Assembly (NCBI GenBank): GCA_038065075.1
Contig: JBBTRQ010000019.1
Location: 9,456-73,455 of the forward strand
Direction of reading: 5' to 3'
DNA from: Patescibacteria group bacterium
Lineage (GTDB): Bacteria > Patescibacteriota > Patescibacteriia > UBA9934 > GWF2-40-263
Length of the DNA: 64,000 bases
This document shows, one piece after another, positions 1 to 64,000 of the stretch. The notes beneath the pieces are model-generated. The model did no database searches. It saw only the letters and a list, made by a program, of their open reading frames with translations, and was not told where the DNA came from. Positions within the stretch are counted from its first letter, which is position 1; each line of letters opens with the position of its first letter. Both the position numbers and the translations under genes were made by a program.

Positions 1-213
1 GTCACCCAGGGCTATCATCTCCACCGGGCCATTTGGACGTGTGAGGCACTGGGAATAGAAAGCGATGGCATCTCGGCCACCCTCCAACCCTATATCAAAG
101 AGATTCCGTTTAAGATCCGCGAGATTGGCGCGATCTATAAAATGTTCATCGACTTGTACCTCATAGAGCCGGAGATCATCGGCGGTGAGTTCATCCAAGA
201 CTTGGATCCATAA
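1..213 (+). CDS. C-terminal fragment of a DUF218 (SanA/YdcF-like) protein; the N-terminus lies outside the window
   Basis: Frame 1 reads through from the window edge to TAA at 211-213. The motif 'VTQGYHLHRAIW' resembles the conserved 'VTSxYHMxRA' C-terminal motif of DUF218 proteins. Confidence 0.35.
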   Translation, partial: VTQGYHLHRAIWTCEALGIESDGISATLQPYIKEIPFKIREIGAIYKMFIDLYLIEPEIIGGEFIQDLDP

Positions 214-216
214 CAA

Positions 217-256
217 AAGGCCGCCCCGAGCTAAGTCGAAGGGCGGTCTTTGTTTT
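217..256. terminator. Bidirectional intrinsic terminator hairpin between convergent genes
   Basis: GGCCGCCC-(14 nt)-GGGCGGTC stem followed by TTTGTTTT. Confidence 0.45.
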
Positions 257-1505
257 ACTTCTTGATAAGTTGAATCTCGTCAATGTAGAGAGCCGATCCT
301 TTCGGGAGGCTTCCGAAAAACACGACAAGGTCTTGCACGGTTGATGTTGATTCACGATTGGTGAACTCGTACTCCAGACACTTCCAGGAATCGCTGGCAT
401 TCACGAGCTTGGTGTTCACGACCGAACCGTTCCCGTCAGATCCTGTTTCCTGTGAGAGGTAGAAGCTGACAGACGATTGGCTGGAACTTCCCTGTGCGTA
501 CTTCGCGCGAATCGAGAAGGCATGCTTCGCGTTCTTCTCGAGTTTTCCAGTCGCGATATAGCGCAGTGCCTCATCCGAGAGCTGTGGGCTGGTCGCAACT
601 TCACCGCCTACATAGCCATAACTCCCGTTTGAGAGTCCAAGCGAGTAAGAACCCGCATAGCTCTGGGAAGTCGTGGTCTTGTCGTAAGGAGAAACGGTGG
701 AAGGATAGTCATGCGTACCGTAGTACCAAGCGGCGAGTGAGGAACCGAATCGCAGGTTGTTGTCGCGGGACTCGTTGGACTCGAATCCGATCTTGAACAC
801 ATTTGTTCCACTCGTACCGGCACAGCTGGAGACCGTGTTCGTTGAGGTCGAGCCAGAATTCGTTGTGCCTGAACCGGCAGAGGTCGTGGCGTTCACGTAG
901 GTGAGGTCGAGATCCTGCGCCGCGTAGGCAGTCAAGAGATCCGTCGCCTTGCTAGCGGAGGAGGCCTCAACCAGGATCGGCTTCATAAACGAAACGTTCG
1001 CGCCGGAGTTGCTGATGTTCTTGATCGAAGTCTGCTTGAGGAACACCCGAATCGTCTTGGTGCCACTCACCGTTGGGAAGATGCCATACACGACGTAATC
1101 GGAATCCGATCGTGAGGTTGTCTTTGTTTCCGTGCCCGACAGATATTTCAAAATCTTTCCCTTGCTGTCCAGGTAATACGCGTAGAGATATGGGTTACCT
1201 GAACGATTGCGATCAGACGCGGAATACGAAGTGCGACTATCCGTCTTGTCGGCGTAGGAAGCGATCAAGATATGGGACGAATCGATGTCCTTTGCGCTGA
1301 TGTCCACATAGGCCCATTCACGCTGGGATCCTTCAATCGTTACCTTGTCCGAAGACACCGTTGGAGACCCGTAGGTGCTCCACGTATTGAGGTTTGATGG
1401 CAAGTAGGTCGTCGCCGACGCATGAGCCAAAACCGCTGGTACCGTGCTAAAAAGCACAAAAATGGCCAGCAAAAGGGAGTTCGTAAGACGCATTGAGGCT
1501 GTCAT
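255..1505 (-). CDS. Secreted Ser/Thr-rich protein of unknown function
   Basis: 416-aa ORF with an N-terminal signal peptide (LLLAIFVLFSTVPAVLA) and long S/T/G-rich stretches. No catalytic motif recognised. Confidence 0.5.
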   Translation of the reverse strand: MTASMRLTNSLLLAIFVLFSTVPAVLAHASATTYLPSNLNTWSTYGSPTVSSDKVTIEGSQREWAYVDISAKDIDSSHILIASYADKTDSRTSYSASDRNRSGNPYLYAYYLDSKGKILKYLSGTETKTTSRSDSDYVVYGIFPTVSGTKTIRVFLKQTSIKNISNSGANVSFMKPILVEASSASKATDLLTAYAAQDLDLTYVNATTSAGSGTTNSGSTSTNTVSSCAGTSGTNVFKIGFESNESRDNNLRFGSSLAAWYYGTHDYPSTVSPYDKTTTSQSYAGSYSLGLSNGSYGYVGGEVATSPQLSDEALRYIATGKLEKNAKHAFSIRAKYAQGSSSQSSVSFYLSQETGSDGNGSVVNTKLVNASDSWKCLEYEFTNRESTSTVQDLVVFFGSLPKGSALYIDEIQLIKK

Positions 1506-1545
1506 ATACCCACAACCTAGGCAAAAAATGGAATTTTGTCAAGGA

Positions 1546-2055
1546 TTACGTGACGGAAACGATTTGGTACGTTGCGGCTCCTCCGGGTGTCGTAAGCTCG
1601 ATTTTCTCTCCCACTGACCGTCCCATGAGCCTTGCCCCCAGTGGAGACTTGAAAGAAAGTTTGCCCTTCACAGGGTCGGCCTCCTGTGGACCCACGATAT
1701 AAAACGTCTTGGTTGTCCCTTGGTCGAGCTCCAACACAACGGTCGAACCCATCTGCACAAGCCCGGACGCGCTGGGTTCAATTTCGATAACGACCTTCAG
1801 TTTCTCCTTGATCGTTGTCGCCTGGTCGTGAAGACGGCGCATGCGACCCTTGGCCTCCTGGTACTCGGCGTTCTCGGAGAAGTCCCCGAACTCTCCTGTT
1901 CGTCGAACGTCGGCGATGGCTTGTGGAAGTTCCTCGTCTTGAATCCGCTCGAGCCTCCGCTTCATCTTTTCGATGGCCTCGGGAGTCAAATACAATGGTT
2001 CCTCTTCTTGGAGCGCCTGCTTCATTATTTGTTTGGGACGAAAAGGGAGTTGCAT
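1546..2055 (-). CDS. greA: Transcription elongation factor GreA
   Basis: An N-terminal coiled-coil (LTPEAIEKMKRRLERIQDE ... DFSENAEYQEAK) and a C-terminal FKBP-like domain (SFKSPLGARLMGRSVGEKIEL) match GreA. Confidence 0.85.
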   Translation of the reverse strand: MQLPFRPKQIMKQALQEEEPLYLTPEAIEKMKRRLERIQDEELPQAIADVRRTGEFGDFSENAEYQEAKGRMRRLHDQATTIKEKLKVVIEIEPSASGLVQMGSTVVLELDQGTTKTFYIVGPQEADPVKGKLSFKSPLGARLMGRSVGEKIELTTPGGAATYQIVSVT

Positions 2056-2070
2056 ACGGCCCTAGTATAC

Positions 2071-2107
2071 CCCAAAACAAAACCAGACTCCCTATGAAGT
2101 CTGGTTT
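2071..2107 (-). terminator. Intrinsic terminator downstream of the small acidic ORF
   Basis: AAACCAGACT-ccctatga-AGTCTGGTTT hairpin followed by TTTTGTTTTG on the minus strand. Confidence 0.5.
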
Positions 2108-2234
2108 CTGCGTTCTTTCCAAACTCGATGAGATCGACTTGAACGGGATGCCAGCGCTGGAGCCCTACTAAAACGTAGGGCGACAAGCTGGCAGGGACCC
2201 GTGAGAGGCGAGATCGCGAGTTTGGGGAGAACGT

Positions 2235-2435
2235 CTACCACTCGCCTCCGTCGTCGCCATCACCCATGTCCATCTCCATGTCGACGTCGTCCTTCTCTTC
2301 ATCATCGTCGTCCATGTCCTCCTCGTCCTTGTCCATGTCGTCATCGCCGAACTCGTCGTCCGAGACGAAACTGTATTGATACAGCATAACGTGGTGCTCC
2401 CCTTCGCTCCTGAGGAGCTTTAGAGAGCGGATCAT
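2235..2435 (-). CDS. Small, extremely acidic protein (66 aa; the C-terminal two-thirds is almost entirely D/E)
   Basis: The ORF is followed by a clean intrinsic terminator, which supports it being a real gene. Sequence is DDMDKDEEDMDDDDEEKDD... Confidence 0.35.
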   Translation of the reverse strand: MIRSLKLLRSEGEHHVMLYQYSFVSDDEFGDDDMDKDEEDMDDDDEEKDDVDMEMDMGDGDDGGEW

Positions 2436-2534
2436 TTGTTATGAATTAAGTACCTAAAGCTTAGGTGAAACAATAATACCATCTGTGAACGAGTCCTCAA
2501 GAGGCTGTCAAGGGCTATGGTATGATTCAACAAT

Positions 2535-3119
2535 ATGATAGAGGTTGAAAAGAAATATAGGCTCACACCGGAACAAGAAAAACGACTCCTCGAGGGGGCG
2601 ACGCTCTTGAAGAACAAGACCAACGAGGACGTGTATTTCGACACGGCCGATTTTGCTCTCACGCGACAGGACCACTGGTTACGGACACGCTCCGGGCGGT
2701 GGGAGCTCAAACGCCGTGTACATGAACTGGGACATAAGCTGGGAGGAACCGCCTACGATGAAATTGAGGACGAGCCGGGAATCCGCTCATTCCTTCAGTT
2801 GCCTGAAAAAAATTCCCTCGCGGATGATCTCGCGGATGCCGGATACAAACCGTTTGCTCGTATCGTGAAAGAACGCCGGTCGTATGAGAAGGAAGGTTTC
2901 CACATCGATCTGGACATTTGTGATTTTGGCTATGAGCTCGCGGAGATTGAACTGATGCTCGAACACGAGGACGAGCGGCAGGACGCGCTCAAGCGCATCG
3001 AAAATTTTGCTGACCGTCATGAGCTCGACCGGACACCGGTGCGCGGCAAGATCATCGAGTATCTCTACCGATTCAACCGACCGCACTACGACGCGCTCGT
3101 CGAGGCTGGGGTGATATGA
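2535..3119 (+). CDS. CYTH-domain protein (CyaB/thiamine-triphosphatase-like)
   Basis: N-terminal 'IEVEKKYRL' ExExK motif and the overall size of a CYTH triphosphate tunnel fold. Confidence 0.55.
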   Translation: MIEVEKKYRLTPEQEKRLLEGATLLKNKTNEDVYFDTADFALTRQDHWLRTRSGRWELKRRVHELGHKLGGTAYDEIEDEPGIRSFLQLPEKNSLADDLADAGYKPFARIVKERRSYEKEGFHIDLDICDFGYELAEIELMLEHEDERQDALKRIENFADRHELDRTPVRGKIIEYLYRFNRPHYDALVEAGVI

Positions 3120-4003
3120 GCCCAGCGGCAAAACTTCTGCGCTGGTATCGACAGCATGGACGTCCCCTGCCGTGGCGACGTACACGAGATTCGTATCGCG
3201 TCTTGGTGAGCGAGATCATGCTCCAGCAGACGCAGGTCGACCGCGTCGTCGATTTCTACAAGCGCTGGCTCAAACTTTTTCCGACGTGGAAGACTCTCGC
3301 GCGTGCGACCAATGCTCAAGTCATCCACGCCTGGGCGGGACTGGGATACAACCGTCGAGCACTCATGTTGCGCGATGTTGCTCGATACGTGGTCGAGCAC
3401 GGAGTTCCTCGCACGCAAGAGGCCTGGCTCGCGATCAAAGGCATTGGGCCGTACACCGCCGCGGCCGTGAGTGCGTTCGCACAGAAACAACGCACGCTCC
3501 CCATCGACACCAATATCCGCCGCGTGCTCGGCCGGTTGTTGCTCGGTAAGCCGTTTGCCACGCTCGCGGACGACGAAAAAATCCGCTCGAAAGCCGACTT
3601 TCTCCCGCGCCGAGGCGCGTACTACGACGTCCCCCAGGCGATCTTCGACCTGGCGACCGCGATCTGCCCCAAGAATCCTGATTGTGCACGATGCCCGTTG
3701 CGCAATGACTGCCCCTCTGCCAAGCTATTCCTGCAGGGTCGCGTAACAATCCCCAAACGCTCCGTCGCCGTCGCCTGTGAACACAAGCACCGCAACAAAC
3801 CCTTTCCCGACCGCATCTACCGCGGGCGGATTCTCAAGCTCGTTCGAGAATGGGGTCAGGTCGGGTTATGTGCTTTTGGACGACTCATTGACCCAGACTT
3901 TGATAAAAAACTCGACCAAAAATGGATCGAGGCGATGGTCGAGAGACTCGTTCACGATGGACTTCTCGAACACAAAGGGAATAAACTCACCCTTCACGCA
4001 TGA
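3116..4003 (+). CDS. mutY: A/G-specific adenine DNA glycosylase (MutY / endonuclease III family, HhH-GPD)
   Basis: 'LPWRRTRDSYRVLVSEIMLQQTQV' helix-hairpin-helix region and a C-x6-C-x2-C-x5-C FeS loop (CPKNPDCARCPLRNDCP). The start overlaps the CYTH stop by 4 nt. Confidence 0.8.
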   Translation: MSPAAKLLRWYRQHGRPLPWRRTRDSYRVLVSEIMLQQTQVDRVVDFYKRWLKLFPTWKTLARATNAQVIHAWAGLGYNRRALMLRDVARYVVEHGVPRTQEAWLAIKGIGPYTAAAVSAFAQKQRTLPIDTNIRRVLGRLLLGKPFATLADDEKIRSKADFLPRRGAYYDVPQAIFDLATAICPKNPDCARCPLRNDCPSAKLFLQGRVTIPKRSVAVACEHKHRNKPFPDRIYRGRILKLVREWGQVGLCAFGRLIDPDFDKKLDQKWIEAMVERLVHDGLLEHKGNKLTLHA

Positions 4004-4097
4004 TGACTTTTGTTCACCCCGGTGAGAAAAAGTAATCATCGTCTGCGGACAAAAGTTCGTATATACGAAAAAATGTCCGCATCCTCAATGTCTACCT

Positions 4098-4523
4098 ATG
4101 CATGACTCAATAAAAATCGGCGCTGGGGTCGTTATTATCAAAGATGGAAAAACACTCCTAGCCAAACGCCAAGGCTCACATGCAGAGGGTTGCTATGGTT
4201 CATTGGGTGGTCACGTGGAGTTTGGCGAGAGTCCTGTCGATGCCGTCAAACGCGAAGCACGGGAGGAACTGGGGATCGAGATTGGCAACGTCCAATTTGT
4301 CTCGTGCACCAACATGCGCAAGTACGGCAAGCACTACGTCGACATTTCATTCGTTGCCGAGATTATTTCGGGAGAGCCGACCATCATGGAACCGCACAAG
4401 ATCGAATCGATCGGGTGGTTCCCGCTGGATGATCTGCCTTCTCCTCTCTTTGAGCCCGTCCGCATCGCGCTGGAGGCAATCAAAACCGGGAGTCGATATT
4501 TTGAAGTCAACGAAACCGTATGA
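4098..4523 (+). CDS. NUDIX hydrolase (MutT-like)
   Basis: Nudix box GGHVEFGESPVDAVKREAREELGIE. Confidence 0.75.
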   Translation: MHDSIKIGAGVVIIKDGKTLLAKRQGSHAEGCYGSLGGHVEFGESPVDAVKREAREELGIEIGNVQFVSCTNMRKYGKHYVDISFVAEIISGEPTIMEPHKIESIGWFPLDDLPSPLFEPVRIALEAIKTGSRYFEVNETV

Positions 4524-4930
4524 ACTACTTTATTGCCTCACGTTGGAGGAACCGCGATATACTCGATCCCCTCGTAGAACAGATCCGCGCCGCGGGGCAT
4601 GACGTGTACTACTTCGTCGAGAAGACCATCACCAAACACGCGCGTGAGTTGGAGCCCGAGGAGTACATGAAGCGATACGAGTCGATCAAGAACTGGCGCG
4701 AAGATCCCTATTGCAAAAAAATCTACGAACAGGACCTCTGCGGCCTCAAGGAATGCGAAACGCTCTTGTTGATTCTTCCTGCGGGAAAGTCGGCGCACAT
4801 GGAGGCCGGCATCGCACACGGTCTTGGGAAGCGAACCATTCTTGTGGGCGCGGTCGAGGAAACGGAGAGCCTGTATCTCGCGTTTGATGAATGGTATCCA
4901 AGTATCGAAGAATTCATCGCCTCGCTATGA
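4520..4930 (+). CDS. Nucleoside 2-deoxyribosyltransferase-like protein
   Basis: 'LLILPAGKSAHMEAGIAHGLGKRTIL' resembles the NDT-family C-terminal motif. It overlaps the NUDIX stop. Confidence 0.4.
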   Translation: MNYFIASRWRNRDILDPLVEQIRAAGHDVYYFVEKTITKHARELEPEEYMKRYESIKNWREDPYCKKIYEQDLCGLKECETLLLILPAGKSAHMEAGIAHGLGKRTILVGAVEETESLYLAFDEWYPSIEEFIASL

Positions 4931-5285
4931 CGACATGGCTCAAAGAGGAAAAAGCCGGATCCCGGACCTGACCCCAAAATCGGCAGGATCAAAAAACCAT
5001 CGGCACATGACCGTTGGTTTTTTGTGACTCCACTGAACTAAATTTGGCTCACGGAAGTCGGGTACTGGTTGCCCAGTACGCAGTTTGGACGGAAATCCAG
5101 TCGGAACCGGAGAATCGTCCTCACGTTGCTGCACCCAGTCCGCCGTCGCTCTAGCGAGCTATGGCGGATTTTCAAGGTTTACCGCGGGGTCCTCGCGTTG
5201 CCTCCGAAGAAACAACGGTTCTAGACCCTAAGCCATTGATTTGCCCAAATTAGTTCCATGGAGCTATTTCTAGTGTAGCAAATTA

Positions 5286-5726
5286 TTATTGGGTGCGCAC
5301 GTACTGATGGCTCGTCAAGGGAATGTAGTGCACCTGTACTTCGTTCTGTGTCTGCTCAAATCCCGCCAGCGCCACGGTCGGCTCGTTCGGACTCGAGAGA
5401 AAGTCCTCAACACGAATCGGCGTTACGTCGATAGACGTGGCTGGAGCTTGCGCGACGGACGTCCTGGAGGAAACCGTCTGCGGTCCAATCTCCGGCTCAA
5501 TCGAAACCTGCGCGGCCATGAGCGCGAACACGCCCACCATCATACCTCCAGCAAAGAGCGGCGCGGTATACCCCATCATCCGTTCCCATTGGCTGGCGCG
5601 GTGCTCAAAAAACCGCGAACACAGAAGACTGCGTCGCAATTCATAGCGATGCTCTACGTCGCCGGGGTGCTCCTGGGAACCCATGACTTGTAGGAGCTCT
5701 TCGATGTTGAGGGACTTGCGGGACAT
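5286..5726 (-). CDS. Putative anti-sigma factor with a single TM segment
   Basis: Lies immediately downstream of, and overlaps, the ECF sigma gene. One hydrophobic helix (MMVGVFALMAAQV). Confidence 0.4.
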   Translation of the reverse strand: MSRKSLNIEELLQVMGSQEHPGDVEHRYELRRSLLCSRFFEHRASQWERMMGYTAPLFAGGMMVGVFALMAAQVSIEPEIGPQTVSSRTSVAQAPATSIDVTPIRVEDFLSSPNEPTVALAGFEQTQNEVQVHYIPLTSHQYVRTQ

Positions 5727-6286
5727 AGTTGAGGTTCCACCATCAGTGCCTGAAGTTTTTTCAAGGCTCGATGGATATGTGACTTAATGGTTCCCTCCTT
5801 CATGCCAAGTGTGGTCGCGATCTCTGGAACGGTCATGTGGGAAAAGTAGCGAAGTGTCAGGATGTTCTGTTGCCGGCCGTTGAGCTTTCCCATCATCTCG
5901 CGCAACAAGCCGATTTGGCTCTCGAGTTCTGTCGCGTCCTCTCCCATGCGGTAAGCGATATCTGGACGGAAGTCTTCGCGGCCGATGAGCTCCGGCGCCT
6001 CATCCGTGGTGACCTCCAGAAACTTCGATCGTAGACGGTAGTAATTCCCTACTTGAGCGACGGCGATGGCGAAAAGCCATGACTTGAAGCTCGCGCCTTC
6101 TCGAGGTTTGTATCGATGGAGATTTTTCAGAGCCTGGAAAAACGTTTCGCTCGTCAGGTCCTTGGAAATTTCCGCGTTCCCCGTGCGGTTATACATAAAC
6201 CCAAAAACGGGTTGGTAGTACGTGTCGTACAGCCGCCCGAACGCTTCCGGGTCTGATTGTCCGTTGGCAACCAGGGTTTCTTCCAT
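5654..6286 (-). CDS. ECF-family RNA polymerase sigma factor (sigma-24 type)
   Basis: Region 2 ('YYQPVFGFMYNRTGNAEISKDLTSETFFQAL') and region 4 ('MTVPEIATTLGMKEGTIKSHIHRALKKL'). Start placed at MEETLVANG. A perfect palindrome CTTGTAAGTTACAAG lies just upstream. Confidence 0.8.
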   Translation of the reverse strand: MEETLVANGQSDPEAFGRLYDTYYQPVFGFMYNRTGNAEISKDLTSETFFQALKNLHRYKPREGASFKSWLFAIAVAQVGNYYRLRSKFLEVTTDEAPELIGREDFRPDIAYRMGEDATELESQIGLLREMMGKLNGRQQNILTLRYFSHMTVPEIATTLGMKEGTIKSHIHRALKKLQALMVEPQLCPASPSTSKSSYKSWVPRSTPAT

Positions 6287-6414
6287 AGCTTGTAAGTTAC
6301 AAGTTAGTCGAGTAGCTGACCCATAGCCCATTTATACCATGGGCCAGCAACCCTTTCGACCTTGCACTAGGTAAATCGTAGCACACCTAAAATCGTTGCG
6401 TCTCTCTTTTCAAG

Positions 6415-6443
6415 GAAACAAAAACCCACCAGCGTGTGGTGGG
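6415..6443 (-). terminator. Intrinsic terminator of the high-GC lipoprotein gene
   Basis: CCCACCAGCGTGTGGTGGG hairpin followed by a T-run on the minus strand. Confidence 0.5.
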
Positions 6444-6503
6444 TGCGTGGGGGGTCACATTGGTGCCGATCGGCTCCTAAGTGCCCCCCCGTAGCCTGAC
6501 GAC

Positions 6504-8540
6504 TCAGGGCGTGTGCGGGGTGAAGCCACCGAAGGCGAAGACCCCTCCGCCCTTGTACTCACCGTTGGCGAGGAAGGTTCCGCCATCGCAGGTGACGACG
6601 TACTTCCCGCCGACCTGGGGGCGGGAGCCGTTGACGAACGTGCAGTTCGTCGGCTCCGGCGGCGAGACGACCGCGGGGGTCGCGGTGGGCTCGGTCGTGG
6701 GCGCCTCGAGCTCGGCCGGCACCGGGGTCAGCCGGGGCCAGCGGGAGCACTTGGCCGGGAGCTTCTCGCACAGGAGCGCGAGGCTCGGGGCCATGAGATC
6801 GTCGTACTCGGCGTCGGTGTCGGGGTACAGGGTGATCTCGGGCAGTCCGCGCTCACGGCGGAGGCCCTTTGCCTCGACGTTGATGCGCAGAGCGTCTTTC
6901 GCTCTGCCGAACTCGCCCTCGAGCGCACAGTCGTGGCCGTAGTGGGCGTCGAGACTGCGGCGGAACCGCTCGCGCAACTCGTAGCGCAAGCTCTGCTCCT
7001 CTCCCGGCGTCTGTTCGATGCCGAGCTCCGTGCGGATGGCGGCCTCGCGCGAAGCCGAGACCTCACCGCGGGTCAGAAAGTGGAAGATGTACGCGATCTC
7101 CCGGCGGTACTCGTCGTCGGGGAGCTCCTTGTTCCAGGCCTCCCAGGTGTCTTCCATCTGGGTGTTGGCGCCGCCCTGGAGATCCTCCAGGATCAGCTTC
7201 TGGGTTGAGGTGATGGCACCCACGCTCTGGTAGAACGGGAGGCCCAGCGCGCAGAGCCCGAGCTCCCGCTCGAAGTCGAGCGAGCCGTCCGTCCCCGAGC
7301 GATTCGGGAACGTGTCGAGCATCGCGACCCAGAAGGCCGTGAGCTCGCGGTCGTTCATCGCCCGGACGCGTATGAGGTACGAGGTCAGGAGGTTCCTCTC
7401 CGTCTCATTCTCCCACATGTCCGTACTCCAGCCACTGTAGCTGCCGGGGTCGATACCCAGAATCGTGGTCGCGGGCTCGACCTTCTCCTCGCCCGCGACG
7501 GCCACCGGGAACATCTCGTCGATAGCCTGACGGGTGTGCGCGAAGTAGAGCTCGCGCAGAACCTGGTCGGCGCGGATGAGCTGATAGAGCTCGAGCGTGC
7601 CGGCCACCGGGGTCGAATAGCAGCCTTCGCCGCACTCGATCCAGATGAGGACGTTGGCGGCGGGGAGCTTGAGGTAGCGCGCCGCGTACTCGCGAGCCTT
7701 GACCTTGTCGGTCTTCCCGAGGATGGCGATGTCCGCCACGACGACCTCGGGGCCGAAGTACCGGCCCAAGCCGCTGAAGTCGTCCTTCTCCCAGGCGGTC
7801 ACCTCGCGGTCGAGGAGCTCGACCAGGATCGAGACGTCGCCCTTGAGGGCAAGCTCGCGTATCTGGTACGGGCTGAGGATCTCGGAGATCTCCCAGCCGT
7901 GGGTCTGGGCGATGTGCTTGGCGACGTCGATCTTGCCGTTGAGGAAGGCGTACTGGGCGACGTCCTGCGTACGGATCACCTGGTCGGCGCCGACCATCTT
8001 CTTGGTCGCACGATCGAGCGTGGCCAGATCTCCGGTGTGGACGGCGATCATCGCAACCGCCTTCCACTCGCCTTCCTTCTCGAGCTCGGTCGAGCAACGC
8101 TTGGCGTCCTCGAGCCGGCCCAGCACGATCCAAATCTGGGCGGCCTCCCACTCGCGATCCTGCGCCTCCAACGCGAGCGCCTCGTCGGCGCGTGGCGCGG
8201 GGGCGTCGGTGGTGCCGTAGTCGGTGCCGGGGTCGGCGACCTTCGCGGCGTCCCAGATGCTGGGGTCGCCCAGGATCGGATCGGGCTTCGAGCGGTCGAC
8301 GCGGAAGTCTGCGGTGTAGCGCCAGATGTCACGCGGGTGCGGGACGGCGGCGTCTGCCTCGATCTGGGTGGCGATGCCGGCGCGCCAGGCCTCGACGGCC
8401 GCGGCGTCCATGAAGGTCTTGTCGACCTCGGGCTCGGGCTCCGGCAGAGGCGCCTGGGTGGGCGAGGGCGGGTCGCTCTGGGGCTGGGAGCAGCCAAAGA
8501 GGACGACGAAGATGGCCAAAAACAGGTGTCGAAGGTTCAT
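6504..8540 (-). CDS. Lipoprotein of unknown function in a strongly GC-shifted single-gene island
   Basis: Signal peptide plus lipobox (LFLAIFVVLFGCSQ) and a Pro-rich linker. Codons are dominated by G/C at third positions, unlike the neighbours. Antisense ORFs here are GC shadows. Confidence 0.55.
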   Translation of the reverse strand: MNLRHLFLAIFVVLFGCSQPQSDPPSPTQAPLPEPEPEVDKTFMDAAAVEAWRAGIATQIEADAAVPHPRDIWRYTADFRVDRSKPDPILGDPSIWDAAKVADPGTDYGTTDAPAPRADEALALEAQDREWEAAQIWIVLGRLEDAKRCSTELEKEGEWKAVAMIAVHTGDLATLDRATKKMVGADQVIRTQDVAQYAFLNGKIDVAKHIAQTHGWEISEILSPYQIRELALKGDVSILVELLDREVTAWEKDDFSGLGRYFGPEVVVADIAILGKTDKVKAREYAARYLKLPAANVLIWIECGEGCYSTPVAGTLELYQLIRADQVLRELYFAHTRQAIDEMFPVAVAGEEKVEPATTILGIDPGSYSGWSTDMWENETERNLLTSYLIRVRAMNDRELTAFWVAMLDTFPNRSGTDGSLDFERELGLCALGLPFYQSVGAITSTQKLILEDLQGGANTQMEDTWEAWNKELPDDEYRREIAYIFHFLTRGEVSASREAAIRTELGIEQTPGEEQSLRYELRERFRRSLDAHYGHDCALEGEFGRAKDALRINVEAKGLRRERGLPEITLYPDTDAEYDDLMAPSLALLCEKLPAKCSRWPRLTPVPAELEAPTTEPTATPAVVSPPEPTNCTFVNGSRPQVGGKYVVTCDGGTFLANGEYKGGGVFAFGGFTPHTP

Positions 8541-8657
8541 CGCTGGTCTCCGGAGGGTTACGGGGCGGGAAATGAACACAACACGCAGGCAGGAAGCCCG
8601 CATGAAGGAAACAAAAATACCCTATTTTGGGCATTTTGTCAATGTTTGGACATCAAA

Positions 8658-9335
8658 TTACGTTGAAATATCGTTGAAATCGATAAACTTTACCTCGAGC
8701 GGATCGTTCTCCTCTGGCTGAACCACATGAAACTCGTACAGGCCTGGGAGGTACTCTCGATCCTCGTGAGGGACCTCGCGCATGATGTCCTGAACGAGGC
8801 GTCGTAACTCGACGTCCTCAAAATCGTATTTCCACAGTCCGGTCAGATGATCCTGCCACGCTCGAAGCTCGGGCGTCACGGTTCCGGCACTCACACCGCC
8901 CTGGCCCTGCGTGGTCATCTCGATGATCGCCCGCCCATCTTTTTTCACGACGATGTTCCCACCGAACTTTTCCTCTTCCGTCTCCGCGATGTCCGCCTCC
9001 CAATTCTCTGGATGCTCGCCGACGGTCTGACGCACGAACGCAACGGCTTCCTCAAGTGTCAATTTTGTCTTGCGCACAGGCAGACCCTCTTTAGGCTGCA
9101 AAAAGACAAACAGACGCTTGGAGGGAATCTCGGCGGTCGTCTTTGCGGGGTCGTCGAGAAATTCCTCGACGGAAATATGAACTCGAACATACCGAGGCAA
9201 ATCAAGCTCCTCGAGCGCATCCCAACCTGCCTGTCGAGGTCGATCAAGCTTGCGCGCGAGATCTGGAGCCGCGGACTCAAGTCCCTTGGACCACGCGGCC
9301 ATGCCTTTTCCGATTTGTTCAGATTTTCGTTTCAT
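8658..9335 (-). CDS. Hypothetical protein
   Basis: ORF downstream of rpoD. The start was moved to an internal Met to avoid a 90-nt overlap with rpoD. Confidence 0.35.
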   Translation of the reverse strand: MKRKSEQIGKGMAAWSKGLESAAPDLARKLDRPRQAGWDALEELDLPRYVRVHISVEEFLDDPAKTTAEIPSKRLFVFLQPKEGLPVRKTKLTLEEAVAFVRQTVGEHPENWEADIAETEEEKFGGNIVVKKDGRAIIEMTTQGQGGVSAGTVTPELRAWQDHLTGLWKYDFEDVELRRLVQDIMREVPHEDREYLPGLYEFHVVQPEENDPLEVKFIDFNDIST

Positions 9336-9357
9336 ACAGGCCGTAGCCTGTTTCTCT

Positions 9358-18799: not shown

Positions 18800-20248
18800 T
18801 TAATTTGGAGTCTGCTTGTGCCAATTTGTTCGATTTTGATACGTCGCGCCTATGCGGAAGAGCGTGTACTCATCAAATGGCTTACCGAGAATCTGGAGAC
18901 CAACAGGAAGACCGTCGACAAACCCGCACGGCACGGACATTCCTGGAACGGTCGCGAGGTTGGCGGTCACGGTGTAGATGTCGGCGAGGTACATCGCGAG
19001 CGGATCGTTGAACTTCTCGCCGATGTTCCAGGCGACCGTTGGGCTGGTTGGGCAGACGATCGCGTCGACGTTTTTGAATGCCTCGTCGAAGTCTCGCTTG
19101 ATAAGCGTGCGCACTTTAAGCGCCTTGCGGTAGTACGCATCGTAGTAGCCGGCCGAGAGTGTGTAGGAGCCTAGCATGATGCGGCGTTTCACTTCTGTCC
19201 CGAATCCCTCGCCTCGCGTGCGCTCATACGTCTCCTGCAAGTTCTCTCCCCCCGAGTGGTAGCCGTAGCGGAGTCCATCAAATCGTCCCAGGTTCGAGCT
19301 CGCTTCTGCTGGTTGGATGATGTAGTAGGCCGCGAGCGCGTACTCTGAATGCGGCATGGAGATCTCCTGGATCTTTGCGCCAGCTCGCTCTAATTCCGCG
19401 ATCGCCTCTTGCACGACTGTGGCAACCCGCGAATCCATCCCGCTCGCAAAATATTCTTTTGGTACTCCCAGCGTCATGCCGTCGACGGATTTCTCGATGA
19501 GTGCCGGCACCGTGGTGTTGGACAGTTCTGCGGATGTTCCGTCTTTCGGATCACGACCTTCGATGGCTTCCAAGAGTGTAGCGACATCTTCAACGGTTCG
19601 AGCAAAAGAACCGATCTGGTCCATGCTTGAACTTAATGCCATGAGGCCATAACGAGAAACACGACCGTACGTAGGCTTGAGACCAACGATTCCACACAAC
19701 GAAGCTGGTTGCCGAACCGAACCTCCGGTTTCACTTCCAAGCGCCGCTGGGACAAACCCAGCCGCCACCGCGGCGGCGGATCCTCCGCTCGAGCCGCCAG
19801 GCACCTTCGTTTTATCATACGGATTTTTCACCGGTCCGTAATGTGAGTTCTCATTTGACGAGCCCATGGCAAACTCATCACAGTTCGTTCGGCCGATTAA
19901 AATCGCTCCTGCCTTACGTAACCGCTCAATGGCCGTCGCGTCATACGGTGCCCGATATCCTTCCAAAATCTGCGAGCCCCCCGTTGTCTCCCAACCTTTC
20001 ACAACAATCACATCTTTGGTTCCAACAGGGATCCCCGCGAGTGGCCCAAGAGATTCTCCAGCCGCTCGTCGACGGTCGATCTCAATGGCCTCACTCACGG
20101 CCGTGTCTGAAACAGATAAAAAGGCATGGATGTCACTATCCTGTTCCTTGATTCTGTCGAGGTAACTCTTTGTGAGCGCCTCGGCGGTCAGTTCTCCGCT
20201 CGCGAGCTGGTCGCCCGCTTCTTTGATCGTCAATGTTGATACGTCCAT
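18800..20248 (-). CDS. gatA: Glu-tRNA(Gln) amidotransferase subunit A
   Basis: Amidase signature GGSSGGSAAAVAAG and full-length similarity to GatA. Confidence 0.9.
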   Translation of the reverse strand: MDVSTLTIKEAGDQLASGELTAEALTKSYLDRIKEQDSDIHAFLSVSDTAVSEAIEIDRRRAAGESLGPLAGIPVGTKDVIVVKGWETTGGSQILEGYRAPYDATAIERLRKAGAILIGRTNCDEFAMGSSNENSHYGPVKNPYDKTKVPGGSSGGSAAAVAAGFVPAALGSETGGSVRQPASLCGIVGLKPTYGRVSRYGLMALSSSMDQIGSFARTVEDVATLLEAIEGRDPKDGTSAELSNTTVPALIEKSVDGMTLGVPKEYFASGMDSRVATVVQEAIAELERAGAKIQEISMPHSEYALAAYYIIQPAEASSNLGRFDGLRYGYHSGGENLQETYERTRGEGFGTEVKRRIMLGSYTLSAGYYDAYYRKALKVRTLIKRDFDEAFKNVDAIVCPTSPTVAWNIGEKFNDPLAMYLADIYTVTANLATVPGMSVPCGFVDGLPVGLQILGKPFDEYTLFRIGATYQNRTNWHKQTPN

Positions 20249-20250
20249 AC

Positions 20251-20556
20251 CTATTCGGTTCTGTTTTCAAACACCGCTTGTACTTTTAATAAATCCCCCT
20301 CGCGAGCCGTAAAGTTATCGATCGCGCGACGACGCACATCCGGGTCACACCCCTCGATGACATCCTCGCGGAACACATTCACACTCCCAGCCGCGTGCTG
20401 GAACTCGGGAACGTCATCCGTGTTCAGCTCTTGAAGCTTCTCCACGTAGGACAAAATCGAGCTAAGATCTTCTTGATACTTGACGATGTCCTCTTCCTCT
20501 AAATGAAGGCGGGCGAGCTTGGCAATTTTTAAGACTTCTTCTCTAGAAAACTGCAT
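20251..20556 (-). CDS. gatC: Glu-tRNA(Gln) amidotransferase subunit C
   Basis: ~100 aa, 'EEVLKIAKLARLHLEEED...', immediately upstream of gatA. Confidence 0.8.
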   Translation of the reverse strand: MQFSREEVLKIAKLARLHLEEEDIVKYQEDLSSILSYVEKLQELNTDDVPEFQHAAGSVNVFREDVIEGCDPDVRRRAIDNFTAREGDLLKVQAVFENRTE

Positions 20557-20640
20557 AATCGACGAATTACGAATGTTACGAATATACGAATGGGAAAATT
20601 CTATTCGTAATTCGCATATTCGTATCCCATTCGTAATTAG
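20556..20640. promoter_or_regulatory. Iteron-like array: three direct TTACGAAT-type repeats followed by three inverted ATTCGTAA-type repeats
   Basis: AT-rich 85-bp gap between the ligA stop and the gatC start. Repeats seen are TTACGAAT, TTACGAAT, ATACGAAT, then ATTCGTAA, ATTCGTAT, ATTCGTAA. Confidence 0.4.
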
Positions 20641-20643
20641 CGA

Positions 20644-23477
<2,834 letters not shown>

Positions 23478-23606
23478 ACAGGACGATTATACCAAAAAAC
23501 GAGGCAGAGTGCCTCGTTTTGACGCCCCTTAAAGGGGCTGTGAAGTAGATTATTCACAGGGCCTTTCCTGCCCGCCATAGCTTCAGCGACGGCGGGAGGC
23601 CCGTTT

Positions 23607-24110
23607 CTACTGTGCGCAGATTCCCGCTTCCATACCATCTGGCGTGGCACAATTCACTCCCGCCTGAAGTCCGACCGGTGTGAGAGCATTCTCAAGTTCA
23701 AAATGGATCACGTACGATTCCCCTTCTTTCTGAACGCTGTAGCAAAACGCTCGACGCGAAGGCTCACCGCACGTCACGATTCCCTCAAGTCCGTCCTCGT
23801 ACGTTCCTGGGACGACGCGCAGATACGTCGACTCAGCCGTTGAACAATCCCCGCCGAACCCCTCGGAGCCTAAGCAGGTACTTTGCGTCACGTCGCCCAA
23901 TGGCAGAAGCTCACCATCGGGATAGGCGTTCGCCTCATTGAAGTAATCCTCCAGTGCGGACTGGACGATGCGCACGTTGGCGAGGCGCGAGGCATCCCGC
24001 TGTTTGGACCGTGCCGCGTTGACAGCCAGCGCCGCGAACACGACGACGAGCGCGATGATCGCGATGACGACCAGGAGCTCGACGAGGGTAAACCCTTGTT
24101 GTTTTTTCAT
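23607..24110 (-). CDS. Type IV pilin / pseudopilin
   Basis: Prepilin leader plus N-methylation motif KKQQGFTLVELLVVIAIIAL. Confidence 0.8.
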   Translation of the reverse strand: MKKQQGFTLVELLVVIAIIALVVVFAALAVNAARSKQRDASRLANVRIVQSALEDYFNEANAYPDGELLPLGDVTQSTCLGSEGFGGDCSTAESTYLRVVPGTYEDGLEGIVTCGEPSRRAFCYSVQKEGESYVIHFELENALTPVGLQAGVNCATPDGMEAGICAQ

Positions 24111-24520
24111 AAAGATGTTTTCTCTTCTAAGAGACGTTTTACTTTTTTGACGGCTTCAGATGGAACGAAGTGACCCTTGAGAAGATAGCTATCGACTCCG
24201 GCTTCCTGTGCCTTGAGCAGGGTCTTACGGTCGCCGAGCTTTGCCAAACCGACGATCAGCGTACCGGCTGTCTTGGGATCCGACCGCAGACCGGCGATAA
24301 AACCCGTCGACTCGACCAGCGGCTCCAGGTCCACGATGATGACGTCCGGGTGTACTCGCTTGAGTCGTTTGATGGCGCCCGCGAGGGTCTCTTCCACCCA
24401 CACCTTCCACCCGGCGCTTTCAAATCGATTCGCGTAAATACCGGCATAGTACGCGTCTTGATCAAGCATGAGCAGAGACTTCTTTGCCATACTATTCGAT
24501 CTCTCGCATCGCCAGACCAA
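24107..24520 (-). CDS. Stand-alone response-regulator receiver domain (PilH/PilG-like)
   Basis: CheY-like pattern (LMLDQD...VIIVDLE...K) and ~135 aa, embedded in the pilus operon. Confidence 0.55.
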   Translation of the reverse strand: MVWRCERSNSMAKKSLLMLDQDAYYAGIYANRFESAGWKVWVEETLAGAIKRLKRVHPDVIIVDLEPLVESTGFIAGLRSDPKTAGTLIVGLAKLGDRKTLLKAQEAGVDSYLLKGHFVPSEAVKKVKRLLEEKTSL

Positions 24521-25625
24521 CCGCCACGCTCATGCGCGGGCCGATTTCTTCCAGGACGCTTGCGAGATCTTGTGGAAAGACGACGCGTGCCCAGGGGTCG
24601 CCACGGTAGACGTTGAGGTTGAGCGTCTGCGCCAAATACTCCGTCACGCGCGGCAAGTGAGATGAGCCACCCGTCAAAATAATCTTCTCCACCTTCTTGA
24701 TCAGAGCGAGCTCCATGCCTGCGTACAACTGGAACGCAAATCGAATCTCGTTGATGAGCGGAAGCATGAGCACCTCTAACACCTTTGGAAGATCGCCCGT
24801 GAGTCCCGAGCCTGTCGCTGAAGCGGTGCCCAGGTCGCGCTTGATACGCTCGGCATCCTCTTCTGACAAAGACATCTGTTGCATCACCGCGCGCGTGACG
24901 GTGTCCCCTCCCAACTGGATCGAACGCGACACAAACGGAATCCCCTTCTCCACGATCATGATCGTCGTGCGCTGTGAGCCGATATCAATGACCATGATGG
25001 CCCCTTTGTCTTTTCCAACGAGCGCGCGAACAAGCGCGAGCGATTCCGTGTCGATGGCTTGAAGGTTGAGCTTCGCCGCTTTAAAAATTTCGATGTACTT
25101 CTGGATGAACGACTTGGCCGACCCCGTGACCATCGCGCGAAACTGCTTTTGCTTCCCCTTTTCCATCTCCCCACCCGCCATAGCTTTAGCGACGGCGGGT
25201 TCCCCCTTTTTTCCTTTCTCGGGTTTCTTTTCCTCGTCCAAATACGTCGTCTGGATAATCATCTCGGAAAGGGGCAGTGGCGCGAGCTTCCCAACCTCTG
25301 CGTCCACGGCAGCCTGTTTCGCCCGCGCGTCTTTTCCGTCGGTGAGTGAAAGAATCGTCGCAAACACTCGCGAGGTCGGAAGCGCGGCCATCGCGGAAGT
25401 GGATTTGGTTCCGGCTTCCTTGCACACGCGCGCGAGCAACTCGCCGGTTCGCTTAGGCTGGTCAAACAAAGACTCTCCTGCTTCTTCAACGGGAATCTCC
25501 GCGTATCCGTACGTCATCAAAATGGGCCGACCCTTCTTTGCCTCAAACTCGACGACCTTAATACTGCTAGCGCCGATGTCGACCCCCAAAAAACTTTTTG
25601 GCTGTTTCTTTCCGAACAAGCCCAT
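24492..25625 (-). CDS. pilM: Type IV pilus assembly ATPase-fold protein PilM (actin/FtsA-like)
   Basis: 'FLGVDIGASSIKVVEF' N-terminal actin-fold motif. Contains an in-frame repeat-family-B insertion (GEPAVAKAMAGGE). Confidence 0.75.
   Translation of the reverse strand: MGLFGKKQPKSFLGVDIGASSIKVVEFEAKKGRPILMTYGYAEIPVEEAGESLFDQPKRTGELLARVCKEAGTKSTSAMAALPTSRVFATILSLTDGKDARAKQAAVDAEVGKLAPLPLSEMIIQTTYLDEEKKPEKGKKGEPAVAKAMAGGEMEKGKQKQFRAMVTGSAKSFIQKYIEIFKAAKLNLQAIDTESLALVRALVGKDKGAIMVIDIGSQRTTIMIVEKGIPFVSRSIQLGGDTVTRAVMQQMSLSEEDAERIKRDLGTASATGSGLTGDLPKVLEVLMLPLINEIRFAFQLYAGMELALIKKVEKIILTGGSSHLPRVTEYLAQTLNLNVYRGDPWARVVFPQDLASVLEEIGPRMSVAVGLAMREIE
25174..25199. repeat. Repeat family B copy, inside pilM and in frame
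   Basis: CCCGCCATAGCTTTAGCGACGGCGGG. Family consensus is CCCGCCGTCGCT-N-AGCTATGGCGGG. Other copies at 5140-5167, 16122-16148, 23571-23596, 52585-52610, 53247-53278, 54923-54952. Confidence 0.65.
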
Positions 25626-25647
25626 AGGTAGGAACAGTATAACACAA

Positions 25648-26052
25648 TTAACACCTCTGTTCATCGAGACATTTGTTCACGAGCGCGTCGGCTTCCTTGT
25701 TCTTCTCGCGACGCACGTGCGTGAACGACACGTGGTCAAATTTGTGCAATAAATTCTTCACTTCCAAAAACCGCTTGGCGATTTCCGGATCCTTCACGCG
25801 ATACTCGCCCTTGAGCTGTTTGGTTGCGAGCTCAGAATCCATAAAGAGCGAGACCTGCGTTGCCCCAAGCTTGGCGGCGCGCTCGAGTCCGATGATGATG
25901 GCGGTGTACTCGGCCTGGTTATTCGTCGTCTTGCCAAGATACTTCATCACCTCCGCGATCAGCTCCCCATCTGGCGACTTAATCACCGCTCCGCTCGCGG
26001 CCGGCCCCGGATTCCCTCTCGCCCCACCGTCTGTGTAAATGTGTACGTGCAT
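25648..26052 (-). CDS. rnhA: Ribonuclease HI
   Basis: 'HIYTDGGARGNPGPAASGAV...NQAEYTAII...DSELATKQL...' matches the RNase H fold catalytic residues. Start set at MHVHIY. Confidence 0.8.
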   Translation of the reverse strand: MHVHIYTDGGARGNPGPAASGAVIKSPDGELIAEVMKYLGKTTNNQAEYTAIIIGLERAAKLGATQVSLFMDSELATKQLKGEYRVKDPEIAKRFLEVKNLLHKFDHVSFTHVRREKNKEADALVNKCLDEQRC

Positions 26053-26065
26053 AAATTGCCCCCCG

Positions 26066-26141
26066 TCATTGCGAGGAGGCCATAGGCCGACGAAGCAATC
26101 CTCAAAGATTGCTTCGCTCCCTTCGGTCGCTCGCAATGACG
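26066..26141. repeat. Repeat family C copy (~75-bp long imperfect palindrome)
   Basis: GTCATTGCGAGGAG...GACGAAGCAATC...GATTGCTTCGC...CTCGCAATGAC. Other copies at 52522-52585, 63137-63204 (in frame in uvrA), and a partial copy at 49094-49139. Confidence 0.65.
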
Positions 26142-26144
26142 AGA

Positions 26145-27944
26145 CTAGTGAGTTTGTAAATCTACAATACGAATTTGGAGCTGTCGGTTGCCGTTCCATT
26201 CGTTCACCTGAATCTCGAAGGCGACGTCGATCTGTGCGCCGTACGTCAACTTCGTGATCCAGCTCCCAAATCCAAATCCAATCGCCTCCACCAGTTTACC
26301 AGTTGCCGAAGCTAAACGCAGTTTAAGATGTCCACCGTCACGACCGACCGTTGAAAACGCGGCCACGCTCACGTTGCGCGAGACGAACACCGGAACAGGA
26401 TTCCCCGTTCCAAACGGATGAAAGGCCTGAAGCTCGTCGAACAGCTCCCAGGTAATTTTCTCGAGCGGAATCTCTGCGTCGATCGTGAGTCGCGGTTCGA
26501 GATCCTCTGGCTTCAGTTCTCTCGCGGCAAATTCTTTCATCATCTCCATGGCCTTGTGGAATCGCTCCTCGCCGCTCACGGAAAAACCGCACGCCTGCGG
26601 ATGGCCGCCGAACTTGTCCAAAAACTCGCTGGCATAGTGAAGGGCCTTGGTTACATCAAACCCCTCGATACTCCGACCTGAACCGACAAACTTCTCCCCG
26701 TCTTGTCCCACAACCAATACCGGTCGGTGATACTCGTTCATCAATTTTCCGGCGACGAGACCGACGAGCCCCGCGCCCCAACCTTCCTGATACGCAACGA
26801 TCAACGATTCGCCGATGGCCTCGCCAATCTGCTTCTTTGCCTGCTCAAACATGAGCTGTGAGGCCTTCTGCCGCTCGACGTTGAGTTCATGAAGTCTCAT
26901 CGCCAGCGCTGTCGCGCGCACGTCATCCTCTTCGACGAGCAGATCAAGCGCTTCGCTGGCATGTGTCATGCGACCAGCGGCGTTCAAACGTGGACCAATC
27001 TGGAACCCGATAGAAACCGTGTCGAGCTCCCCAAGTTTTGAACCGGACACGTCGAGGAGTTTCTGAATACCTTTGCGGCGTGTCTTGTTGAGGACGAGGA
27101 GTCCATACTTCTCAAGCACGCGATTCTCACCACGCAGGGGCATCACGTCCGTCACGGTCGCGATCGCCACCAGATCGAGGAGCCATTTCTCATGACCATC
27201 AGGAAATGCCCCTCCACGATTTCGAGCCTCGACAATAAGAGCGCTCGCCAGCTTGAACGCCACGCCCGTTCCGCACAGATGCTTGTTGGGAAACGTTTCG
27301 CCTGGCACCAACGGGTGGATGAGAATGGCGGAAGTCGGGAGCTGTGCGGGCATGGTGTGATGATCACAAACGATCGTGTCGATCCCCAGCGTGGCGCCGC
27401 GGTCGATGGCCGGCTTGTTCGAAATCCCGCAGTCGACCGTGATGACCAGCTCTGTGTTCTCGTGTTCGTTCAAATGCTCGATCGTCTCAATAGACATCCC
27501 ATATCCTTCTTTCTCGCGGTGCGGGATGTACGTCGTGATCTTGGTTTCGTCAAAAGAAGAGATTGCTTCGGTCCCGCCACGCTTCGCTCGCGGCTTCGGC
27601 GTACTCCCTCGCAATGACACAGAACGTAACGCCCGGCAAATCTCCCGCAGGGTCGTGACGAGCACGGCCGTCCCGCACGTGCCGTCCGCATCGTAGTCGC
27701 CGTGAATCGTGATGACCTCAGCCCGCTCGAGAGCTTGGAACACACGCCCCACGGCCCGTTTCATGTGTAAAAAAAGCTCGGGACCAAACGTGTCCCGGCT
27801 CCAATCTGGTCCCAAAAAAATATCCATCTCTCCTTGCGTCTTGAGACCCCGATTCCAGAGCAACTGCAAAATAACGTCGTCGAGTTCAGGAAACTGACGT
27901 TGCACGTCTTGTGAGACTGGTTCCTGAACCATCCAACGTTTCAT
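26145..27944 (-). CDS. recJ: Single-stranded-DNA-specific exonuclease RecJ
   Basis: DHH motif (ITIHGDYDADGTCGTAV) and DHHA1 domain. An extra ~25-aa segment (STPKPRAKRGGTEAISS) resembles a repeat-family-D insertion. Confidence 0.85.
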   Translation of the reverse strand: MKRWMVQEPVSQDVQRQFPELDDVILQLLWNRGLKTQGEMDIFLGPDWSRDTFGPELFLHMKRAVGRVFQALERAEVITIHGDYDADGTCGTAVLVTTLREICRALRSVSLRGSTPKPRAKRGGTEAISSFDETKITTYIPHREKEGYGMSIETIEHLNEHENTELVITVDCGISNKPAIDRGATLGIDTIVCDHHTMPAQLPTSAILIHPLVPGETFPNKHLCGTGVAFKLASALIVEARNRGGAFPDGHEKWLLDLVAIATVTDVMPLRGENRVLEKYGLLVLNKTRRKGIQKLLDVSGSKLGELDTVSIGFQIGPRLNAAGRMTHASEALDLLVEEDDVRATALAMRLHELNVERQKASQLMFEQAKKQIGEAIGESLIVAYQEGWGAGLVGLVAGKLMNEYHRPVLVVGQDGEKFVGSGRSIEGFDVTKALHYASEFLDKFGGHPQACGFSVSGEERFHKAMEMMKEFAARELKPEDLEPRLTIDAEIPLEKITWELFDELQAFHPFGTGNPVPVFVSRNVSVAAFSTVGRDGGHLKLRLASATGKLVEAIGFGFGSWITKLTYGAQIDVAFEIQVNEWNGNRQLQIRIVDLQTH

Positions 27945-29812
27945 GAATCTCGTTTCAGTACTTTTAGGTAGGCGTCTGTTGGAATGCTGACACGCCCTTT
28001 TCCAAGCGCGGCCATCTTTGCCTTTCCTTTTTTCTGTTTCTCGAGAAGCTTGCGCTTACGCGTCACGTCGCCGCCATAGAGGCCGGCTGTCACGTCTTTA
28101 CGCATCGCGGAAATCCGTTCCGAGGCGACGACTTTACCTCCCACGCTCGCTTGCAGTTTGATAACGAAATTCTGACGCGGGATCGTGTCCTTCAACACCG
28201 CGGTGATACGCCGCCCGGCTCGATCTGCTTCGTCGCGGTAGACCAGGGTGGAAAAAGCGTCCACCGGTTCTTCCGCAACCAAGATGTCCATCTTCACCAC
28301 GTCGGCCGGTCGGTAATCAATCACCTCGTAGTTGAGCGACGCGTAGCCAGCCGTGATGCTTTTGAGTTTATCGTAAAAATCCACGATGATCATGGCAAGC
28401 GGAATCTGATAGTGGAGAATGGCACGATCGCCAGCGAGATACTCGGTTGTCTCATACAACCCCCGTCGTTCCTGCATGAGCTGCATAATGGCGCCGATGT
28501 AGGAACTGGGACTGACAATATCGACCTTCACCCATGGTTCACGAATGACCTCGATGTGCGAGGGGTCGGGAAGCTCAAGCGGACTCTTGATCACGATAGT
28601 CTCACCGCGGCGCAGAACCACCTCATACGCCACAGACGGCACTGTCACGACCAGACTCATGTTGAACTCACGCTCAAGTCGCTCTTTGAGAATCTCCAGG
28701 TGCAACATGCCCAGCAGTCCACAACGGAATCCAAAACCCAGCGCCGGCGAGTGCTCGGACTCATAGACCAACGCGGAGTCGTTTAATTTGAGACGCTCAA
28801 TCGCTTCGCGCAAACGATGGAAATCATCACCCTCCTGCGGAAAGACACCGGCGAACACCATCGGTTTGACTTCCTTATAGCCAGGAAGCGCAGGCGGGAG
28901 ATGATCAGCAGGAACGGTAATGGTGTCACCAACTCGACAACCGCTGAGATCCTTGAGTCCGGTGACGATGTACCCAATTTGTCCAGCCTCTAACGTATCA
29001 GCAGATTTGAGAGCCCCCGGCGTGATCGCCCCGGTCTCAAGCACCTGAATGTCGGCGCCGGTGGCGATCATCTTTACCTTTTTGCCTTTGTGCAGGGCGC
29101 CGTCGACGACACGGATATATGCCATCACTCCTCGGTAGTCGTCGTAGAACGAATCAAAAATGAGGGCACGCGTAGGTGCGGCAGGGTCGCCAGACGGAGG
29201 TGGAAACCGTTGGACGATCGCATCAAGCAATTCCATCACCCCCTGTCCCGTCTTTCCACTCACCGCCAAAATCTCCTCGGGCTTACACCCGATAAGGGAC
29301 ACGATCTCAGCCGTGCGCGCTGGGATATCCGCCGCCGGCAGATCAATCTTGTTGAGGACGGGAATGATCTCGAGGTTCTCCTCAAGTGCGAGATACAAGT
29401 TTCCAATCGTCTGCGCCTGCACGCCCTGTGTGGCGTCGACGAGCAAGATCGCTCCCTCCACGGCCGCAAGAGACCGACTCACTTCGTAATTGAAGTCAAC
29501 GTGTCCCGGTGTGTCGATGAGGTTCAGGATGTATGTATCGGGGGGTACTTGCCGATCCAGATGGGATCCCTCGACTCGCTTCGCTCGCTCGGGATGACCC
29601 CCGCCAGAATACTTATAACCCATTCTGGCAGGGGTCAGCTTAATCGTGATCCCGCGCTCGCGTTCGATGTCCATGGAGTCGAGGATTTGCGCCTTCATGT
29701 TGCGTTTGTCTACCGCGCCGGTCAATTCCAAAAGCCGATCCGCGAGGGTCGACTTTCCATGATCGATGTGGGCGATGATACAGAAGTTTCGAATGTGCGC
29801 TTGATCGGCCAT
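27941..29812 (-). CDS. lepA: Elongation factor 4 (LepA)
   Basis: G-domain motifs AHIDHGKST and DTPGHVDF plus a LepA-specific C-terminus. Carries an in-frame repeat-family-D insertion (SGGGHPERAKRVEGSHLDRQVPP) between G1 and G3. Confidence 0.9.
   Translation of the reverse strand: MADQAHIRNFCIIAHIDHGKSTLADRLLELTGAVDKRNMKAQILDSMDIERERGITIKLTPARMGYKYSGGGHPERAKRVEGSHLDRQVPPDTYILNLIDTPGHVDFNYEVSRSLAAVEGAILLVDATQGVQAQTIGNLYLALEENLEIIPVLNKIDLPAADIPARTAEIVSLIGCKPEEILAVSGKTGQGVMELLDAIVQRFPPPSGDPAAPTRALIFDSFYDDYRGVMAYIRVVDGALHKGKKVKMIATGADIQVLETGAITPGALKSADTLEAGQIGYIVTGLKDLSGCRVGDTITVPADHLPPALPGYKEVKPMVFAGVFPQEGDDFHRLREAIERLKLNDSALVYESEHSPALGFGFRCGLLGMLHLEILKERLEREFNMSLVVTVPSVAYEVVLRRGETIVIKSPLELPDPSHIEVIREPWVKVDIVSPSSYIGAIMQLMQERRGLYETTEYLAGDRAILHYQIPLAMIIVDFYDKLKSITAGYASLNYEVIDYRPADVVKMDILVAEEPVDAFSTLVYRDEADRAGRRITAVLKDTIPRQNFVIKLQASVGGKVVASERISAMRKDVTAGLYGGDVTRKRKLLEKQKKGKAKMAALGKGRVSIPTDAYLKVLKRDS
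29564..29600. repeat. Repeat family D copy, inside lepA and in frame
   Basis: GGGATCCCTCGACTCGCTTCGCTCGCTCGGGATGACC. Other copies at 18733-18770, 44121-44180, 44251-44298, 60914-60962, with diverged copies in dus (40447-40490), rimK-like (41645-41682) and recJ. Confidence 0.65.
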
Positions 29813-29870
29813 AATCGCGACTATCCTACCTAAAATAGAAAAGACGCGCTAGTTGCGCGTCTGCGTGGCG

Positions 29871-30170
29871 CTAGGCGAACAGGAGGATCCCGCCGATCAT
29901 GCCGACCACGAAGCTGCAGGCGCTAACGCCGACCCAGACCGTGTGCCATGAGTGCAACCACGGCCATGGATCGGGCGCGGGCTGCAGGGCAGCGAGCGCC
30001 TGAACGGTTACGGTGTCATCGAGCTCGAGCTCGAGAACCTGTTCCTCGACGGGCGGCCGCCAAAACGGCGCCCCGACCGTGTCGTCCGGTCGCATGAGCG
30101 GCTGTGGCTTCTGCGGGACGATCACGTCGACAATCGTGGTCTCTTCTCCCCTTCGCGTCGATGCGTGCAT
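29871..30170 (-). CDS. Hypothetical small protein with a C-terminal TM segment
   Basis: GC-rich ORF at the left edge of the WD40/AAA island. Weak support. Confidence 0.2.
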   Translation of the reverse strand: MHASTRRGEETTIVDVIVPQKPQPLMRPDDTVGAPFWRPPVEEQVLELELDDTVTVQALAALQPAPDPWPWLHSWHTVWVGVSACSFVVGMIGGILLFA

Positions 30171-30262
30171 TGATCCTCCTCAAGATGAATAGCACGGCGA
30201 AAGGATACAGAACCATCGCCAACCAGTCAATCCCAGTTAAGCAACAGGTCTAATATGTTCCC

Positions 30263-30292
30263 TCAAGAAAAGAACCATCAGATGATGGTTCT
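30263..30292 (-). terminator. Intrinsic terminator of WD40 paralog 1
   Basis: AGAACCATC-agat-GATGGTTCT followed by TTTTCTTG on the minus strand. Confidence 0.5.
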
Positions 30293-30320
30293 TTGACGAA
30301 TGTTCCGGACGGCGTTTGTC

Positions 30321-31352
30321 CTACCAGATCGCCGCGGCCAGTGCCTCGGGGGTGAGGATGGTGTTGCGTCCCAAGTCCGGACAACCGAAGTCCAAGAGAC
30401 AGGGGGCATAGCAGTCGGACGATCTTGCCGGACACTGTGTGCGGTTCTTGGAAACCAGCAGTCCCTTGCCATCATCCACGGGGATGACCGCGTCGACCAC
30501 TTCCCAGAAGTCCGTAAGCGCAAGCTCCAGCTGACCATCCGGCCAGCTCATGGCGTGCAGGCAGCCGCCTCCGCGGGTGCCATCCACGACCAAGGTGTCC
30601 CACTGCCCCACGAACAGGGTGTTTCCTGTGAAGATAAGTGCGCGAATCTCTCCGCGTGAGTGAGCGGTGAGCTCCGGCCTGTGGCGTGCCGCTCCAGTCC
30701 TCACGTCCACCAGGTGGATCTGTCCGCCTTGTGTCCCACACAGAAGCTCTCCCTTAGGCGTGAAGGTGAGAGCCCAGATGCTGGAGTCCAGCCGGAGGCT
30801 ATGGAGAGTATGGAATCTGCCATCTCCCTGCCTTGAGAGGATCTTCAGGTATCCATCCCACATCCCCACCGCCAGGATGGAACCGTCTGAAGAGAATGCC
30901 AAGCGCAAGATCTGACCCTCAAACCCCTCGAGGCACCGGAAGGTATCGCTCCCGGGATATCTCAAGAAGAGCACATTCTCGTCACCCCCTGTGGCAAGGA
31001 TGCCGTCCTGGGACAGGGCGAGGTGGTTGACAGACCAACTGGAGCTCACAATCGGTTCACCTCTTTGGCACAGATACTCCACATCCCACTCACGCAGGGT
31101 GTGGTCGTGGCTGCACGAGTAGAGGGTGCGGCCATCAGACGAGAGCGCGAGGCCGGCTACACTGTCGGTATGCCCTTCAAGGACACTACAAACTTCCCCG
31201 GTCTCCACACTCCACAGATGGATACGAGGATCCGCGTTGAATCCCCCGCCCGCCAGTGTCTTCTCGTCCTGGGACAGAGCCAGGCACCAGATCCAGCTAT
31301 TGTGCCCCCTGAACAATCGCCGAGTGGTCGGCTCGGAAACGATGCGGGTCAT
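30321..31352 (-). CDS. WD40 beta-propeller protein (7 repeats), paralog 1, with a conserved Cys-containing C-terminal tail
   Basis: Repeated GH...WD units (GHTDSVAGLALSSDGRTLYSCSHDHTLREWDV etc.). Start set at MTRIVSEPTTRRLF, preceded by AAAGGAGACCACC. C-terminal tail is YAPCLLDFGCPDLGRNTILTPEALAAAIW. Confidence 0.7.
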   Translation of the reverse strand: MTRIVSEPTTRRLFRGHNSWIWCLALSQDEKTLAGGGFNADPRIHLWSVETGEVCSVLEGHTDSVAGLALSSDGRTLYSCSHDHTLREWDVEYLCQRGEPIVSSSWSVNHLALSQDGILATGGDENVLFLRYPGSDTFRCLEGFEGQILRLAFSSDGSILAVGMWDGYLKILSRQGDGRFHTLHSLRLDSSIWALTFTPKGELLCGTQGGQIHLVDVRTGAARHRPELTAHSRGEIRALIFTGNTLFVGQWDTLVVDGTRGGGCLHAMSWPDGQLELALTDFWEVVDAVIPVDDGKGLLVSKNRTQCPARSSDCYAPCLLDFGCPDLGRNTILTPEALAAAIW

Positions 31353-31478
31353 GGTGGTCTCCTTTGAATGAACGTCTTGACCATGAAAGGTCGATGGCTC
31401 GCAGGGGCGAGCGTCAACCTCTCGTGGAAAAGGCCTAACGAGTTGCGTGTCGCTAGGCATGTGGTGGTAGTGCCCGTT
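31353..31478 (-). repeat. Conserved terminator/leader module, copy 1
   Basis: On the minus strand: terminator hairpin GCCTAGCGA..TCGTTAGGCC + TTTTCC, then hairpin GCTCGCCCCTGCGAGC, then AAAGGAGACCACC-ATG. Near-identical copies at 32511-32645, 35310-35457, 36490-36590. Confidence 0.7.
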
Positions 31479-32510
31479 CTACCACCTCGCCGCGGCTCGT
31501 GCCTCGGGAGTGAGGATGGTGTGGCGTCCCAGATCCGGACAACCGAAGTCCAAGAGACAGGGGGCGTAGCGGTCGGGCGACTCGGCCGGACTTTGCGTGC
31601 GGTTCTTGGAGACCAGCAGACTCTGGCCACCATTCACGGGGATGACCGCGTTAACCCATCCCCAGAAGTCCGTAAGTGCAAGCTCCAGCGCACCATCCGG
31701 CCAGCTCACGGCGTGCAGGCGACCGCTTCCGCGGGTGCCATCAGCGACCGAGGTGTCACACTGCCCCACGAGCAGGGAGTTTCGCGTGAACGCGAGCGCG
31801 TGGATCTCTCCGCGTGTGTGAACGGTGAGCTCCGGCCTGTGGCGTGACACTCCCGTCCTCACGTCCACCAGATGGATCTGTCCGCCCTCTGTCCCACACA
31901 GAAGCTCTCCCTCCGGCGTGAAGGTGAGAGCCCAGATGATCGAGTCCAGCTGGAGGCTGTGGAGAGTCTGGAATCTGCAATCTTCCTGCCTTGAGAGGAT
32001 CTTCAGGTGTCCATCCCACATCCCCACCGCCAGGATGGAACCGTCTGAAGAGAGCGCCAAGCGCAAGATCTGACCCTCAAACCTCTCGATACACCGGAAG
32101 GTATGGCTCCCGGGGTTTCTCAAGAAGAGCGTCTTCTCATCACCCCCTGTGGCAAGAGTGCCGTCCTGGGACAGGGCGAGGTGGTTGAAAGGCTGCTTCG
32201 AGCGCAAAGTCGGTTCACCTCTTTGACGCAGATGCTCCATGTCCCACTCGCGCAGAGTGTTGTCGTGGCTGCACGAGTAGAGGGTCTTGTCATCAGGCGA
32301 GAACGCGAGGCCGGTGACACTGTCTGTGTGCCCTTCAAGGACACCACGAACTTCTCCGGTCTCCACGCTCCATAGGTGGATCCGAGGATCTGCTCCTGAA
32401 CCCCCGCCCGCCAGTGTCTTCCCGTCTTGGGACAGAGCAAGGCGCCAGATCCAGCCGAGGTGTCCATTGAACAATCGCCGAGTGGTTGGCTCGGAGATGG
32501 TACGGGTCAT
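31479..32510 (-). CDS. WD40 beta-propeller protein, paralog 2
   Basis: Same architecture and C-terminal tail as paralog 1 (MTRTISEPTTRRLFNGH...). Confidence 0.7.
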   Translation of the reverse strand: MTRTISEPTTRRLFNGHLGWIWRLALSQDGKTLAGGGSGADPRIHLWSVETGEVRGVLEGHTDSVTGLAFSPDDKTLYSCSHDNTLREWDMEHLRQRGEPTLRSKQPFNHLALSQDGTLATGGDEKTLFLRNPGSHTFRCIERFEGQILRLALSSDGSILAVGMWDGHLKILSRQEDCRFQTLHSLQLDSIIWALTFTPEGELLCGTEGGQIHLVDVRTGVSRHRPELTVHTRGEIHALAFTRNSLLVGQCDTSVADGTRGSGRLHAVSWPDGALELALTDFWGWVNAVIPVNGGQSLLVSKNRTQSPAESPDRYAPCLLDFGCPDLGRHTILTPEARAAARW

Positions 32511-32645
32511 GATGGTCTCCTTTGAATGAACGTCTTGACCATGAAAGGTCGATGACTCGCCAGGGGCGAGCGTCAACCTCTCGTGGAAAAGGCCTAGCGA
32601 GAGCGTGTCGCTAGGCGTGCGGCTTGTGAGCCACGTGGTTGGTGA
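32511..32645 (-). repeat. Conserved terminator/leader module, copy 2
   Basis: See copy 1. Confidence 0.7.
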
Positions 32646-35309
32646 CTAATTCGTCACCGATGGCTTAACCGGCGGGATGACCTGCATACGGATGTCAGAC
32701 TCCTCTCCGTGCTGCTTGAGCACCTCCAGCGCCCACTCCACCTCGTCCCGCGCGTTGGCGGGCAGAAGCGCTCTGGAGCGCGCGTTGGCTACGGCCAACA
32801 GGGTCATGCGGGCGATTTGCGTTTGCTGTGCCTGCGGCATGTAATCGCCGATGGCCCAGAGCAGATCATCACGATTCACGCCAGGCTCCCCGTGCGTGTC
32901 GGCGTGCCGGACGATCACCTCGATGTCCGCGCCGGAGAGGCGCTTGGTCTTGTCGGCGAACTCCGTGAAGTCCGTGATGTCCGTGGTGAACCCGCCGCGC
33001 CGAATCATCACGCGGAACAAGGCTTCACGGGTCGTGGCATCGGGCATGAGCACCGGGATGACTTCGTCGCTTCGACCGGCACGCAGCATGGCCGCGTCGA
33101 TGAGATCCGGTCGGTTGCTGGCCGTCATGTAGAACACGCGGCCTCGGATGGTCGGATCGGCGAGGAAGGTCATCCACGCCTGACGCGTCCGGTTGGACAC
33201 ACCCGAGTCGCCGCTGAATCCATCGCGTCCGCCGTCGTTCTGATCGATCTCGTCCTGGAATACCACGCACGGCGCCATCAACCTTACGGCCTCCAGCTGG
33301 TCGTGCACGTTGCGCTCCGATGAGCCAACCCACATCTGTTGAGTGTGGCGAGGGATCAGCAGCAAGAGACCGGAGGCGTGCGCCAACGCCGTCGCCAGCG
33401 CACTCTTGCCGGTACCGGGCGGTCCCAGCAGTGCACACCCCATGGGCACTCGCGAGAGGTCGCCCGTGCGCATGCGCTCGCAGACGTCCAGGAGAAACGT
33501 CTTGACGCCGTCGAGTCCGGCGATGCCGTCAAACCCGTAGGGTGGGTCGATCACCTCAAACAGATGCCCGAAGCGCTCGTTGAGGATGACCAGCCTGTGT
33601 GCGACCACGTCCTTGTGGGACAGCGGCTGGTTGCCGGCCTGCGCGCGACGAAGCAGACGGCGCAGATCGCGGTAGCCCATGTTGCCGGTCAGACGAGCCA
33701 GCTCGACAACCCCCATGGTGGGCGTGTCGAACAACGATTCGTCGTCACGGGTTGCCGTGAGCCGTCGATGCTGCTCGCGCAAGTCGGTTAGTGTCTCGCT
33801 GGAGAGGTTCGGAAGACGAGCCTTGCTGTCTCGCAGTGTCTGCGCCAACTGCTGCGCGATCCGTGTGTGGTCCTCTTGCAGCTCCTGCAACCGACTCACA
33901 GCCGCTGTCGTCAGCCGATCGAGCTCGCTTTGCGCCTCTCGGATCGACGCCGGCTCGCTCGAGCACAGCGCCTCCAAGTTCCGTTGCAGCTCCTCCAGAC
34001 ACTCTGTTGCCTGCTTTCGAGCAAACGGCTTCACCGTTAGGCAAGCGACGTTGTCGGCATTGGCCACGCAGATGTCGGCGTCGTTTGCCTTGAAGCGCAT
34101 CACCAGCAATCCGCCCTCAAAGAAGAATTGGGCGGGGATGCTGGAGTTACGCGAGTCGGTGACCGGCTTGTTCGGGTTCGCCCCGCTGGCGAACTGCACT
34201 CCGCTACGTCTCGTCGCGCTCTTGAGCACAGTGAAGCGCTGTGCCCCACCACGCGAGTCCTGGACACTGACCATATCGCCGGGCGCCAAATTGGCCCAGC
34301 GAGCCTCGTCAAGAGACGCGTCATCGGTCAGGAGAGGATCGCTCCGCAGCTGTGCGCCAAGGGCATCGATCTGCGCTTGGAGATTCGCCAACTGCCCGGC
34401 ATTATCCGCGTTGAGGGACTGCCGCAGAGCCGTAAGCGAGGATCGGCACCGCTTCACGGCCGCCAGATGCCCCTTGTACTCACCGTCTTGCTTGAGGGAC
34501 TTGCGTAGGGCGCTGTGCCGTTCGTCTGCCGTCCGAGCCGCAACGATGTCGTCATTCGCTCGCGCTTGCAGTACTTGGATCTCCTCGGCGATCTGCATCT
34601 CCAGCTCTTGCTGGCGCTGCAGGCCACTGTCCGTCCTACACACCCGGCGCAAGTAAGCCTCACGCTCCGCCTGAAGGGGGGGATCCACCTTGATCAAGCA
34701 GATGGGCGAGCTGCTGTCGCGCAGCATCTGGGGCAACAAGCCGGAAGATCTGGCGCTCATGAGCACCAAATGGCCGACGATCCCAAAGGCATCGTCTTCC
34801 GCCATTCGCCGGATGAGCAACGGCGTACGCGACGACATGGCGCCGGCAGGGGAACTGTCGTCCAGACAGTAGGTGTCGACATTGGGCAGAATCACCGTGA
34901 AGCGAACCGAATCGCCGACGGCGTGCCGCAGCACGTTCATGATCTGCGACAAAGCCCCGGTGGGATCCGTCGTCTGCTCGACCCTCGACGCCACCTGCGC
35001 TCGCGCGCGGGCGATGGGATCGTCAGCTTCACCGGCAGACTGCCGGTTCTTCTTAAGCAGCTCCCCGAACGCCTCATGATCTTCGTCTCTGGGGAAGCTC
35101 AAGCCCAGAGCCGGATCAAACACGACGAAACGACGATCGGGCTCCTGCCTGACCAACGCGTCGAGTACCAGCCGGTGCCAAGGCAACAGCGCCATGGATG
35201 ACGCATCGGTCGTATTGGGGAAGCCGTCTGCGACGTTCCCGTCAAACAGGAAGCAGAAATGGCACCTGGCGCGCTCCTGCTCGAAGGTTCTCATCCAAGA
35301 TGGAGTCAT
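32646..35309 (-). CDS. Large (≈887 aa) protein: N-terminal unknown region + extensive coiled coils + C-terminal classical AAA ATPase domain
   Basis: Walker A GPPGTGKS, Walker B VVFQDEID, second region of homology RPDLIDAAMLRAGRSDEVIPV. Heptad-rich Q/L/A segments lie upstream. Start set at MTPSWMRTFEQ behind GGAGAAGAG. Confidence 0.7.
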   Translation of the reverse strand: MTPSWMRTFEQERARCHFCFLFDGNVADGFPNTTDASSMALLPWHRLVLDALVRQEPDRRFVVFDPALGLSFPRDEDHEAFGELLKKNRQSAGEADDPIARARAQVASRVEQTTDPTGALSQIMNVLRHAVGDSVRFTVILPNVDTYCLDDSSPAGAMSSRTPLLIRRMAEDDAFGIVGHLVLMSARSSGLLPQMLRDSSSPICLIKVDPPLQAEREAYLRRVCRTDSGLQRQQELEMQIAEEIQVLQARANDDIVAARTADERHSALRKSLKQDGEYKGHLAAVKRCRSSLTALRQSLNADNAGQLANLQAQIDALGAQLRSDPLLTDDASLDEARWANLAPGDMVSVQDSRGGAQRFTVLKSATRRSGVQFASGANPNKPVTDSRNSSIPAQFFFEGGLLVMRFKANDADICVANADNVACLTVKPFARKQATECLEELQRNLEALCSSEPASIREAQSELDRLTTAAVSRLQELQEDHTRIAQQLAQTLRDSKARLPNLSSETLTDLREQHRRLTATRDDESLFDTPTMGVVELARLTGNMGYRDLRRLLRRAQAGNQPLSHKDVVAHRLVILNERFGHLFEVIDPPYGFDGIAGLDGVKTFLLDVCERMRTGDLSRVPMGCALLGPPGTGKSALATALAHASGLLLLIPRHTQQMWVGSSERNVHDQLEAVRLMAPCVVFQDEIDQNDGGRDGFSGDSGVSNRTRQAWMTFLADPTIRGRVFYMTASNRPDLIDAAMLRAGRSDEVIPVLMPDATTREALFRVMIRRGGFTTDITDFTEFADKTKRLSGADIEVIVRHADTHGEPGVNRDDLLWAIGDYMPQAQQTQIARMTLLAVANARSRALLPANARDEVEWALEVLKQHGEESDIRMQVIPPVKPSVTN

Positions 35310-35457
35310 GACTCTTCTCCTCGTGTGGTGTGGGTTGGAAATTGAATGAACGTCTTGACCATGAGGGGTCGATGGCTCGCAGGGGCGAGCGTCAACCTCT
35401 CGTGGAAAAGGCCTAGCGAGCAGCGTGTCGCTAGGCATGCGGTGGGTAGTGCCCGTT
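35310..35457 (-). repeat. Conserved terminator/leader module, copy 3
   Basis: See copy 1. Confidence 0.65.
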
Positions 35458-36489
35458 CTACCACACCGCCGCGGCCAGTGCCTCAGGGGTGAGGATGGTG
35501 TTGCGCCCCAGACCCGGATAGCCAAAGTCCAAGAGACAGGGGGCGTAGCGGTCGGACGATCTTGCCGGACACTCCATGCGGTTCTTGGAAACCAGCAGTC
35601 CCTTGCCACCATTCACAGGGATGATCACGTCGACCCCTCCCCAGAAGTCCGTAGGGGCAAGCTCCAGCTGACCATCCGGCCAGCTCATGGCGTGCAGGCG
35701 GCCAAGTCCGCGGGTTCCATCCGTAATCGAAGTATCCTGCTGCCCCACAAGCAGAGCGTTTCGCGTGAACGCAAGCGCGCAGATCTCTCCACGTGTGCGA
35801 ACGGTGAGCTCTGGCCTGTGGCGTGACTCTCCCGTCCTCACGTCCACCAGGTGAATCTGCCCGCCTCCTGTCCCGCATAGGAGCTCTCCATCCGGCGTGA
35901 AGGTGAGCACCCAGATGCTTGAATCCAGCCGGAAGCGGTGGAGAGTCTGGAAGCTGCCATCTTCTTGCCTTGAGAGGACTCGCAGATGGCCGTAAGCCCT
36001 CCCCACCGCCAGGGTGGAACCGTCTGCAGAGAATGCCAGGCACCGGATCCAATTCTCGAACCCCTCGATGCGCTGGACGGTTTTGCTCCCGGGACGTCTC
36101 AAGAAGACAACGCCATCGCCACCTCCTGTGGCGAGTGTGCCGTCCTGGGACAGGGCGAGGTGACTGAGAGTACCCCTCGAACTCACAATCGGTTCACCTC
36201 TTTGGCGCAGATGCTTCACATCCCACTCACGCAGGGTGTGGTCGTAGCTGCACGAGTAGAGGGTGCGGCCATCATGCGAGAACGCGAGGCCGGTGACACT
36301 GTCTGTGTGCCCTTCAAGGACACCACGAACTTCCCCGGTCTCCACGCTCCATAGGTGGATACGAGGATCAAATCCTGAACCCCCGCCTGCCAGTGTCTTC
36401 CCGTCTGGGGACAGAGCAAGGCACCAGATCCAGCTGTTGTGTCCCCTGAACAATCGCCGAGTGGTTGGCTCGGAAACGGTACGGGTCAT
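35458..36489 (-). CDS. WD40 beta-propeller protein, paralog 3
   Basis: MTRTVSEPTTRRLFRGHNSWIWCLALSPDGKTLAGGG... with the same C-terminal tail. Confidence 0.7.
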   Translation of the reverse strand: MTRTVSEPTTRRLFRGHNSWIWCLALSPDGKTLAGGGSGFDPRIHLWSVETGEVRGVLEGHTDSVTGLAFSHDGRTLYSCSYDHTLREWDVKHLRQRGEPIVSSRGTLSHLALSQDGTLATGGGDGVVFLRRPGSKTVQRIEGFENWIRCLAFSADGSTLAVGRAYGHLRVLSRQEDGSFQTLHRFRLDSSIWVLTFTPDGELLCGTGGGQIHLVDVRTGESRHRPELTVRTRGEICALAFTRNALLVGQQDTSITDGTRGLGRLHAMSWPDGQLELAPTDFWGGVDVIIPVNGGKGLLVSKNRMECPARSSDRYAPCLLDFGYPGLGRNTILTPEALAAAVW

Positions 36490-36590
36490 GGTGGTCTCCT
36501 TTGAATGAACGTCTTGACCATGAAAGGTCAACGGCTCACCAGGGGCGAGCGTCGACCTCTCGTGGAAAAGGCCTAGCGAGTTGCGTGTCG
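36490..36590 (-). repeat. Conserved terminator/leader module, copy 4
   Basis: See copy 1. Confidence 0.65.
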
Positions 36591-37193
36591 CTAGGCATGC
36601 GAACCAAGACCCAACAGTCGTAGAACACTGGCGATTCGTCCGTGATCCGTCACGCCGTGCGAGACCACTTGACCGCCATCGATCTCCAGCGCGATGACGC
36701 TGTCCAAATCCTCTGAACGGTATCGCCCTGTCAACAGATGCACTCTCTGGTTACTACTTCCTCGCAGGGGAAGGTTGTCCACGGCCAAGAGTTGCACGAA
36801 CCGACCGTCGATAAGCACGTCCAGTTCTCGCAGAAGTTCGCGCGCCCCATCCGGCGCATGGGCACCGCGCAAGAACTTCCGTGTGTAGCCTGACCAGCAC
36901 AGCACGGACAGACCCTGCTCCTTGGCCGCGTGCGCGATCTGCGCAAGCGCCCGAGCTTGCTCAAAGGGCTCGCCTCCGGAGAAGCTCACGCCTTCGATCC
37001 CGAATCGTTCTTGCGCTTGCGCGATGCATGTGATCAACGCGTCGACAGCGACGAGGTTCCCTCCATCGCCCCAGAGCTCCGGCGTGGTGCAACCATGGCA
37101 GCCGATGGTGCAGCCCTTGACCCAAAGACACAGGCGCTGACCCGGACCCATGGCAGGCGTGCACTCGACCACGCGCCCGACGCGCAGGATCAT
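36591..37193 (-). CDS. Small radical-SAM / 4Fe-4S single-cluster protein of the NrdG / QueE activase type
   Basis: 'GPGQRLCLWVKGCTIGCHGCTTPELW' gives C-x3-C-x2-C in the NrdG/QueE-like context. About 200 aa. Confidence 0.55.
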   Translation of the reverse strand: MILRVGRVVECTPAMGPGQRLCLWVKGCTIGCHGCTTPELWGDGGNLVAVDALITCIAQAQERFGIEGVSFSGGEPFEQARALAQIAHAAKEQGLSVLCWSGYTRKFLRGAHAPDGARELLRELDVLIDGRFVQLLAVDNLPLRGSSNQRVHLLTGRYRSEDLDSVIALEIDGGQVVSHGVTDHGRIASVLRLLGLGSHA

Positions 37194-37402
37194 CCTCCAC
37201 CTCTGACCTTCCCACCGGATGGGACGGGAATGGGCGGAGCGCTTGCGTCGGGCACGTTCATCTCGTCAACACGTCCGCCCAACAACGCCAGGATGGCGCG
37301 CAGGCGTCGAGCCTCCTCCTGGCAGACGCCCGGAAGCGCTTCGACTTGGATGTCCACCGTGCCGTCGCCCTTCACGACGACGATGATCTCTCTGGCGCTC
37401 AT
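37190..37402 (-). CDS. Small protein (70 aa), translationally coupled to the radical-SAM gene
   Basis: 4-nt overlaps on both sides. Ends in a Pro/Gly-rich tail (PPIPVPSGGKVRGGG). Confidence 0.3.
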   Translation of the reverse strand: MSAREIIVVVKGDGTVDIQVEALPGVCQEEARRLRAILALLGGRVDEMNVPDASAPPIPVPSGGKVRGGG

Positions 37403-37965
37403 ACGTCCACCTTTCGGCCGACGATGACCAGGGCGCCGTCGGCTCCGCGCGTTTCCACGATGTCATCGACACAGAGAATCTGCATGGCCGCACGCATCTG
37501 CTGCTCATGAAAGTGACGCCGCAGACAGTCCTTCCACTGTGCAAGCTCGGCAGGGTGGCACTGCTGCGTTCCCGTGTTCCAGAACTGAAAGAAGGTGCCG
37601 TCCTCTCGGATCCCAACCCCCAACTGGAGGAATGTCCCGTTATTGAGCACGCCAAGAACTTCGCCTTGGTCCGGATCGCCGCTCTTGGAGCCGTAGGTGC
37701 TGGCGTTGTCGTAGCTCTTGGCGCATGTGCAACCCATCTCTTGCGCGGCTGCCGCAAGCGCTTGGCGCATGGCGTGGGCACGCACCTCCTGCCAATTGAT
37801 GGCGGCCAGATCCGCATCCTGCGCGCCGATCTGACCTAGTGCGCCCGTGACGGATCCGGCATCGGCGATCTCTCCGATGTGGAGCTTGTGATAGTGCAGA
37901 GACACCTGTCCTCCTGTGGGGAAGGTTATTCCATGGACAAAAGAGACGATTTTTCCCTTTGCCAA
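37399..37965 (-). CDS. Hypothetical protein (188 aa), first gene of the radical-SAM operon
   Basis: No recognisable motif. Overlapping stops and starts indicate an operon. Confidence 0.35.
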   Translation of the reverse strand: MAKGKIVSFVHGITFPTGGQVSLHYHKLHIGEIADAGSVTGALGQIGAQDADLAAINWQEVRAHAMRQALAAAAQEMGCTCAKSYDNASTYGSKSGDPDQGEVLGVLNNGTFLQLGVGIREDGTFFQFWNTGTQQCHPAELAQWKDCLRRHFHEQQMRAAMQILCVDDIVETRGADGALVIVGRKVDV

Positions 37966-38069
37966 GGAGAAACGTTTTTATATCAAAAACGCGAATGTGT
38001 CAATGAAAAATCCCGGACATCTAATCCGAGATATTCTGCTAGAAAGGTCTCTACAATATGATCACCTAC

Positions 38070-39437
38070 CTACCATTCATGACTACTCTGATATTCCGGC
38101 ACGATCACCTCCGTTTTGAGCTTGTGTCGAAGGTGTGTGGCGAAGACCTCCTTGGCCTCCGGATCGCCGTGCACGAGAAAAATCTTTTTTGGAATCTTGC
38201 CGTCTTCGGGCTTGAGCCAGCGCGTGAGCTTGTTCATGTCCGCGTGCGCCGAGAAGGCGCCGATCGCGCTTACTTGCGCGTGCACCTCCACGTCCTCGCC
38301 AAAAATCCGCACCTTCTTCGCCCCTTCGTACAACTTTCGCCCCGTCGTCCCCTGCGCCTGGTAGCCGATGATGAGCAGACGGTTGTTCTTGCCTGGGAGA
38401 TAGCGGATCAGGTGATGCATGATGCGTCCACCCGACATCATCCCGGAACCCGCGACGATAATTTTGGGTGGCACGGCATCGTTGATTGATTTGGACTCTT
38501 CCACAGAGAGAGTCTCGCGCAAATTCGGAAAGCTGAAGAAGTCCTTGTCGGGATCCTTCAGAATGGATTCATCGAATTTCAAAAACTGTTTGAAGTGTCG
38601 GTAGAGCGCCGTAGCCTTAATCGCCATCGGACTATCCAGATAAATCGGGAGCTTCGTGTGGAGGTCTTCTAAAAGAAGTTTGTTGATTTCGTACAGGAGC
38701 TCTTGCGTACGCTCGATCGAAAACGCTGGGATCATCAAGACCCCGCGAAGTTTGATGATATCTTGAATCGCCTCCTTCAACTTGGCTCCGCGCGTGTCCA
38801 TGCCCTCGTGTTCGCGGTGTCCGTAGGTCGATTCGCAGATGACGATGTCCGCATGGGAGATCGGTTCGGTGTCGGGAAGAATCGGCACGTCGTCGTTACC
38901 AATGTCCCCAGAGAAGACCACACGCTCTCCTTGTGCATCCACCGAGATGTAACTTGAGCCCAGCACATGACCCGCTTCATGAAAGACAACGGTCACCCCA
39001 GGCCACAGGTCGATATGCTCATGATAGGTCACGCTTTTGACTTGCGCGAACGCGCGCTCCAGATCTTCGAGTTCGTACAAGACCGAGCTCCCACATTTTT
39101 CTGCTTCTTCCTTCATGATGTGGTGTGCGTCCTCAAGCACCAATTTCGCCAAACCCACGCACGGCTCCACCATGTAGATCGGTCCCGTGAATCCTTCTTT
39201 CACGAGCTTAGGCAGACGCCCGGTGTGGTCGGCATGCGGATGGGAAACAAAAACGGCTTCAATCGCGGAAGCATCGAACTTAAACGCATCCTGGTTCTTG
39301 TTGCCGCACATGTGTTCCCCCTGGAACATGCCGCAATCAAACAGGATCGCGTGCGACTTTTTTTCCGCATCGAGAAACTCTAACCGATGGCATGAGCCCG
39401 TCACCTCCCTCGCGGCCCCATGAAATGAAATGTTCAT
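38070..39437 (-). CDS. Metallo-beta-lactamase fold / beta-CASP ribonuclease (RNase J/CPSF-like)
   Basis: HxHxDH motif (VSHPHADHTG) and beta-CASP region with conserved D/H. 455 aa. Confidence 0.65.
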   Translation of the reverse strand: MNISFHGAAREVTGSCHRLEFLDAEKKSHAILFDCGMFQGEHMCGNKNQDAFKFDASAIEAVFVSHPHADHTGRLPKLVKEGFTGPIYMVEPCVGLAKLVLEDAHHIMKEEAEKCGSSVLYELEDLERAFAQVKSVTYHEHIDLWPGVTVVFHEAGHVLGSSYISVDAQGERVVFSGDIGNDDVPILPDTEPISHADIVICESTYGHREHEGMDTRGAKLKEAIQDIIKLRGVLMIPAFSIERTQELLYEINKLLLEDLHTKLPIYLDSPMAIKATALYRHFKQFLKFDESILKDPDKDFFSFPNLRETLSVEESKSINDAVPPKIIVAGSGMMSGGRIMHHLIRYLPGKNNRLLIIGYQAQGTTGRKLYEGAKKVRIFGEDVEVHAQVSAIGAFSAHADMNKLTRWLKPEDGKIPKKIFLVHGDPEAKEVFATHLRHKLKTEVIVPEYQSSHEW

Positions 39438-39868
39438 AGACGTCTTTCAGAAATGATCTCGAAGGTCGAAAGAACGGCCAGGGAGGCAATAGTCACTTGA
39501 GAGAGCAGGCACACGATGCACCACGCAAAGAGCACGAACGCCTCAAGACTCGTCAGGTATAAGGCAAACGCGAGGCCTCCGTACGAAGCCAGCACAAGAA
39601 ACAACGAGAGACTCTTGTCTTGAGGGTTCTTCCGTTTCATCAACGCGCCAATAAACACCAAAGCATATCCTACGACCCCAATAGCCGCCACCGGAATCTC
39701 GAAGATCTCCGAGTAGGGACCTTGATTCACGATGTCACAACTAAACGTATCGCTCAGGTTGCAGATCGCTCCGGATGTAAAGCCGGTCTTGTGCGCGAGC
39801 GAGTAGGTCGAAAGCACGACCCCAAATAGGGCAAGGCCAATGATCCAGTTAAGACGTGTCTTGTTCAT
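39434..39868 (-). CDS. Vitamin K epoxide reductase (VKOR)-like membrane protein
   Basis: 4-TM protein with Cys pairs, including the CIVC active-site-like motif. Confidence 0.6.
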   Translation of the reverse strand: MNKTRLNWIIGLALFGVVLSTYSLAHKTGFTSGAICNLSDTFSCDIVNQGPYSEIFEIPVAAIGVVGYALVFIGALMKRKNPQDKSLSLFLVLASYGGLAFALYLTSLEAFVLFAWCIVCLLSQVTIASLAVLSTFEIISERRL

Positions 39869-39871
39869 ACG

Positions 39872-40261
39872 CTACGGCAGGGCGCATCCTGACTCTTGCG
39901 CCAGAGTTTCCAGACTCTGTTCACCGCTTGCCCGCGATCCATCCGAGAACTCCCAGGTTGGATAGCCCTGGATCCCCGCATCTTGGCACGTCTGATTCAT
40001 GGTGCGCGCGGCCGTCGAACACTCAATGTAATTCACGTTGTCGAACGCGCTCCCAAAAAGATCTTTTTGATTCTCACAATGCGGACACCACCACGCTCCG
40101 TACATCGTCACCCCGGCGGTGGTCAGGCACCCAGCGAACTCATCGTACGGTGATGGGGCACTCTGGCCGACAGAGCTATTGGCGGCAAAGACAATCAAAC
40201 CCACAACCACCAGCACCGCGGCTCCATACAAATAATAAGAGGATTGTTTCGACTTAGACAT
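39872..40261 (-). CDS. Thioredoxin-fold protein (VKOR partner)
   Basis: N-terminal TM anchor and a WCPHC redox motif. Confidence 0.6.
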   Translation of the reverse strand: MSKSKQSSYYLYGAAVLVVVGLIVFAANSSVGQSAPSPYDEFAGCLTTAGVTMYGAWWCPHCENQKDLFGSAFDNVNYIECSTAARTMNQTCQDAGIQGYPTWEFSDGSRASGEQSLETLAQESGCALP

Positions 40262-40338
40262 ATGCGCCTAGTATACTTGATAAAAATCGATTTTTCGAGT
40301 AGCCTCGATCCGTTACCTGTAGTGAGCAACGTCGAACT

Positions 40339-41445
40339 ATGAAGCTTGACTGGTCACAACTCCCCCGACCCATCATCGCGCTCTCCCCCATGGCCGACAT
40401 GACGGACAGTGCGTTTTGTCGTGTTGTTCGAGCCATCGAACAACACGACCCTGAGCGATCCCGAGCTTGTCGAGGGGGAGTCGAAGGGTGCAGGCAGGTT
40501 GTTCTCTTCCGCGAGATGGTCTCCGCTGAGGCAGTCGTGCGCGGCAACGACAAGACACTCAACATGACCGACATCCACCCTGACGAGCGGCCGCTCGTGC
40601 AACAGCTCTTTGGAAGCGACCCGCAGACGATGGCAGAGGCGGCGCGTATCATCCAAGAGCAACACCACCCTGAGGGCTTCGACGTAAACATGGGATGTCC
40701 CGTGTACAAGATCGTACACAACTTCAACGGCGCGGCGCTCATGAAGGAACCAGAGCTCGCGACGAAGATCATCCAAGCGATGAAAGCCTCTACGACCGTT
40801 CCACTCTCGATCAAGATCCGTACCGGCTGGGATGACCCTCGTGAGTGCATCGAGTTTTCAAAAGTCGTGGAAGCGGCAGGCGCCGACCTCATCACCCTGC
40901 ACGGTCGAACAAAGTCCCAAGGTTACTCGGGACAGTCGGATTGGAACCTGATTGGCGAGGTGAAGAAGGGCCTTTCGATTCCCCTCTTGGCCAACGGCGA
41001 TATCCACACACCTCCATTGACTTTGAAAGCGCTGGAAACAACGGGAGCCGACGGCGTCTTGATTGCGCGAGGAGCGCTTGGCAACCCGTGGATTTTTTCT
41101 CAGATCGAGGATCTTCTCGGAGGCCGGGAGCCCAAGGCGGTGACACTTGAGGAACGCGTGCGGGTTGTGAAACAACATCTCGTGTATCACATCGAGCAAT
41201 ACGGGGACCCCTCGACGGGGCTCGGGGCGGGACGCGGCGTGGTCACATTCCGAAAACATCTCTCGTGGTACTTCCGCGGGATCAATGGCGCCAAGCCGTA
41301 TAAGGACCGATTACACACGGCCACGACGAGCAAAGAGATCAACATGATTCTGGGCGAGATGTTACTCGAGGGACTCGTGGACGGACTCTCGACTCGTGAC
41401 GCCCTGCATCCTCAAGCGGCAGAACGCGCCTTCATGAAGAAATAA
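40339..41445 (+). CDS. dus: tRNA-dihydrouridine synthase
   Basis: 'ALSPMADMTDSAFCRVV' FMN-binding TIM-barrel N-terminus and length. Carries a diverged repeat-family-D insertion (HDPERSRACRGGVEG). Preceded by the conserved leader. Confidence 0.75.
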   Translation: MKLDWSQLPRPIIALSPMADMTDSAFCRVVRAIEQHDPERSRACRGGVEGCRQVVLFREMVSAEAVVRGNDKTLNMTDIHPDERPLVQQLFGSDPQTMAEAARIIQEQHHPEGFDVNMGCPVYKIVHNFNGAALMKEPELATKIIQAMKASTTVPLSIKIRTGWDDPRECIEFSKVVEAAGADLITLHGRTKSQGYSGQSDWNLIGEVKKGLSIPLLANGDIHTPPLTLKALETTGADGVLIARGALGNPWIFSQIEDLLGGREPKAVTLEERVRVVKQHLVYHIEQYGDPSTGLGAGRGVVTFRKHLSWYFRGINGAKPYKDRLHTATTSKEINMILGEMLLEGLVDGLSTRDALHPQAAERAFMKK

Positions 41446-41470
41446 TACTTGTAGTGAGCAACGTCGAACT

Positions 41471-42421
41471 ATGACCATCGGCATCCTCATTTTCTCCGAG
41501 CCACGCGACGAAGTGTACACAGGCGTTGACCGTCTTGTTTCAGCTGGACAAGCGGCAGGCCACACCGTCGTCAAACTCTACGAGCCGCACCTCTCTTTCC
41601 TGTGTCATCCCGTCTTCGACTCCGAGGTCGCTCAGACTCGAGGAGAGCGAGCAGAGCGAGCCGAGGGATCTCCTCACGTCGCGACAATCCTTCACGAGGG
41701 CCAACCGCTTCCAAAACTCGATATCATCATCTCGCGACCGAACTTCGTCGAGGAACCGAGCCTGCGCACCTATGCCGTCCAGATGTTGGAGCGGGCTGGC
41801 TACCGAGTTATCAACGGCCGCCCTGGGTACACCTGGGCAAAAAATAAGCTCACGCAACACGTGTTATTTGCACAGCATGACCTCCCCTGTCCGCGTTGGG
41901 GAATCGCCCGTAGACCGGAAGATACCGTCGCGATCGCGAAGACCATCGGATTCCCGGTGATCGTAAAAGTGGCGTTTGGCACGCACGGCAAGGGCGTGTT
42001 CCTGGCCAAGGACGAGGAGTCTCTCTGGCCGATTGTGGACTATCTGGGTATCCGTGATGGGAACCCTATGATCGTTGAAGAGTTTATCGCGGAGGCTCGG
42101 TCGAGTGACCTGCGAGCATTCGTCATTGGCGGTGAGGTCGTCGGGGCGATGCAGAGAACAGCCGCGGTCGGAGACACGCGAGCAAACACCTCCAGCGGCG
42201 GAACAGGATCGCCGATTGAACTCACACAAGCGGAACAAGCTCTGGCGATCCGCGCCGCCAAGGTGTTTGACCTTGAAATCGCTGGCGTGGATCTCATTCG
42301 TTCAAAACAGGGTCCTCTCCTGCTCGAAGTAAATGGAAACCCCGGCTTCCGAGAACTCGAAAAGGTCACGAGCCTCGACATCGCTCACAAGATCATTGAC
42401 TACGCGGTCGGTCAGTCGTAA
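41471..42421 (+). CDS. ATP-grasp enzyme, RimK-like (alpha-L-glutamate ligase family)
   Basis: ATP-grasp motifs (FPVIVKVAFGTHGKGVFL ... LEVNGNPGF). Carries a diverged repeat-family-D insertion (GERAERAEGS). Preceded by the conserved leader. Confidence 0.65.
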   Translation: MTIGILIFSEPRDEVYTGVDRLVSAGQAAGHTVVKLYEPHLSFLCHPVFDSEVAQTRGERAERAEGSPHVATILHEGQPLPKLDIIISRPNFVEEPSLRTYAVQMLERAGYRVINGRPGYTWAKNKLTQHVLFAQHDLPCPRWGIARRPEDTVAIAKTIGFPVIVKVAFGTHGKGVFLAKDEESLWPIVDYLGIRDGNPMIVEEFIAEARSSDLRAFVIGGEVVGAMQRTAAVGDTRANTSSGGTGSPIELTQAEQALAIRAAKVFDLEIAGVDLIRSKQGPLLLEVNGNPGFRELEKVTSLDIAHKIIDYAVGQS

Positions 42422-42461
42422 TTGGGGTCAGGTCTGTACGTGAACTTTTAAGTGTATGGAT

Positions 42462-43496
42462 CTAGTCCCTCCTCTGCTTAATAGCTGTTCTTCGTGATGG
42501 CACAATAACAACGGGGTAGTCAGTTAATGCCCGAGCCTCGTCTACCACACCCCGTTCTAATATGACATCCTCCGGGGATATAAAATAGACAAAACTCGTC
42601 TTGTACGGTTCGGCAGGATTTTTTCCGGCGTAAAGACAGAGTCGCAAATAGGTTTCCAAAAAATGTTTTGGGTCGTATGACGGTTCTGTATACTCGACTG
42701 GATTGCGCCCTCCATCACCCAAAGCACTATCATTCGACAACTGTGCAGACCTAAGTTCTACTCGGCCGTCTTGTTGAATAATTTCGTACACGTCATGAGC
42801 GGGCCCTCGTCCCTTAACGCCGAGATCGTTTAGCACGTTCGTAACGCTATCACTACTAACGGCACCTCTAAAATACAAAACAAAGCGACTCCCCTCGAAA
42901 AGCTTAAATGAAGCTGGCAATGCCTTCAGAGTAGCAAGCGTGTTTAGCATCTCTTCTAACTTACCTGAACGCAAGGCATTCAATAGGTCTTTAGATTCAA
43001 TGTAGTATTTGTAATCCTGAGGCACGCTAGGCACCTCAGACTGTTTTTCAACCTCATAGTAACGGCCAAACTCACTATCATGAAAATGATAATCCCTAAC
43101 AAAGTCTTTATAAAGCTGGCCTATCTCTTTTCGCTCAGCTGAAGTCAGTTCTTCCAGACTTTCCAAACTATGTCGTTGTAAAAAATCTTGATGAAGCCAC
43201 CTAGGCAGTGCAATCTTTGGTGCGGGCCCCCGAAAAAAAGGAGTGTGACGAATGTAAACTCCACCAATAAAACCCGTATTTGCTAACTGGCTTACGAAGC
43301 GTTCAATCTTCGGATCTTTAATTGCCTCGTCTGGATCCGCATCGAGCAAAGAAAGAAAATGGGCTACTTCGCGTGCCGATTCGTTAAATTGTTCAGGAAA
43401 CTCAACATGATTTTCTGTCTCAATCTTCAGTCCACGATTCTCTGAGCCGTCTTCTCTAGACGACCTCGATTCATATTCTTTATGTCTCCGTAACAT
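42462..43496 (-). CDS. Hypothetical protein (344 aa) in an AT-shifted segment next to tRNA-Gln
   Basis: No recognisable domain. Composition differs from its neighbours. Confidence 0.4.
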   Translation of the reverse strand: MLRRHKEYESRSSREDGSENRGLKIETENHVEFPEQFNESAREVAHFLSLLDADPDEAIKDPKIERFVSQLANTGFIGGVYIRHTPFFRGPAPKIALPRWLHQDFLQRHSLESLEELTSAERKEIGQLYKDFVRDYHFHDSEFGRYYEVEKQSEVPSVPQDYKYYIESKDLLNALRSGKLEEMLNTLATLKALPASFKLFEGSRFVLYFRGAVSSDSVTNVLNDLGVKGRGPAHDVYEIIQQDGRVELRSAQLSNDSALGDGGRNPVEYTEPSYDPKHFLETYLRLCLYAGKNPAEPYKTSFVYFISPEDVILERGVVDEARALTDYPVVIVPSRRTAIKQRRD

Positions 43497-43604
43497 AAGT
43501 GAATAGTTATCTGCTATTTAGGAAAGTCTATCGATCTGAACTAAAGATTCACTGCAAGAGATGGTAGGTCTCCACCGTCCACTTCTTAAGATATACTATA
43601 CAAC

Positions 43605-43634
43605 AAAAACAGATCGCACTAGCGATCTGTTTTT
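43605..43634. terminator. Bidirectional terminator hairpin downstream of tRNA-Gln
   Basis: ACAGATCGC-acta-GCGATCTGT flanked by A5 and T5. Confidence 0.55.
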
Positions 43635-43636
43635 GT

Positions 43637-43710
43637 TGGTTCCCGAGCAGGGATTCGAACCCCGATTAGCTGATTCAGAGTCAGCTGTCCTGCCCTTAGA
43701 CGACTCGGGA
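43637..43710 (-). tRNA. tRNA-Gln (anticodon CTG), CCA encoded
   Basis: Reverse complement has acceptor TCCCGAG/CTCGGGA, anticodon loop CTCTGAA, T-loop GGTTCGAATCC, and a 3' ACCA. Confidence 0.75.
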
Positions 43711-43770
43711 GTATCATTGGAGAACGGCGAAAGAGTAACATTCACGTGCCTCATCGTCAACGAACCCTCT

Positions 43771-45333
43771 TTACACAACACTCCCACCAAACTCCTGCAG
43801 AAGCTCGCCGACGGTATCGTCTGCCTGCACACCGATCTTTTTCTGAATCGCCTTCACTCGCAAACGCTTCCCAAGAACTTGTTCGAAGACCCCTTCAATC
43901 AGTTTACGATTTTTGTCTTGATTCACCGCCTCCACGTAGAGACCATACTCAAACCCGAGTTCCACCCGCTCGCCCTCGACGCCAGAAACTTCACATCCCT
44001 GCATCATCATGGGCAGTGACGCGTTACACGACTTGATCTGTTCGTACACTTCCGGCCATTTGTTCTTCACCTCCTCGAGGCTGATAACGGGGACGGAGTC
44101 GAAGACGGTGTCGACGGCCTCGAGATCCCTCGACTCCCCTTCGACTCGCTTCGCTCGCTCAGGGTCGCTCGGGATGACACATACTGGTTTGGGCTGCGAC
44201 TCCACTCGGCTTGAAACAACCTCCTGCTTCTTAAAATCCTGTGGCTCGACTCGAGATCCCTCGGCTCGGTCGTCGGACGACCTCGCTCGGGATGACACAG
44301 AGGAAGAGACCCCACACACGTTGATAATGGCGAGCTCAACCGGAAGTTGCGGGATGTTCTCGCTGTATCGAGCCCGTTGTGCCTCTAGCAGGTGCTCGAT
44401 GGCAGACTGGAGAAACCCGACGTCAAACGTCCCGGTCCCCCCAACAGACTCAAGCAACCGATCCCGCAACCACGAAATCGTCTCGGAAACAAAGTTTCGG
44501 AGGTCGACACCTTGTTCGAGAGACTCGTTGAGTTGCGTGATGGCCTGCGCGGCGTTGTGTGACTGAAGGGACGAAACAAACTGTTCAATCAAAACGGTTT
44601 GCGTGGCTGGGAGAACCAACGACGCCTCCTTCATGCCGATTTCCTTATCCCCCAATGAGAGGACCTGTCCCAGAAGACTCTCGGCATCGCGAGCGCATCC
44701 ACCGCTGTGTCGCGCAATCTCTCGTAGAACCGCCTCATCGACCTTCACGCCTTCCTCTTTGACGATCCCTTTCATGCGCGCCACAAGCCCATCAACAGAA
44801 ATACGCTTGAAGTCGAATCGCTGACAGCGACTGATAATGGTCTCGGGAACCTTGTGGATCTCGGTCGTTGCCAGGATAAACACCACATGCGCGGGCGGCT
44901 CCTCGAGCGTTTTCAACAGCGCGTTGAACGCCGACGTCGACAGCATGTGTACCTCGTCGATGATATACACTTTCTTCTTCAATACGTTGGGAGCAAATCG
45001 AACCGAGTCGATGATGGTCTCCCTCACGTTCTCCACGCCGGTATTGGACGCCGCATCAATTTCGTACACATCAAGCGCCTGACCACTCGCGATCGACACG
45101 CAGGCCTCACACGTATTACACGGCTCGTTCTTCTTGGGCGAAAGACAATTCACCAGCTTGGCGATGAGCCGAGCCGTTGTTGTTTTTCCCACACCTCGCG
45201 GACCCGTAAACAAATAGGCGTGAGCGATGGAGCCCGTCGCCTGTTGGTTCTGGATGGTCCGAACCACATGCTCCTGCCCGCTCACCTCCTGAAATGTTTT
45301 GGGTCGATAGGTGCGATAAATCGCCTGTCCCAT
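43771..45333 (-). CDS. dnaX: DNA polymerase III subunit gamma/tau
   Basis: Walker A GPRGVGKTT, DEVHML, Zn-binding CNTCEAC. The linker carries two in-frame family-D repeat copies (PERAKRVEGESRDLE ...). Confidence 0.85.
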   Translation of the reverse strand: MGQAIYRTYRPKTFQEVSGQEHVVRTIQNQQATGSIAHAYLFTGPRGVGKTTTARLIAKLVNCLSPKKNEPCNTCEACVSIASGQALDVYEIDAASNTGVENVRETIIDSVRFAPNVLKKKVYIIDEVHMLSTSAFNALLKTLEEPPAHVVFILATTEIHKVPETIISRCQRFDFKRISVDGLVARMKGIVKEEGVKVDEAVLREIARHSGGCARDAESLLGQVLSLGDKEIGMKEASLVLPATQTVLIEQFVSSLQSHNAAQAITQLNESLEQGVDLRNFVSETISWLRDRLLESVGGTGTFDVGFLQSAIEHLLEAQRARYSENIPQLPVELAIINVCGVSSSVSSRARSSDDRAEGSRVEPQDFKKQEVVSSRVESQPKPVCVIPSDPERAKRVEGESRDLEAVDTVFDSVPVISLEEVKNKWPEVYEQIKSCNASLPMMMQGCEVSGVEGERVELGFEYGLYVEAVNQDKNRKLIEGVFEQVLGKRLRVKAIQKKIGVQADDTVGELLQEFGGSVV

Positions 45334-45338
45334 AGTTC

Positions 45339-45957
45339 CTATTGATTCAATCTCTCAAGCGCCGCCCACACAGAGGTTCCTCCGCTTGGTACGAGGATCA
45401 CAACTTCATCTCCCAAAATTCCTTTGAAGTATGAAACACTCGCCGCAAGGACTTTATACACGTCTTCCTCTACCTGGACAATCGGTTCCTGTGTGGACGA
45501 ATCGATCCCGAGTCTTCCGACCAAGCGACGACGTTCCACCGGGCCGATCTGCTTGAAGACATAACTCCCGTCAGGCTTCACCATGAGCTTCAACATGTCC
45601 CCTTCAACGAGCTTGGACTTGGACGCATAGTTCTCTGGAACGTTGTAACGCACCCCATCCGCGCCGACCATCCCCTGTCCGTCAAACACGCCTTCGATCA
45701 CGCGCATGCCCATGCCGGACTCCAATTCAGACTCGTCCAGTTTTTTGCGTGAGACGAAGTCGACCATCTGCCGCGTCGCGCGCGCCGTGTCTCCTTCCTC
45801 TAACAGCTCAATCACGTGACTGAGGTTGTCACGCGTTTGCTTGAGCATCTGCAGAGCCAACCGCTGACGAGCATCGCCGTGCTCGCGGGTATTGGCGTGA
45901 ATTTCCACGTCCGGCTCCATCTCGAAATCAATTGTCTCCTCTTCGATATCGTGCATA
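45339..45957 (-). CDS. Hypothetical protein (~205 aa)
   Basis: Start placed at MHDIEEE, just behind a repeat-family-A copy that supplies GGAGG. The longer ORF would overlap the upstream gene by ~100 nt. Confidence 0.4.
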
Positions 45958-45966
45958 CCTCCGGTT

Positions 45967-46000
45967 CCCCTCCTTTTCAAGGAGGGGCTAGGGGTGGTTA
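45967..46000. repeat. Repeat family A copy in the 5' leader of 45339-45957
   Basis: CCCCTCCTTTTCAAGGAGGGGCTAGGGGTGGTTA. Confidence 0.65.
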
Positions 46001-46005
46001 AAATT

Positions 46006-48564
46006 TTAAAACTCACTCGCCTCTGGCATAGCTGGCGTCGCCCCACCACGATTCCCCAATGCGGTGCGTTCCATAATCTCGGCTTCGACAATCGAACGGT
46101 CACGGCCATACTTGAGGCGCGACAATTCCTTAATCGCGGTGGCGAGTTCCACGTCCCCTTTTGGTGGAGGCGTGAAGTTCATGGTGAATGGCTTCTGTTG
46201 GGCGTTGTCCACGATCATTTTAACGTACCAGGTGAATTTATCCGAATTGATCAGATCGTAGCCGGAAAACTCGGGCGAATAAATCTTCCCGAGCGTCTCC
46301 ACGTCCTCCGGTCCAATACGCGCGACAAAGTTCGTCCCGACGTTGCCGAACACGGCATCCTTAATCTTCGTGTCGTTATTTTTCACGAGTTGGCCGATGT
46401 ATTGGTGGGCGATGATGAGGTTCAGACGGTACTTACGCGCTTCAGACAGAATCGTCGCGATCGAATCGGTAATGTAGTTTTGAAACTCGTCGATGTAGAG
46501 ATAGAAGTCATGACGCTGATCCTCCGGCAAATCGGCTCGCGTGAGCGCGGCCATCTGAAGTTTCGAGACGATCACCAGACCGAGAAGCTCCGCGTTCACG
46601 TCTCCGGTTTTTCCCTTGGAGAGGTTCACGAGCAGAATCTTCTTGTTGTCCATGACTTCGCGGAAGTTGAAACTCGACCTACTCTGGCCGATGATGTTTC
46701 GCATCATCTCATTCTCAACGAAACGACCGACTTTGGACACGAGGTAGCCCATCATCTCGGATTTGTGATAGTCACTGGTGTTATCGATTTCATCTTCCCA
46801 GAACGAGCGCACCACGGGATCCTTCAGCTTCGCGCGCCACATATCCTGGAACTTCTTGTCCGTCACCATGCGCGGAATCTCAGCGATGGTTCCAGGGTTT
46901 TCCGGGTCGGACATGAGGGTGAGCATGAAGTTACGCATCTGGTGCTCGAACATCGGACCGATCATCTCTGGTGGAAACAGCTTGTAAAAAACAGAGATCA
47001 TTTCCTGCACGGCAAAATCTTTCATGGCGTCGTTTGGCGCCTCGAGCATATTGAGCCCCATAGGCCGTTCCATGTCCGACGGATTGAACACAATCACATC
47101 GTCCACACGATCCTTGGGGATGTTCGCCAAAATAAGTTCGATGAGATCCCCGTGCGGCTCCACCACGGCCACACCGTGACCGGCCTTGATATCCTGAATC
47201 GCCAACGCCGCAATGAGTTGCGACTTACCGGAACCAGACTTGCCCACGACATACATGTGCCGTGTGCGGTCGACCGACTTCATCCAGATCGGCGTCTTGA
47301 TGCCACGGAACATGTTATAGCCAAGCTCGATGTCGCCATCCTCTGGCCCAGGAATACCAGATGGTGCAGGACCTTTGCGCGCCCCGAGCCACTTGATGTT
47401 GGGCGTCTCTGTCCATGGCAAAGGCAGATGCCACAAACTCGCCATTTCCTCCGCGTTGAGAACGATTGTGTTGCTCTCGTTGAATCCGCGATAGATAAAG
47501 TCGCGGATAATACGCTTCTTGCGGCGCGGGACAACCTTCACGAACGAATTGCCGTACTCGTAGATATTGTACTGCGCGAACGCGTTAAGCATGTTCTGCA
47601 AAAGCGTCTGGGCGTTTGTGGCGGACCTAGAGGACGTCACGAGCCGAATGCACACATCCATCCCCGCCTTGCTCGCTTTTGTTTGCAGTCCCTTCACGAT
47701 CTGATCCTCCAGAGGTGAGAGTCGATATTCTTTTTCTGGTTCCTGCGGCTTGTCTCCCCCAAACCCCGTGAGCTCGGCCAAATTCGACTTGGACTTCTTC
47801 TTTCCCGCGATCGCCTCCTCCAGCTTCATGCCTTGCATCATGTTGGTGGCGATCTTCACGCCCTTCTTGCGCCACTTGCCATACGAAGAACGCACCAGGA
47901 ACTGGAATGCCGCTCCGTCGCCCTCGGGAATTTTGGAGAGCACGTTTGTGATGGCGTTGAGGGGATCCTTCTCCAACTCTGTATAGGTCTTGATCGGGAA
48001 GGCGTTTTGGCGTCGAAAAACCAGATGACTTCCTAAAATGTACCCCTCAGGCTGAAAGATATTGTAGTCCTCGACTTCTTCCGTGTAGGCGTCTGGATAG
48101 GCGGCCGAGAGTTGCTGTTCGACGAATTCGCGCAATTCAACCGGCGCACTCACGTAAAACTTGATGAGCTTCTTCTCGACGACGATCTCAAACGAAAACT
48201 CATCGTGCCGTCCCAGGAGCCAGGCTCTGAATCCGTGCTGGGCCGTCAATCCACCGACTGATGAAAAAAACGATTCCGCTGCCGCGATCCCCTCATGTAC
48301 TTGATCTTTCGTGGGACCACGCTCGCTCTCCTCCTCATGACGGAATTTCGGCAGGGTCACCAACAGCGTCACTCGACGAAACGTGGCCTGTTTGGCAAGG
48401 GATATTCGTCGAAGAAAAAATCTCACCACAAACAACAGTCCAACAACAATGGCGAGTCCGAGCACGACCCACAAAATCACCCCGGCAATAAAAAGATCCC
48501 CCTGGGCCGCGGCGCGCACGGGATCCGGTTGTGTCTGAAGTCCGAACTGAAAGAGGTACATCAC
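46006..48564 (-). CDS. VirB4/TraC-like (HerA/FtsK superfamily) ATPase with an N-terminal membrane anchor
   Basis: N-terminal TM helices, Walker A GKSGSGKS and Walker B-like 'LYIDEFQN'. 852 aa. Confidence 0.6.
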   Translation of the reverse strand: MMYLFQFGLQTQPDPVRAAAQGDLFIAGVILWVVLGLAIVVGLLFVVRFFLRRISLAKQATFRRVTLLVTLPKFRHEEESERGPTKDQVHEGIAAAESFFSSVGGLTAQHGFRAWLLGRHDEFSFEIVVEKKLIKFYVSAPVELREFVEQQLSAAYPDAYTEEVEDYNIFQPEGYILGSHLVFRRQNAFPIKTYTELEKDPLNAITNVLSKIPEGDGAAFQFLVRSSYGKWRKKGVKIATNMMQGMKLEEAIAGKKKSKSNLAELTGFGGDKPQEPEKEYRLSPLEDQIVKGLQTKASKAGMDVCIRLVTSSRSATNAQTLLQNMLNAFAQYNIYEYGNSFVKVVPRRKKRIIRDFIYRGFNESNTIVLNAEEMASLWHLPLPWTETPNIKWLGARKGPAPSGIPGPEDGDIELGYNMFRGIKTPIWMKSVDRTRHMYVVGKSGSGKSQLIAALAIQDIKAGHGVAVVEPHGDLIELILANIPKDRVDDVIVFNPSDMERPMGLNMLEAPNDAMKDFAVQEMISVFYKLFPPEMIGPMFEHQMRNFMLTLMSDPENPGTIAEIPRMVTDKKFQDMWRAKLKDPVVRSFWEDEIDNTSDYHKSEMMGYLVSKVGRFVENEMMRNIIGQSRSSFNFREVMDNKKILLVNLSKGKTGDVNAELLGLVIVSKLQMAALTRADLPEDQRHDFYLYIDEFQNYITDSIATILSEARKYRLNLIIAHQYIGQLVKNNDTKIKDAVFGNVGTNFVARIGPEDVETLGKIYSPEFSGYDLINSDKFTWYVKMIVDNAQQKPFTMNFTPPPKGDVELATAIKELSRLKYGRDRSIVEAEIMERTALGNRGGATPAMPEASEF

Positions 48565-49085
48565 AGGTCTGGATTTCGTTTTTTTTCTTCTTCGGTCACG
48601 AGCAAAATCTTGTCAGTCTTAATCTTTGCCTCCTGCTCGAGGAAAAACCGGTTCACGCCAGGAATAATCTTGAGCCATCCGCGGATGAGGGCGAACACTT
48701 TCTTGGCGTTAACCTTCGCGGTGCTGACTAACTGTCGGATCTTTGAACGGGTCTCTTCTCCCTTCTGCCGAAACTCCGCCTGCTTATCCGGCGGCATGGC
48801 GACATAGAGATCCTTGAGATCTTCCTCGAGGATGTCGTCGATCTCCTCTTCGAGACGGTCTACTGGCTTCACGGCAACGGGAGTTTTCCGCGTTGTGACG
48901 AGCTGAGGCTCTTGTGGCGTTTCTCCCTCTGGGGTCGACTCTGGTTGTGGGGCTTCACCTTCAACAGGTTGTTCCACCGCCGACTGCCCAACTTCAATCT
49001 CCGGAGCACGCTCCGGTGTCTTTGATACCTCTGTGATTTCCGGAACCTTATTCAACCCTTCCTGTTTTGGTAGGTCATTTGCCAT
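48561..49085 (-). CDS. Hypothetical acidic/Pro-rich protein
   Basis: Start placed after the partial family-C repeat at 49094-49139. Confidence 0.3.
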   Translation of the reverse strand: MANDLPKQEGLNKVPEITEVSKTPERAPEIEVGQSAVEQPVEGEAPQPESTPEGETPQEPQLVTTRKTPVAVKPVDRLEEEIDDILEEDLKDLYVAMPPDKQAEFRQKGEETRSKIRQLVSTAKVNAKKVFALIRGWLKIIPGVNRFFLEQEAKIKTDKILLVTEEEKKRNPDL

Positions 49086-49251
49086 ACTGTTTGTCATTGC
49101 GAGGAGCCCTGAGCCTGTCGAAGGGCGACGAAGCAATCTCTCCTTTCTCGCATGGATAGTTTACCATATTTTCTTTGCTGGCTGGGCATAAAAAGAAACA
49201 CCCCGCGAGACAGCGAGCCATCCGTTAGGATGTTTCTCGCCGACCGCGGGG

Positions 49252-49626
49252 TCAGCTGCGTGGGTTCTTGAGGAAGCGGCGGATCAGCACCACCGACCAG
49301 ATGGTCGGGACCATGCTGGCGAACATGCCGCTGGCCTGCATCCAGTCGTCGTGCTGGACGCCGTTGAGCGCGAGGCTCACCTGGATGAACAGGAAGAGCC
49401 CGTACATCTGCAGGGAGTGGCCATCTCCGCGTCCGGACTTCCAGAGCTGGAAGGTCTGGGTCGCCAGGCCGTAGGCGTTGAGCCAGCCGCCGATGAAGAC
49501 GATGGCCGTGACGAGGATCCAGAACAACTCTCCCATGAGGATGTTCTGGTGCCAAGCGATCCAGAGGGCTCCTACCAAAATTCCGATGACAAATCCGATG
49601 AGATTTTGTCTGATGAAGAGCTTCAC
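49252..49626 (-). CDS. SemiSWEET/PQ-loop-like small membrane protein (GTG start behind AAGGAG)
   Basis: 3 TM helices and 'TFQLWKSGRGDGHSLQMYGL' PQ-loop-like motif. Confidence 0.35.
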   Translation of the reverse strand: MKLFIRQNLIGFVIGILVGALWIAWHQNILMGELFWILVTAIVFIGGWLNAYGLATQTFQLWKSGRGDGHSLQMYGLFLFIQVSLALNGVQHDDWMQASGMFASMVPTIWSVVLIRRFLKNPRS

Positions 49627-49639
49627 GACGTACTCCTTT

Positions 49640-49939
49640 TCAATAGGTGATGTACTGCCAGACGAGGACGATGCTGGCCAACAGGCCCAGCACGTCCGCG
49701 GGAAGCAGGTACCAGGCGCGGGCGCTGGCCTGGTACGGGATGCGCACGGCGTAGAGCACGAGCGCGACGACGATGAGCACGGGGTCGATCCCGCACTCGT
49801 GCGCCTTCCAGTTCTTGATGATCTGGGACGGGAAGCCCAGGAGAACCATCCCGATCCCACAGGCGAGCGTCAGCTTGCCGAGCCGAGCCTTCCAGGGCTC
49901 GAGCCGCAGAGCGATCTGCTCGGCGAGGTTCTTGGCCAT
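49640..49939 (-). CDS. SemiSWEET/PQ-loop-like small membrane protein
   Basis: 'GFPSQIIKNWKAHECGIDP' PQ-loop motif and 3 TM helices. Start at MAKNLAEQ. Confidence 0.4.
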   Translation of the reverse strand: MAKNLAEQIALRLEPWKARLGKLTLACGIGMVLLGFPSQIIKNWKAHECGIDPVLIVVALVLYAVRIPYQASARAWYLLPADVLGLLASIVLVWQYITY

Positions 49940-50101
49940 GGGGACTCCGGGTTGAGGGGTTCGACGACTTCGCGGATCGATGGATCGAAACGCAAATCGA
50001 CCTTGGATAATACACGAAAAAGCCGAAAAGTCAAGAGAAATGGCACGATCCAAACCAAAAACCAGCCGTTTCTGGCTGGTTCTGTGGATGTCGGTAGTCG
50101 A

Positions 50102-50422
50102 TTATTCAACGGCCTGTGGAAAAAGCCGAATGCTACGCACATGTTCAATCTCTTCTATGGGTGCGACCTTGTGTCGTTCGAGAAGATCGAGAATCAAGTT
50201 CACCTTTTGGTCTTCTTTTCGTTGGCGGCTCACGGTCACACCCTCGATATCCGCAAACCCTTCAGACATCTTGTCGATCATGTGCAACTGAAACTCTCTA
50301 AACTCCTGCTTTGTTAGCATCTGCCCCATCTGCTCCCTAATTAAATCAAATTGCTTCTGTGTCTCAGAAGATGAAGCGTTGATCGCCTCGAGGATATCGT
50401 TTGTGGAAACCTGATCGTTCAT
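50102..50422 (-). CDS. Hypothetical protein (106 aa)
   Basis: ORF only. Confidence 0.3.
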   Translation of the reverse strand: MNDQVSTNDILEAINASSSETQKQFDLIREQMGQMLTKQEFREFQLHMIDKMSEGFADIEGVTVSRQRKEDQKVNLILDLLERHKVAPIEEIEHVRSIRLFPQAVE

Positions 50423-50455
50423 ACGCGTTTATTTTAGATGAACACGAACGTATTG

Positions 50456-51876
50456 TCACGTACCTTTTTTCACGAACGAACCCGTTTCCCCATCCTCGAC
50501 GGAGTAGCCTAGCTCTGCAATACGGGCGCGGAGCTCGTCGGAGCGTGACCAGTCTTTTTGTTTACGAACAGCCTCTCTTTCTTCCACGAGCAGACGAACA
50601 TCATGTGGAATCTCCAAAGGCTTGTTGATATATTCATCAAGTCTCAAACCAAGCACTCGATCCATCTGTAATAAAGCCGCACTTTTACCAGATGTCGGGA
50701 TATTGTGATGAATCAGATCCCACAAAACTGACAATGCTCGAGGCGTATTCAGGTCGTCATTGAGCTCCTGCATGAACTGCAACACATGGCCACTAGCACC
50801 ACCTAAATCTCCTGGAGCATCCCATGCTCTTACGACTTGACGAATTCTGTCCAAAGCGAATTGTGCCCCTTCAAGTGCGTCGAAAGAAAAATTGAGTTTT
50901 GATCGATAGTGACCCTCCAAGACGAATAAACGAAACGCGAGAGGGTCGAAGCCACGTGCAACCAAGTCGTCGATCGTGTAGAGATTGCCCAGCGACTTGC
51001 TCATCTTGCCACCCTCGACCGTGAGGAACTCGTTGTGCATCCAGACATTCGCCTCGAGCACGTTCTCCGCGCCCATGGTCTGAGCGATCTCATTCTCGTG
51101 GTGCACCGCGATATGGTCGACACCGCCTGTGTGGATATCAAACGGGACATCCAGATACTTGAGCGACATGGCAGAACACTCGATGTGCCAACCAGGGAAC
51201 CCCTTACCCCACGGTGACTCCCACTCCATCAACCGTTCATGCGGTTGATGTCCTGAGCCGTGAGCCTGTCGAACGGTCGAAGGGCTAAATTTCCACAGCG
51301 CAAAGTCCGTCGCGTTGCGTTTCTCCCCCATCTCGACTCGTGCGCCTGCTTTCTTCTCCTCCGACTTTTGGCCAGAGAGTCTCCCGTACTCGGCGAGTTT
51401 ACTTGTATCAAAGTAAATCCCATCGCTGGTCTTGTAGGTGTAGCCGTTCTTCTCGAGCGCCTCGATCATCTCAATCTGCTCGGCAATGTGATCGGTCGCC
51501 TTTGGATAGATGTTGGCCGGCTTGATGTTGAGCGCCTCCAAATCTTTCTTGAACGCCGACGTGTAAAACTCGGCGATCTCATACGCCGTCTTCCCTTCCC
51601 GTTTCATCGCCACGATCATCTTGTCCTCGCCCTCGTCCTCGTCACTCGTCAAATGCCCGACGTCGGTGATGTTCATGACCTGCTTCACCTCATAGCCGCC
51701 CAGCTCGAGCGTGCGACGCAAGATGTCGGCGAACAAAAAACTCCGCATGTTCCCGATGTGTGCAAACCAATACACCGTCGGGCCACAGCTATACATCCCG
51801 ACTTTCCCCTCGTGGATAGGTTTGAGTTCCTCTTTCTGGCGATTCAGTGTGTTGTAGAGATGGATCATACGACGAT
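50456..51876 (-). CDS. cysS: Cysteinyl-tRNA synthetase
   Basis: HIGH (HIGNMRSF) and KMSKS motifs, Zn-binding Cys. Start set at MIHLYNTLN. Confidence 0.9.
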
Positions 51877-51947
51877 CAGTATATCGTCTGCCCATCAAAA
51901 ACAAAAGGCGTCTTGACCGACGACTTTGATAAAATTCCTTATGAGCA

Positions 51948-52502
51948 TTAATCCTTCTCACCTCCCCCGAATACCGCCATCGCAATGACGGGAAGTGTCA
52001 CCCAAATCGCCCGTGCAATATCACTCATGAAAATCGTTTGCGTAAATGGCGAAAGAATGTTGGCGAGATCCGCGGGAAAAAATGAAAGTGTGACGCTAAT
52101 CAACAATCCGACGTGCAGGAACGAATAGATCATCACCTGCCAAAATTTTCCTTGTGAGGTCGCATGGCCAAACGCCTTCATGAGAGCGGAGTGCGACAGG
52201 AAGAAGAAGAGCAAGATGAACACGCCCAGGAACACCGAGACACGCAGTGCGAACGTATCATTGAGCGAGATGCCGGCGCTGTCCACGTCCGTCAAAAACG
52301 GCATGTAATTCACGATCGCGAGCGCCATGTAGATCGAGACCAGGATCACAATGATGCGATCACGTCCCAACGACACGCCGTAGATAAGCGACGCCACGAC
52401 AAAAAAGAGAATAATAAAAAGATCCCAGGTGGGCTCGAGCCAGTTCACGCTGTTGACCGCATTAAGGACGGTCTCCTGATCGAAAATCGCTGTTTGGAAC
52501 AT
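51948..52502 (-). CDS. CvpA-like membrane protein
   Basis: 4 TM helices, ~180 aa, CvpA-like topology. Confidence 0.35.
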   Translation of the reverse strand: MFQTAIFDQETVLNAVNSVNWLEPTWDLFIILFFVVASLIYGVSLGRDRIIVILVSIYMALAIVNYMPFLTDVDSAGISLNDTFALRVSVFLGVFILLFFFLSHSALMKAFGHATSQGKFWQVMIYSFLHVGLLISVTLSFFPADLANILSPFTQTIFMSDIARAIWVTLPVIAMAVFGGGEKD

Positions 52503-52646
52503 ATCCTCCTAAAGGTGCCTCGTCATTGCGAGGGAGCGTAGCGACCGAAGCAATCTTTCATCGAAGGATTGCTTCGCTGGCGCTCCCGCCGTCGCTAAAG
52601 CTATGGCGGGCAGGCGCAATGACACAGACTTGATGGAAACAGTATA

Positions 52647-53243
52647 TCACCTGGTCGTACCGCGAGCGAGAACGCGGTCGAGAAGATCCGACTCATCTGC
52701 TCTGAGAGTCGCAAGCGCGATCTGAACAGAACCACCGAAGTCGATGTCTCTACCCTCAAGCTGTGCCAGCGCCACGGCCGTCGCCCGATGGTGACCTTCA
52801 ATACAGACAATGCGATCAGTTCCTTCGAGTCGCAGGCCGAAAAAGGTCGTCGATGGTGGGAAGTGTGCCATGAGAGAAGCAACTTTCCCGTGCGCATGAA
52901 GAGGAACAGCTTGTTCGGGCACGCGGACGAGGTCGGCAAACGTATGACGATTAGGCGCCGGGAGTTTTGATTGCCAGCCGGAGAATGGTCCAACGAGCAT
53001 GGCAGGAATCTCTTTCATGGGGTCAGTGAACTCGAAAAGATTCCACTCTCTCGCTGACGCATCGATCTGGTCTCCCGTAAACCGCCGCCACGATTCCCAA
53101 TCCGGCCAGCCCTTTAAGACCGTCGCACAGTGAACCCAGCCTGGATCACTTCCCTCGCGCTGTTTCCAATCCTGAAATATTTCTTCCCACGTTATGGGAC
53201 GAATGAGGTTGAGCATAACGGTTCGATCATAGCATGAAACCAA
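52647..53243 (-). CDS. Hypothetical protein
   Basis: ORF only. Confidence 0.3.
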   Translation of the reverse strand: MVSCYDRTVMLNLIRPITWEEIFQDWKQREGSDPGWVHCATVLKGWPDWESWRRFTGDQIDASAREWNLFEFTDPMKEIPAMLVGPFSGWQSKLPAPNRHTFADLVRVPEQAVPLHAHGKVASLMAHFPPSTTFFGLRLEGTDRIVCIEGHHRATAVALAQLEGRDIDFGGSVQIALATLRADESDLLDRVLARGTTR

Positions 53244-53392
53244 AAACCCGCCGTCGCTCCATGAGGAGCTATGGCGGGCGGACAGCCCTCTTCAGGCTGC
53301 TTTGGTGGTGCTCTGACTATTTGACCGCCTCTTGGGAGTATGCCTTACTAGGGTCGCGCGTCGATTCAGGCGTGTGACAACCGGAGAGTAAC

Positions 53393-54850
53393 GTGAGGAC
53401 TTCCCTCGTTCGATTCAATTCGGAAAACGTGCCCGTGCACACGACGGACTACCGCTTCCGGCGCTTCTTCAACTGGTTCCCGCTCGGGCTCGGCTACGCG
53501 AGCCTGATGTTCATGCGCTACAGCCTGAACCCGGCCAAGAGCGCGCTGGGCGACAAGCTCATGGACATCAAGCAGTTCGGCTTCATCTTCGGGGTGGGCG
53601 CCTTCCTCTACTTCGTCGGCATGATGATCAACGGCCCGCTGGTCGACCGCAAGGGCGGCCGCTGGGGCATGATCACTGGTGTGACGGGAGCGGGTCTGGC
53701 GAACCTGGTGATGGGCGCCGTGGTCTACGGCGTGATGGTGCGCGGCTGGACGGTGTCGCTGTTCTGGTCGTTGCTCATCCTCTACGGTGTCAACATGTTC
53801 TTCCAGAGCCTGGGGGCCATGTCGATCGTGACCACGAAGATGCCGTGGTTCCATGTGCGCGAGCGCGGAACCTTCGGCTTCATCTTCGGGGTGATGATCA
53901 GCCTGGGGATCTACTTCGCCTTCGACTGGGGCTATGCGATCCGCACGGTCACGCGCGCTTCCGGCGTCGTCCTGGAAAACCTCGGTCTGACCGAGACGGC
54001 CTTCTTCCACCTGCTGGGCGCGGCCAACTCCGGCATCGACGCCAACTGGTGGCTGTTCCTCTTCCCGCCGCTCTTCGCGATCCCGTGGCTGGTGGCCATG
54101 GTGATCTGGCTCCGCAACCTGCCCTCCGATGCCGGATTCGCCAACTTCGAGACCGGCGACCAGCACGTCGCGGACCGCACGCTCGGCCTGTGGGAGATGA
54201 TCAAGACAATCGCCCACGATCCGCGTCACCGCGTCCTGCTCGTCATCTGCTTGATCGAGTTCTGCTCGGGCACGATCCGCAACGGCGTGTTCCAGTACTA
54301 CCCGCAGTTCGCGAGCTCGGTCGGGTTCTACAAGGACTTCTTCCTGACCGCCAACTGGGGCCTGTGCCTGATGATCTGCGGGATCACCGGCGGCTTCATG
54401 ACCGGGTGGATCTCGGACAGGTTCTTCAACTCCCGCCGCGGCCCCATGGTCCTGATCTCCTACGGCCTGATGATCGCGGCGGTCATCATGATCCTCTCCT
54501 CGCTGGGCAACAACGCGCTGGGCGTCGGATCGATGATCACCGCCGTGGGCGTGCTGATCGTGGCCACCTGCATCATCGGCGTGCACGGCATCCTCTCGGG
54601 AACGGCCGCCGGCGACTTCTCCGGCACGAAGAACACGGGCAAGGCCGTGGGCATCGTGGACGGGTGCGTCTACCTCGGCACCGGCCTGCACTCGATCCTC
54701 ATGGGCTATGCGCTCTCCACCGGCGAAGCGGCCAAGAACCCCGCGACCTGGATCGGTTGGCCCGTCGCCATCCTGCCCTTCGTGGTGATCGGCGGCCTCC
54801 TCGCCTGGAAGATCCGCCACGCCTTCCCGACGGCTTCGCGCGCCCACTAG
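53393..54850 (+). CDS. MFS-type transporter in a very GC-rich single-gene island
   Basis: ~12 predicted TM helices. Strongly GC-shifted. Flanked by direct copies of repeat family B at 53236-53290 and 54912-54960. Confidence 0.5.
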   Translation: MRTSLVRFNSENVPVHTTDYRFRRFFNWFPLGLGYASLMFMRYSLNPAKSALGDKLMDIKQFGFIFGVGAFLYFVGMMINGPLVDRKGGRWGMITGVTGAGLANLVMGAVVYGVMVRGWTVSLFWSLLILYGVNMFFQSLGAMSIVTTKMPWFHVRERGTFGFIFGVMISLGIYFAFDWGYAIRTVTRASGVVLENLGLTETAFFHLLGAANSGIDANWWLFLFPPLFAIPWLVAMVIWLRNLPSDAGFANFETGDQHVADRTLGLWEMIKTIAHDPRHRVLLVICLIEFCSGTIRNGVFQYYPQFASSVGFYKDFFLTANWGLCLMICGITGGFMTGWISDRFFNSRRGPMVLISYGLMIAAVIMILSSLGNNALGVGSMITAVGVLIVATCIIGVHGILSGTAAGDFSGTKNTGKAVGIVDGCVYLGTGLHSILMGYALSTGEAAKNPATWIGWPVAILPFVVIGGLLAWKIRHAFPTASRAH

Positions 54851-55000
54851 CGCAAGGATCGATCGCTCCCTCACGCCGCCTCCACTACGCACAGGGGCGG
54901 TCTTTATTTTGCAAACCAAAAACCCGCCGTCGCTCTAGCGAGCTATGGCGGGCGGGCAGCTTACTCGGCGCAGGCTAAAGCCTGCGGCTACCTGGGAGGA

Positions 55001-55369
55001 CTATTCCGCCATGGCGAGGGCGGGTTCGCCACCAGAGATATAGTTTGGCATCTCGGCCTCGACGAAGCCCAACATCTTCACGGACTTCGACACATGGTCG
55101 AGTGATTGGCTCTTGCGCGTCTCAAGTTCAAGGTTCTGATTCATGAGCGAAAGTTCATTGAGCTGTGTCTCGAGCTCGCGGATTTGATAGCCCTGCGAGA
55201 TCGACGCGTTCACCTGAATGATGTACGCCACAACCATGAGGGCGACGATCGCGAGGGAAACAATGTTTAACGCAACAACATGATTGCCGATCCACACACG
55301 CACGCTGATGCGGCGGGTGAGTTCATGCGTTGGCGAAAAAACAGCCGTTTGTATTGCAACTGGGGACAT
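55001..55369 (-). CDS. ftsL: FtsL-like cell-division protein
   Basis: Single TM helix plus coiled coil. Sits directly downstream of rsmH, as in dcw clusters. Confidence 0.45.
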   Translation of the reverse strand: MSPVAIQTAVFSPTHELTRRISVRVWIGNHVVALNIVSLAIVALMVVAYIIQVNASISQGYQIRELETQLNELSLMNQNLELETRKSQSLDHVSKSVKMLGFVEAEMPNYISGGEPALAMAE

Positions 55370-55417
55370 AAGCGACAGAGGTGGGGTCTCTATCGGATCT
55401 TGTGGATCCTCCTTAAA

Positions 55418-56284
55418 TTAGATTTTCTCTGCCACACGGAGCTTGGCACTGCGCGCTCGAGGATTCTCGAGCCGCTCTTCACGTGAGGCAATCACCGGTC
55501 GCTTCGTCACTACCTTGAGGGTCGGGGTGCGTTTAAAAAACTGTTTGATGATCCGATCCTCAAGGGAGTGGAAGCTGATGATCGCCAGGCGACCACCGGG
55601 GTTTAGTAAATTCACACACTCTGGAAGCACACGCTCTAACTCTCCTAATTCGTCGTTCACGGCAATTCTCAAGGCTTGGAACACTTTCGTCGCAGGATGG
55701 ATCTTGCCGTGCCGTCGTGTCGTGGACGCGATGAGTTCAGCAAGTTGGGTCGTGCGAGTAATGGGGTTCTTGTCTCGAGAACGGACGATGAGACGAGCGA
55801 ACGGTCGAGCATTGAGCTCTTCGCCGTACTGTCTGAAAATCCTCGCCAGCTCTTCTTCGGGCCAGGTATTCACAATCTCTTGTGCTGTCAGAGACTGTGA
55901 CTGGTCGTAGCGCATGTCTAGCGGTCCATCATTCTGGAAAGAGAATCCACGAGCTGGGTCGTCCACATGGACGGAAGAAAACCCCAGATCAAGAAGGATC
56001 GCGTTGACATGAGTAAATCCGTGAGCATAAGCGTGGGTTCGAACATGGGCATAGCTATCGTGCACGAGCACCACAGCAGAACCGAATCCAGAAAGACGTT
56101 CACGCGCCATTTCGAGATTCGCGGCATCACGATCGATGCCTAGGAGACGGCCGCCAGGAAGGACGCGCGGCAATAGGGTCGCCGCGTGCCCTCCCAGCCC
56201 CACAGTGCCGTCTATCAAAAGTGATTTCGGCTCCGGTTTGAGATAGTTGCTTACCTCGTCGAGGAGAACAGGTTTATGTTGCAT
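55418..56284 (-). CDS. rsmH: 16S rRNA (cytosine1402-N4)-methyltransferase
   Basis: SAM-MTase motifs (GTVGLGGHA ... DLGFSS) and position after mraZ. Confidence 0.85.
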   Translation of the reverse strand: MQHKPVLLDEVSNYLKPEPKSLLIDGTVGLGGHAATLLPRVLPGGRLLGIDRDAANLEMARERLSGFGSAVVLVHDSYAHVRTHAYAHGFTHVNAILLDLGFSSVHVDDPARGFSFQNDGPLDMRYDQSQSLTAQEIVNTWPEEELARIFRQYGEELNARPFARLIVRSRDKNPITRTTQLAELIASTTRRHGKIHPATKVFQALRIAVNDELGELERVLPECVNLLNPGGRLAIISFHSLEDRIIKQFFKRTPTLKVVTKRPVIASREERLENPRARSAKLRVAEKI

Positions 56285-56382
56285 AAAATTCTGCCTCCTA
56301 TTGGTTGCCGAGGGTTGGAGCTCCGTTTAGGGAAAAGGTTCAGTTAAACCCCAAATGGCACTCCAAGCCTCGACTCCCAATC

Positions 56383-56814
56383 CTAGATTCCCAGCTCGCC
56401 TAACTTCTCGGCGACGGAATCGGCGTCGGTTTCCACCTGGTGCTTGTAGGTCTCCCACTTCTGCTCGTCCCAAATCTCGAGACGATTATAGAGACCGGCA
56501 ATGACCGCACTCTTGGCGAGCGTTGCATACGAACGCAGGTACTCCGGGAGGACGATCCTTCCCTGTTTGTCCAAGTCGACATCCATAGCACCCGCAAGCA
56601 TGAGTCGGGCGAAGGCGCGACTGTTGGACTGCCCCAGGGGCAAACCAGCGAGTTTCTCGGCAAGCTTGCCCCACTCCTCCTTGGGGAACAGGAAAAGGGA
56701 CGCATCTAAGCCTCGCGTCACAACGGCCCCCTTTGCGAGGCTCTTACGAAACTTTGTGGGTATCGCAAGACGTCCTTTTTCGTCTATCGCATGTTTATAC
56801 TCGCCTATAAACAT
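56383..56814 (-). CDS. mraZ: Transcriptional regulator MraZ
   Basis: Start MFIGEYKHAIDEKGRLAIP with duplicated MraZ halves. Confidence 0.8.
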   Translation of the reverse strand: MFIGEYKHAIDEKGRLAIPTKFRKSLAKGAVVTRGLDASLFLFPKEEWGKLAEKLAGLPLGQSNSRAFARLMLAGAMDVDLDKQGRIVLPEYLRSYATLAKSAVIAGLYNRLEIWDEQKWETYKHQVETDADSVAEKLGELGI

Positions 56815-57025
56815 AATTCGATGGGGCCGTTGCTTGGCAGGAGTTAAATAAAAGTGAGCACCACCCTGAGCGAGGTCGCAGTGCGACCGAGTCGAAGGGC
56901 AGTCCCCACTTTTCTCCACCTGGAACCATTTTATTCCACCCTGTGACACGGGTCAACCAAAGTTACCCACAGTTGTGTACTAAAAAAGCCCGGTTTCCCG
57001 GGCGAAATCTATATCTCTGGATCTC

Positions 57026-57649
57026 TCAAACAAGCCCATTGATAACGCACGAATAAATTCCTCGAATCTTCCTTTGGATGGAATCATCCTCCAACATTTC
57101 CTCCGCATTCTTCATGACCCCATCGATCACCTCCGTGTTCGAGCTCAGGGTCACCCAGAAATTTCGGTAATGATCGAGCGTCGGGGACTGCTGATAGAGC
57201 GTTCGTTGAATCTGGGCATACGCGTTCATCACAGCAAGGTCTTCGTTGTTTGGTCGTTGAGGAAATTGGATATCGAGGATCATCCCCACATCCCCATTCA
57301 TCGACTGATAGCTTTGTAAATCCTCAACAACTTTTGCCGCGGAGATGAACTGCCAAACATGATTCCCTTGCTGTGTCTTCTCTTCCGGCCACTGGGAGAG
57401 CCCGACGTATTGCGGATGTGCGAGTCGGTCGTAGGTCAAATGCGTCGCCCACCCTTTCTCAAAGTCCGACAGTCCAGACGCAAACGGATCTTGTGGACTC
57501 GACCCAGCATGTGTGAGGTTTCGGTGGAGTTTGGTCATGTATCGAGAATCAGGATAGATCGTTCCAGCGTAATAGGCGGCTTCGTCGACAACTCCAAGAC
57601 GATCTTTCAGGTCTCGCGCGAATCGAACATGTGTGAGTTCCATGGCCAT
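57026..57649 (-). CDS. Hypothetical protein
   Basis: ORF only. Confidence 0.3.
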   Translation of the reverse strand: MAMELTHVRFARDLKDRLGVVDEAAYYAGTIYPDSRYMTKLHRNLTHAGSSPQDPFASGLSDFEKGWATHLTYDRLAHPQYVGLSQWPEEKTQQGNHVWQFISAAKVVEDLQSYQSMNGDVGMILDIQFPQRPNNEDLAVMNAYAQIQRTLYQQSPTLDHYRNFWVTLSSNTEVIDGVMKNAEEMLEDDSIQRKIRGIYSCVINGLV

Positions 57650-57650
57650 A

Positions 57651-57899
57651 CTAAATCACGACACGAACAATCGCATACACCGCGATCGCGCACCAGATGA
57701 GGTTCAGGACGGCGGGCTGATAGTTTTTATCGGCGAGTGCATCGATGACAATACCTGCACCACCCACGAGGTTCAATACGTGATACCCCACTGACGTCGA
57801 TTCGAGAATATCAAAACTGAGAAGCGCATACGCTAACAGGATGGATAGCACCCCGACCCACCCAGCAAACTCCGTAAGGGACTCTTGGAACTTCGTCAT
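57651..57899 (-). CDS. Small membrane protein (82 aa)
   Basis: Two TM helices. Adjacent to and overlapping the uvrC stop. Confidence 0.3.
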   Translation of the reverse strand: MTKFQESLTEFAGWVGVLSILLAYALLSFDILESTSVGYHVLNLVGGAGIVIDALADKNYQPAVLNLIWCAIAVYAIVRVVI

Positions 57900-59338
57900 A
57901 CTCTTTTCAATAACTTTTTAGATCTCAATGTACGGTGATATCTTACCGCAAATCGGTGCGCTTCGTCGCGGGCTTTTTGGAAGAGCTCCTTGCCGCGCAC
58001 CGCGACTCGGGCGAGCTCCTCGTTGGAGCGGTCGAACACAAGCCGATCCTGCTTGCGATCAAACCCCTTGGCGAGTCCGACAATCGGCACCTTTACGCCA
58101 AGTTCATCCAGGACGGCTTGGACACGATTCACTTGTGGTAGTCCCCCATCGATGACCATGACCTGCGGAAGGTCCCAGATTCGCTGTGCACTCCCACCCC
58201 CCTTTATCCCCTCTTCGACCGCGAGCTCAGAGTCGAGCGACCCTCGGGCAGGGGGGAGTGCGCGTCGGAGTCTCCTCCTCATCATCTCCTCCATCATCGC
58301 CACATCGTTTGGCCCCACGACCGTCTTGATCTTGAACTTACGGTACTTATCCTTTACTGGCTTCCCCTCCTCGAATACCACCATCGAGCCCGTGGCCGAC
58401 GTTCCAGAAATATTACTGATATCGTACGCCTCAATGCGGCCTTCGAGGTTGATCGTCCCATCCTGGGGTTCACGCGAGAACGGAAGGTCGTGGTCCTCCC
58501 GAGAAAGCAGAGCGATGTCTTGAATGTGCCGGAGCGCGCCCAGTCGTCGCCGATAGACAGCGGCATCCTCGAATCGTAACTCTTTGGCGGCACGCTTCAT
58601 CTCGCGCTCCAGTTCCCGCTCGAGCTTGAGTTTCTTTCCATCGAAAAACGTGATGAGTTGCCGGATGTATCGTTGGTACTCCGTCCTCGAGATCACACCG
58701 CGACACACGCCAGGACACTTCCCGATCTGCGAGTTGAAACATCCTCGCATCCGGCCGGTAACTTCCGGCGGCTCACACGTCGACCAAGGAATGATGCGAC
58801 GGATCATCTCAAGGGCGATCTTCAGCGAATGCCCGCTCGTGTACGGCCCGAAAATTCGAAGGAACTTCCCCAAACTTCTCGAGCCCCTTACTCCTTTTAA
58901 TCCTCCTACTCCTCCTACTCCTCTCCCCCACGGATTCACGCCCATCTGCCTAAGCTCGTGTCCGCGAATCAACAGCGGCTTGGGGAACGGTTCACTGGTG
59001 ATGACAAGGAATAGAAACGTCTTGTCGTCGCGTGCCAAGATGTTGTACTTGGGAAGTAGCGCCTTGATCTTGTTGGCCTCCAGCACCAGCGCCTCGATCA
59101 CGGTAGGCGTCTCGATGTAATCAATGCGGGCGATCTGGCCGACCATCTCTTCAATCCGCCTTCCCGCCCTGAGCGAAGTCGAAGGGTCGTGAGCTTTCGA
59201 CCAATAAGATCCGACCCGCCGCTTGAGCGACGTCGCCTTCCCCACGTATAGAAGCCGACCAGAATCGTCAAAATACAAGTACACCCCGGGGGCGTCCGGG
59301 AGTTCTGTATTCTTGATCTTGATCGATGGAGGAATCAC
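57896..59338 (-). CDS. uvrC: Excinuclease ABC subunit C
   Basis: GIY-YIG (GVYLYFDDSGRLLYVGKATSLKRRVGSY), UvrBC-interaction region and RNase H-like domain. Contains a Gly/Arg-rich insertion (NPWGRGVGGVGGLKGVRG). Confidence 0.85.
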   Translation of the reverse strand: MIPPSIKIKNTELPDAPGVYLYFDDSGRLLYVGKATSLKRRVGSYWSKAHDPSTSLRAGRRIEEMVGQIARIDYIETPTVIEALVLEANKIKALLPKYNILARDDKTFLFLVITSEPFPKPLLIRGHELRQMGVNPWGRGVGGVGGLKGVRGSRSLGKFLRIFGPYTSGHSLKIALEMIRRIIPWSTCEPPEVTGRMRGCFNSQIGKCPGVCRGVISRTEYQRYIRQLITFFDGKKLKLERELEREMKRAAKELRFEDAAVYRRRLGALRHIQDIALLSREDHDLPFSREPQDGTINLEGRIEAYDISNISGTSATGSMVVFEEGKPVKDKYRKFKIKTVVGPNDVAMMEEMMRRRLRRALPPARGSLDSELAVEEGIKGGGSAQRIWDLPQVMVIDGGLPQVNRVQAVLDELGVKVPIVGLAKGFDRKQDRLVFDRSNEELARVAVRGKELFQKARDEAHRFAVRYHRTLRSKKLLKRV

Positions 59339-59434
59339 AGCTAAGCTGTAAACGTAATTTCTGGTAGCCGCAGGCTTCAGCCTGCGCCGAACGCGGGCTA
59401 ATGCCCGCGGCTACCGTTAACTCTAGCATTTCTT

Positions 59435-64000: not shown

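Follow-up and report, generated by a model that had tools for sequence, protein, structure and literature searches.

A predicted tandem AAA ATPase of Patescibacteria with a degenerate first domain and an inserted stalk, encoded beside radical-SAM and WD40 genes

The AAA gene and its neighbours

The window, by which we mean the whole stretch of 64,000 nucleotides of Patescibacteria DNA that was analysed, carries a gene for a large AAA protein at 32646..35309 on the minus strand, as are all features described here. Translation, family alignment and an AF2 model together define its 887-aa product as a tandem type with the layout D1*-stalk-linker-D2. An earlier, sequence-only reading of this DNA had given the same coordinates, and we confirmed them. 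The mechanical open reading frame reaches 35612, its extra part overlapping the upstream WD40 gene; the start at MTPSW is backed by a GAGGAG Shine–Dalgarno sequence and by a tryptophan, W5, that is invariant in the alignment of 24 homologues. The identical 887-aa protein is recorded in ENA and Logan assemblies.

Genes for WD40 proteins of 343 aa flank the AAA gene. WD40-A (35458..36489; Pfam WD40 E=3e-30) lies directly upstream and WD40-B (31479..32510) directly downstream, with WD40-C at 30321..31352, the last two also assigned by Pfam WD40. WD40-A is 76–77% identical to the other two paralogues and carries the tail motif LLDFGYPGLG. The paralogues have dN/dS values of 0.45–0.49, which do not indicate positive selection overall. 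A structured upstream element of about 100 nt, defined by alignment, precedes all four of these genes: copy 1 (36490..36600) stands before WD40-A, copy 2 (35310..35440) before the AAA gene, where a 21-nt extra spacer precedes the Shine–Dalgarno sequence, copy 3 (32511..32620) before WD40-B and copy 4 (31353..31462) before WD40-C. The copies are 92–95% identical and are predicted to be structured by folding, exact-pattern matches occur only at these four island genes, and a search of the island against Rfam left the repeated leader unmatched. We count this common leader as support for co-regulation of the AAA and the three WD40 genes in the window.

Upstream of WD40-A are three genes with overlapping ends. 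The gene at 36591..37193 encodes a 200-aa NrdG-like radical-SAM activase with the motifs CxxxCxxC and GSSNQ (Pfam Fer4_12 E=2e-31; PDB match PflA, E=7e-6). Its score against the NCBIfam NrdG model TIGR02491 is 91.4 bits, below the equivalog cut-off of 126.1, and neither the cluster nor the scanned window ORFs contained an NrdD. Its start overlaps the stop of the gene for protein B (37190..37402), a protein of 70 aa with an invariant Cys27 and a Pro/Gly-rich tail, and the start of that gene overlaps the stop of the gene for protein A (37399..37905; 168 aa). Neither A nor B has a Pfam or PDB match. We took the two to resemble the cyanobacterial DUF1257 (Ycf35)/DUF2997 pair, a lead that was dropped when Pfam scans at E<=10 of all A and B members gave no such match. 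The cyanobacterial pair adjoins a ferredoxin (PMC4284462).

Protein B was also considered as a ubiquitin- or Pup-like tag. We rejected that role because the C-terminus is not conserved: family members end in GGKVRGGG, GKVGGK, GRVKG, KVRVGK, KLKIGS or PARAKN, with no conserved terminal GG, GGQ or GGE. Separately, the position of the WD40 'DFG' tail, 15–20 residues from the C-terminus, is reminiscent of that of a glycyl-radical site, although this is speculation. Inspection by eye of the AAA protein, A, B and the WD40 proteins revealed no glycyl-radical motif of the RVxG[FWY] type.

Two AAA domains, one of them degenerate

The C-terminal AAA domain, D2 (aa 590–870; 32700..33542), consists of an active-type classical AAA core and lid, assigned from Pfam (PF00004 E=4e-22), PDB matches and family motifs. 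The earlier description of this region as a textbook classical-clade AAA domain holds, with GPPGTGKS (629–636), VVFQDEID (682–689) and the SRH motif (NRPDLIDAAMLRAGRSDE) all present. Key residues are Walker A K635, Walker B D686/E687, sensor-1 N732 and the Arg fingers R743/R746; the pore-loop-2 region reads GDSGVS. The D2 motifs are invariant in 23–24 of the 24 homologues. Pore loop 1 (M659-W660-V661-G662) is of the aromatic-hydrophobic-Gly type and aligns with MWFG of p97 D2, its columns holding W in 19 and F in 4 members, V in 21 and G in all 24. The best PDB matches of D2 are the D2 domains of p97/Cdc48. With every catalytic motif and an aromatic pore loop in place, D2 is the predicted motor of the protein.

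A helical linker of 66 aa (aa 524–589; 33543..33740), recognised in the family alignment by the motifs ARLTQGLGYRD and YGHLxEIVxPxYGF, leads into D2. It measures 66 aa in 19 of the 24 members (range 61–66), and it is kept in stalk-less relatives. The disordered C-terminal tail (32646..32699; pLDDT <50 at residues 876–887) ends in Asn (…KPSVTN*), as do 13 of the 22 complete family members.

The N-terminal region (aa 1–225; 34635..35309) was identified by profile homology as a degenerate classical AAA alpha/beta domain, which we call D1*. The sequence-only reading had noted here a region of about 250 aa of unknown function; the region, starting FCFLFDGNVADGF, does exist, but its length is about 225 aa and it shares homology with D1 of NVL, Rix7 and p97. 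Its profile matches NVL D1 with E=2.7e-10, and Rix7, AFG2, VAT and p97 D1 also match, aligned in register. Residues 287–382 of p97 D1 align to D1* at about E=1e-6, and an internal hhalign comparison gave P=0.007. D1* begins at about residue 18, and CDC48_N and CDC48_2 (PF02359/PF02933) are unmatched.

The nucleotide-binding signatures of D1* are degenerate. At the Walker A position the window protein reads GNVADGFP and the family GxxGDGFP, without the Lys/Thr of a nucleotide-binding D1, while F30 is kept in 21 of 22 and P31 in 22 of 22 homologues. In the Walker-B-like motif ILPNVD, the D-E of Walker B is replaced by P-D. An SRH-like motif follows (ERLRRPD in the family, QMLRDSS in the window) and, after it, P211...R216. 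With no Lys/Thr left in Walker A and no Glu in Walker B, D1* would most likely form a non-hydrolysing scaffold ring. Conserved Asp and Arg residues persist in D1* (LPDxD, ERLRRPD), so it may still bind some ligand.

Profile homology and the AF2 model both place the protein in the type II layout, with two classical AAA domains per chain and D1 stacked on D2. The model built with the family alignment has a whole-protein pLDDT of 83 and its domains stack as in tandem AAA proteins; single-sequence AlphaFold was uninformative (pLDDT 41).

A predicted stalk between the two AAA domains

From D1* the chain runs into an inserted helix/beta/helix module of about 300 residues, which precedes the linker and D2. 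Arm 1 (aa 227–323; 34341..34631) is a long helix without proline, kinked near 271–275 (AF2, pLDDT 75–90). It leads to a small all-beta module, the tip domain (aa ~340–428; 34026..34292), for which AF2 predicts seven strands. Arm 2 (aa 429–522; 33744..34025), again a long helix in the AF2 model, breaks near 451–453 and 499–504. In the model built with the family alignment, the arms and the beta segment (strands 346–427) have pLDDT values of about 71–90, with only 51 for the block 411–420, and there is no helix between the strands. A beta segment between two helical stretches, possibly an OB fold, had been suspected from the sequence, and the seven-stranded, all-beta segment bears out its beta nature. 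The same reading described the helical stretches as two heptad-rich coiled coils. Two long helices are indeed predicted, but heptads were found in parts of arm 2 only, where the 3.5-residue hydrophobic periodicity exceeds that of shuffled sequences (z 2.4–2.8); in arm 1 it is not above shuffles.

The tip domain opens with the family motif W..L..GD, in which W, G and D are nearly invariant in the alignment. The domain is missing in homologue P0030 and in the stalk-less relatives. Its profile gave no significant match to PDB sequences, the best being an Spt5 KOW domain at E=1.3.

Across 24 homologues the lengths of arm 1 and arm 2 co-vary (r=0.96), and three members have both arms shortened. Relatives of about 620–645 aa keep D1*, the linker and D2 and are missing the stalk insertion. 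The co-variation of the arms and the existence of these stalk-less proteins lead us to conclude that the module probably folds back as an antiparallel stalk, with a predicted length of about 14 nm and the beta domain at its tip. The predicted hexamer would then show six radial or axial arms.

Distribution of the family and conservation of gene order

About 25 representatives of the family were recovered, and all named ones are Patescibacteria/Uhrbacteria. It was found by exhaustive HMMER search only. Word-indexed searches with the full length, the N-terminus alone and the family profile returned only the protein itself and generic AAA matches, a scan of GTDB species genomes with the N-terminus gave no match, and viral contigs held no relatives. 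Family records are annotated as 'AAA family ATPase' or 'hypothetical protein' only. The LepA of the window is 72% identical to that of a Patescibacteria MAG.

The island is a lineage-specific insertion with a raised GC content (0.60–0.63 against about 0.55). It is missing in the two closest genomes found, in both of which the order of the surrounding genes is unchanged. The cassettes of two Uhrbacteria-type contigs occupy the same housekeeping position, adjoining two AspRS-type genes.

Loci with homologues span 27–47% AAA identity and GC contents of 0.43–0.65. Across this range, all 7 stalk-bearing loci for which upstream DNA is available have an orthologue of the radical-SAM gene next to the AAA homologue, and none of the 3 stalk-less loci has one there. 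Proteins A and B are encoded upstream of the radical-SAM gene at every stalk-bearing locus whose DNA extends that far; profiles located B in L086, L088, L090, L091 and L094, and A in L086, L088, L090 and L094. The radical-SAM/A/B module thus correlates specifically with the presence of the stalk. Neighbours of the stalk-less relatives have no Pfam matches. The NrdG-like radical-SAM gene, which the sequence-only reading did not consider, is the most constant partner of the AAA gene.

WD40 genes of the cluster type flank the AAA homologue in five of the seven stalk-bearing loci with downstream sequence, with one to eight copies per locus; the short contigs of stalk-bearing loci L090 and L092 have no WD40 gene. 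The propeller bodies are just 14–26% identical across loci, and the proteins have in common a conserved C-terminal tail, [LIVF][LF]DFGxPxLG.... The link between the WD40 and AAA genes that had been proposed for the window is therefore real, as judged from the flanking genes and the common tail motif.

Conserved gene order leads us to infer that the AAA protein works with the NrdG-like radical-SAM activase and the translationally coupled proteins A and B, and usually also with one to eight tail-sharing WD40 propellers.

Discussion

We interpret the AAA protein as an undescribed kind of Cdc48/NVL-like, predicted protein-unfolding ATPase with a dead first ATPase domain and a tip-bearing stalk. 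Stated in full, our reading is that the gene encodes an uncharacterised, Patescibacteria-restricted type II (tandem) classical AAA protein related to Cdc48, VAT, NVL and Rix7, with D1* as scaffold, D2 as motor and an inserted stalk, which works with the radical-SAM/A/B module and usually with WD40 proteins. We assign this reading a probability of roughly 60%. The observations of the sequence-only reading were confirmed in part and its interpretation is partly supported: the classical AAA motor and the WD40 link stand, and the Mpa/ARC/PAN layout does not. Given a classical-clade AAA domain with an intact motor and pore loop, the unfoldase or segregase role that it proposed is reasonable on sequence grounds. 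Its likeliest role would be to unfold or segregate, by means of D2, the WD40 proteins or the radical-SAM module.

The mechanism that we envisage has three steps. The stalk tips or D1* would dock a client; the pore loops of D2 would then grip a flexible tail, for which the conserved C-terminal tail of the WD40 proteins is the most plausible candidate; and ATP hydrolysis by D2 would unfold the client or extract it from a complex, by analogy with Rix7/NVL and its client Nsa1/WDR74 and with Pex1/Pex6. The radical-SAM/A/B module probably acts on the same set of clients, by modification or activation, or else is itself docked by the stalk.

Could the protein instead be a proteasomal-type ATPase whose AAA pore is capped by an N-terminal coiled coil and OB ring, and that feeds a proteasome or reads a Pup- or ubiquitin-like tag? 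The earlier reading saw in it the domain order of proteasomal ATPases, and the resemblance to Mpa, ARC and PAN is genuine in so far as coiled-coil sequence and a small beta domain come before a classical AAA motor in the chain. Those proteins have one AAA domain only; their coiled coil forms the very N-terminus, their OB ring sits directly on the pore, they end in an HbYX or GQYL tail, and their partners are the proteasome and Pup. Our protein begins with a degenerate AAA D1, and its helix-beta-helix module is an insertion between two AAA domains, which contradicts the proposed domain order; the AF2 model stacks like a tandem AAA protein. A second helix of about 95 residues and the 66-aa linker separate the beta domain from the motor, which speaks against an OB ring on the pore, and because the arms co-vary the beta domain probably sits on a stalk, away from the pore. 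That stalk, moreover, is dispensable in relatives. Scores against the family models fall far short of their cut-offs (31.4 bits against 504.75 for the Mpa/ARC model pup_AAA TIGR03689; 95–101 bits against 500 for the PAN models TIGR01242 and NF003069). No HbYX or GQYL docking motif ends the protein, with no Hb-Y-X among 22 complete homologues, and protein B, as described above, has no tag-like terminus. The suggested search for proteasome and Pup partners gave no match to proteasome, PafA/Dop or Pup among the 25 window ORFs (64 kb of genome) compared with Pfam. We regard a proteasomal ATPase as very improbable.

Two further explanations deserve more weight than a proteasomal ATPase, and we consider each of them unlikely. 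The island could be a cassette for anti-phage or inter-microbial conflict, in which the WD40 proteins are diversifying sensors, the AAA protein an IetA-like switch or executor, and the radical-SAM protein with A/B the effector. Its lineage-specific insertion and raised GC content, the WD40 copy number varying from 1 to 8, weak PADLOC and NCBIfam matches to IetA/IteA (E=6e-15 and 2e-14) and the precedent of radical-SAM effectors in some conflict systems (PMC7159879) would all fit. Yet the IetA matches cover the generic AAA core only, the score of 53 bits with the IteA model NF042959 stays below its cut-off of 510, and the cluster contains no IetS-like protease or other recognised effector. The lack of relatives on viral contigs, the WD40 dN/dS values and the shared housekeeping position in the two Uhrbacteria-type contigs also speak against conflict. 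Alternatively, the AAA protein may serve quality control in general as a Cdc48-like unfoldase and owe its place beside the radical-SAM/A/B and WD40 genes to historical linkage without common function. A broad range of action is frequent among classical AAA unfoldases, two loci are without adjacent WD40 genes, and stalk-less relatives occur in unrelated contexts. Counter to this, the contrast in radical-SAM adjacency between stalk-bearing and stalk-less loci persists across very divergent sequences and GC contents, the stop and start codons of A, B and the radical-SAM gene overlap, the AAA and WD40 genes of the window carry the same leader element, and the WD40 proteins bear a cluster-specific tail motif.

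Returning to the stalked tandem AAA protein and its partners, a bolder proposal is that the cassette (A, B, the NrdG-like radical-SAM protein, the stalked AAA protein and the tail-tagged WD40 proteins) is a new Patescibacteria machine for protein modification and remodelling. The radical-SAM enzyme, a minimal one of the activase type, would place a radical or covalent mark on a client, either the WD40 tail or B, and the stalk tip would read the mark and feed the client to the D2 pore. We consider this specific scheme doubtful. If it is true, the machine would couple radical-SAM chemistry to an AAA unfoldase, analogous to the tag-and-unfold logic of Pup/Mpa while evolutionarily and chemically unrelated to it. 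That the stalk goes strictly with an activase-type radical-SAM protein and two small uncharacterised proteins suggests a connection of AAA unfoldases with radical-SAM chemistry, which we did not find described in the literature searched; nor did searches covering WD40, AAA, radical SAM, Patescibacteria and Uhrbacteria turn up an account of the cassette. Patescibacteria have tiny genomes, and this lineage spends at least 8 kb on the cassette (up to 14 kb with eight WD40 genes), which is therefore probably important to their biology.

Comparison with known systems

The predicted protein widens the range of Cdc48/NVL-type AAA proteins by a bacterial variant: its predicted D1 ring is a pseudo-ATPase, and a long inserted stalk intervenes between this ring and that of D2. 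Cdc48, p97 and VAT provide the closest relatives of the motor (phmmer domain E 1e-31 to 2e-33 for D2), and the best NCBIfam model of the AAA protein is that of the Cdc48 family, TIGR01243, at 110 bits (109.6 against a cut-off of 802.65, well below family membership). Unlike those proteins, ours has no CDC48_N double-psi barrel, its D1 is degenerate, a stalk is inserted, and its tail ends in Asn without an HbYX-like motif.

With NVL and Rix7 it shares tandem classical AAA domains and the D2 pore loop, and NVL D1 is the best match of the N-domain profile. Rix7/NVL acts on the WD40 protein Nsa1/WDR74, which parallels the WD40 neighbours seen here. The differences are considerable. In our protein Walker A of D1 has no Lys/Thr, an N-terminal substrate-binding domain is missing, and a stalk of about 300 residues, followed by the 66-aa linker, separates D1 from D2; it is bacterial (Patescibacteria), its operon includes a radical-SAM gene, and sequence identity is only about 22–24%.

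Pex1/Pex6 works with an inactive D1 ring, as we propose for D1*. It differs in being a eukaryotic, peroxisomal hetero-hexamer whose N domains are of the double-psi type and which has no inserted coiled coil. The middle domain of ClpB/Hsp104 and the stalk of dynein offer an architectural analogy only: both are long coiled-coil elements that project from within an AAA module or from between two of them, with a role in regulation or in binding a partner. The dynein stalk is antiparallel and carries a small binding domain at its tip, an arrangement like the one that we propose for the stalk described here.

Results

The island's minus-strand AAA gene encodes an 887-aa protein (32646..35309), as had been claimed from the sequence alone. 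The mechanical ORF ending at 32646 reaches 35612 (988 aa); its 5' extension, open only because a conserved intergenic element happens to be stop-free, runs into the upstream WD40 gene. A GAGGAG ribosome-binding site precedes the start at 35309 (MTPSWMRTF), which also agrees with the N-termini, including an invariant Trp5, of 23 aligned homologues. Leader copies of ~100 nt precede the AAA gene and the three WD40 genes (36490-36600, 35310-35440, 32511-32620 and 31353-31462, minus strand). They are 92-95% identical, whereas the WD40 coding sequences are 84-86% identical (dS 0.25-0.32). In order, the element has a perfect 9-bp hairpin, CCTTTTCC, an extended compound hairpin (dG -45 to -53 kcal/mol) and AGGAG. 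The leader has no further copy in the window and no Rfam match; it is probably a common regulatory or processing element. It lacks a stop codon in the frame of the gene it precedes (35310-35612 and upstream of each WD40 gene), so mechanical ORFs are artificially long: 988 rather than 887 aa for the AAA gene and 357-379 rather than 343 aa for the WD40 genes. The extended ORFs thereby seem to have a common N-terminal 'peptide' (…STFHGQDVHSKETT), an annotation trap.

Against 5.8 billion proteins, word-indexed searching recovered nothing beyond the AAA protein itself and generic AAA matches. An exhaustive HMMER search with residues 1-590 recovered 30 representatives at E<1e-3, 25 of them at E<1e-10, mostly 850-980 aa long and 25-35% identical over the whole N-terminal region. 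Named family members are confined to Patescibacteria, each having Patescibacteria or Candidatus Uhrbacteria as its source. Their annotations go no further than 'AAA family ATPase', 'AAA ATPase central domain protein', 'ATP-binding protein' or 'hypothetical protein', and our literature searches found no description of the family or its gene cassette. The window itself is patescibacterial. Its LepA shares 72% and 69% identity with the LepA proteins of two Patescibacteria-group MAGs and 64% with that of a Candidatus Uhrbacteria MAG, and the other large ORFs encode housekeeping functions (UvrA, UvrC, LigA, DnaG, RpoD, CysS, GatA, RecJ, LepA). The window also holds an 852-aa ORF (46006-48564, minus strand) with a type IV secretion coupling-protein (TraG/TrwB-like) domain, and a 699-aa ORF (6504-8603, minus strand) that has no Pfam match and lies where GC is high for a second time (0.63 at 6001-8000).

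In the AAA protein, Pfam detects only PF00004 (residues 627-752) and a weak lid, and phmmer aligns only residues ~590-805 to PDB sequences, best to D2 of p97/Cdc48. The AAA motifs quoted earlier are all there, together with a pore-loop-1 M-W-V-G; in this C-terminal domain (D2), Walker A, Walker B, the pore loop, sensor-1 and the two Arg fingers are invariant or nearly so across all 24 members. From a single sequence the AlphaFold model was uninformative (pLDDT 41). With a 24-sequence family alignment (pLDDT 83, pTM 0.60), the model places an alpha/beta domain at residues 1-225, a long helix (arm 1) at 227-323, seven beta strands at 346-427, a second long helix (arm 2) at 429-522, a linker of three short helices at 534-580, the AAA domain and lid at 590-870 and a disordered tail at 876-887. 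At the end of this tail, Asn is the last residue in 13 of 22 complete family members, after residues that are not conserved (window 32646-32699, family alignment).

The N-terminal region, previously described as of unknown function, is a degenerate AAA domain (D1*). Its family consensus (HAFLFxGxxGDGFP, then ILPDxD, then SAP..ALDERLRRPD.P...I.I..P...ER..FL) follows the classical order of strand-1/P-loop, Walker B, sensor-1/SRH and post-SRH, with Phe-Pro in place of the Walker A Lys-Thr and Pro-Asp in place of the Walker B Asp-Glu. The D1* profile aligns with solved classical AAA domains in register, beginning at Walker B and continuing as far as the first lid helix: NVL D1 at E=2.7e-10, Rix7 at 9e-9, AFG2/SPATA5 and VAT at about 1e-7 and p97 D1 (residues 287-382) at about 1e-6. 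Compared profile to profile, D1* and D2 of this protein fall into the same register (P=0.007), and Foldseek alignments to p97/Cdc48/NVL/Rix7, spanning ~850-900 columns, agree. Together, these results establish a tandem D1*-D2 classical AAA architecture in which a pseudo-ATPase D1 accompanies an intact D2 motor.

Comparison among relatives identifies the helix-beta-helix unit between D1* and D2 as an insertion. Arm lengths correlate (r=0.96, 24 homologues), and three members have both arms shortened together (33/27, 44/63 and 54/46 residues versus about 103/97), one of them also having lost the beta domain. A metagenome scan yielded five complete relatives of roughly 570-645 aa (L095:9092-11029, L097:9209-11065, L096, L098, L099) and a shorter partial match (L100). 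The five lack the arms and beta domain and keep D1*, a 66-aa linker and D2, with the family motifs GDSG (pore-loop-2 region), DFIPSASQ and CSSR.LLPPN. They form a sister group; none has an rSAM/A/B module (described below) close by, and their neighbouring genes lack Pfam matches. Paired length change and dispensability are as expected for an inserted antiparallel hairpin, and the unit probably folds as a stalk. At ~95 helical residues per arm, it would extend about 14 nm and carry the beta domain at the far end, as a tip. The description of both helices as heptad-rich holds only for parts of arm 2 (z 2.4-2.8); periodicity in arm 1 is not significant. The tip domain has seven strands, zero helix and an entry motif W..L..GD. 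By sequence it resembles no solved structure significantly (best, Spt5 KOW domain, E=1.3).

The gene cassette is conserved. In the window, the minus-strand order is A-B-rSAM-WD40-A-AAA-WD40-B-WD40-C-orf99-LepA, where A (168 aa, 37399..37905) precedes B (70 aa) and rSAM (200 aa, a radical-SAM gene), and stop and start codons overlap at A/B and B/rSAM. Other loci carry A-B-rSAM-WD40x3-AAA-WD40x5 (L086), A-B-rSAM-WD40-AAA-WD40x3 (L088), A-B-rSAM-AAA-WD40x2 (L094), A-B-rSAM-AAA (L090), B-rSAM-AAA (L091, a truncated contig), rSAM-AAA (L092) and AAA-WD40 (L083-85). rSAM adjoins the AAA gene in 7/7 stalk-bearing loci having upstream DNA, and no rSAM, A or B occurs within ±9 kb in three stalk-less loci. 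WD40 genes accompany five of the seven stalk-bearing loci having downstream DNA; in stalk-less L096 one lies 1.3 kb downstream. rSAM is NrdG-like (Fer4_12, CxxxCxxC, GSSNQ), scores 91 bits against the NrdG equivalog cut-off of 126 and has PflA as its sole PDB relative; it is a minimal enzyme of the activase type, whose members act on protein substrates. Neither A nor B has a Pfam or PDB relative.

Neither L003 nor L005, the two closest genomes found, contains any of the block, and both keep Dus/RimK/VKOR-LepA-RecJ-PilM synteny. From protein A to orf99 (~29842-38032), GC is 0.60-0.63 versus about 0.55, and terminator-like hairpins flank both ends; the island is therefore a lineage-specific insertion. 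The window cassette lies between a beta-CASP RNase gene and lepA; in L086 and L088 (low-GC Uhrbacteria-type contigs, GC 0.43-0.45) the two cassettes occupy a site common to both contigs, right after two tandem class II AspRS/AsnRS-type genes. At the island's end, orf99 (29871-30170, minus strand) has its own promoter-like site (30230..30202) and a hydrophobic, transmembrane-like C-terminus (VWVGVSACSFVVGMIGGILLFA); a homologue was not found in the other loci.

The three window WD40 paralogues are 76-78% identical (dS 0.25-0.32, dN/dS 0.45-0.49), and propeller bodies across loci are 14-26% identical. The cluster WD40 proteins conserve a C-terminal tail, [LIVF][LF]DFGxPxLG (window 30321-30390, 31479-31548 and 35458-35527; also L086, L088, L094 and L096). 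The Gly of this motif is 15-20 residues from the C-terminus, and the endings that come after the motif include LDEAFV*, LSPEEAxxYI* and ILTPEALAAAxW*.

Discussion

The AAA protein is a type II classical AAA protein encoded within the cassette. The alternative suggested by the sequence-only reading of coiled coils and an OB-like segment before the motor, a proteasomal ATPase laid out like Mpa or PAN, fails. Those proteins have their coiled coil at the N-terminus and an OB ring seated directly on one AAA ring, whereas here there are two AAA-type domains, and the second long helix and linker part the beta domain from the motor. The pup_AAA model (Mpa/ARC-type) scores 31 bits against a cut-off of 505 and the PAN models 95-101 against 500; the CDC48 family model gives 110 against 803. 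HbYX or GQYL was not found at the C-terminus, and a search for Pup-system or proteasome genes matched none of the 25 window ORFs scanned. Alternatively, the cassette could be a conflict or defence system, or the AAA protein an unrelated quality-control unfoldase.

Returning to the tandem D1*-D2 protein, we suggest that it forms a hexamer whose tip domains would serve as docking sites. The distribution of neighbours suggests that the stalk and the A/B/rSAM module are functionally linked. A flexible tail that is conserved on divergent propellers is as expected if a common partner used it for docking or engagement, and D2 may thread the tail of a client, the WD40 tail being the most plausible. 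The best structural match, Rix7/NVL, reportedly extracts the WD40 protein Nsa1/WDR74 from pre-ribosomes; we regard this parallel in WD40 clients as an analogy, not as evidence.

What the first reader, a model, noticed from the sequence alone, without database searches (positions are those of the whole stretch)
36591..37965. Translationally coupled operon: unknown 188-aa protein, 70-aa Pro/Gly-tailed peptide, NrdG/QueE-type radical-SAM protein
The three genes overlap by 4 nt each, which indicates coupled translation. The last gene is a ~200-aa single-cluster radical-SAM protein of the activase type (C-x3-C-x2-C, 'GPGQRLCLWVKGCTIGCHGC'). Such proteins normally activate a glycyl-radical partner or act like QueE, but no NrdD/PFL-like or QueC/QueD partner is present. 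A 70-aa protein with a flexible G/P-rich C-terminus sits immediately upstream. This could be a small modified peptide or substrate, or a carrier protein. The operon ends with the same terminator module that separates the WD40/AAA genes, which ties it physically to that island.
Basis: partly seen in the sequence, partly recalled or inferred. Interest (0 to 1): 0.6.

Follow-up and report, generated by a model that had tools for sequence, protein, structure and literature searches.

The report
NrdG-like radical-SAM trio without NrdD
Three overlapping genes in a candidate-phyla bacterium pair a radical-SAM enzyme related to the activator of anaerobic ribonucleotide reductase with two small partner proteins instead of that reductase, and related forms of this uncharacterised module sit beside an AAA+ ATPase in many bacterial phyla.

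Summary
Three minus-strand genes overlap by 4 nt each, and the last encodes a 200-aa CX3CX2C radical-SAM protein. One correction: the first gene starts at GTG 37905 (168 aa), not TTG 37965 (188 aa).

The enzyme is a paralogue of NrdG but not NrdG. It scores 91 bits against a cutoff of 126. No nrdD lies in the 64 kb window. Canonical NrdD-linked NrdGs form a separate branch and lack its ~45-residue C-terminal extension.

All nine distinct Patescibacterial loci of its clade that I recovered keep the same X–Y–rSAM trio. Usually a CDC48-type AAA+ ATPase, WD40 genes or both lie beside it.

Y is a divergent DUF2997 (hhalign 90.8%, E 1e-6). In other phyla, sister rSAMs sit in an AAA–DUF1257-like–DUF2997–HhH–rSAM cassette (37 of 85 loci with good flanks). 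The rSAM's own C-terminal extension resembles Y (84.6%, E 7e-6). X is a confident α/β sandwich with no enzyme-like structural relative.

My best reading, which is inferred, is a stoichiometric X–Y–rSAM complex. The activase paralogue docks through its Y-like domain and modifies a protein partner by radical chemistry, working with the AAA+ ATPase.

The Gly-rich tail of Y coincides with the Shine-Dalgarno sequence of the overlapping gene, so it is weak evidence on its own. Function is untested.

The parts
37399..37905 (-). Gene X, 168 aa. Founding member here of a small family of about 170-aa proteins with no Pfam model. Predicted alpha/beta two-layer sandwich. It sits where the DUF1257-like gene sits in sister cassettes.
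37190..37402 (-). Gene Y, 70 aa. Divergent DUF2997-like beta-beta-alpha module (residues ~5-40, invariant G14, C27, G42) followed by a disordered Pro/Gly-rich tail.
   Evidence: ORF. Alignments. hhalign against a DUF2997 profile gives 90.8%, E 1.2e-6, with controls scoring 14.3 or less. AF2 secondary structure. The tail overlaps the SD of the rSAM gene.
36591..37193 (-). Radical-SAM gene, 200 aa. NrdG-like glycyl-radical-activase paralogue.
   Evidence: Fer4_12 1.7e-31. TIGR02491 91.4 bits against a cutoff of 126.1. Conserved GPGxR, CX3CX2C, GGEPFxQA and LRGSSNQR motifs. Monophyletic with the other X-Y-linked rSAMs.
37089..37112 (-). Codons for C28-x3-C32-x2-C35, the radical-SAM [4Fe-4S] cluster motif.
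   Evidence: Translation. The three Cys are invariant in 33 sequences.
36594..36722 (-). C-terminal extension of the rSAM (residues ~158-200), absent from canonical NrdG. It is a Y/DUF2997-like beta-hairpin plus helix.
   Evidence: NrdG models and phage NrdGs align only to residues ~1-157. hhalign of the extension against the Y profile gives 84.6%, E 6.8e-6, 33 columns. Y against the whole rSAM alignment hits only this region, E 2.2e-4. Controls give E >= 0.0046.
37977..38003 (-). Promoter-like TTGACA-N15-(TGa)TATAAA upstream of X, about 70 nt before the GTG start.
   Evidence: Read directly. The scan did not call it because of the 15-nt spacer. Inference only.
36502..36605 (-). Copy 1 of a ~100-nt intergenic module. 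A 9-bp hairpin plus UUUUCC overlaps the rSAM stop, then an 18-bp hairpin, then the RBS of WD40a.
   Evidence: family D6; dG -44.9 kcal/mol, z -8.4. No Rfam match.
35458..36489 (-). WD40a, 343-aa beta-propeller gene directly downstream of the trio.
   Evidence: Pfam WD40 2.6e-30. Public aa. WD40 genes also flank the trio in L001, L091 and L171.
35342..35445 (-). Copy 2 of the intergenic module, upstream of the AAA gene.
32646..35309 (-). AAA+ ATPase, 882-887 aa. One classic-clade (CDC48/FtsH/PAN-like) ATPase domain at the C-terminus and a long N-terminal region.
   Evidence: Pfam AAA 5.5e-22. CDC48 D2 is the best PDB match. 29% identity over 333 aa to the cassette AAA of Sutcliffiella, including the GDSGxSxR motif and the post-lid region. 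AAA follows the trio in L001, L003 and L091.
32522..32625 (-). Copy 3 of the intergenic module, upstream of WD40b.
31479..32510 (-). WD40b paralogue, 343 aa.
31364..31467 (-). Copy 4 of the intergenic module, upstream of WD40c.
30321..31352 (-). WD40c paralogue, 343 aa.
29871..30170 (-). 99-aa ORF with a C-terminal hydrophobic segment, at the far end of the high-GC island. It has its own promoter-like site, and a terminator-like hairpin follows at 29862-29842. Membership of the system is uncertain.

Best explanation
The three genes encode a stoichiometric X-Y-rSAM complex. It is the highly diverged Patescibacterial form of a widespread but uncharacterised module: a DUF1257-like protein, a DUF2997 protein and an NrdG-like radical-SAM enzyme, working with a classic-clade AAA+ ATPase. 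Here three WD40 propeller genes are added.

The radical-SAM protein is a paralogue of the anaerobic RNR activase. It has lost NrdD as partner and gained a C-terminal beta-beta-alpha domain that resembles Y.

Shown:
- The operon structure.
- The family assignments.
- The conserved synteny.
- The separate clade of these rSAMs.
- The resemblance between Y and the enzyme's C-terminal extension.

Inferred:
- The enzyme docks onto X-Y through like-with-like pairing of the beta-beta-alpha modules.
- It uses SAM cleavage to abstract a hydrogen atom from a protein partner rather than a nucleotide. The likeliest target is Y, at the invariant Cys27 or a Gly in its disordered tail. The tail of a cassette partner is an alternative.
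- The modified or radical-bearing protein is then handled by the AAA+ ATPase.
- The 8-kb high-GC island behaves as an accessory stress- or conflict-type system rather than core metabolism.
For: 4-nt overlaps with an SD inside each upstream gene.

All best rSAM family hits are glycyl-radical-enzyme activases, all below their cutoffs. These include NrdG 91 bits and PflA 52 bits; QueE scores only 17 bits.

The X-Y-rSAM order recurs in nine distinct Patescibacterial loci. Their rSAMs form one clade, apart from NrdD-linked NrdGs.

Y resembles DUF2997 at 90.8%, E 1.2e-6, with Cys aligned to Cys. The rSAM extension resembles Y at 84.6%, E 6.8e-6. In the sister clade the extension resembles DUF2997 at 81.9%, E 1.1e-5. 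Within-clade matches are stronger than cross-clade ones. Reversed and shuffled controls score 17.4 or less.

37 of 85 well-flanked loci carry AAA + DUF1257-like + DUF2997 + HhH beside the rSAM.

Proteins encoded just upstream of these rSAMs carry clade-specific conserved extreme C-termini. NrdD's own glycyl loop, RITGY, also lies near its C-terminus.

X is a confident non-enzymatic sandwich. Y alone folds poorly (pLDDT 60.8), as expected for a subunit that needs a partner.

The island has GC 0.60-0.65 against ~0.53 and lies between lepA and a beta-CASP RNase gene.

Related rSAM clades sit with eCIS_core, NB-ARC/WD40, DO-GTPase and two-AAA-domain proteins. Kaur et al. [quoted passage not shown]
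Against: No biochemical data exist for any member.

The Gly-rich end of Y is explained by the SD of the overlapping gene and is not conserved as GGG in all members.

DUF2997, DUF1257 (Ycf35) and an AAA (Ycf46) occur in cyanobacteria and plastids without a radical-SAM gene (PMC4284462, PMC7496141, PMC5940233). X-Y-type proteins therefore have a role that does not require the enzyme.

X could not be linked to the DUF1257-like proteins of the sister cassettes statistically (hhalign 4%).

Two distinct loci (L169, L009) have the trio with no AAA or WD40 nearby.

PADLOC has no model for X or Y, and the rSAM gives only marginal pVip matches there (E 0.0016). No mobile-element gene flanks the island.

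The domain similarities rest on 19-39 aligned columns.
Confidence: 0.45

Rival explanations
1. RiPP-like system. Y is a precursor peptide whose C-terminal tail is modified by the radical-SAM enzyme and released as a small effector. X acts as a chaperone or recognition factor.
For: A small ORF sits immediately upstream of, and is translationally coupled to, a radical-SAM gene. Y has a disordered 25-30 residue tail. [quoted passage not shown] One soil clade pairs the rSAM with TldD/PmbA-like peptidase-domain proteins.
Against: No SPASM/twitch domain and no canonical RRE. No protease, cyclase or exporter lies in the island. Y's conserved part is a folded domain homologous to DUF2997, which exists widely without any rSAM (PMC4284462). 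The enzyme belongs to the activase branch, which acts on folded proteins.
Confidence: 0.15
2. X-Y is not the substrate. It is an accessory redox, Fe-S or docking adaptor that supplies electrons or a cluster, or tethers the enzyme to the AAA+ ATPase. The true substrate would be another protein, such as the WD40 or AAA tails here or the HhH protein in sister cassettes.
For: In cyanobacteria the DUF2997-DUF1257(ycf35) pair is clustered with ferredoxin fed7. Here the equivalent pair is clustered with another Fe-S enzyme. Y and DUF2997 share one invariant Cys. In sister cassettes the gene coupled to the rSAM is the HhH protein. Its GR.[IV]D[FY] C-terminus is shared with the AAA. ycf35, ycf46 and the Fe-S gene ycf34 are lost together in freshwater red algal plastids.
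Against: A single Cys per 70-aa protein cannot bind a cluster on its own. In Patescibacteria Y, not another protein, is always the gene coupled to the rSAM. Nothing here tests electron transfer.
Confidence: 0.15
3. Ordinary scattered housekeeping NrdG that activates a class III ribonucleotide reductase encoded elsewhere in the genome.
For: NrdG is the best-scoring named family (91.4 bits, E 5e-26). PHROG 'anaerobic ribonucleotide reductase small subunit' scores 3.3e-26. Some public records name relatives that way.
Against: The score is below the curated cutoff of 126.1. No nrdD lies in the 64 kb. The trio is conserved in nine distinct loci, none with nrdD. True NrdD-NrdG pairs (L082, L144, L168) branch apart, are 166-176 aa and lack the C-terminal extension.
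Confidence: 0.04
4. Nucleotide-modifying effector of QueE or viperin type, making a modified base or a chain-terminating nucleotide in a defence context.
For: Weak matches to QueE (17.5 bits) and prokaryotic viperin models (E 0.0016-0.02). PHROG 'QueE-like' scores 2.4e-6. The wider context has a conflict-system flavour.
Against: All these scores are far below their cutoffs and far below the activase scores. No queC/queD, kinase or nucleotide-handling gene lies in any of the loci. The conserved LRGSSNQR motif is retained in the true NrdD-linked activases P0101 and P0111 only as GSSNQR (PWVGSSNQR).
Confidence: 0.05
5. Ubiquitin-like tagging. Y's C-terminal Gly-Gly(-Gly) is conjugated to targets that the AAA+ ATPase then unfolds, by analogy with Pup/Mpa or SAMP/PAN.
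For: Four of the nine distinct Y sequences end in GGG, GGGS or GGGT. A PAN/CDC48-like AAA lies beside the trio. Locus L003 carries a separate SAMP2-like protein ending in GG downstream of the AAA.
Against: Y is predicted as beta-beta-alpha, not a beta-grasp. No E1, E2, ligase or deamidase lies in the island. The Gly codons coincide with the SD of the next gene, and other Y sequences end in KG, HGE, QGM or GSQS.
Confidence: 0.04

Closest known systems
NrdG, anaerobic (class III) ribonucleotide reductase activating protein (TIGR02491; Pfam Fer4_12)
   Same: Same fold family and size class. N-terminal GPGxR plus CX3CX2C, GGEPFxQA and DxLxDG motifs, and the GSSNQ core of RGSSNQR. Alignment covers 141 of 154 model positions. 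By homology the chemistry is SAM-derived H-atom abstraction from a protein.
   Different: Scores below the curated cutoff. No NrdD partner in the window or in any locus of its clade. It branches apart from the NrdD-linked enzymes. It carries an extra ~45-residue C-terminal DUF2997/Y-like domain.
AAA - DUF1257-like - DUF2997 - HhH(ComEA-like) - NrdG-like rSAM cassette of Melainabacteria, Bacillaceae, Paenibacillus, Planctomycetota and others. I found no description of it in the literature searched.
   Same: The same four kinds of component sit next to each other: a ~70-aa beta-beta-alpha protein with one invariant Cys, a ~150-190-aa protein just upstream of it, an NrdG-like rSAM with a C-terminal extension resembling its own small partner, and a classic-clade AAA+ ATPase.
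   Different: X is not detectably related to the DUF1257-like proteins of those cassettes. Y misses the Pfam DUF2997 model. The HhH membrane protein and the shared GR.[IV]D[FY] C-terminal tails are absent. WD40 genes are present instead. The AAA is 880-1070 aa rather than ~540. The gene order is X-Y-rSAM-AAA.
Cyanobacterial and plastid Ycf46 (AAA ATPase), Ycf35 (DUF1257) and DUF2997 genes, for example the Synechocystis slr0373-slr0374-slr0376 stress operon and the DUF2997-ycf35-fed7 cluster
   Same: A small DUF2997 protein and a DUF1257 protein are encoded side by side and linked to an AAA ATPase or an Fe-S protein. Function is unknown. They are stress-induced and are lost together in some plastids.
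   Different: No radical-SAM gene is reported there. I did not test whether the cassette AAA is orthologous to Ycf46. That link rests on my recollection plus the literature cited.
FtsH ternary (vWA-MoxR) conflict systems of Kaur, Burroughs, Iyer and Aravind 2020 (PMC7159879)
   Same: [quoted passage not shown] The Actinomadura locus L008 (rSAM - 468 aa - two-AAA-domain protein) looks like this type, and its rSAM is a relative.
   Different: No MoxR and no two-domain FtsH-type ATPase lie in the island, and no vWA protein does either. A vWA protein occurs only about 5 kb away in L169. The Patescibacterial rSAMs form their own clade.
Glycyl-radical enzyme plus activase pairs (PflB/PflA, GrcA/YfiD spare part)
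   Same: An activase-family rSAM is encoded next to a protein on which it presumably acts. GrcA shows that a small protein can carry the radical site.
   Different: Y is 70 aa with no glycyl-radical domain and no RVxG[YFW] motif. No ten-stranded barrel protein is present.

Membership tests
NrdG (TIGR02491 equivalog) | Score at or above the curated cutoff of the equivalog model | tested here: not met
   91.4 bits against a cutoff of 126.1. PRK11121 scores 62 against 199.
NrdG (TIGR02491 equivalog) | CX3CX2C radical-SAM cluster motif with the preceding GxGxR | tested here: met
   GPGQRLCLWVKGCTIGCHGC. The three Cys are invariant in 33 sequences.
NrdG (TIGR02491 equivalog) | Encoded with, or co-occurring with, NrdD (Pfam NRDD) | tested here: not met
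   No NrdD in the 64 kb nor in any X-Y locus. True NrdD neighbours occur only on a distant branch. The whole genome was not available.
NrdG (TIGR02491 equivalog) | About 150-180 aa with no domain after the RGSxNQ motif | tested here: not met
   200 aa. Residues ~158-200 form an added Y/DUF2997-like module.
QueE (7-carboxy-7-deazaguanine synthase) | Match to QueE models at the curated cutoff | tested here: not met
   TIGR04349 scores 17.5 bits against a cutoff of 300.
QueE (7-carboxy-7-deazaguanine synthase) | Neighbourhood with queC/queD/queF | tested here: not met
   None appears among the called genes of the trio-flanking region in the source record or of the homologous loci. The remainder of the 64 kb was not family-scanned.
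DUF2997 (PF11211), for Y | Match to the Pfam model | tested here: not met
   No hit at E <= 0.1. Precomputed Pfam is '-' for all Y relatives.
DUF2997 (PF11211), for Y | Profile-profile similarity to bona fide DUF2997 proteins, with the conserved Gly and Cys aligned | tested here: met
   hhalign 90.8%, E 1.2e-6, 39 columns, Cys on Cys. Reciprocal HMM cross-hits reach E 1.6e-5. Shuffled and reversed controls score 14.3 or less. The DUF2997 proteins used score 1e-8 to 3e-13 on PF11211.
DUF2997 (PF11211), for Y | About 70 aa, encoded directly after a 150-190-aa partner and near an AAA ATPase | tested here: met
DUF1257 / Ycf35 (PF06868), for X | Sequence or profile similarity to DUF1257 | tested here: not met
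   No Pfam hit for any of 37 family members. hhalign against the cassette DUF1257-like profile gives 4%, E 0.01, although the aligned C-terminal helix plus hairpin is in register.
DUF1257 / Ycf35 (PF06868), for X | Shared fold with Ycf35 models | not testable with these tools
FtsH ternary conflict system (Kaur et al. 2020) | MoxR AAA+ and vWA proteins | tested here: not met
   None among the island genes.
FtsH ternary conflict system (Kaur et al. 2020) | Protein with two FtsH-type AAA+ domains, the first inactive | tested here: not met
   The window AAA has one AAA domain, residues ~728-853 of the 988-aa ORF.
FtsH ternary conflict system (Kaur et al. 2020) | Radical-SAM effector with a standalone small protein | tested here: met
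   The rSAM of an Actinomadura locus of that general type is a relative.
RiPP radical-SAM maturase system | SPASM/twitch auxiliary-cluster domain or an RRE (PqqD-like) domain | tested here: not met
   Only Fer4_12 and Radical_SAM were detected. SPASM-family models score E >= 0.007.
RiPP radical-SAM maturase system | Leader peptidase and/or exporter in the cluster | tested here: not met
   The island holds only X, Y, rSAM, three WD40 genes, AAA and a 99-aa ORF.
Ubiquitin-like modifier (beta-grasp, C-terminal GG), for Y | Beta-grasp fold | tested here: not met
   The AF2 model has two strands, one helix and a disordered tail. Confidence is low, pLDDT 60.8.
Ubiquitin-like modifier (beta-grasp, C-terminal GG), for Y | E1-like adenylating enzyme in the cluster, and a conserved terminal GG | tested here: not met
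   No E1 in the island. The termini vary (GGG, GGGS, GGGT, KG, HGE, QGM, GSQS) and coincide with the SD.
Known anti-phage defence systems (PADLOC v2) | Match of the components to a PADLOC system model | tested here: not met
   X and Y give none. The rSAM gives only pVip at E 0.0016. The AAA gives only generic IetA-type AAA similarity.

The most novel reading that the evidence does not exclude
An NrdG paralogue installs a C-alpha radical, or a radical-derived modification, on a 70-aa DUF2997-type protein. Possible modifications include O2-triggered backbone cleavage, C-terminal processing, or chemistry at the invariant Cys. The enzyme recognises the protein through a matching beta-beta-alpha domain. 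The modified protein then acts as a switch or tag for a CDC48-like AAA+ ATPase. This would be a minimal protein-radical signalling or tagging system. It would also give the first biochemical handle on the long-orphan Ycf35/DUF2997/Ycf46 gene set.
Probability: 0.15. Interest if true: 0.85.

Novelty: new variant of a known kind. Interest (0 to 1): 0.6.

Why it matters
Glycyl-radical activases are thought of as dedicated partners of large glycyl-radical enzymes. This work shows a whole radiation of NrdG paralogues that have left NrdD. They are wired to small DUF2997-type proteins and AAA+ ATPases in many phyla, and each has acquired a domain resembling its own small partner.

If the enzyme modifies that partner, two things follow. 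It would define a new class of radical-SAM protein substrate. It would also give a testable function for DUF2997, DUF1257/Ycf35 and Ycf46, which are conserved in cyanobacteria and plastids and have been unexplained for decades.

Even if the mechanism is wrong, there is a practical lesson. Genes annotated 'anaerobic ribonucleoside-triphosphate reductase activating protein' in CPR and many other genomes are often not NrdG.

Tried and rejected
Searches that found nothing:
- Pfam, NCBIfam, PADLOC and PHROGs for X and Y.
- Rfam on the island found nothing meaningful.
- The sigma-70 and terminator scan did not call the module hairpins or the X promoter.
- Phage collection: only canonical T4-type NrdG, with no cassette.

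Tools that failed or were unavailable:
- The search for related loci with the X alignment failed because no stretch was conserved enough.
- The afdb50 fold library was unavailable, so X could not be compared with Ycf35 models.
- The word-indexed search found only 2 X relatives and 9 Y relatives.

Comparisons that were not significant:
- X against the DUF1257-like profile of sister cassettes.
- C-termini of the cyanobacterial-type upstream proteins against Y or DUF2997.

Readings considered and rejected:
- Y as a Ubl: the fold is not a beta-grasp and the terminal Gly codons are the SD.
- The rSAM as QueE: the scores are negligible.
- The rSAM as housekeeping NrdG: synteny, clade and extension all argue against it.
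- A glycyl-radical motif search in the window found none.
Full report
**1. What is in the sequence**

The minus strand between 37965 and 36591 carries three ORFs whose ends overlap by 4 nt: 37399-37402 and 37190-37193. The window matches a public Patescibacteria MAG contig, GCA_964359885.1 CAYHTY010000002.1. That record calls them as 168, 70 and 200 aa.

35 of 37 family members begin MS[RL]H[YW]. This aligns with the GTG at 37905, which is preceded by AGGAGG. I call the genes X (37905-37399), Y (37402-37190) and rSAM (37193-36591).

Each downstream start codon is preceded by a Shine-Dalgarno sequence inside the upstream gene. This holds in all eight homologous operons examined, so translational coupling is a fair reading.

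An AT-rich 160-nt spacer upstream of X holds TTGACA-N15-TGaTATAAA (read). This is an inference; the scan did not call it.

**2. The island**

The trio opens an ~8-kb stretch of GC 0.60-0.65 in a ~0.53 background. The stretch lies between a beta-CASP RNase gene (38070-39437) and lepA (27941-29812).

All genes are on the same strand, in this order:
- X, Y, rSAM
- WD40a
- an 882-887-aa AAA+ ATPase
- WD40b
- WD40c
- a 99-aa ORF with a C-terminal hydrophobic segment

A ~100-nt module precedes WD40a, the AAA gene, WD40b and WD40c, and the first copy overlaps the rSAM stop codon. It has a 9-bp hairpin plus UUUUCC, then an 18-bp hairpin, then an RBS. It folds at -44.9 kcal/mol, z = -8.4, and matches no Rfam family.

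No tRNA, integrase or transposase flanks the island.

**3. The radical-SAM protein**

It matches Fer4_12 at 1.7e-31. Every named best hit is a glycyl-radical-enzyme activase, and all are below their curated cutoffs:
- NrdG TIGR02491: 91.4 bits against 126.1
- PflA: 52 against 232
- YjjW: 33 against 250

QueE scores 17.5 against 300 and viperin gives E 0.02.

The family conserves GPGxR, CX3CX2C, GGEPFxQA, DxLxDG and LRGSSNQR.

No NrdD-like sequence and no RVxG[YFW]-type motif occurs in any ORF of 300 aa or more in the window.

**4. Neighbourhoods of relatives**

*Closest relatives.* The closest relatives (45-55% identity) are from Uhrbacteria, Kaiserbacteria and other Patescibacteria. Including the window, I recovered nine distinct loci of this clade: the window, L001, L003, L009, L010/L091, L089/L169, L090/L171, L092 and the 2,963-nt contig carrying P0002 and P0164. 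In all nine the rSAM is preceded by an X homologue and a ~70-aa Y homologue.
- An AAA ATPase, WD40 genes or both follow in five of the seven loci whose flanks are informative.
- In L001 the AAA is split into 306 + 577 aa.
- Two distinct loci (L169, L009) lack both nearby.

*More distant relatives.* At 36-48% identity, relatives are spread over Melainabacteria, Bacillaceae, Paenibacillus, Planctomycetota, Myxococcota, Actinomycetota and one methanogen MAG. Of 85 loci with adequate flanks:
- 37 carry the full set AAA (~540 aa) + DUF1257-like (150-190 or ~420 aa) + DUF2997 (~70 aa) + a ComEA-like HhH membrane protein next to the rSAM.
- 6 are of the X-Y type.
- 30 have other contexts.

Those other contexts include eCIS_core proteins (Polyangium), NB-ARC/WD40 plus DO-GTPases (Dulcicalothrix), a two-AAA-domain protein (Actinomadura) and TldD/PmbA-domain proteins (soil clade).

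*Canonical pairs.* Bona fide NrdD-NrdG pairs do occur among the most distant hits. Three (L082, L144, L168) were confirmed with Pfam NRDD at 1e-186 or better. Their activases are 166-176 aa and branch apart in an NJ tree. In that tree the X-Y-linked enzymes form one clade and the DUF2997-linked enzymes another. Phage NrdGs align only to residues 1-157.

The gene is therefore not a scattered housekeeping nrdG. No NCBIfam model exists for any of these non-canonical clades; all score 91-112 bits on TIGR02491.

**5. Y**

Y has no direct Pfam hit. A profile of eight Y sequences aligns with a profile of 47 bona fide DUF2997 proteins at 90.8% probability, E 1.2e-6, over 39 columns. The invariant Cys of each is superposed. 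The DUF2997 proteins used score 1e-8 to 3e-13 on PF11211.

Reciprocal HMM cross-hits reach E 1.6e-5. Reversed or column-shuffled targets never exceed score 14.3, against 36.0 for the real comparison.

AF2 with a shallow alignment gives a beta-hairpin (residues 5-10 and 16-21), a helix (27-40) and a disordered tail from about residue 45. Mean pLDDT is 60.8. That fits a subunit that folds on a partner.

The Pro/Gly tail needs care. The terminal GGN codons spell the SD (GGAGG or GGGGG) of the overlapping rSAM gene in every operon. Other Y proteins end in KG, HGE, QGM or GSQS. A looser P-x-I-P ... [KR]-[VL]-x-G pattern remains.

**6. X**

The exhaustive HMMER search found only 37 cluster representatives in 1.84 billion proteins. 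Nearly all are ~170 aa, and none has a Pfam hit.

AF2 gives a confident model (pLDDT 89.4, pTM 0.85). It is an alpha/beta two-layer sandwich with two long helices that ends in a beta-hairpin. Structural comparison gave:
- Foldseek against PDB: nothing significant (E >= 0.12).
- Foldseek against BFVD: best hit E 2.9e-3, TM 0.41-0.46, to an unnamed 147-aa viral protein.

There is no Rossmann or P-loop fold and no conserved catalytic-type residue; the invariant or near-invariant positions are W38, A54, G85 and G96. I read X as a binding or scaffold subunit.

Its position and size match the DUF1257-like gene of the sister cassettes. The profile comparison is not significant (4%, E 0.01), although the aligned C-terminal helix plus hairpin is in register. 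Homology to Ycf35 is therefore open.

**7.

Residues ~158-200 of the rSAM are absent from NrdG, and they resemble Y.
- The extension profile of the X-Y clade aligns with the Y profile at 84.6%, E 6.8e-6, over 33 columns (hairpin plus helix).
- In the sister clade the extension aligns with DUF2997 at 81.9%, E 1.1e-5.
- Cross-clade pairs are weaker, at 31% and 19%.
- Y run against the whole rSAM alignment hits only this region, E 2.2e-4.
- Controls give E >= 0.0046.

The matches are short, so I treat this as good but not conclusive evidence. It suggests that each enzyme carries a copy-like module of its own small partner.

**8. C-terminal tails**

Proteins encoded immediately upstream of these rSAMs have clade-specific, strongly conserved extreme C-termini:
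- DUF2997 clade...G/E-R-x-[IVL]-D-[FYLW] on the HhH protein. The cassette AAA carries the same tail.
- Cyanobacterial clade: RR-x-E-x-QGY.
- Soil clade: ...PKPGK.
- NrdD itself has its RITGY glycyl loop about 25 residues from the end.

This parallel is suggestive of tail recognition, or of chemistry on the tail, by the enzyme. It is an inference only, and part of it may again reflect SD constraints.

**9. Mechanism I commit to** (confidence ~0.45)

X, Y and the rSAM are made in fixed ratio and form a complex. The NrdG paralogue docks through its Y-like C-terminal module. It uses the 5'-deoxyadenosyl radical to abstract a hydrogen atom from a protein partner. The likeliest target is Y, at Cys27 or a tail Gly; a tail of a cassette partner is the alternative. 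The product is coupled to the CDC48-like AAA+ ATPase, with the WD40 propellers as target- or signal-binding parts.

Shown: gene structure, families, synteny, clade separation and domain similarities.

Inferred: complex formation, the identity of the substrate, the chemistry and the biological role.

An accessory stress- or conflict-type role is suggested by:
- the compositional island;
- the sporadic distribution;
- the triplicated WD40 paralogues with dN/dS 0.45-0.49;
- the company kept by sister clades;
- Kaur et al. [quoted passage not shown]

Against a pure defence reading:
- DUF2997, DUF1257 (Ycf35) and the AAA Ycf46 are conserved cyanobacterial and plastid genes. They are stress-induced, clustered with ferredoxin fed7, and lost together in some red algal plastids.
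- PADLOC has no model for X or Y, and the rSAM gives only marginal pVip matches there.

The equivalence of the cassette AAA with Ycf46 is my recollection plus literature. It was not tested here.

**10. Rivals**

- RiPP-like precursor, 0.15.
- X-Y as a redox or docking adaptor with another substrate, 0.15.
- QueE- or viperin-type nucleotide chemistry, 0.05.
- Housekeeping NrdG, 0.04.
- Ubl-like tagging, 0.04.

Evidence for and against each is given in the Rival explanations section.

**11. Novelty and verdict**

The components belong to known superfamilies, and one paper has noted a radical-SAM-plus-peptide pair in AAA+ conflict systems. Three things appear in no paper I could find:
- the pan-phylum rSAM-DUF2997-DUF1257-like-AAA cassette;
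- its Patescibacterial X-Y variant, which has no Pfam families;
- the partner-like C-terminal domain of the enzyme.

I rate it a new variant of a known kind, interest 0.6.

Noticed in passing
window 36502-36605, 35342-35445, 32522-32625, 31364-31467 (minus strand): Four copies of a ~100-nt intergenic module with two strong hairpins (dG -44.9 kcal/mol, z -8.4) and no Rfam match. One precedes each of WD40a, AAA, WD40b and WD40c. It could act as a terminator, attenuator or mRNA-stability element, or it could simply be a duplicated leader.
   Followed up: partly
window 30321-31352, 31479-32510, 35458-36489 (minus strand): Three WD40 paralogues at ~85% nucleotide identity with pairwise dN/dS of 0.45-0.49, which is high for bacterial genes. 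All share a conserved C-terminal block, CLLDFG.P.LGR.TILTPEA. Similar [IL][LF]DFG.P.[LF]G blocks end the WD40 genes beside the trio in L001 and L091. This loosely recalls the ...[IV]D[FY] termini of the sister cassettes.
   Followed up: partly
L011, L020, L058 and about 50 other loci (e.g. L020:6957-10621): In the AAA-DUF1257-like-DUF2997-HhH-rSAM cassettes, both the AAA ATPase and the HhH (ComEA-like) membrane protein end in the same extreme C-terminal motif, (G/E)R.[IVL]D[FYLW]. The shared tail suggests a common docking or modification site.
   Followed up: partly
L007:6928-7998, L101, L110, L112, L128, L130: In the cyanobacterial clade, the 350-400-aa protein coupled to the rSAM ends in a conserved RR.E.QGY-COOH. 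Its terminal G-Y recalls the xGY of glycyl-radical loops. These loci also carry DO-GTPase genes and, in L007, an NB-ARC/WD40 gene.
   Followed up: partly
L122:7948-9954, L137:7143-9965 and about 30 short soil-metagenome loci: A large soil clade of the same rSAM family is coupled to 650-1090-aa proteins. Those proteins have a PmbA/TldD C-terminal domain and a conserved ...TPDLL.KE.D...RP.P..PKPGK C-terminus.
   Followed up: no
L003:11474-15938: Downstream of the X-Y-rSAM-AAA genes of another Patescibacterial MAG lie five further genes. One is a 94-aa SAMP2-like protein ending in ...QGG (E 4e-5, below the cutoff). Another is a 161-aa protein that looks to me like an E1 (ThiF) fragment, with no Pfam hit. 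This may be a link to Ubl conjugation, as in the complex FtsH ternary systems.
   Followed up: partly
window 29871-30170 (minus strand): A 99-aa ORF (GC 0.65) with a C-terminal hydrophobic segment. It has its own promoter-like site (30230-30202) and a good terminator-like hairpin (29862-29842) at the lepA-side edge of the island.
   Followed up: no
L169:11295-13598: A 767-aa vWA (CobT_C/VWA) protein lies about 5 kb downstream of an X-Y-rSAM trio that has no adjacent AAA or WD40 gene.
   Followed up: no
window about 46006-48564 (minus strand): The public record's gene calls show a TraG/VirD4-type T4SS coupling protein (851 aa; T4SS-DNA_transf, TrwB_AAD_bind) about 8 kb from the island. It was seen only in the precomputed Pfam list.
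   Followed up: no

Follow-up and report, generated by a model that had tools for sequence, protein, structure and literature searches.

A single-gene transporter islet lies between two copies of the ftsL terminator in a Patescibacteria genome

The genomes of Patescibacteria are tiny, and the cells rely on metabolites taken in from outside; to our knowledge, how they acquire genes is poorly known. In the stretch of 64,000 nucleotides analysed here (the window), a sugar-phosphate-type transporter gene of unusual composition lies beside ftsL and is bracketed by direct repeats. Where did this gene come from, what are the repeats, and how did the one come to lie between the other? In this study, positions 53304-54912 of an Uhrbacteria-like Patescibacteria genome were shown to be a single-gene accessory islet, which lies in antisense orientation between ftsL and the composite terminator at the end of its operon. 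The flanking repeats were shown to be two paralogous copies of the ftsL terminator, each composed of a first hairpin (hairpin 1), a dispersed palindrome (family B), and a U-tail. The features are collected in Table 1; loci in other genomes are designated by L and a number.

Table 1. Positions of the transporter islet, its flanking terminators, and related elements in the window
Feature	Position	Strand	Basis or remark
MFS/OPA-like transporter CDS	53393..54850	+	485 aa, GTG start, ORF intact
Inserted segment: promoter-like region, CDS, and its own weak terminator	53304..54912	+	Between the two terminator copies
Promoter-like TTGACC, 18-nt spacer, TTACTA	53321..53350	+	Upstream alignment of the window, L005, L006, L007, and L086
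Weak transporter terminator (predicted), CCGCC..GGCGG then TCTTTATTTT	54876..54910	+	Read from sequence
Left composite intrinsic terminator (predicted): hairpin 1 (GCAGCC-UGAAGAG-GGCUG), family-B hairpin, and UUUUUGGUUU	53237..53303	-	Fold and L072 alignment
Right composite terminator (predicted): hairpin 1' (GCAGGC-UUUA-GCCUGC), family-B hairpin B', and UUUUUGGUUU	54913..54985	-	ftsL-proximal; called by scanner
Third terminator with UUUUUGGUUU tail (predicted): CCAGCC-AGAAAC-GGCUGG, without family-B insert	50052..50085	-	Resembles ancestral ftsL terminator
ftsL-like gene, 122 aa, last in the mraZ-rsmH-ftsL operon	55001..55369	-	Conserved right border of the variable interval
189-aa gene, left neighbour of the insertion, variably present	52647..53216	-	Homologues only in L072 (74%) and L081 (64%)
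Family-B copies outside the repeats	5140-5167, 16123-16150, 23568-23599, 25171-25198, 52586-52613		Core search
Family-B copy nearest to the repeats, nested inside a palindrome of 105 nt (52520-52625)	52585..52612	.	Fold

The earlier note had described an MFS-like transporter with about 12 transmembrane segments, and this description was borne out. The protein matched Pfam MFS_1 with 67.8 bits (cut-off, 33.4), its residues 32-431 covering profile positions 2-344 of 347, and a crude hydropathy scan gave approximately 10-12 hydrophobic segments; a match above the gathering score that spans both 6-TM halves places it in the major facilitator superfamily. A PDB search with the single sequence returned no match and a family profile was required, with which the solved structures of GlpT (1pw4, E = 1.1e-14) and SLC37A4 (E = 4.2e-5) were found. 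R42 and R296 are invariant among 23 sequences and align to the substrate arginines of GlpT, R45 (TM1) and R269 (TM7). By its similarity to solved OPA members and its possession of both arginines, the transporter belongs to the OPA family. It is not a member of the GlpT, UhpC, or PgtP equivalogs of NCBIfam, for it stays below the cut-offs of TIGR00881 (79.5 vs 407.8), NF008661 (55 vs 564), TIGR00712 (53 vs 633), and NF047787 (24 vs 750). Most likely, the predicted protein exchanges organophosphate and phosphate across the membrane. The GTG at 53393 is favored over a later annotated start because the N-terminus LVRFNSENVPVHT aligns with homologues.

The inserted segment also carries signals of its own. 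Its left limit is set where homology with the ftsL terminator of L072 stops, at 53303 (..GGCTGCTTT), and its right limit where the right repeat begins. The promoter-like site is the counterpart of TTGACA-N17-(G/A)TTAACT, which is conserved upstream of the transporter homologues; a consensus promoter scanner made no call at this site, and the conservation marks it as a putative promoter. The fold of the weak transporter terminator is only slightly more stable than shuffles (z = -1.9). An Rfam search of the leader and the repeats gave no RNA family or riboswitch match at E <= 1.

The composition of the gene sets it apart from its surroundings. As the earlier note had pointed out, its GC is far higher and its third positions are nearly all G or C: GC is 0.644 (GC1 0.54, GC2 0.45, GC3 0.94) against 0.556 for the window, and the GC3 of 45 other window ORFs is 0.65 +/- 0.07 (median 0.65; z = 3.9 for the transporter). 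Transporter GC exceeded flank GC by 0.05-0.13 in 8/8 tested Patescibacteria loci, and the two were equal in the Elusimicrobiota loci. As a separate observation, GC3 is also high in the window ORFs at 6504-8603(-) (0.90), 49252-49626 (0.87), and 49640-49939 (0.93).

The nearest homologues of the transporter occur in other Patescibacteria (71-74% amino acid identity) within differing gene neighborhoods, and in the tree all Patescibacteria copies form one clade beside a clade dominated by Elusimicrobiota. The homologue list and the tree thus point to Patescibacteria and rule out an actinobacterial or proteobacterial donor, which had earlier been thought likely. L007 and L023, labelled 'Gammaproteobacteria', are MAG sequences, and L007 has a flank GC of 0.54 and the conserved promoter-like upstream region, both matching Patescibacteria loci. 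The source of the gene was probably another, GC-richer Patescibacterium; the nearest homologues, diverged by 26-28% at the amino acid level, are too distant to be the actual donor. A phage or virus vector was also considered and rejected, as no relative of the transporter was found in IMG/VR. Atypical composition, absence in relatives, and homologues in other lineages together characterize the segment as a horizontally acquired islet.

The absence in relatives was seen at the orthologous site. The ftsL-like protein scored 21 bits with Pfam DivIC, under the cut-off, and the order mraZ-rsmH-122-aa gene is found in all relatives; the 189-aa protein on the other side has no match in Pfam or NCBIfam. 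Relatives with 84-89% identical RsmH have other genes or nothing after ftsL, and never the transporter. The search for an empty site in relatives, proposed earlier as a check, showed six related lineages (L072-L085 and L154) to be without the transporter at this place. In L079, L080, L154, L075-78, and L085, ftsL is followed by a plain terminator and the next conserved gene, and L072-74 and L081-82 carry other cargo. At least five different contents occur among relatives (nothing; a methyltransferase and two ORFs; a 130-aa and a 203-aa ORF; other genes), which makes the region behind ftsL a hot spot for insertion. Conserved flanking genes with cassettes that differ between lineages are one of the features of a minimal mobile element-type hot spot, whose cassettes would move by transformation and homologous recombination.

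These data bear on whether an insertion took place at all. The gene might be native with its own codon bias, since it is GC3-rich relative to the host in every examined Patescibacteria genome and selection on the gene could explain this; or, the sequences being metagenome-assembled genomes, it might belong to a chimera joined at the repeat. This is the least credible of the readings considered. The orthologous site lacks the gene in the six lineages, and the other GC3-rich window ORFs are likewise missing from relatives. The same protein with the same neighbors was recovered on 4 contigs of 50-200 kb (NCBI/ENA/Logan), and at 50 nt the repeat is shorter than the k-mers commonly used in assembly; these two results uphold the earlier view that the gene is truly integrated and not an assembly artefact. 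Moreover, three assemblies from different assemblers all show such repeats, whose lengths (33-91 nt) are below the final assembly k-mers.

Alignment of the flanking sequences confirmed the direct repeats reported earlier, with a shift of one base in the coordinates. The left repeat extends over 53237-53286 and the right over 54913-54960; a first segment is identical (53237-53259 and 54913-54935, 23/23), a second nearly so (53266-53286 and 54940-54960, 20/21), and the central 8-10 nt differs (CCATGAGGAG vs C--TAGCGAG). Folding gave -42.8 kcal/mol (z = -4.3) for the left repeat and -44.2 kcal/mol (z = -3.2) for the right. In both, as in L072, hairpins are followed by UUUUUG(G)UUU (fold z from -3.2 to -4.6), so that a GC-rich hairpin and a U-run lie on the same strand 3' of the gene, and intrinsic termination is predicted. 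L072 has a single such terminator, AAAGCAGCCTGAAGAGGGCTG with family B and TTTTTGTTT, immediately after ftsL. The left repeat shares its architecture (L072 6785-6852), including an identical hairpin 1 (21/21), and is orthologous to it as judged from this alignment; the left copy thus keeps the ancestral form that L072 possesses once. In the ftsL-proximal copy, the junction sequence X-R' reads CCGCAGGCTTTAGCCTGCGCCGAGTAAGCTGCCCGCC, and its core of 28 nt has exactly the sequence of the family-B copy at 5140-5167. The earlier note had raised the possibility that the flanking copies are unrelated by alignment. Instead, they are specifically related: beyond the family-B core they have in common a tail of 10 nt and a flank of 8 nt, and no other family-B copy has either. 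The sequence TTTTTGGTTT occurs 3 times in 64 kb (50052, 53237, and 54913), always on the minus strand.

Family B itself has a wider distribution. Its core, CCGCCGTCGCT..GGCGG, gave 10 strand-matches in the window against 1.27 +/- 1.19 in shuffles, none of which reached 10; these matches represent 7 sites, counting 53249-53280, and the core search recovered the further copies that had been listed before. The region around the nearest copy (52515-52630) folds with -53.7 kcal/mol (z = -4.5). The copy at 25171-25198 lies inside a 390-aa ORF with a PilM_2 match (E = 2.7e-35), at about residues 156-165 and just ahead of the main match (172-388); it is in frame in pilM, as the earlier note had stated, because the ORF runs uninterrupted across it. 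The same note took family B for a native element of this genome. It is not private to it: relatives carry the exact 24-nt core at positions of their own, 10 IMG/VR contigs (GC 0.35-0.58) contain it too, and the positions of family B after ftsL differ between L072 and L081. Family B is a widespread selfish palindrome of the REP/RPE-like kind, being short, dispersed, intergenic or in frame, and non-orthologous in position among relatives.

A dispersed, mobile-looking element of this type, with one copy in frame in pilM, shifting positions after ftsL, and a wide spread in IMG/VR contigs, could have entered two similar terminators independently, by preference for the junction of stem and T-tail, in which case the repeats would have nothing to do with the insertion. 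The terminator at 50052, with the same tail and no family B, and the right core, equal to the 5140 copy, agree with such independent gains. They are highly improbable nonetheless, since the GCTG-YCCG extension and the CGGRCAGC flank occur in both copies and in L072 and in no other family-B copy, and since two further loci, L005 and L086, would be left unexplained, both being without family B.

These loci came from a survey of repeat flanks at 61 genome loci and 42 metagenome loci, with L086 taken from a separate contig look-up. Only the window, L005, and L086 are clear repeat-flanked cases. In L005/L003, a 91-nt repeat (90/91) comprises the 3' end of a peptidase gene (its last 19 nt) and the terminator of that gene, with microhomologies of TTGA and TTTTT at the junctions; in L086, a 33-nt terminator repeat (32/33) has just two copies on the contig. 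In both L005 and L086, a transporter of this clade is thus enclosed by two copies of a local terminator, and the terminators of the three genomes are unrelated in sequence. The neighbour of the L086 transporter is an inositol-monophosphatase-family gene. Duplicated flanks were found at 3/10 transporter loci and at 4/159 other genes (Fisher p = 0.005; p = 0.0006 when tandem paralogues are excluded). L115 is borderline, with a flank score of 16 against a control maximum of 14, and the flanks of L135 are heptamer arrays of another kind. Against a duplication stand the small number of cases, only three and all from one subclade, and seven other Patescibacteria loci that have no repeat. No empty site was found for L005 or L086; the L005 peptidase has one other homologue, which at 58% identity is too distant.

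The end points of the insert vary among the three genomes, as does their relation to promoter and terminator, and terminal inverted repeats are absent from the insert ends; both facts argue against a defined transposon. An IS element or transposon was rejected on these grounds and because the transporter is the sole ORF and the repeats measure 33, ~50, and 91 nt in the three genomes. An integron cassette (attC) was rejected as well: on inspection, the RYYYAAC/GTTRRRY core sites are lacking in all three repeats, and a promoter-like site lies inside the cassette.

Because duplicated terminators also occur in L005 and L086, the repeats look like the scar of an insertion or recombination, rather than of capture by family B as such. 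The earlier note had suggested repeat-mediated capture or recombination. Capture by family B was not sustained, as the whole ftsL terminator is repeated and the other two loci lack the palindrome; recombination at the terminator between related lineages is still a live alternative. Our main reading, with a probability of roughly 0.55, is that the islet came from a GC-richer Patescibacterium and was joined at the ftsL terminator with duplication of this target, the copies being remodeled later. In the mechanism that we infer, a DNA fragment without defined ends would bring in the transporter, and a terminator able to form a hairpin would be the place where illegitimate recombination or template switching joins the fragment to the host genome. 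The joining would duplicate the target terminator (~50-70 nt in the window, 91 nt in L005, and 33 nt in L086) and leave one on each side, insulating ftsL and the convergent transporter from one another. Later, the ftsL-proximal copy may have gained the new hairpin 1', and its family-B loop may have been converted to the 5140 variant. Recombination between the direct repeats should permit loss of the islet, and the excised circle could re-insert in strains with a single terminator.

Some details do not fit a clean duplication of the target. An indel and several substitutions separate the two central loops though 43/44 outer positions are identical, and hairpin 1 is well conserved in the left copy only, which disfavors a recent simple duplication. 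Furthermore, the ancestral AAAGCAGCC leader adjoins the ftsL-distal copy, whereas a simple staggered-cut model predicts the proximal one.

Such details would fit Campbell-type or homology-facilitated recombination between related lineages, a model close to the repeat-mediated recombination of the earlier note. On this view each repeat would have been the ftsL terminator of a different relative: one belonged to the resident genome, the other came in with the transporter, and the islet, or an excised circle with a terminator copy, entered by recombination at the resident copy. Long shared arms (23 and 20/21 nt) combined with a differing loop and hairpin 1 resemble alleles of diverged lineages, and the order X-R, insert, Y-R suits a circle with Y-R entering a resident X-R. 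The neighborhood is a mosaic among relatives, in which a 207-aa gene and a CBU_0592 gene are variably present, and DNA uptake is plausible in a host with genes for type IV pili and for a VirD4/TrwB-like protein. This course of events is a real but lesser possibility. It leaves the origin of the first repeat-flanked islet unexplained; the X-type terminator occurs in 0/8 relative lineages. Protein identities to seven relatives do not change from one side of the insert to the other. In addition, the repeats of L005 and L086 are unique local sequences and nearly identical, so that their donors would have to be conspecific.

The L005 repeat also recalls another type of integration. Sites of the att type occur at the 3' ends of genes, and this repeat, with a gene end and its terminator, resembles them. 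The repeats might therefore be the attL and attR of a satellite islet without integrase (CIME-like), which carried the target terminator or gene end and was mobilized in trans. Elsewhere in the window a 57-nt repeat (81%) with the 3' end of tRNA-Ser flanks a low-GC islet of 2 kb, and the transporter of L003 has a gene for a large serine recombinase at a distance of 4.8 kb. An integrase acting in trans is decidedly unlikely, however: no integrase or other recombinase family is present among the called window genes within ~6 kb on either side, the repeats of the three genomes are unrelated in sequence, the insert ends vary relative to promoter and terminator, and serine recombinases do not make long repeats.

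Finally, the Patescibacteria might possess a structure-directed integration route, in which promoter-bearing single-gene fragments would be placed across a terminator that forms a hairpin, joined in a staggered manner at both feet of the palindrome, and the whole terminator duplicated. This is an unlikely proposal; if it were true, the islets would be self-insulated, excisable, and mobile between genomes.

Under the main reading, joining with terminator duplication, the locus offers an acquired transporter that is precisely placed, with the orthologous single-copy terminator and empty sites in hand and the scar in three genomes. Since Patescibacteria depend on metabolites from outside, acquiring an organophosphate-type importer was probably adaptive. 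If the scar is general, recent insertions in metagenome-assembled genomes could be recognized by a simple sequence signature, and terminator hairpins would be entry points for foreign DNA; if not, the islet is an unremarkable one-gene insertion at a hot spot.

Comparison with known systems places each part of the islet near a familiar one. The transporter has the MFS fold of the GlpT/UhpT/PgtP/SLC37 antiporters (TC 2.A.1.4) and keeps the equivalent of their arginine pair, and differs in lying far under the GlpT/UhpC/PgtP models of NCBIfam (24-80 bits vs 408-750). Family B, like the REP/BIME of enterobacteria and the RPEs, consists of short, GC-rich, imperfect palindromes, dispersed and mostly intergenic, found at terminators, sometimes nested, and once in frame. 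Unlike those elements, it has a 24-nt core common to contigs across that wide range of GC, which suggests spread between genomes. A structure-directed route would be formally similar to CRISPR spacer acquisition and casposon integration in the duplication of a repeat, and would differ in its 1.6-kb cargo and 33-91-nt duplications. With integron cassettes and CALINs the islet has in common a single ORF bounded by similar imperfect hairpin palindromes; here, however, these are predicted intrinsic terminators with U-tails, the cargo has its own putative promoter, and there is no cassette array. Att-type islets and CIMEs likewise have direct repeats of tens of nucleotides around atypical DNA, in L005 with a gene 3' end, whereas the window islet has no integrase in or beside it, the repeats of the three genomes are not related to one another, and the ends vary. 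The minimal mobile elements of Neisseria are reportedly inter-gene sites with strain-specific whole-gene cassettes, exchanged by transformation and flanking homology. The interval after ftsL has the same conserved borders (mraZ-rsmH-ftsL on one side, a 184-aa gene and cysS on the other), and its cargo is likewise without mobility genes in a host with type IV pilus genes. Yet the Neisseria elements are not defined by duplicated flanking terminators, and their cargo is an allele of the species pool, whereas the transporter is compositionally foreign.

The transporter gene is a horizontally acquired islet that lies within an insertion hot spot, between duplicated ftsL terminators. Relatives were picked by RsmH at 84-89% identity and their contigs were then read, with the gene order taken as mraZ > rsmH > ftsL. 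After ftsL, a terminator is followed by cysS (L154), by a 185-aa gene and cysS (L079/L080), or by a 186-aa gene and a sigma factor gene (L075-78, L085); other relatives carry 130-, 203- and 187-aa genes (L081/82), a methyltransferase gene with 164-, 189- and 185-aa genes (L072-74), or another gene (L084). In the window, ftsL is followed by the transporter on the opposite strand, a 189-aa gene, a 184-aa gene and cysS. The transporter was absent after ftsL in every RsmH-selected relative read. At least five alternative sets of contents make the post-ftsL interval a hot spot, and the mosaic pattern extends to the wider region around it. The empty site that the earlier note proposed to look for is present among relatives, both as sites without the transporter and as single-copy terminators.

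The GC-rich, MFS-like transporter described from the sequence alone was borne out: the 485-aa frame is uninterrupted, residues 32-431 match Pfam MFS_1 at 67.8 bits (cut-off 33.4), and a crude hydropathy scan gave about 10-12 hydrophobic segments. Its GC content is 0.644 (GC1 0.54, GC2 0.45, GC3 0.94), compared with 0.556 for the whole window and 0.51-0.56 for its direct neighbours; its GC3 lies at z = 3.9 relative to 45 other long ORFs of the window (0.65 +/- 0.07). It is not the sole GC3 outlier, as a 699-aa ORF and two short minus-strand ORFs also stand out. A profile built from the 23 closest sequences matched GlpT (1pw4) at E = 1e-14 and SLC37A4, a glucose-6-phosphate exchanger, at E = 4e-5, and R42 and R296, both invariant, correspond in the alignment to the substrate arginines of GlpT. 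Scores against the NCBIfam GlpT, UhpC and PgtP models fell far under their cut-offs. Together these results mark it as an antiporter like those of the organophosphate:phosphate antiporter (OPA) family that is an orthologue of none of the three.

In GCA_964359885.1, a Patescibacteria MAG, contig CAYHTY010000002.1 encodes the exact protein with a later annotated start; in all, the protein occurs on four contigs of 50-200 kb, each time beside the same genes. RsmH homologues place the host genome among Candidatus Uhrbacteria-like lineages. At 71-74% identity, the best transporter homologues come from Patescibacteria; under about 52% there are hundreds of homologues in Elusimicrobiota and other groups, carrying the JGI label 'OPA family glycerol-3-phosphate transporter-like'. 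A neighbour-joining tree groups all Patescibacteria copies in a single clade, whose sister clade is dominated by Elusimicrobiota. Gene GC exceeded flank GC by 0.05-0.13 in all eight Patescibacteria loci compared, and equalled it in Elusimicrobiota loci. The single clade and the GC excess point to another, GC-richer Patescibacterium as the likely source, rather than the Actinobacteria or Proteobacteria guessed earlier. A search of viral contigs found none with the transporter.

The direct repeats said to bracket the transporter are genuine: 23/23 and 20/21 positions are identical in two blocks separated by unlike middles (CCATGAGGAG versus C--TAGCGAG). Relatives of the plain type terminate ftsL with a short hairpin and a T-run, for example GCAGCC-CAAAAC-GGCTG-TTTTTGGTTT in L084, with similar forms in L079, L075, L081 and L154. 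In L072-74, a palindrome of repeat family B sits between the hairpin stem and the T-run, giving the composite AAAGCAGCCTGAAGAGGGCTG-CCCGCCCGCC..GGCGGG-TTTTTGTTT. Read on the minus strand, the left repeat of the window equals this composite, with 21/21 identical positions in hairpin 1 and a similar loop, and is therefore the orthologue of the ftsL terminator; it now lies beyond the transporter, on the side away from ftsL, and the right repeat adjoins ftsL. The flanking family-B copies are related by alignment. Common to both repeats are the arms of family B, a 10-nt tail (TTTTTGGTTT) and a flank of 8 nt (CGGRCAGC, CCCG extension); L072 has these features as well, and no other family-B copy does. 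The two are thus genuine paralogues, or alleles, rather than family-B insertions that arose independently. Each repeat folds into hairpin 1, a family-B hairpin and a U-tail (z = -4.3 and -3.2), and the right one was called by a terminator scanner. The right repeat has a different, perfect hairpin 1 (X-type, GCAGGC-TTTA-GCCTGC) that aligns only partly with the ancestral one, and over 28 nt its family-B core has the same sequence as a copy elsewhere in the window. The tail TTTTTGGTTT occurs only three times in 64 kb, always on the minus strand and inside this 5-kb hot spot.

Similar scars surround the transporter in other genomes. In a Parcubacteria MAG (L003/L005), a 74% identical transporter lies between two 91-nt copies (90/91 identical), each made up of the last 19 nt and the terminator of a convergent peptidase gene plus one more hairpin. 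Microhomologies of 4-5 nt mark the junctions: TTGA, the first bases of the -35 box of the cassette, and a T-run. In L086, a 72% identical transporter lies between two copies of a 33-nt terminator (32/33) that has no further copy in the contig. There, the gene immediately upstream of the transporter belongs to the inositol-monophosphatase family (Pfam Inositol_P), and its terminator is what has been duplicated; the adjacency may point to a substrate that is phosphorylated or be due to chance. The three repeats are mutually unrelated in sequence, and the insert ends lie at varying distances from the conserved promoter-like TTGACA-N17-TTAACT and from the stop codon. In the Patescibacteria loci, flank-to-flank alignments were scored for 166 genes that encode 150 aa or more. 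Seven reached the threshold of 18: these three transporters, three tandem paralogues and one gene between REP-like elements. Repeat-flanked transporters (3/10) are thus enriched over other genes (4/159; Fisher p = 0.005, or 0.0006 without the tandem paralogues). None of the other 59 genome loci scored above 17, with cross-locus controls at 9.9 +/- 1.3, and 42 metagenome loci yielded one case that is borderline and another of a different type. Heptamer arrays, CTAA[C/T/A]GA, another kind of repeat, flank an Elusimicrobiota-type homologue in L135. In L007, an 840-nt ORF between 77-nt palindromic elements lies 1 kb upstream of a transporter whose frame is broken, either as a pseudogene or by assembly error; database protein P0008 covers 81%. 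This MAG is labelled Gammaproteobacteria, yet its flank GC (0.54) and conserved promoter-like upstream region fit the Patescibacteria loci. The recurrence of terminator duplication around one gene clade, based on three cases in three genomes, is the sole feature beyond an ordinary islet.

The window thus holds a promoter-bearing single-gene segment in a hot spot, bounded by two copies of a local terminator, and orthologous single-copy and empty sites exist. The fragment may have joined at the hairpin-forming terminator by illegitimate recombination or template switching, and the target terminator would have been duplicated during that joining. The window fits duplication less cleanly than L005 and L086, since its copies differ in loop and hairpin 1, and its ancestral leader adjoins the distal copy, counter to a clean duplication. 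Almost as well placed is a second reading, in which two related lineages each supplied their ftsL terminator and the two copies came together when recombination at the terminator brought in an islet or an excised circle. Two results do not discriminate between these readings: none of the relatives' ftsL terminators compared is X-type, and identity to relatives does not shift across the insert. The repeat-mediated recombination suggested in the earlier note comes close to this two-lineage reading. That note's observation was confirmed overall, and its interpretation is supported in part. Integration by an integrase supplied in trans could have occurred but has no support: none of the called genes up to about 6 kb on either side of the transporter belongs to a recombinase family, the repeats are unrelated among genomes, and the insert ends are variable. 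Integron attC sites and IS elements did not match in their defining features, and known RNA families do not fit the repeats or leader.

Coordinates of the features discussed (window positions unless a locus is named)
Feature	Position	Strand	Remarks
Transporter	53393-54850	+	
Left repeat, identical blocks	53237-53259; 53266-53286		
Right repeat, identical blocks	54913-54935; 54940-54960		
Family-B copy identical to right core	5140-5167		
Third TTTTTGGTTT terminator	50052-50085	-	
699-aa ORF	6504-8603	-	GC 0.675, GC3 0.90
Tails flanking 699-aa ORF	6412-6424; 8605-8617	+	AAGGAAACAAAAA
57-nt direct repeat	12995-13051; 15046-15102		81% identity
Islet	13052-15045		2 kb, GC 0.46
tRNA-Ser	15078-15165	-	
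124-aa ORF	49252-49626	-	GC3 0.87
99-aa ORF	49640-49939	-	GC3 0.93
Nested palindrome	52520-52625		105 nt
Related palindrome starts	26065; 49093; 63123		
Related palindromes, relatives	L075 6425-6470; L081 7055-7175		
39-nt hairpin element	22169-22207; 45964-46002; 62571-62609		85-100% identity
Paralogue array	30308-36605		GC 0.60-0.63
344-aa ORF	42462-43496	-	GC 0.445, GC3 0.39
tRNA-Gln	43637-43710	-	
Inositol_P gene	L086 245-1150		
Heptamer arrays	L135 ~3830-3870; ~5630-5670		
840-nt ORF	L007 3160-3999		
Broken transporter	L007 4989-6451		in-frame ORF only 4989-5291

Other outliers and repeats were seen in the window. The 699-aa ORF, without a Pfam or NCBIfam match, is flanked by terminators with unlike hairpins and an identical 13-nt tail, a shorter version of the transporter's pattern. 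No Pfam match was found for the 124- and 99-aa ORFs; they and a 106-aa ORF, from which the third TTTTTGGTTT terminator divides them, lie between cysS and a 174-aa gene, where L079 and L081 are empty. The 2-kb islet holds three small minus-strand ORFs, with no Pfam match for the 250-aa one and no integrase seen. Its 57-nt repeat consists of a terminator hairpin and the 3' end of tRNA-Ser, the left copy being a decayed tRNA end; the islet looks like att-type integration at a tRNA. In the paralogue array, a gene of about 1.1 kb is present three times around a 988-aa ORF, the copies being 83-91% identical over 300-nt blocks and having common 100-nt flanks; GC in the array is above that of the rest of the window. 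The 344-aa ORF beside tRNA-Gln is unusually low in GC. In a second repeat family, GTCATTGCGAGG...CTCGCAATGAC bound nested palindromes of larger size; the 105-nt member encloses a family-B hairpin and folds at -53.7 kcal/mol (z = -4.5). Relatives have similar elements upstream of the 184-187-aa gene. A third is a hairpin element in three copies, GCCCCCCTCCTTTTCAAGGAGGGGTTGGGGGTGGTTATG.

The family-B element, an imperfect palindrome of short length, is dispersed in the window, mostly at terminators. Its reported positions were recovered, with 10 strand-matches to the core compared with 1.27 +/- 1.19 in shuffles, and the in-frame pilM copy lies inside an intact ORF matching PilM_2 (E = 2.7e-35). 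It is not private to this genome: the 24 specified bases also occur exactly in 10 viral-labelled IMG/VR contigs (L144-L153) of GC 0.35-0.58, some apparently within coding sequence, and in relatives, where the place of family B after ftsL differs between L072 and L081. L145, L147, L150 and L152 are identical over the 126 nt shown and apparently coding; in L153, a second similar palindrome, TCCTCCGCCGCTGAAGCTTCGGAGGA, precedes the core. Family B behaves like the REP and Rickettsia palindromic elements, as a selfish sequence that spreads between genomes.
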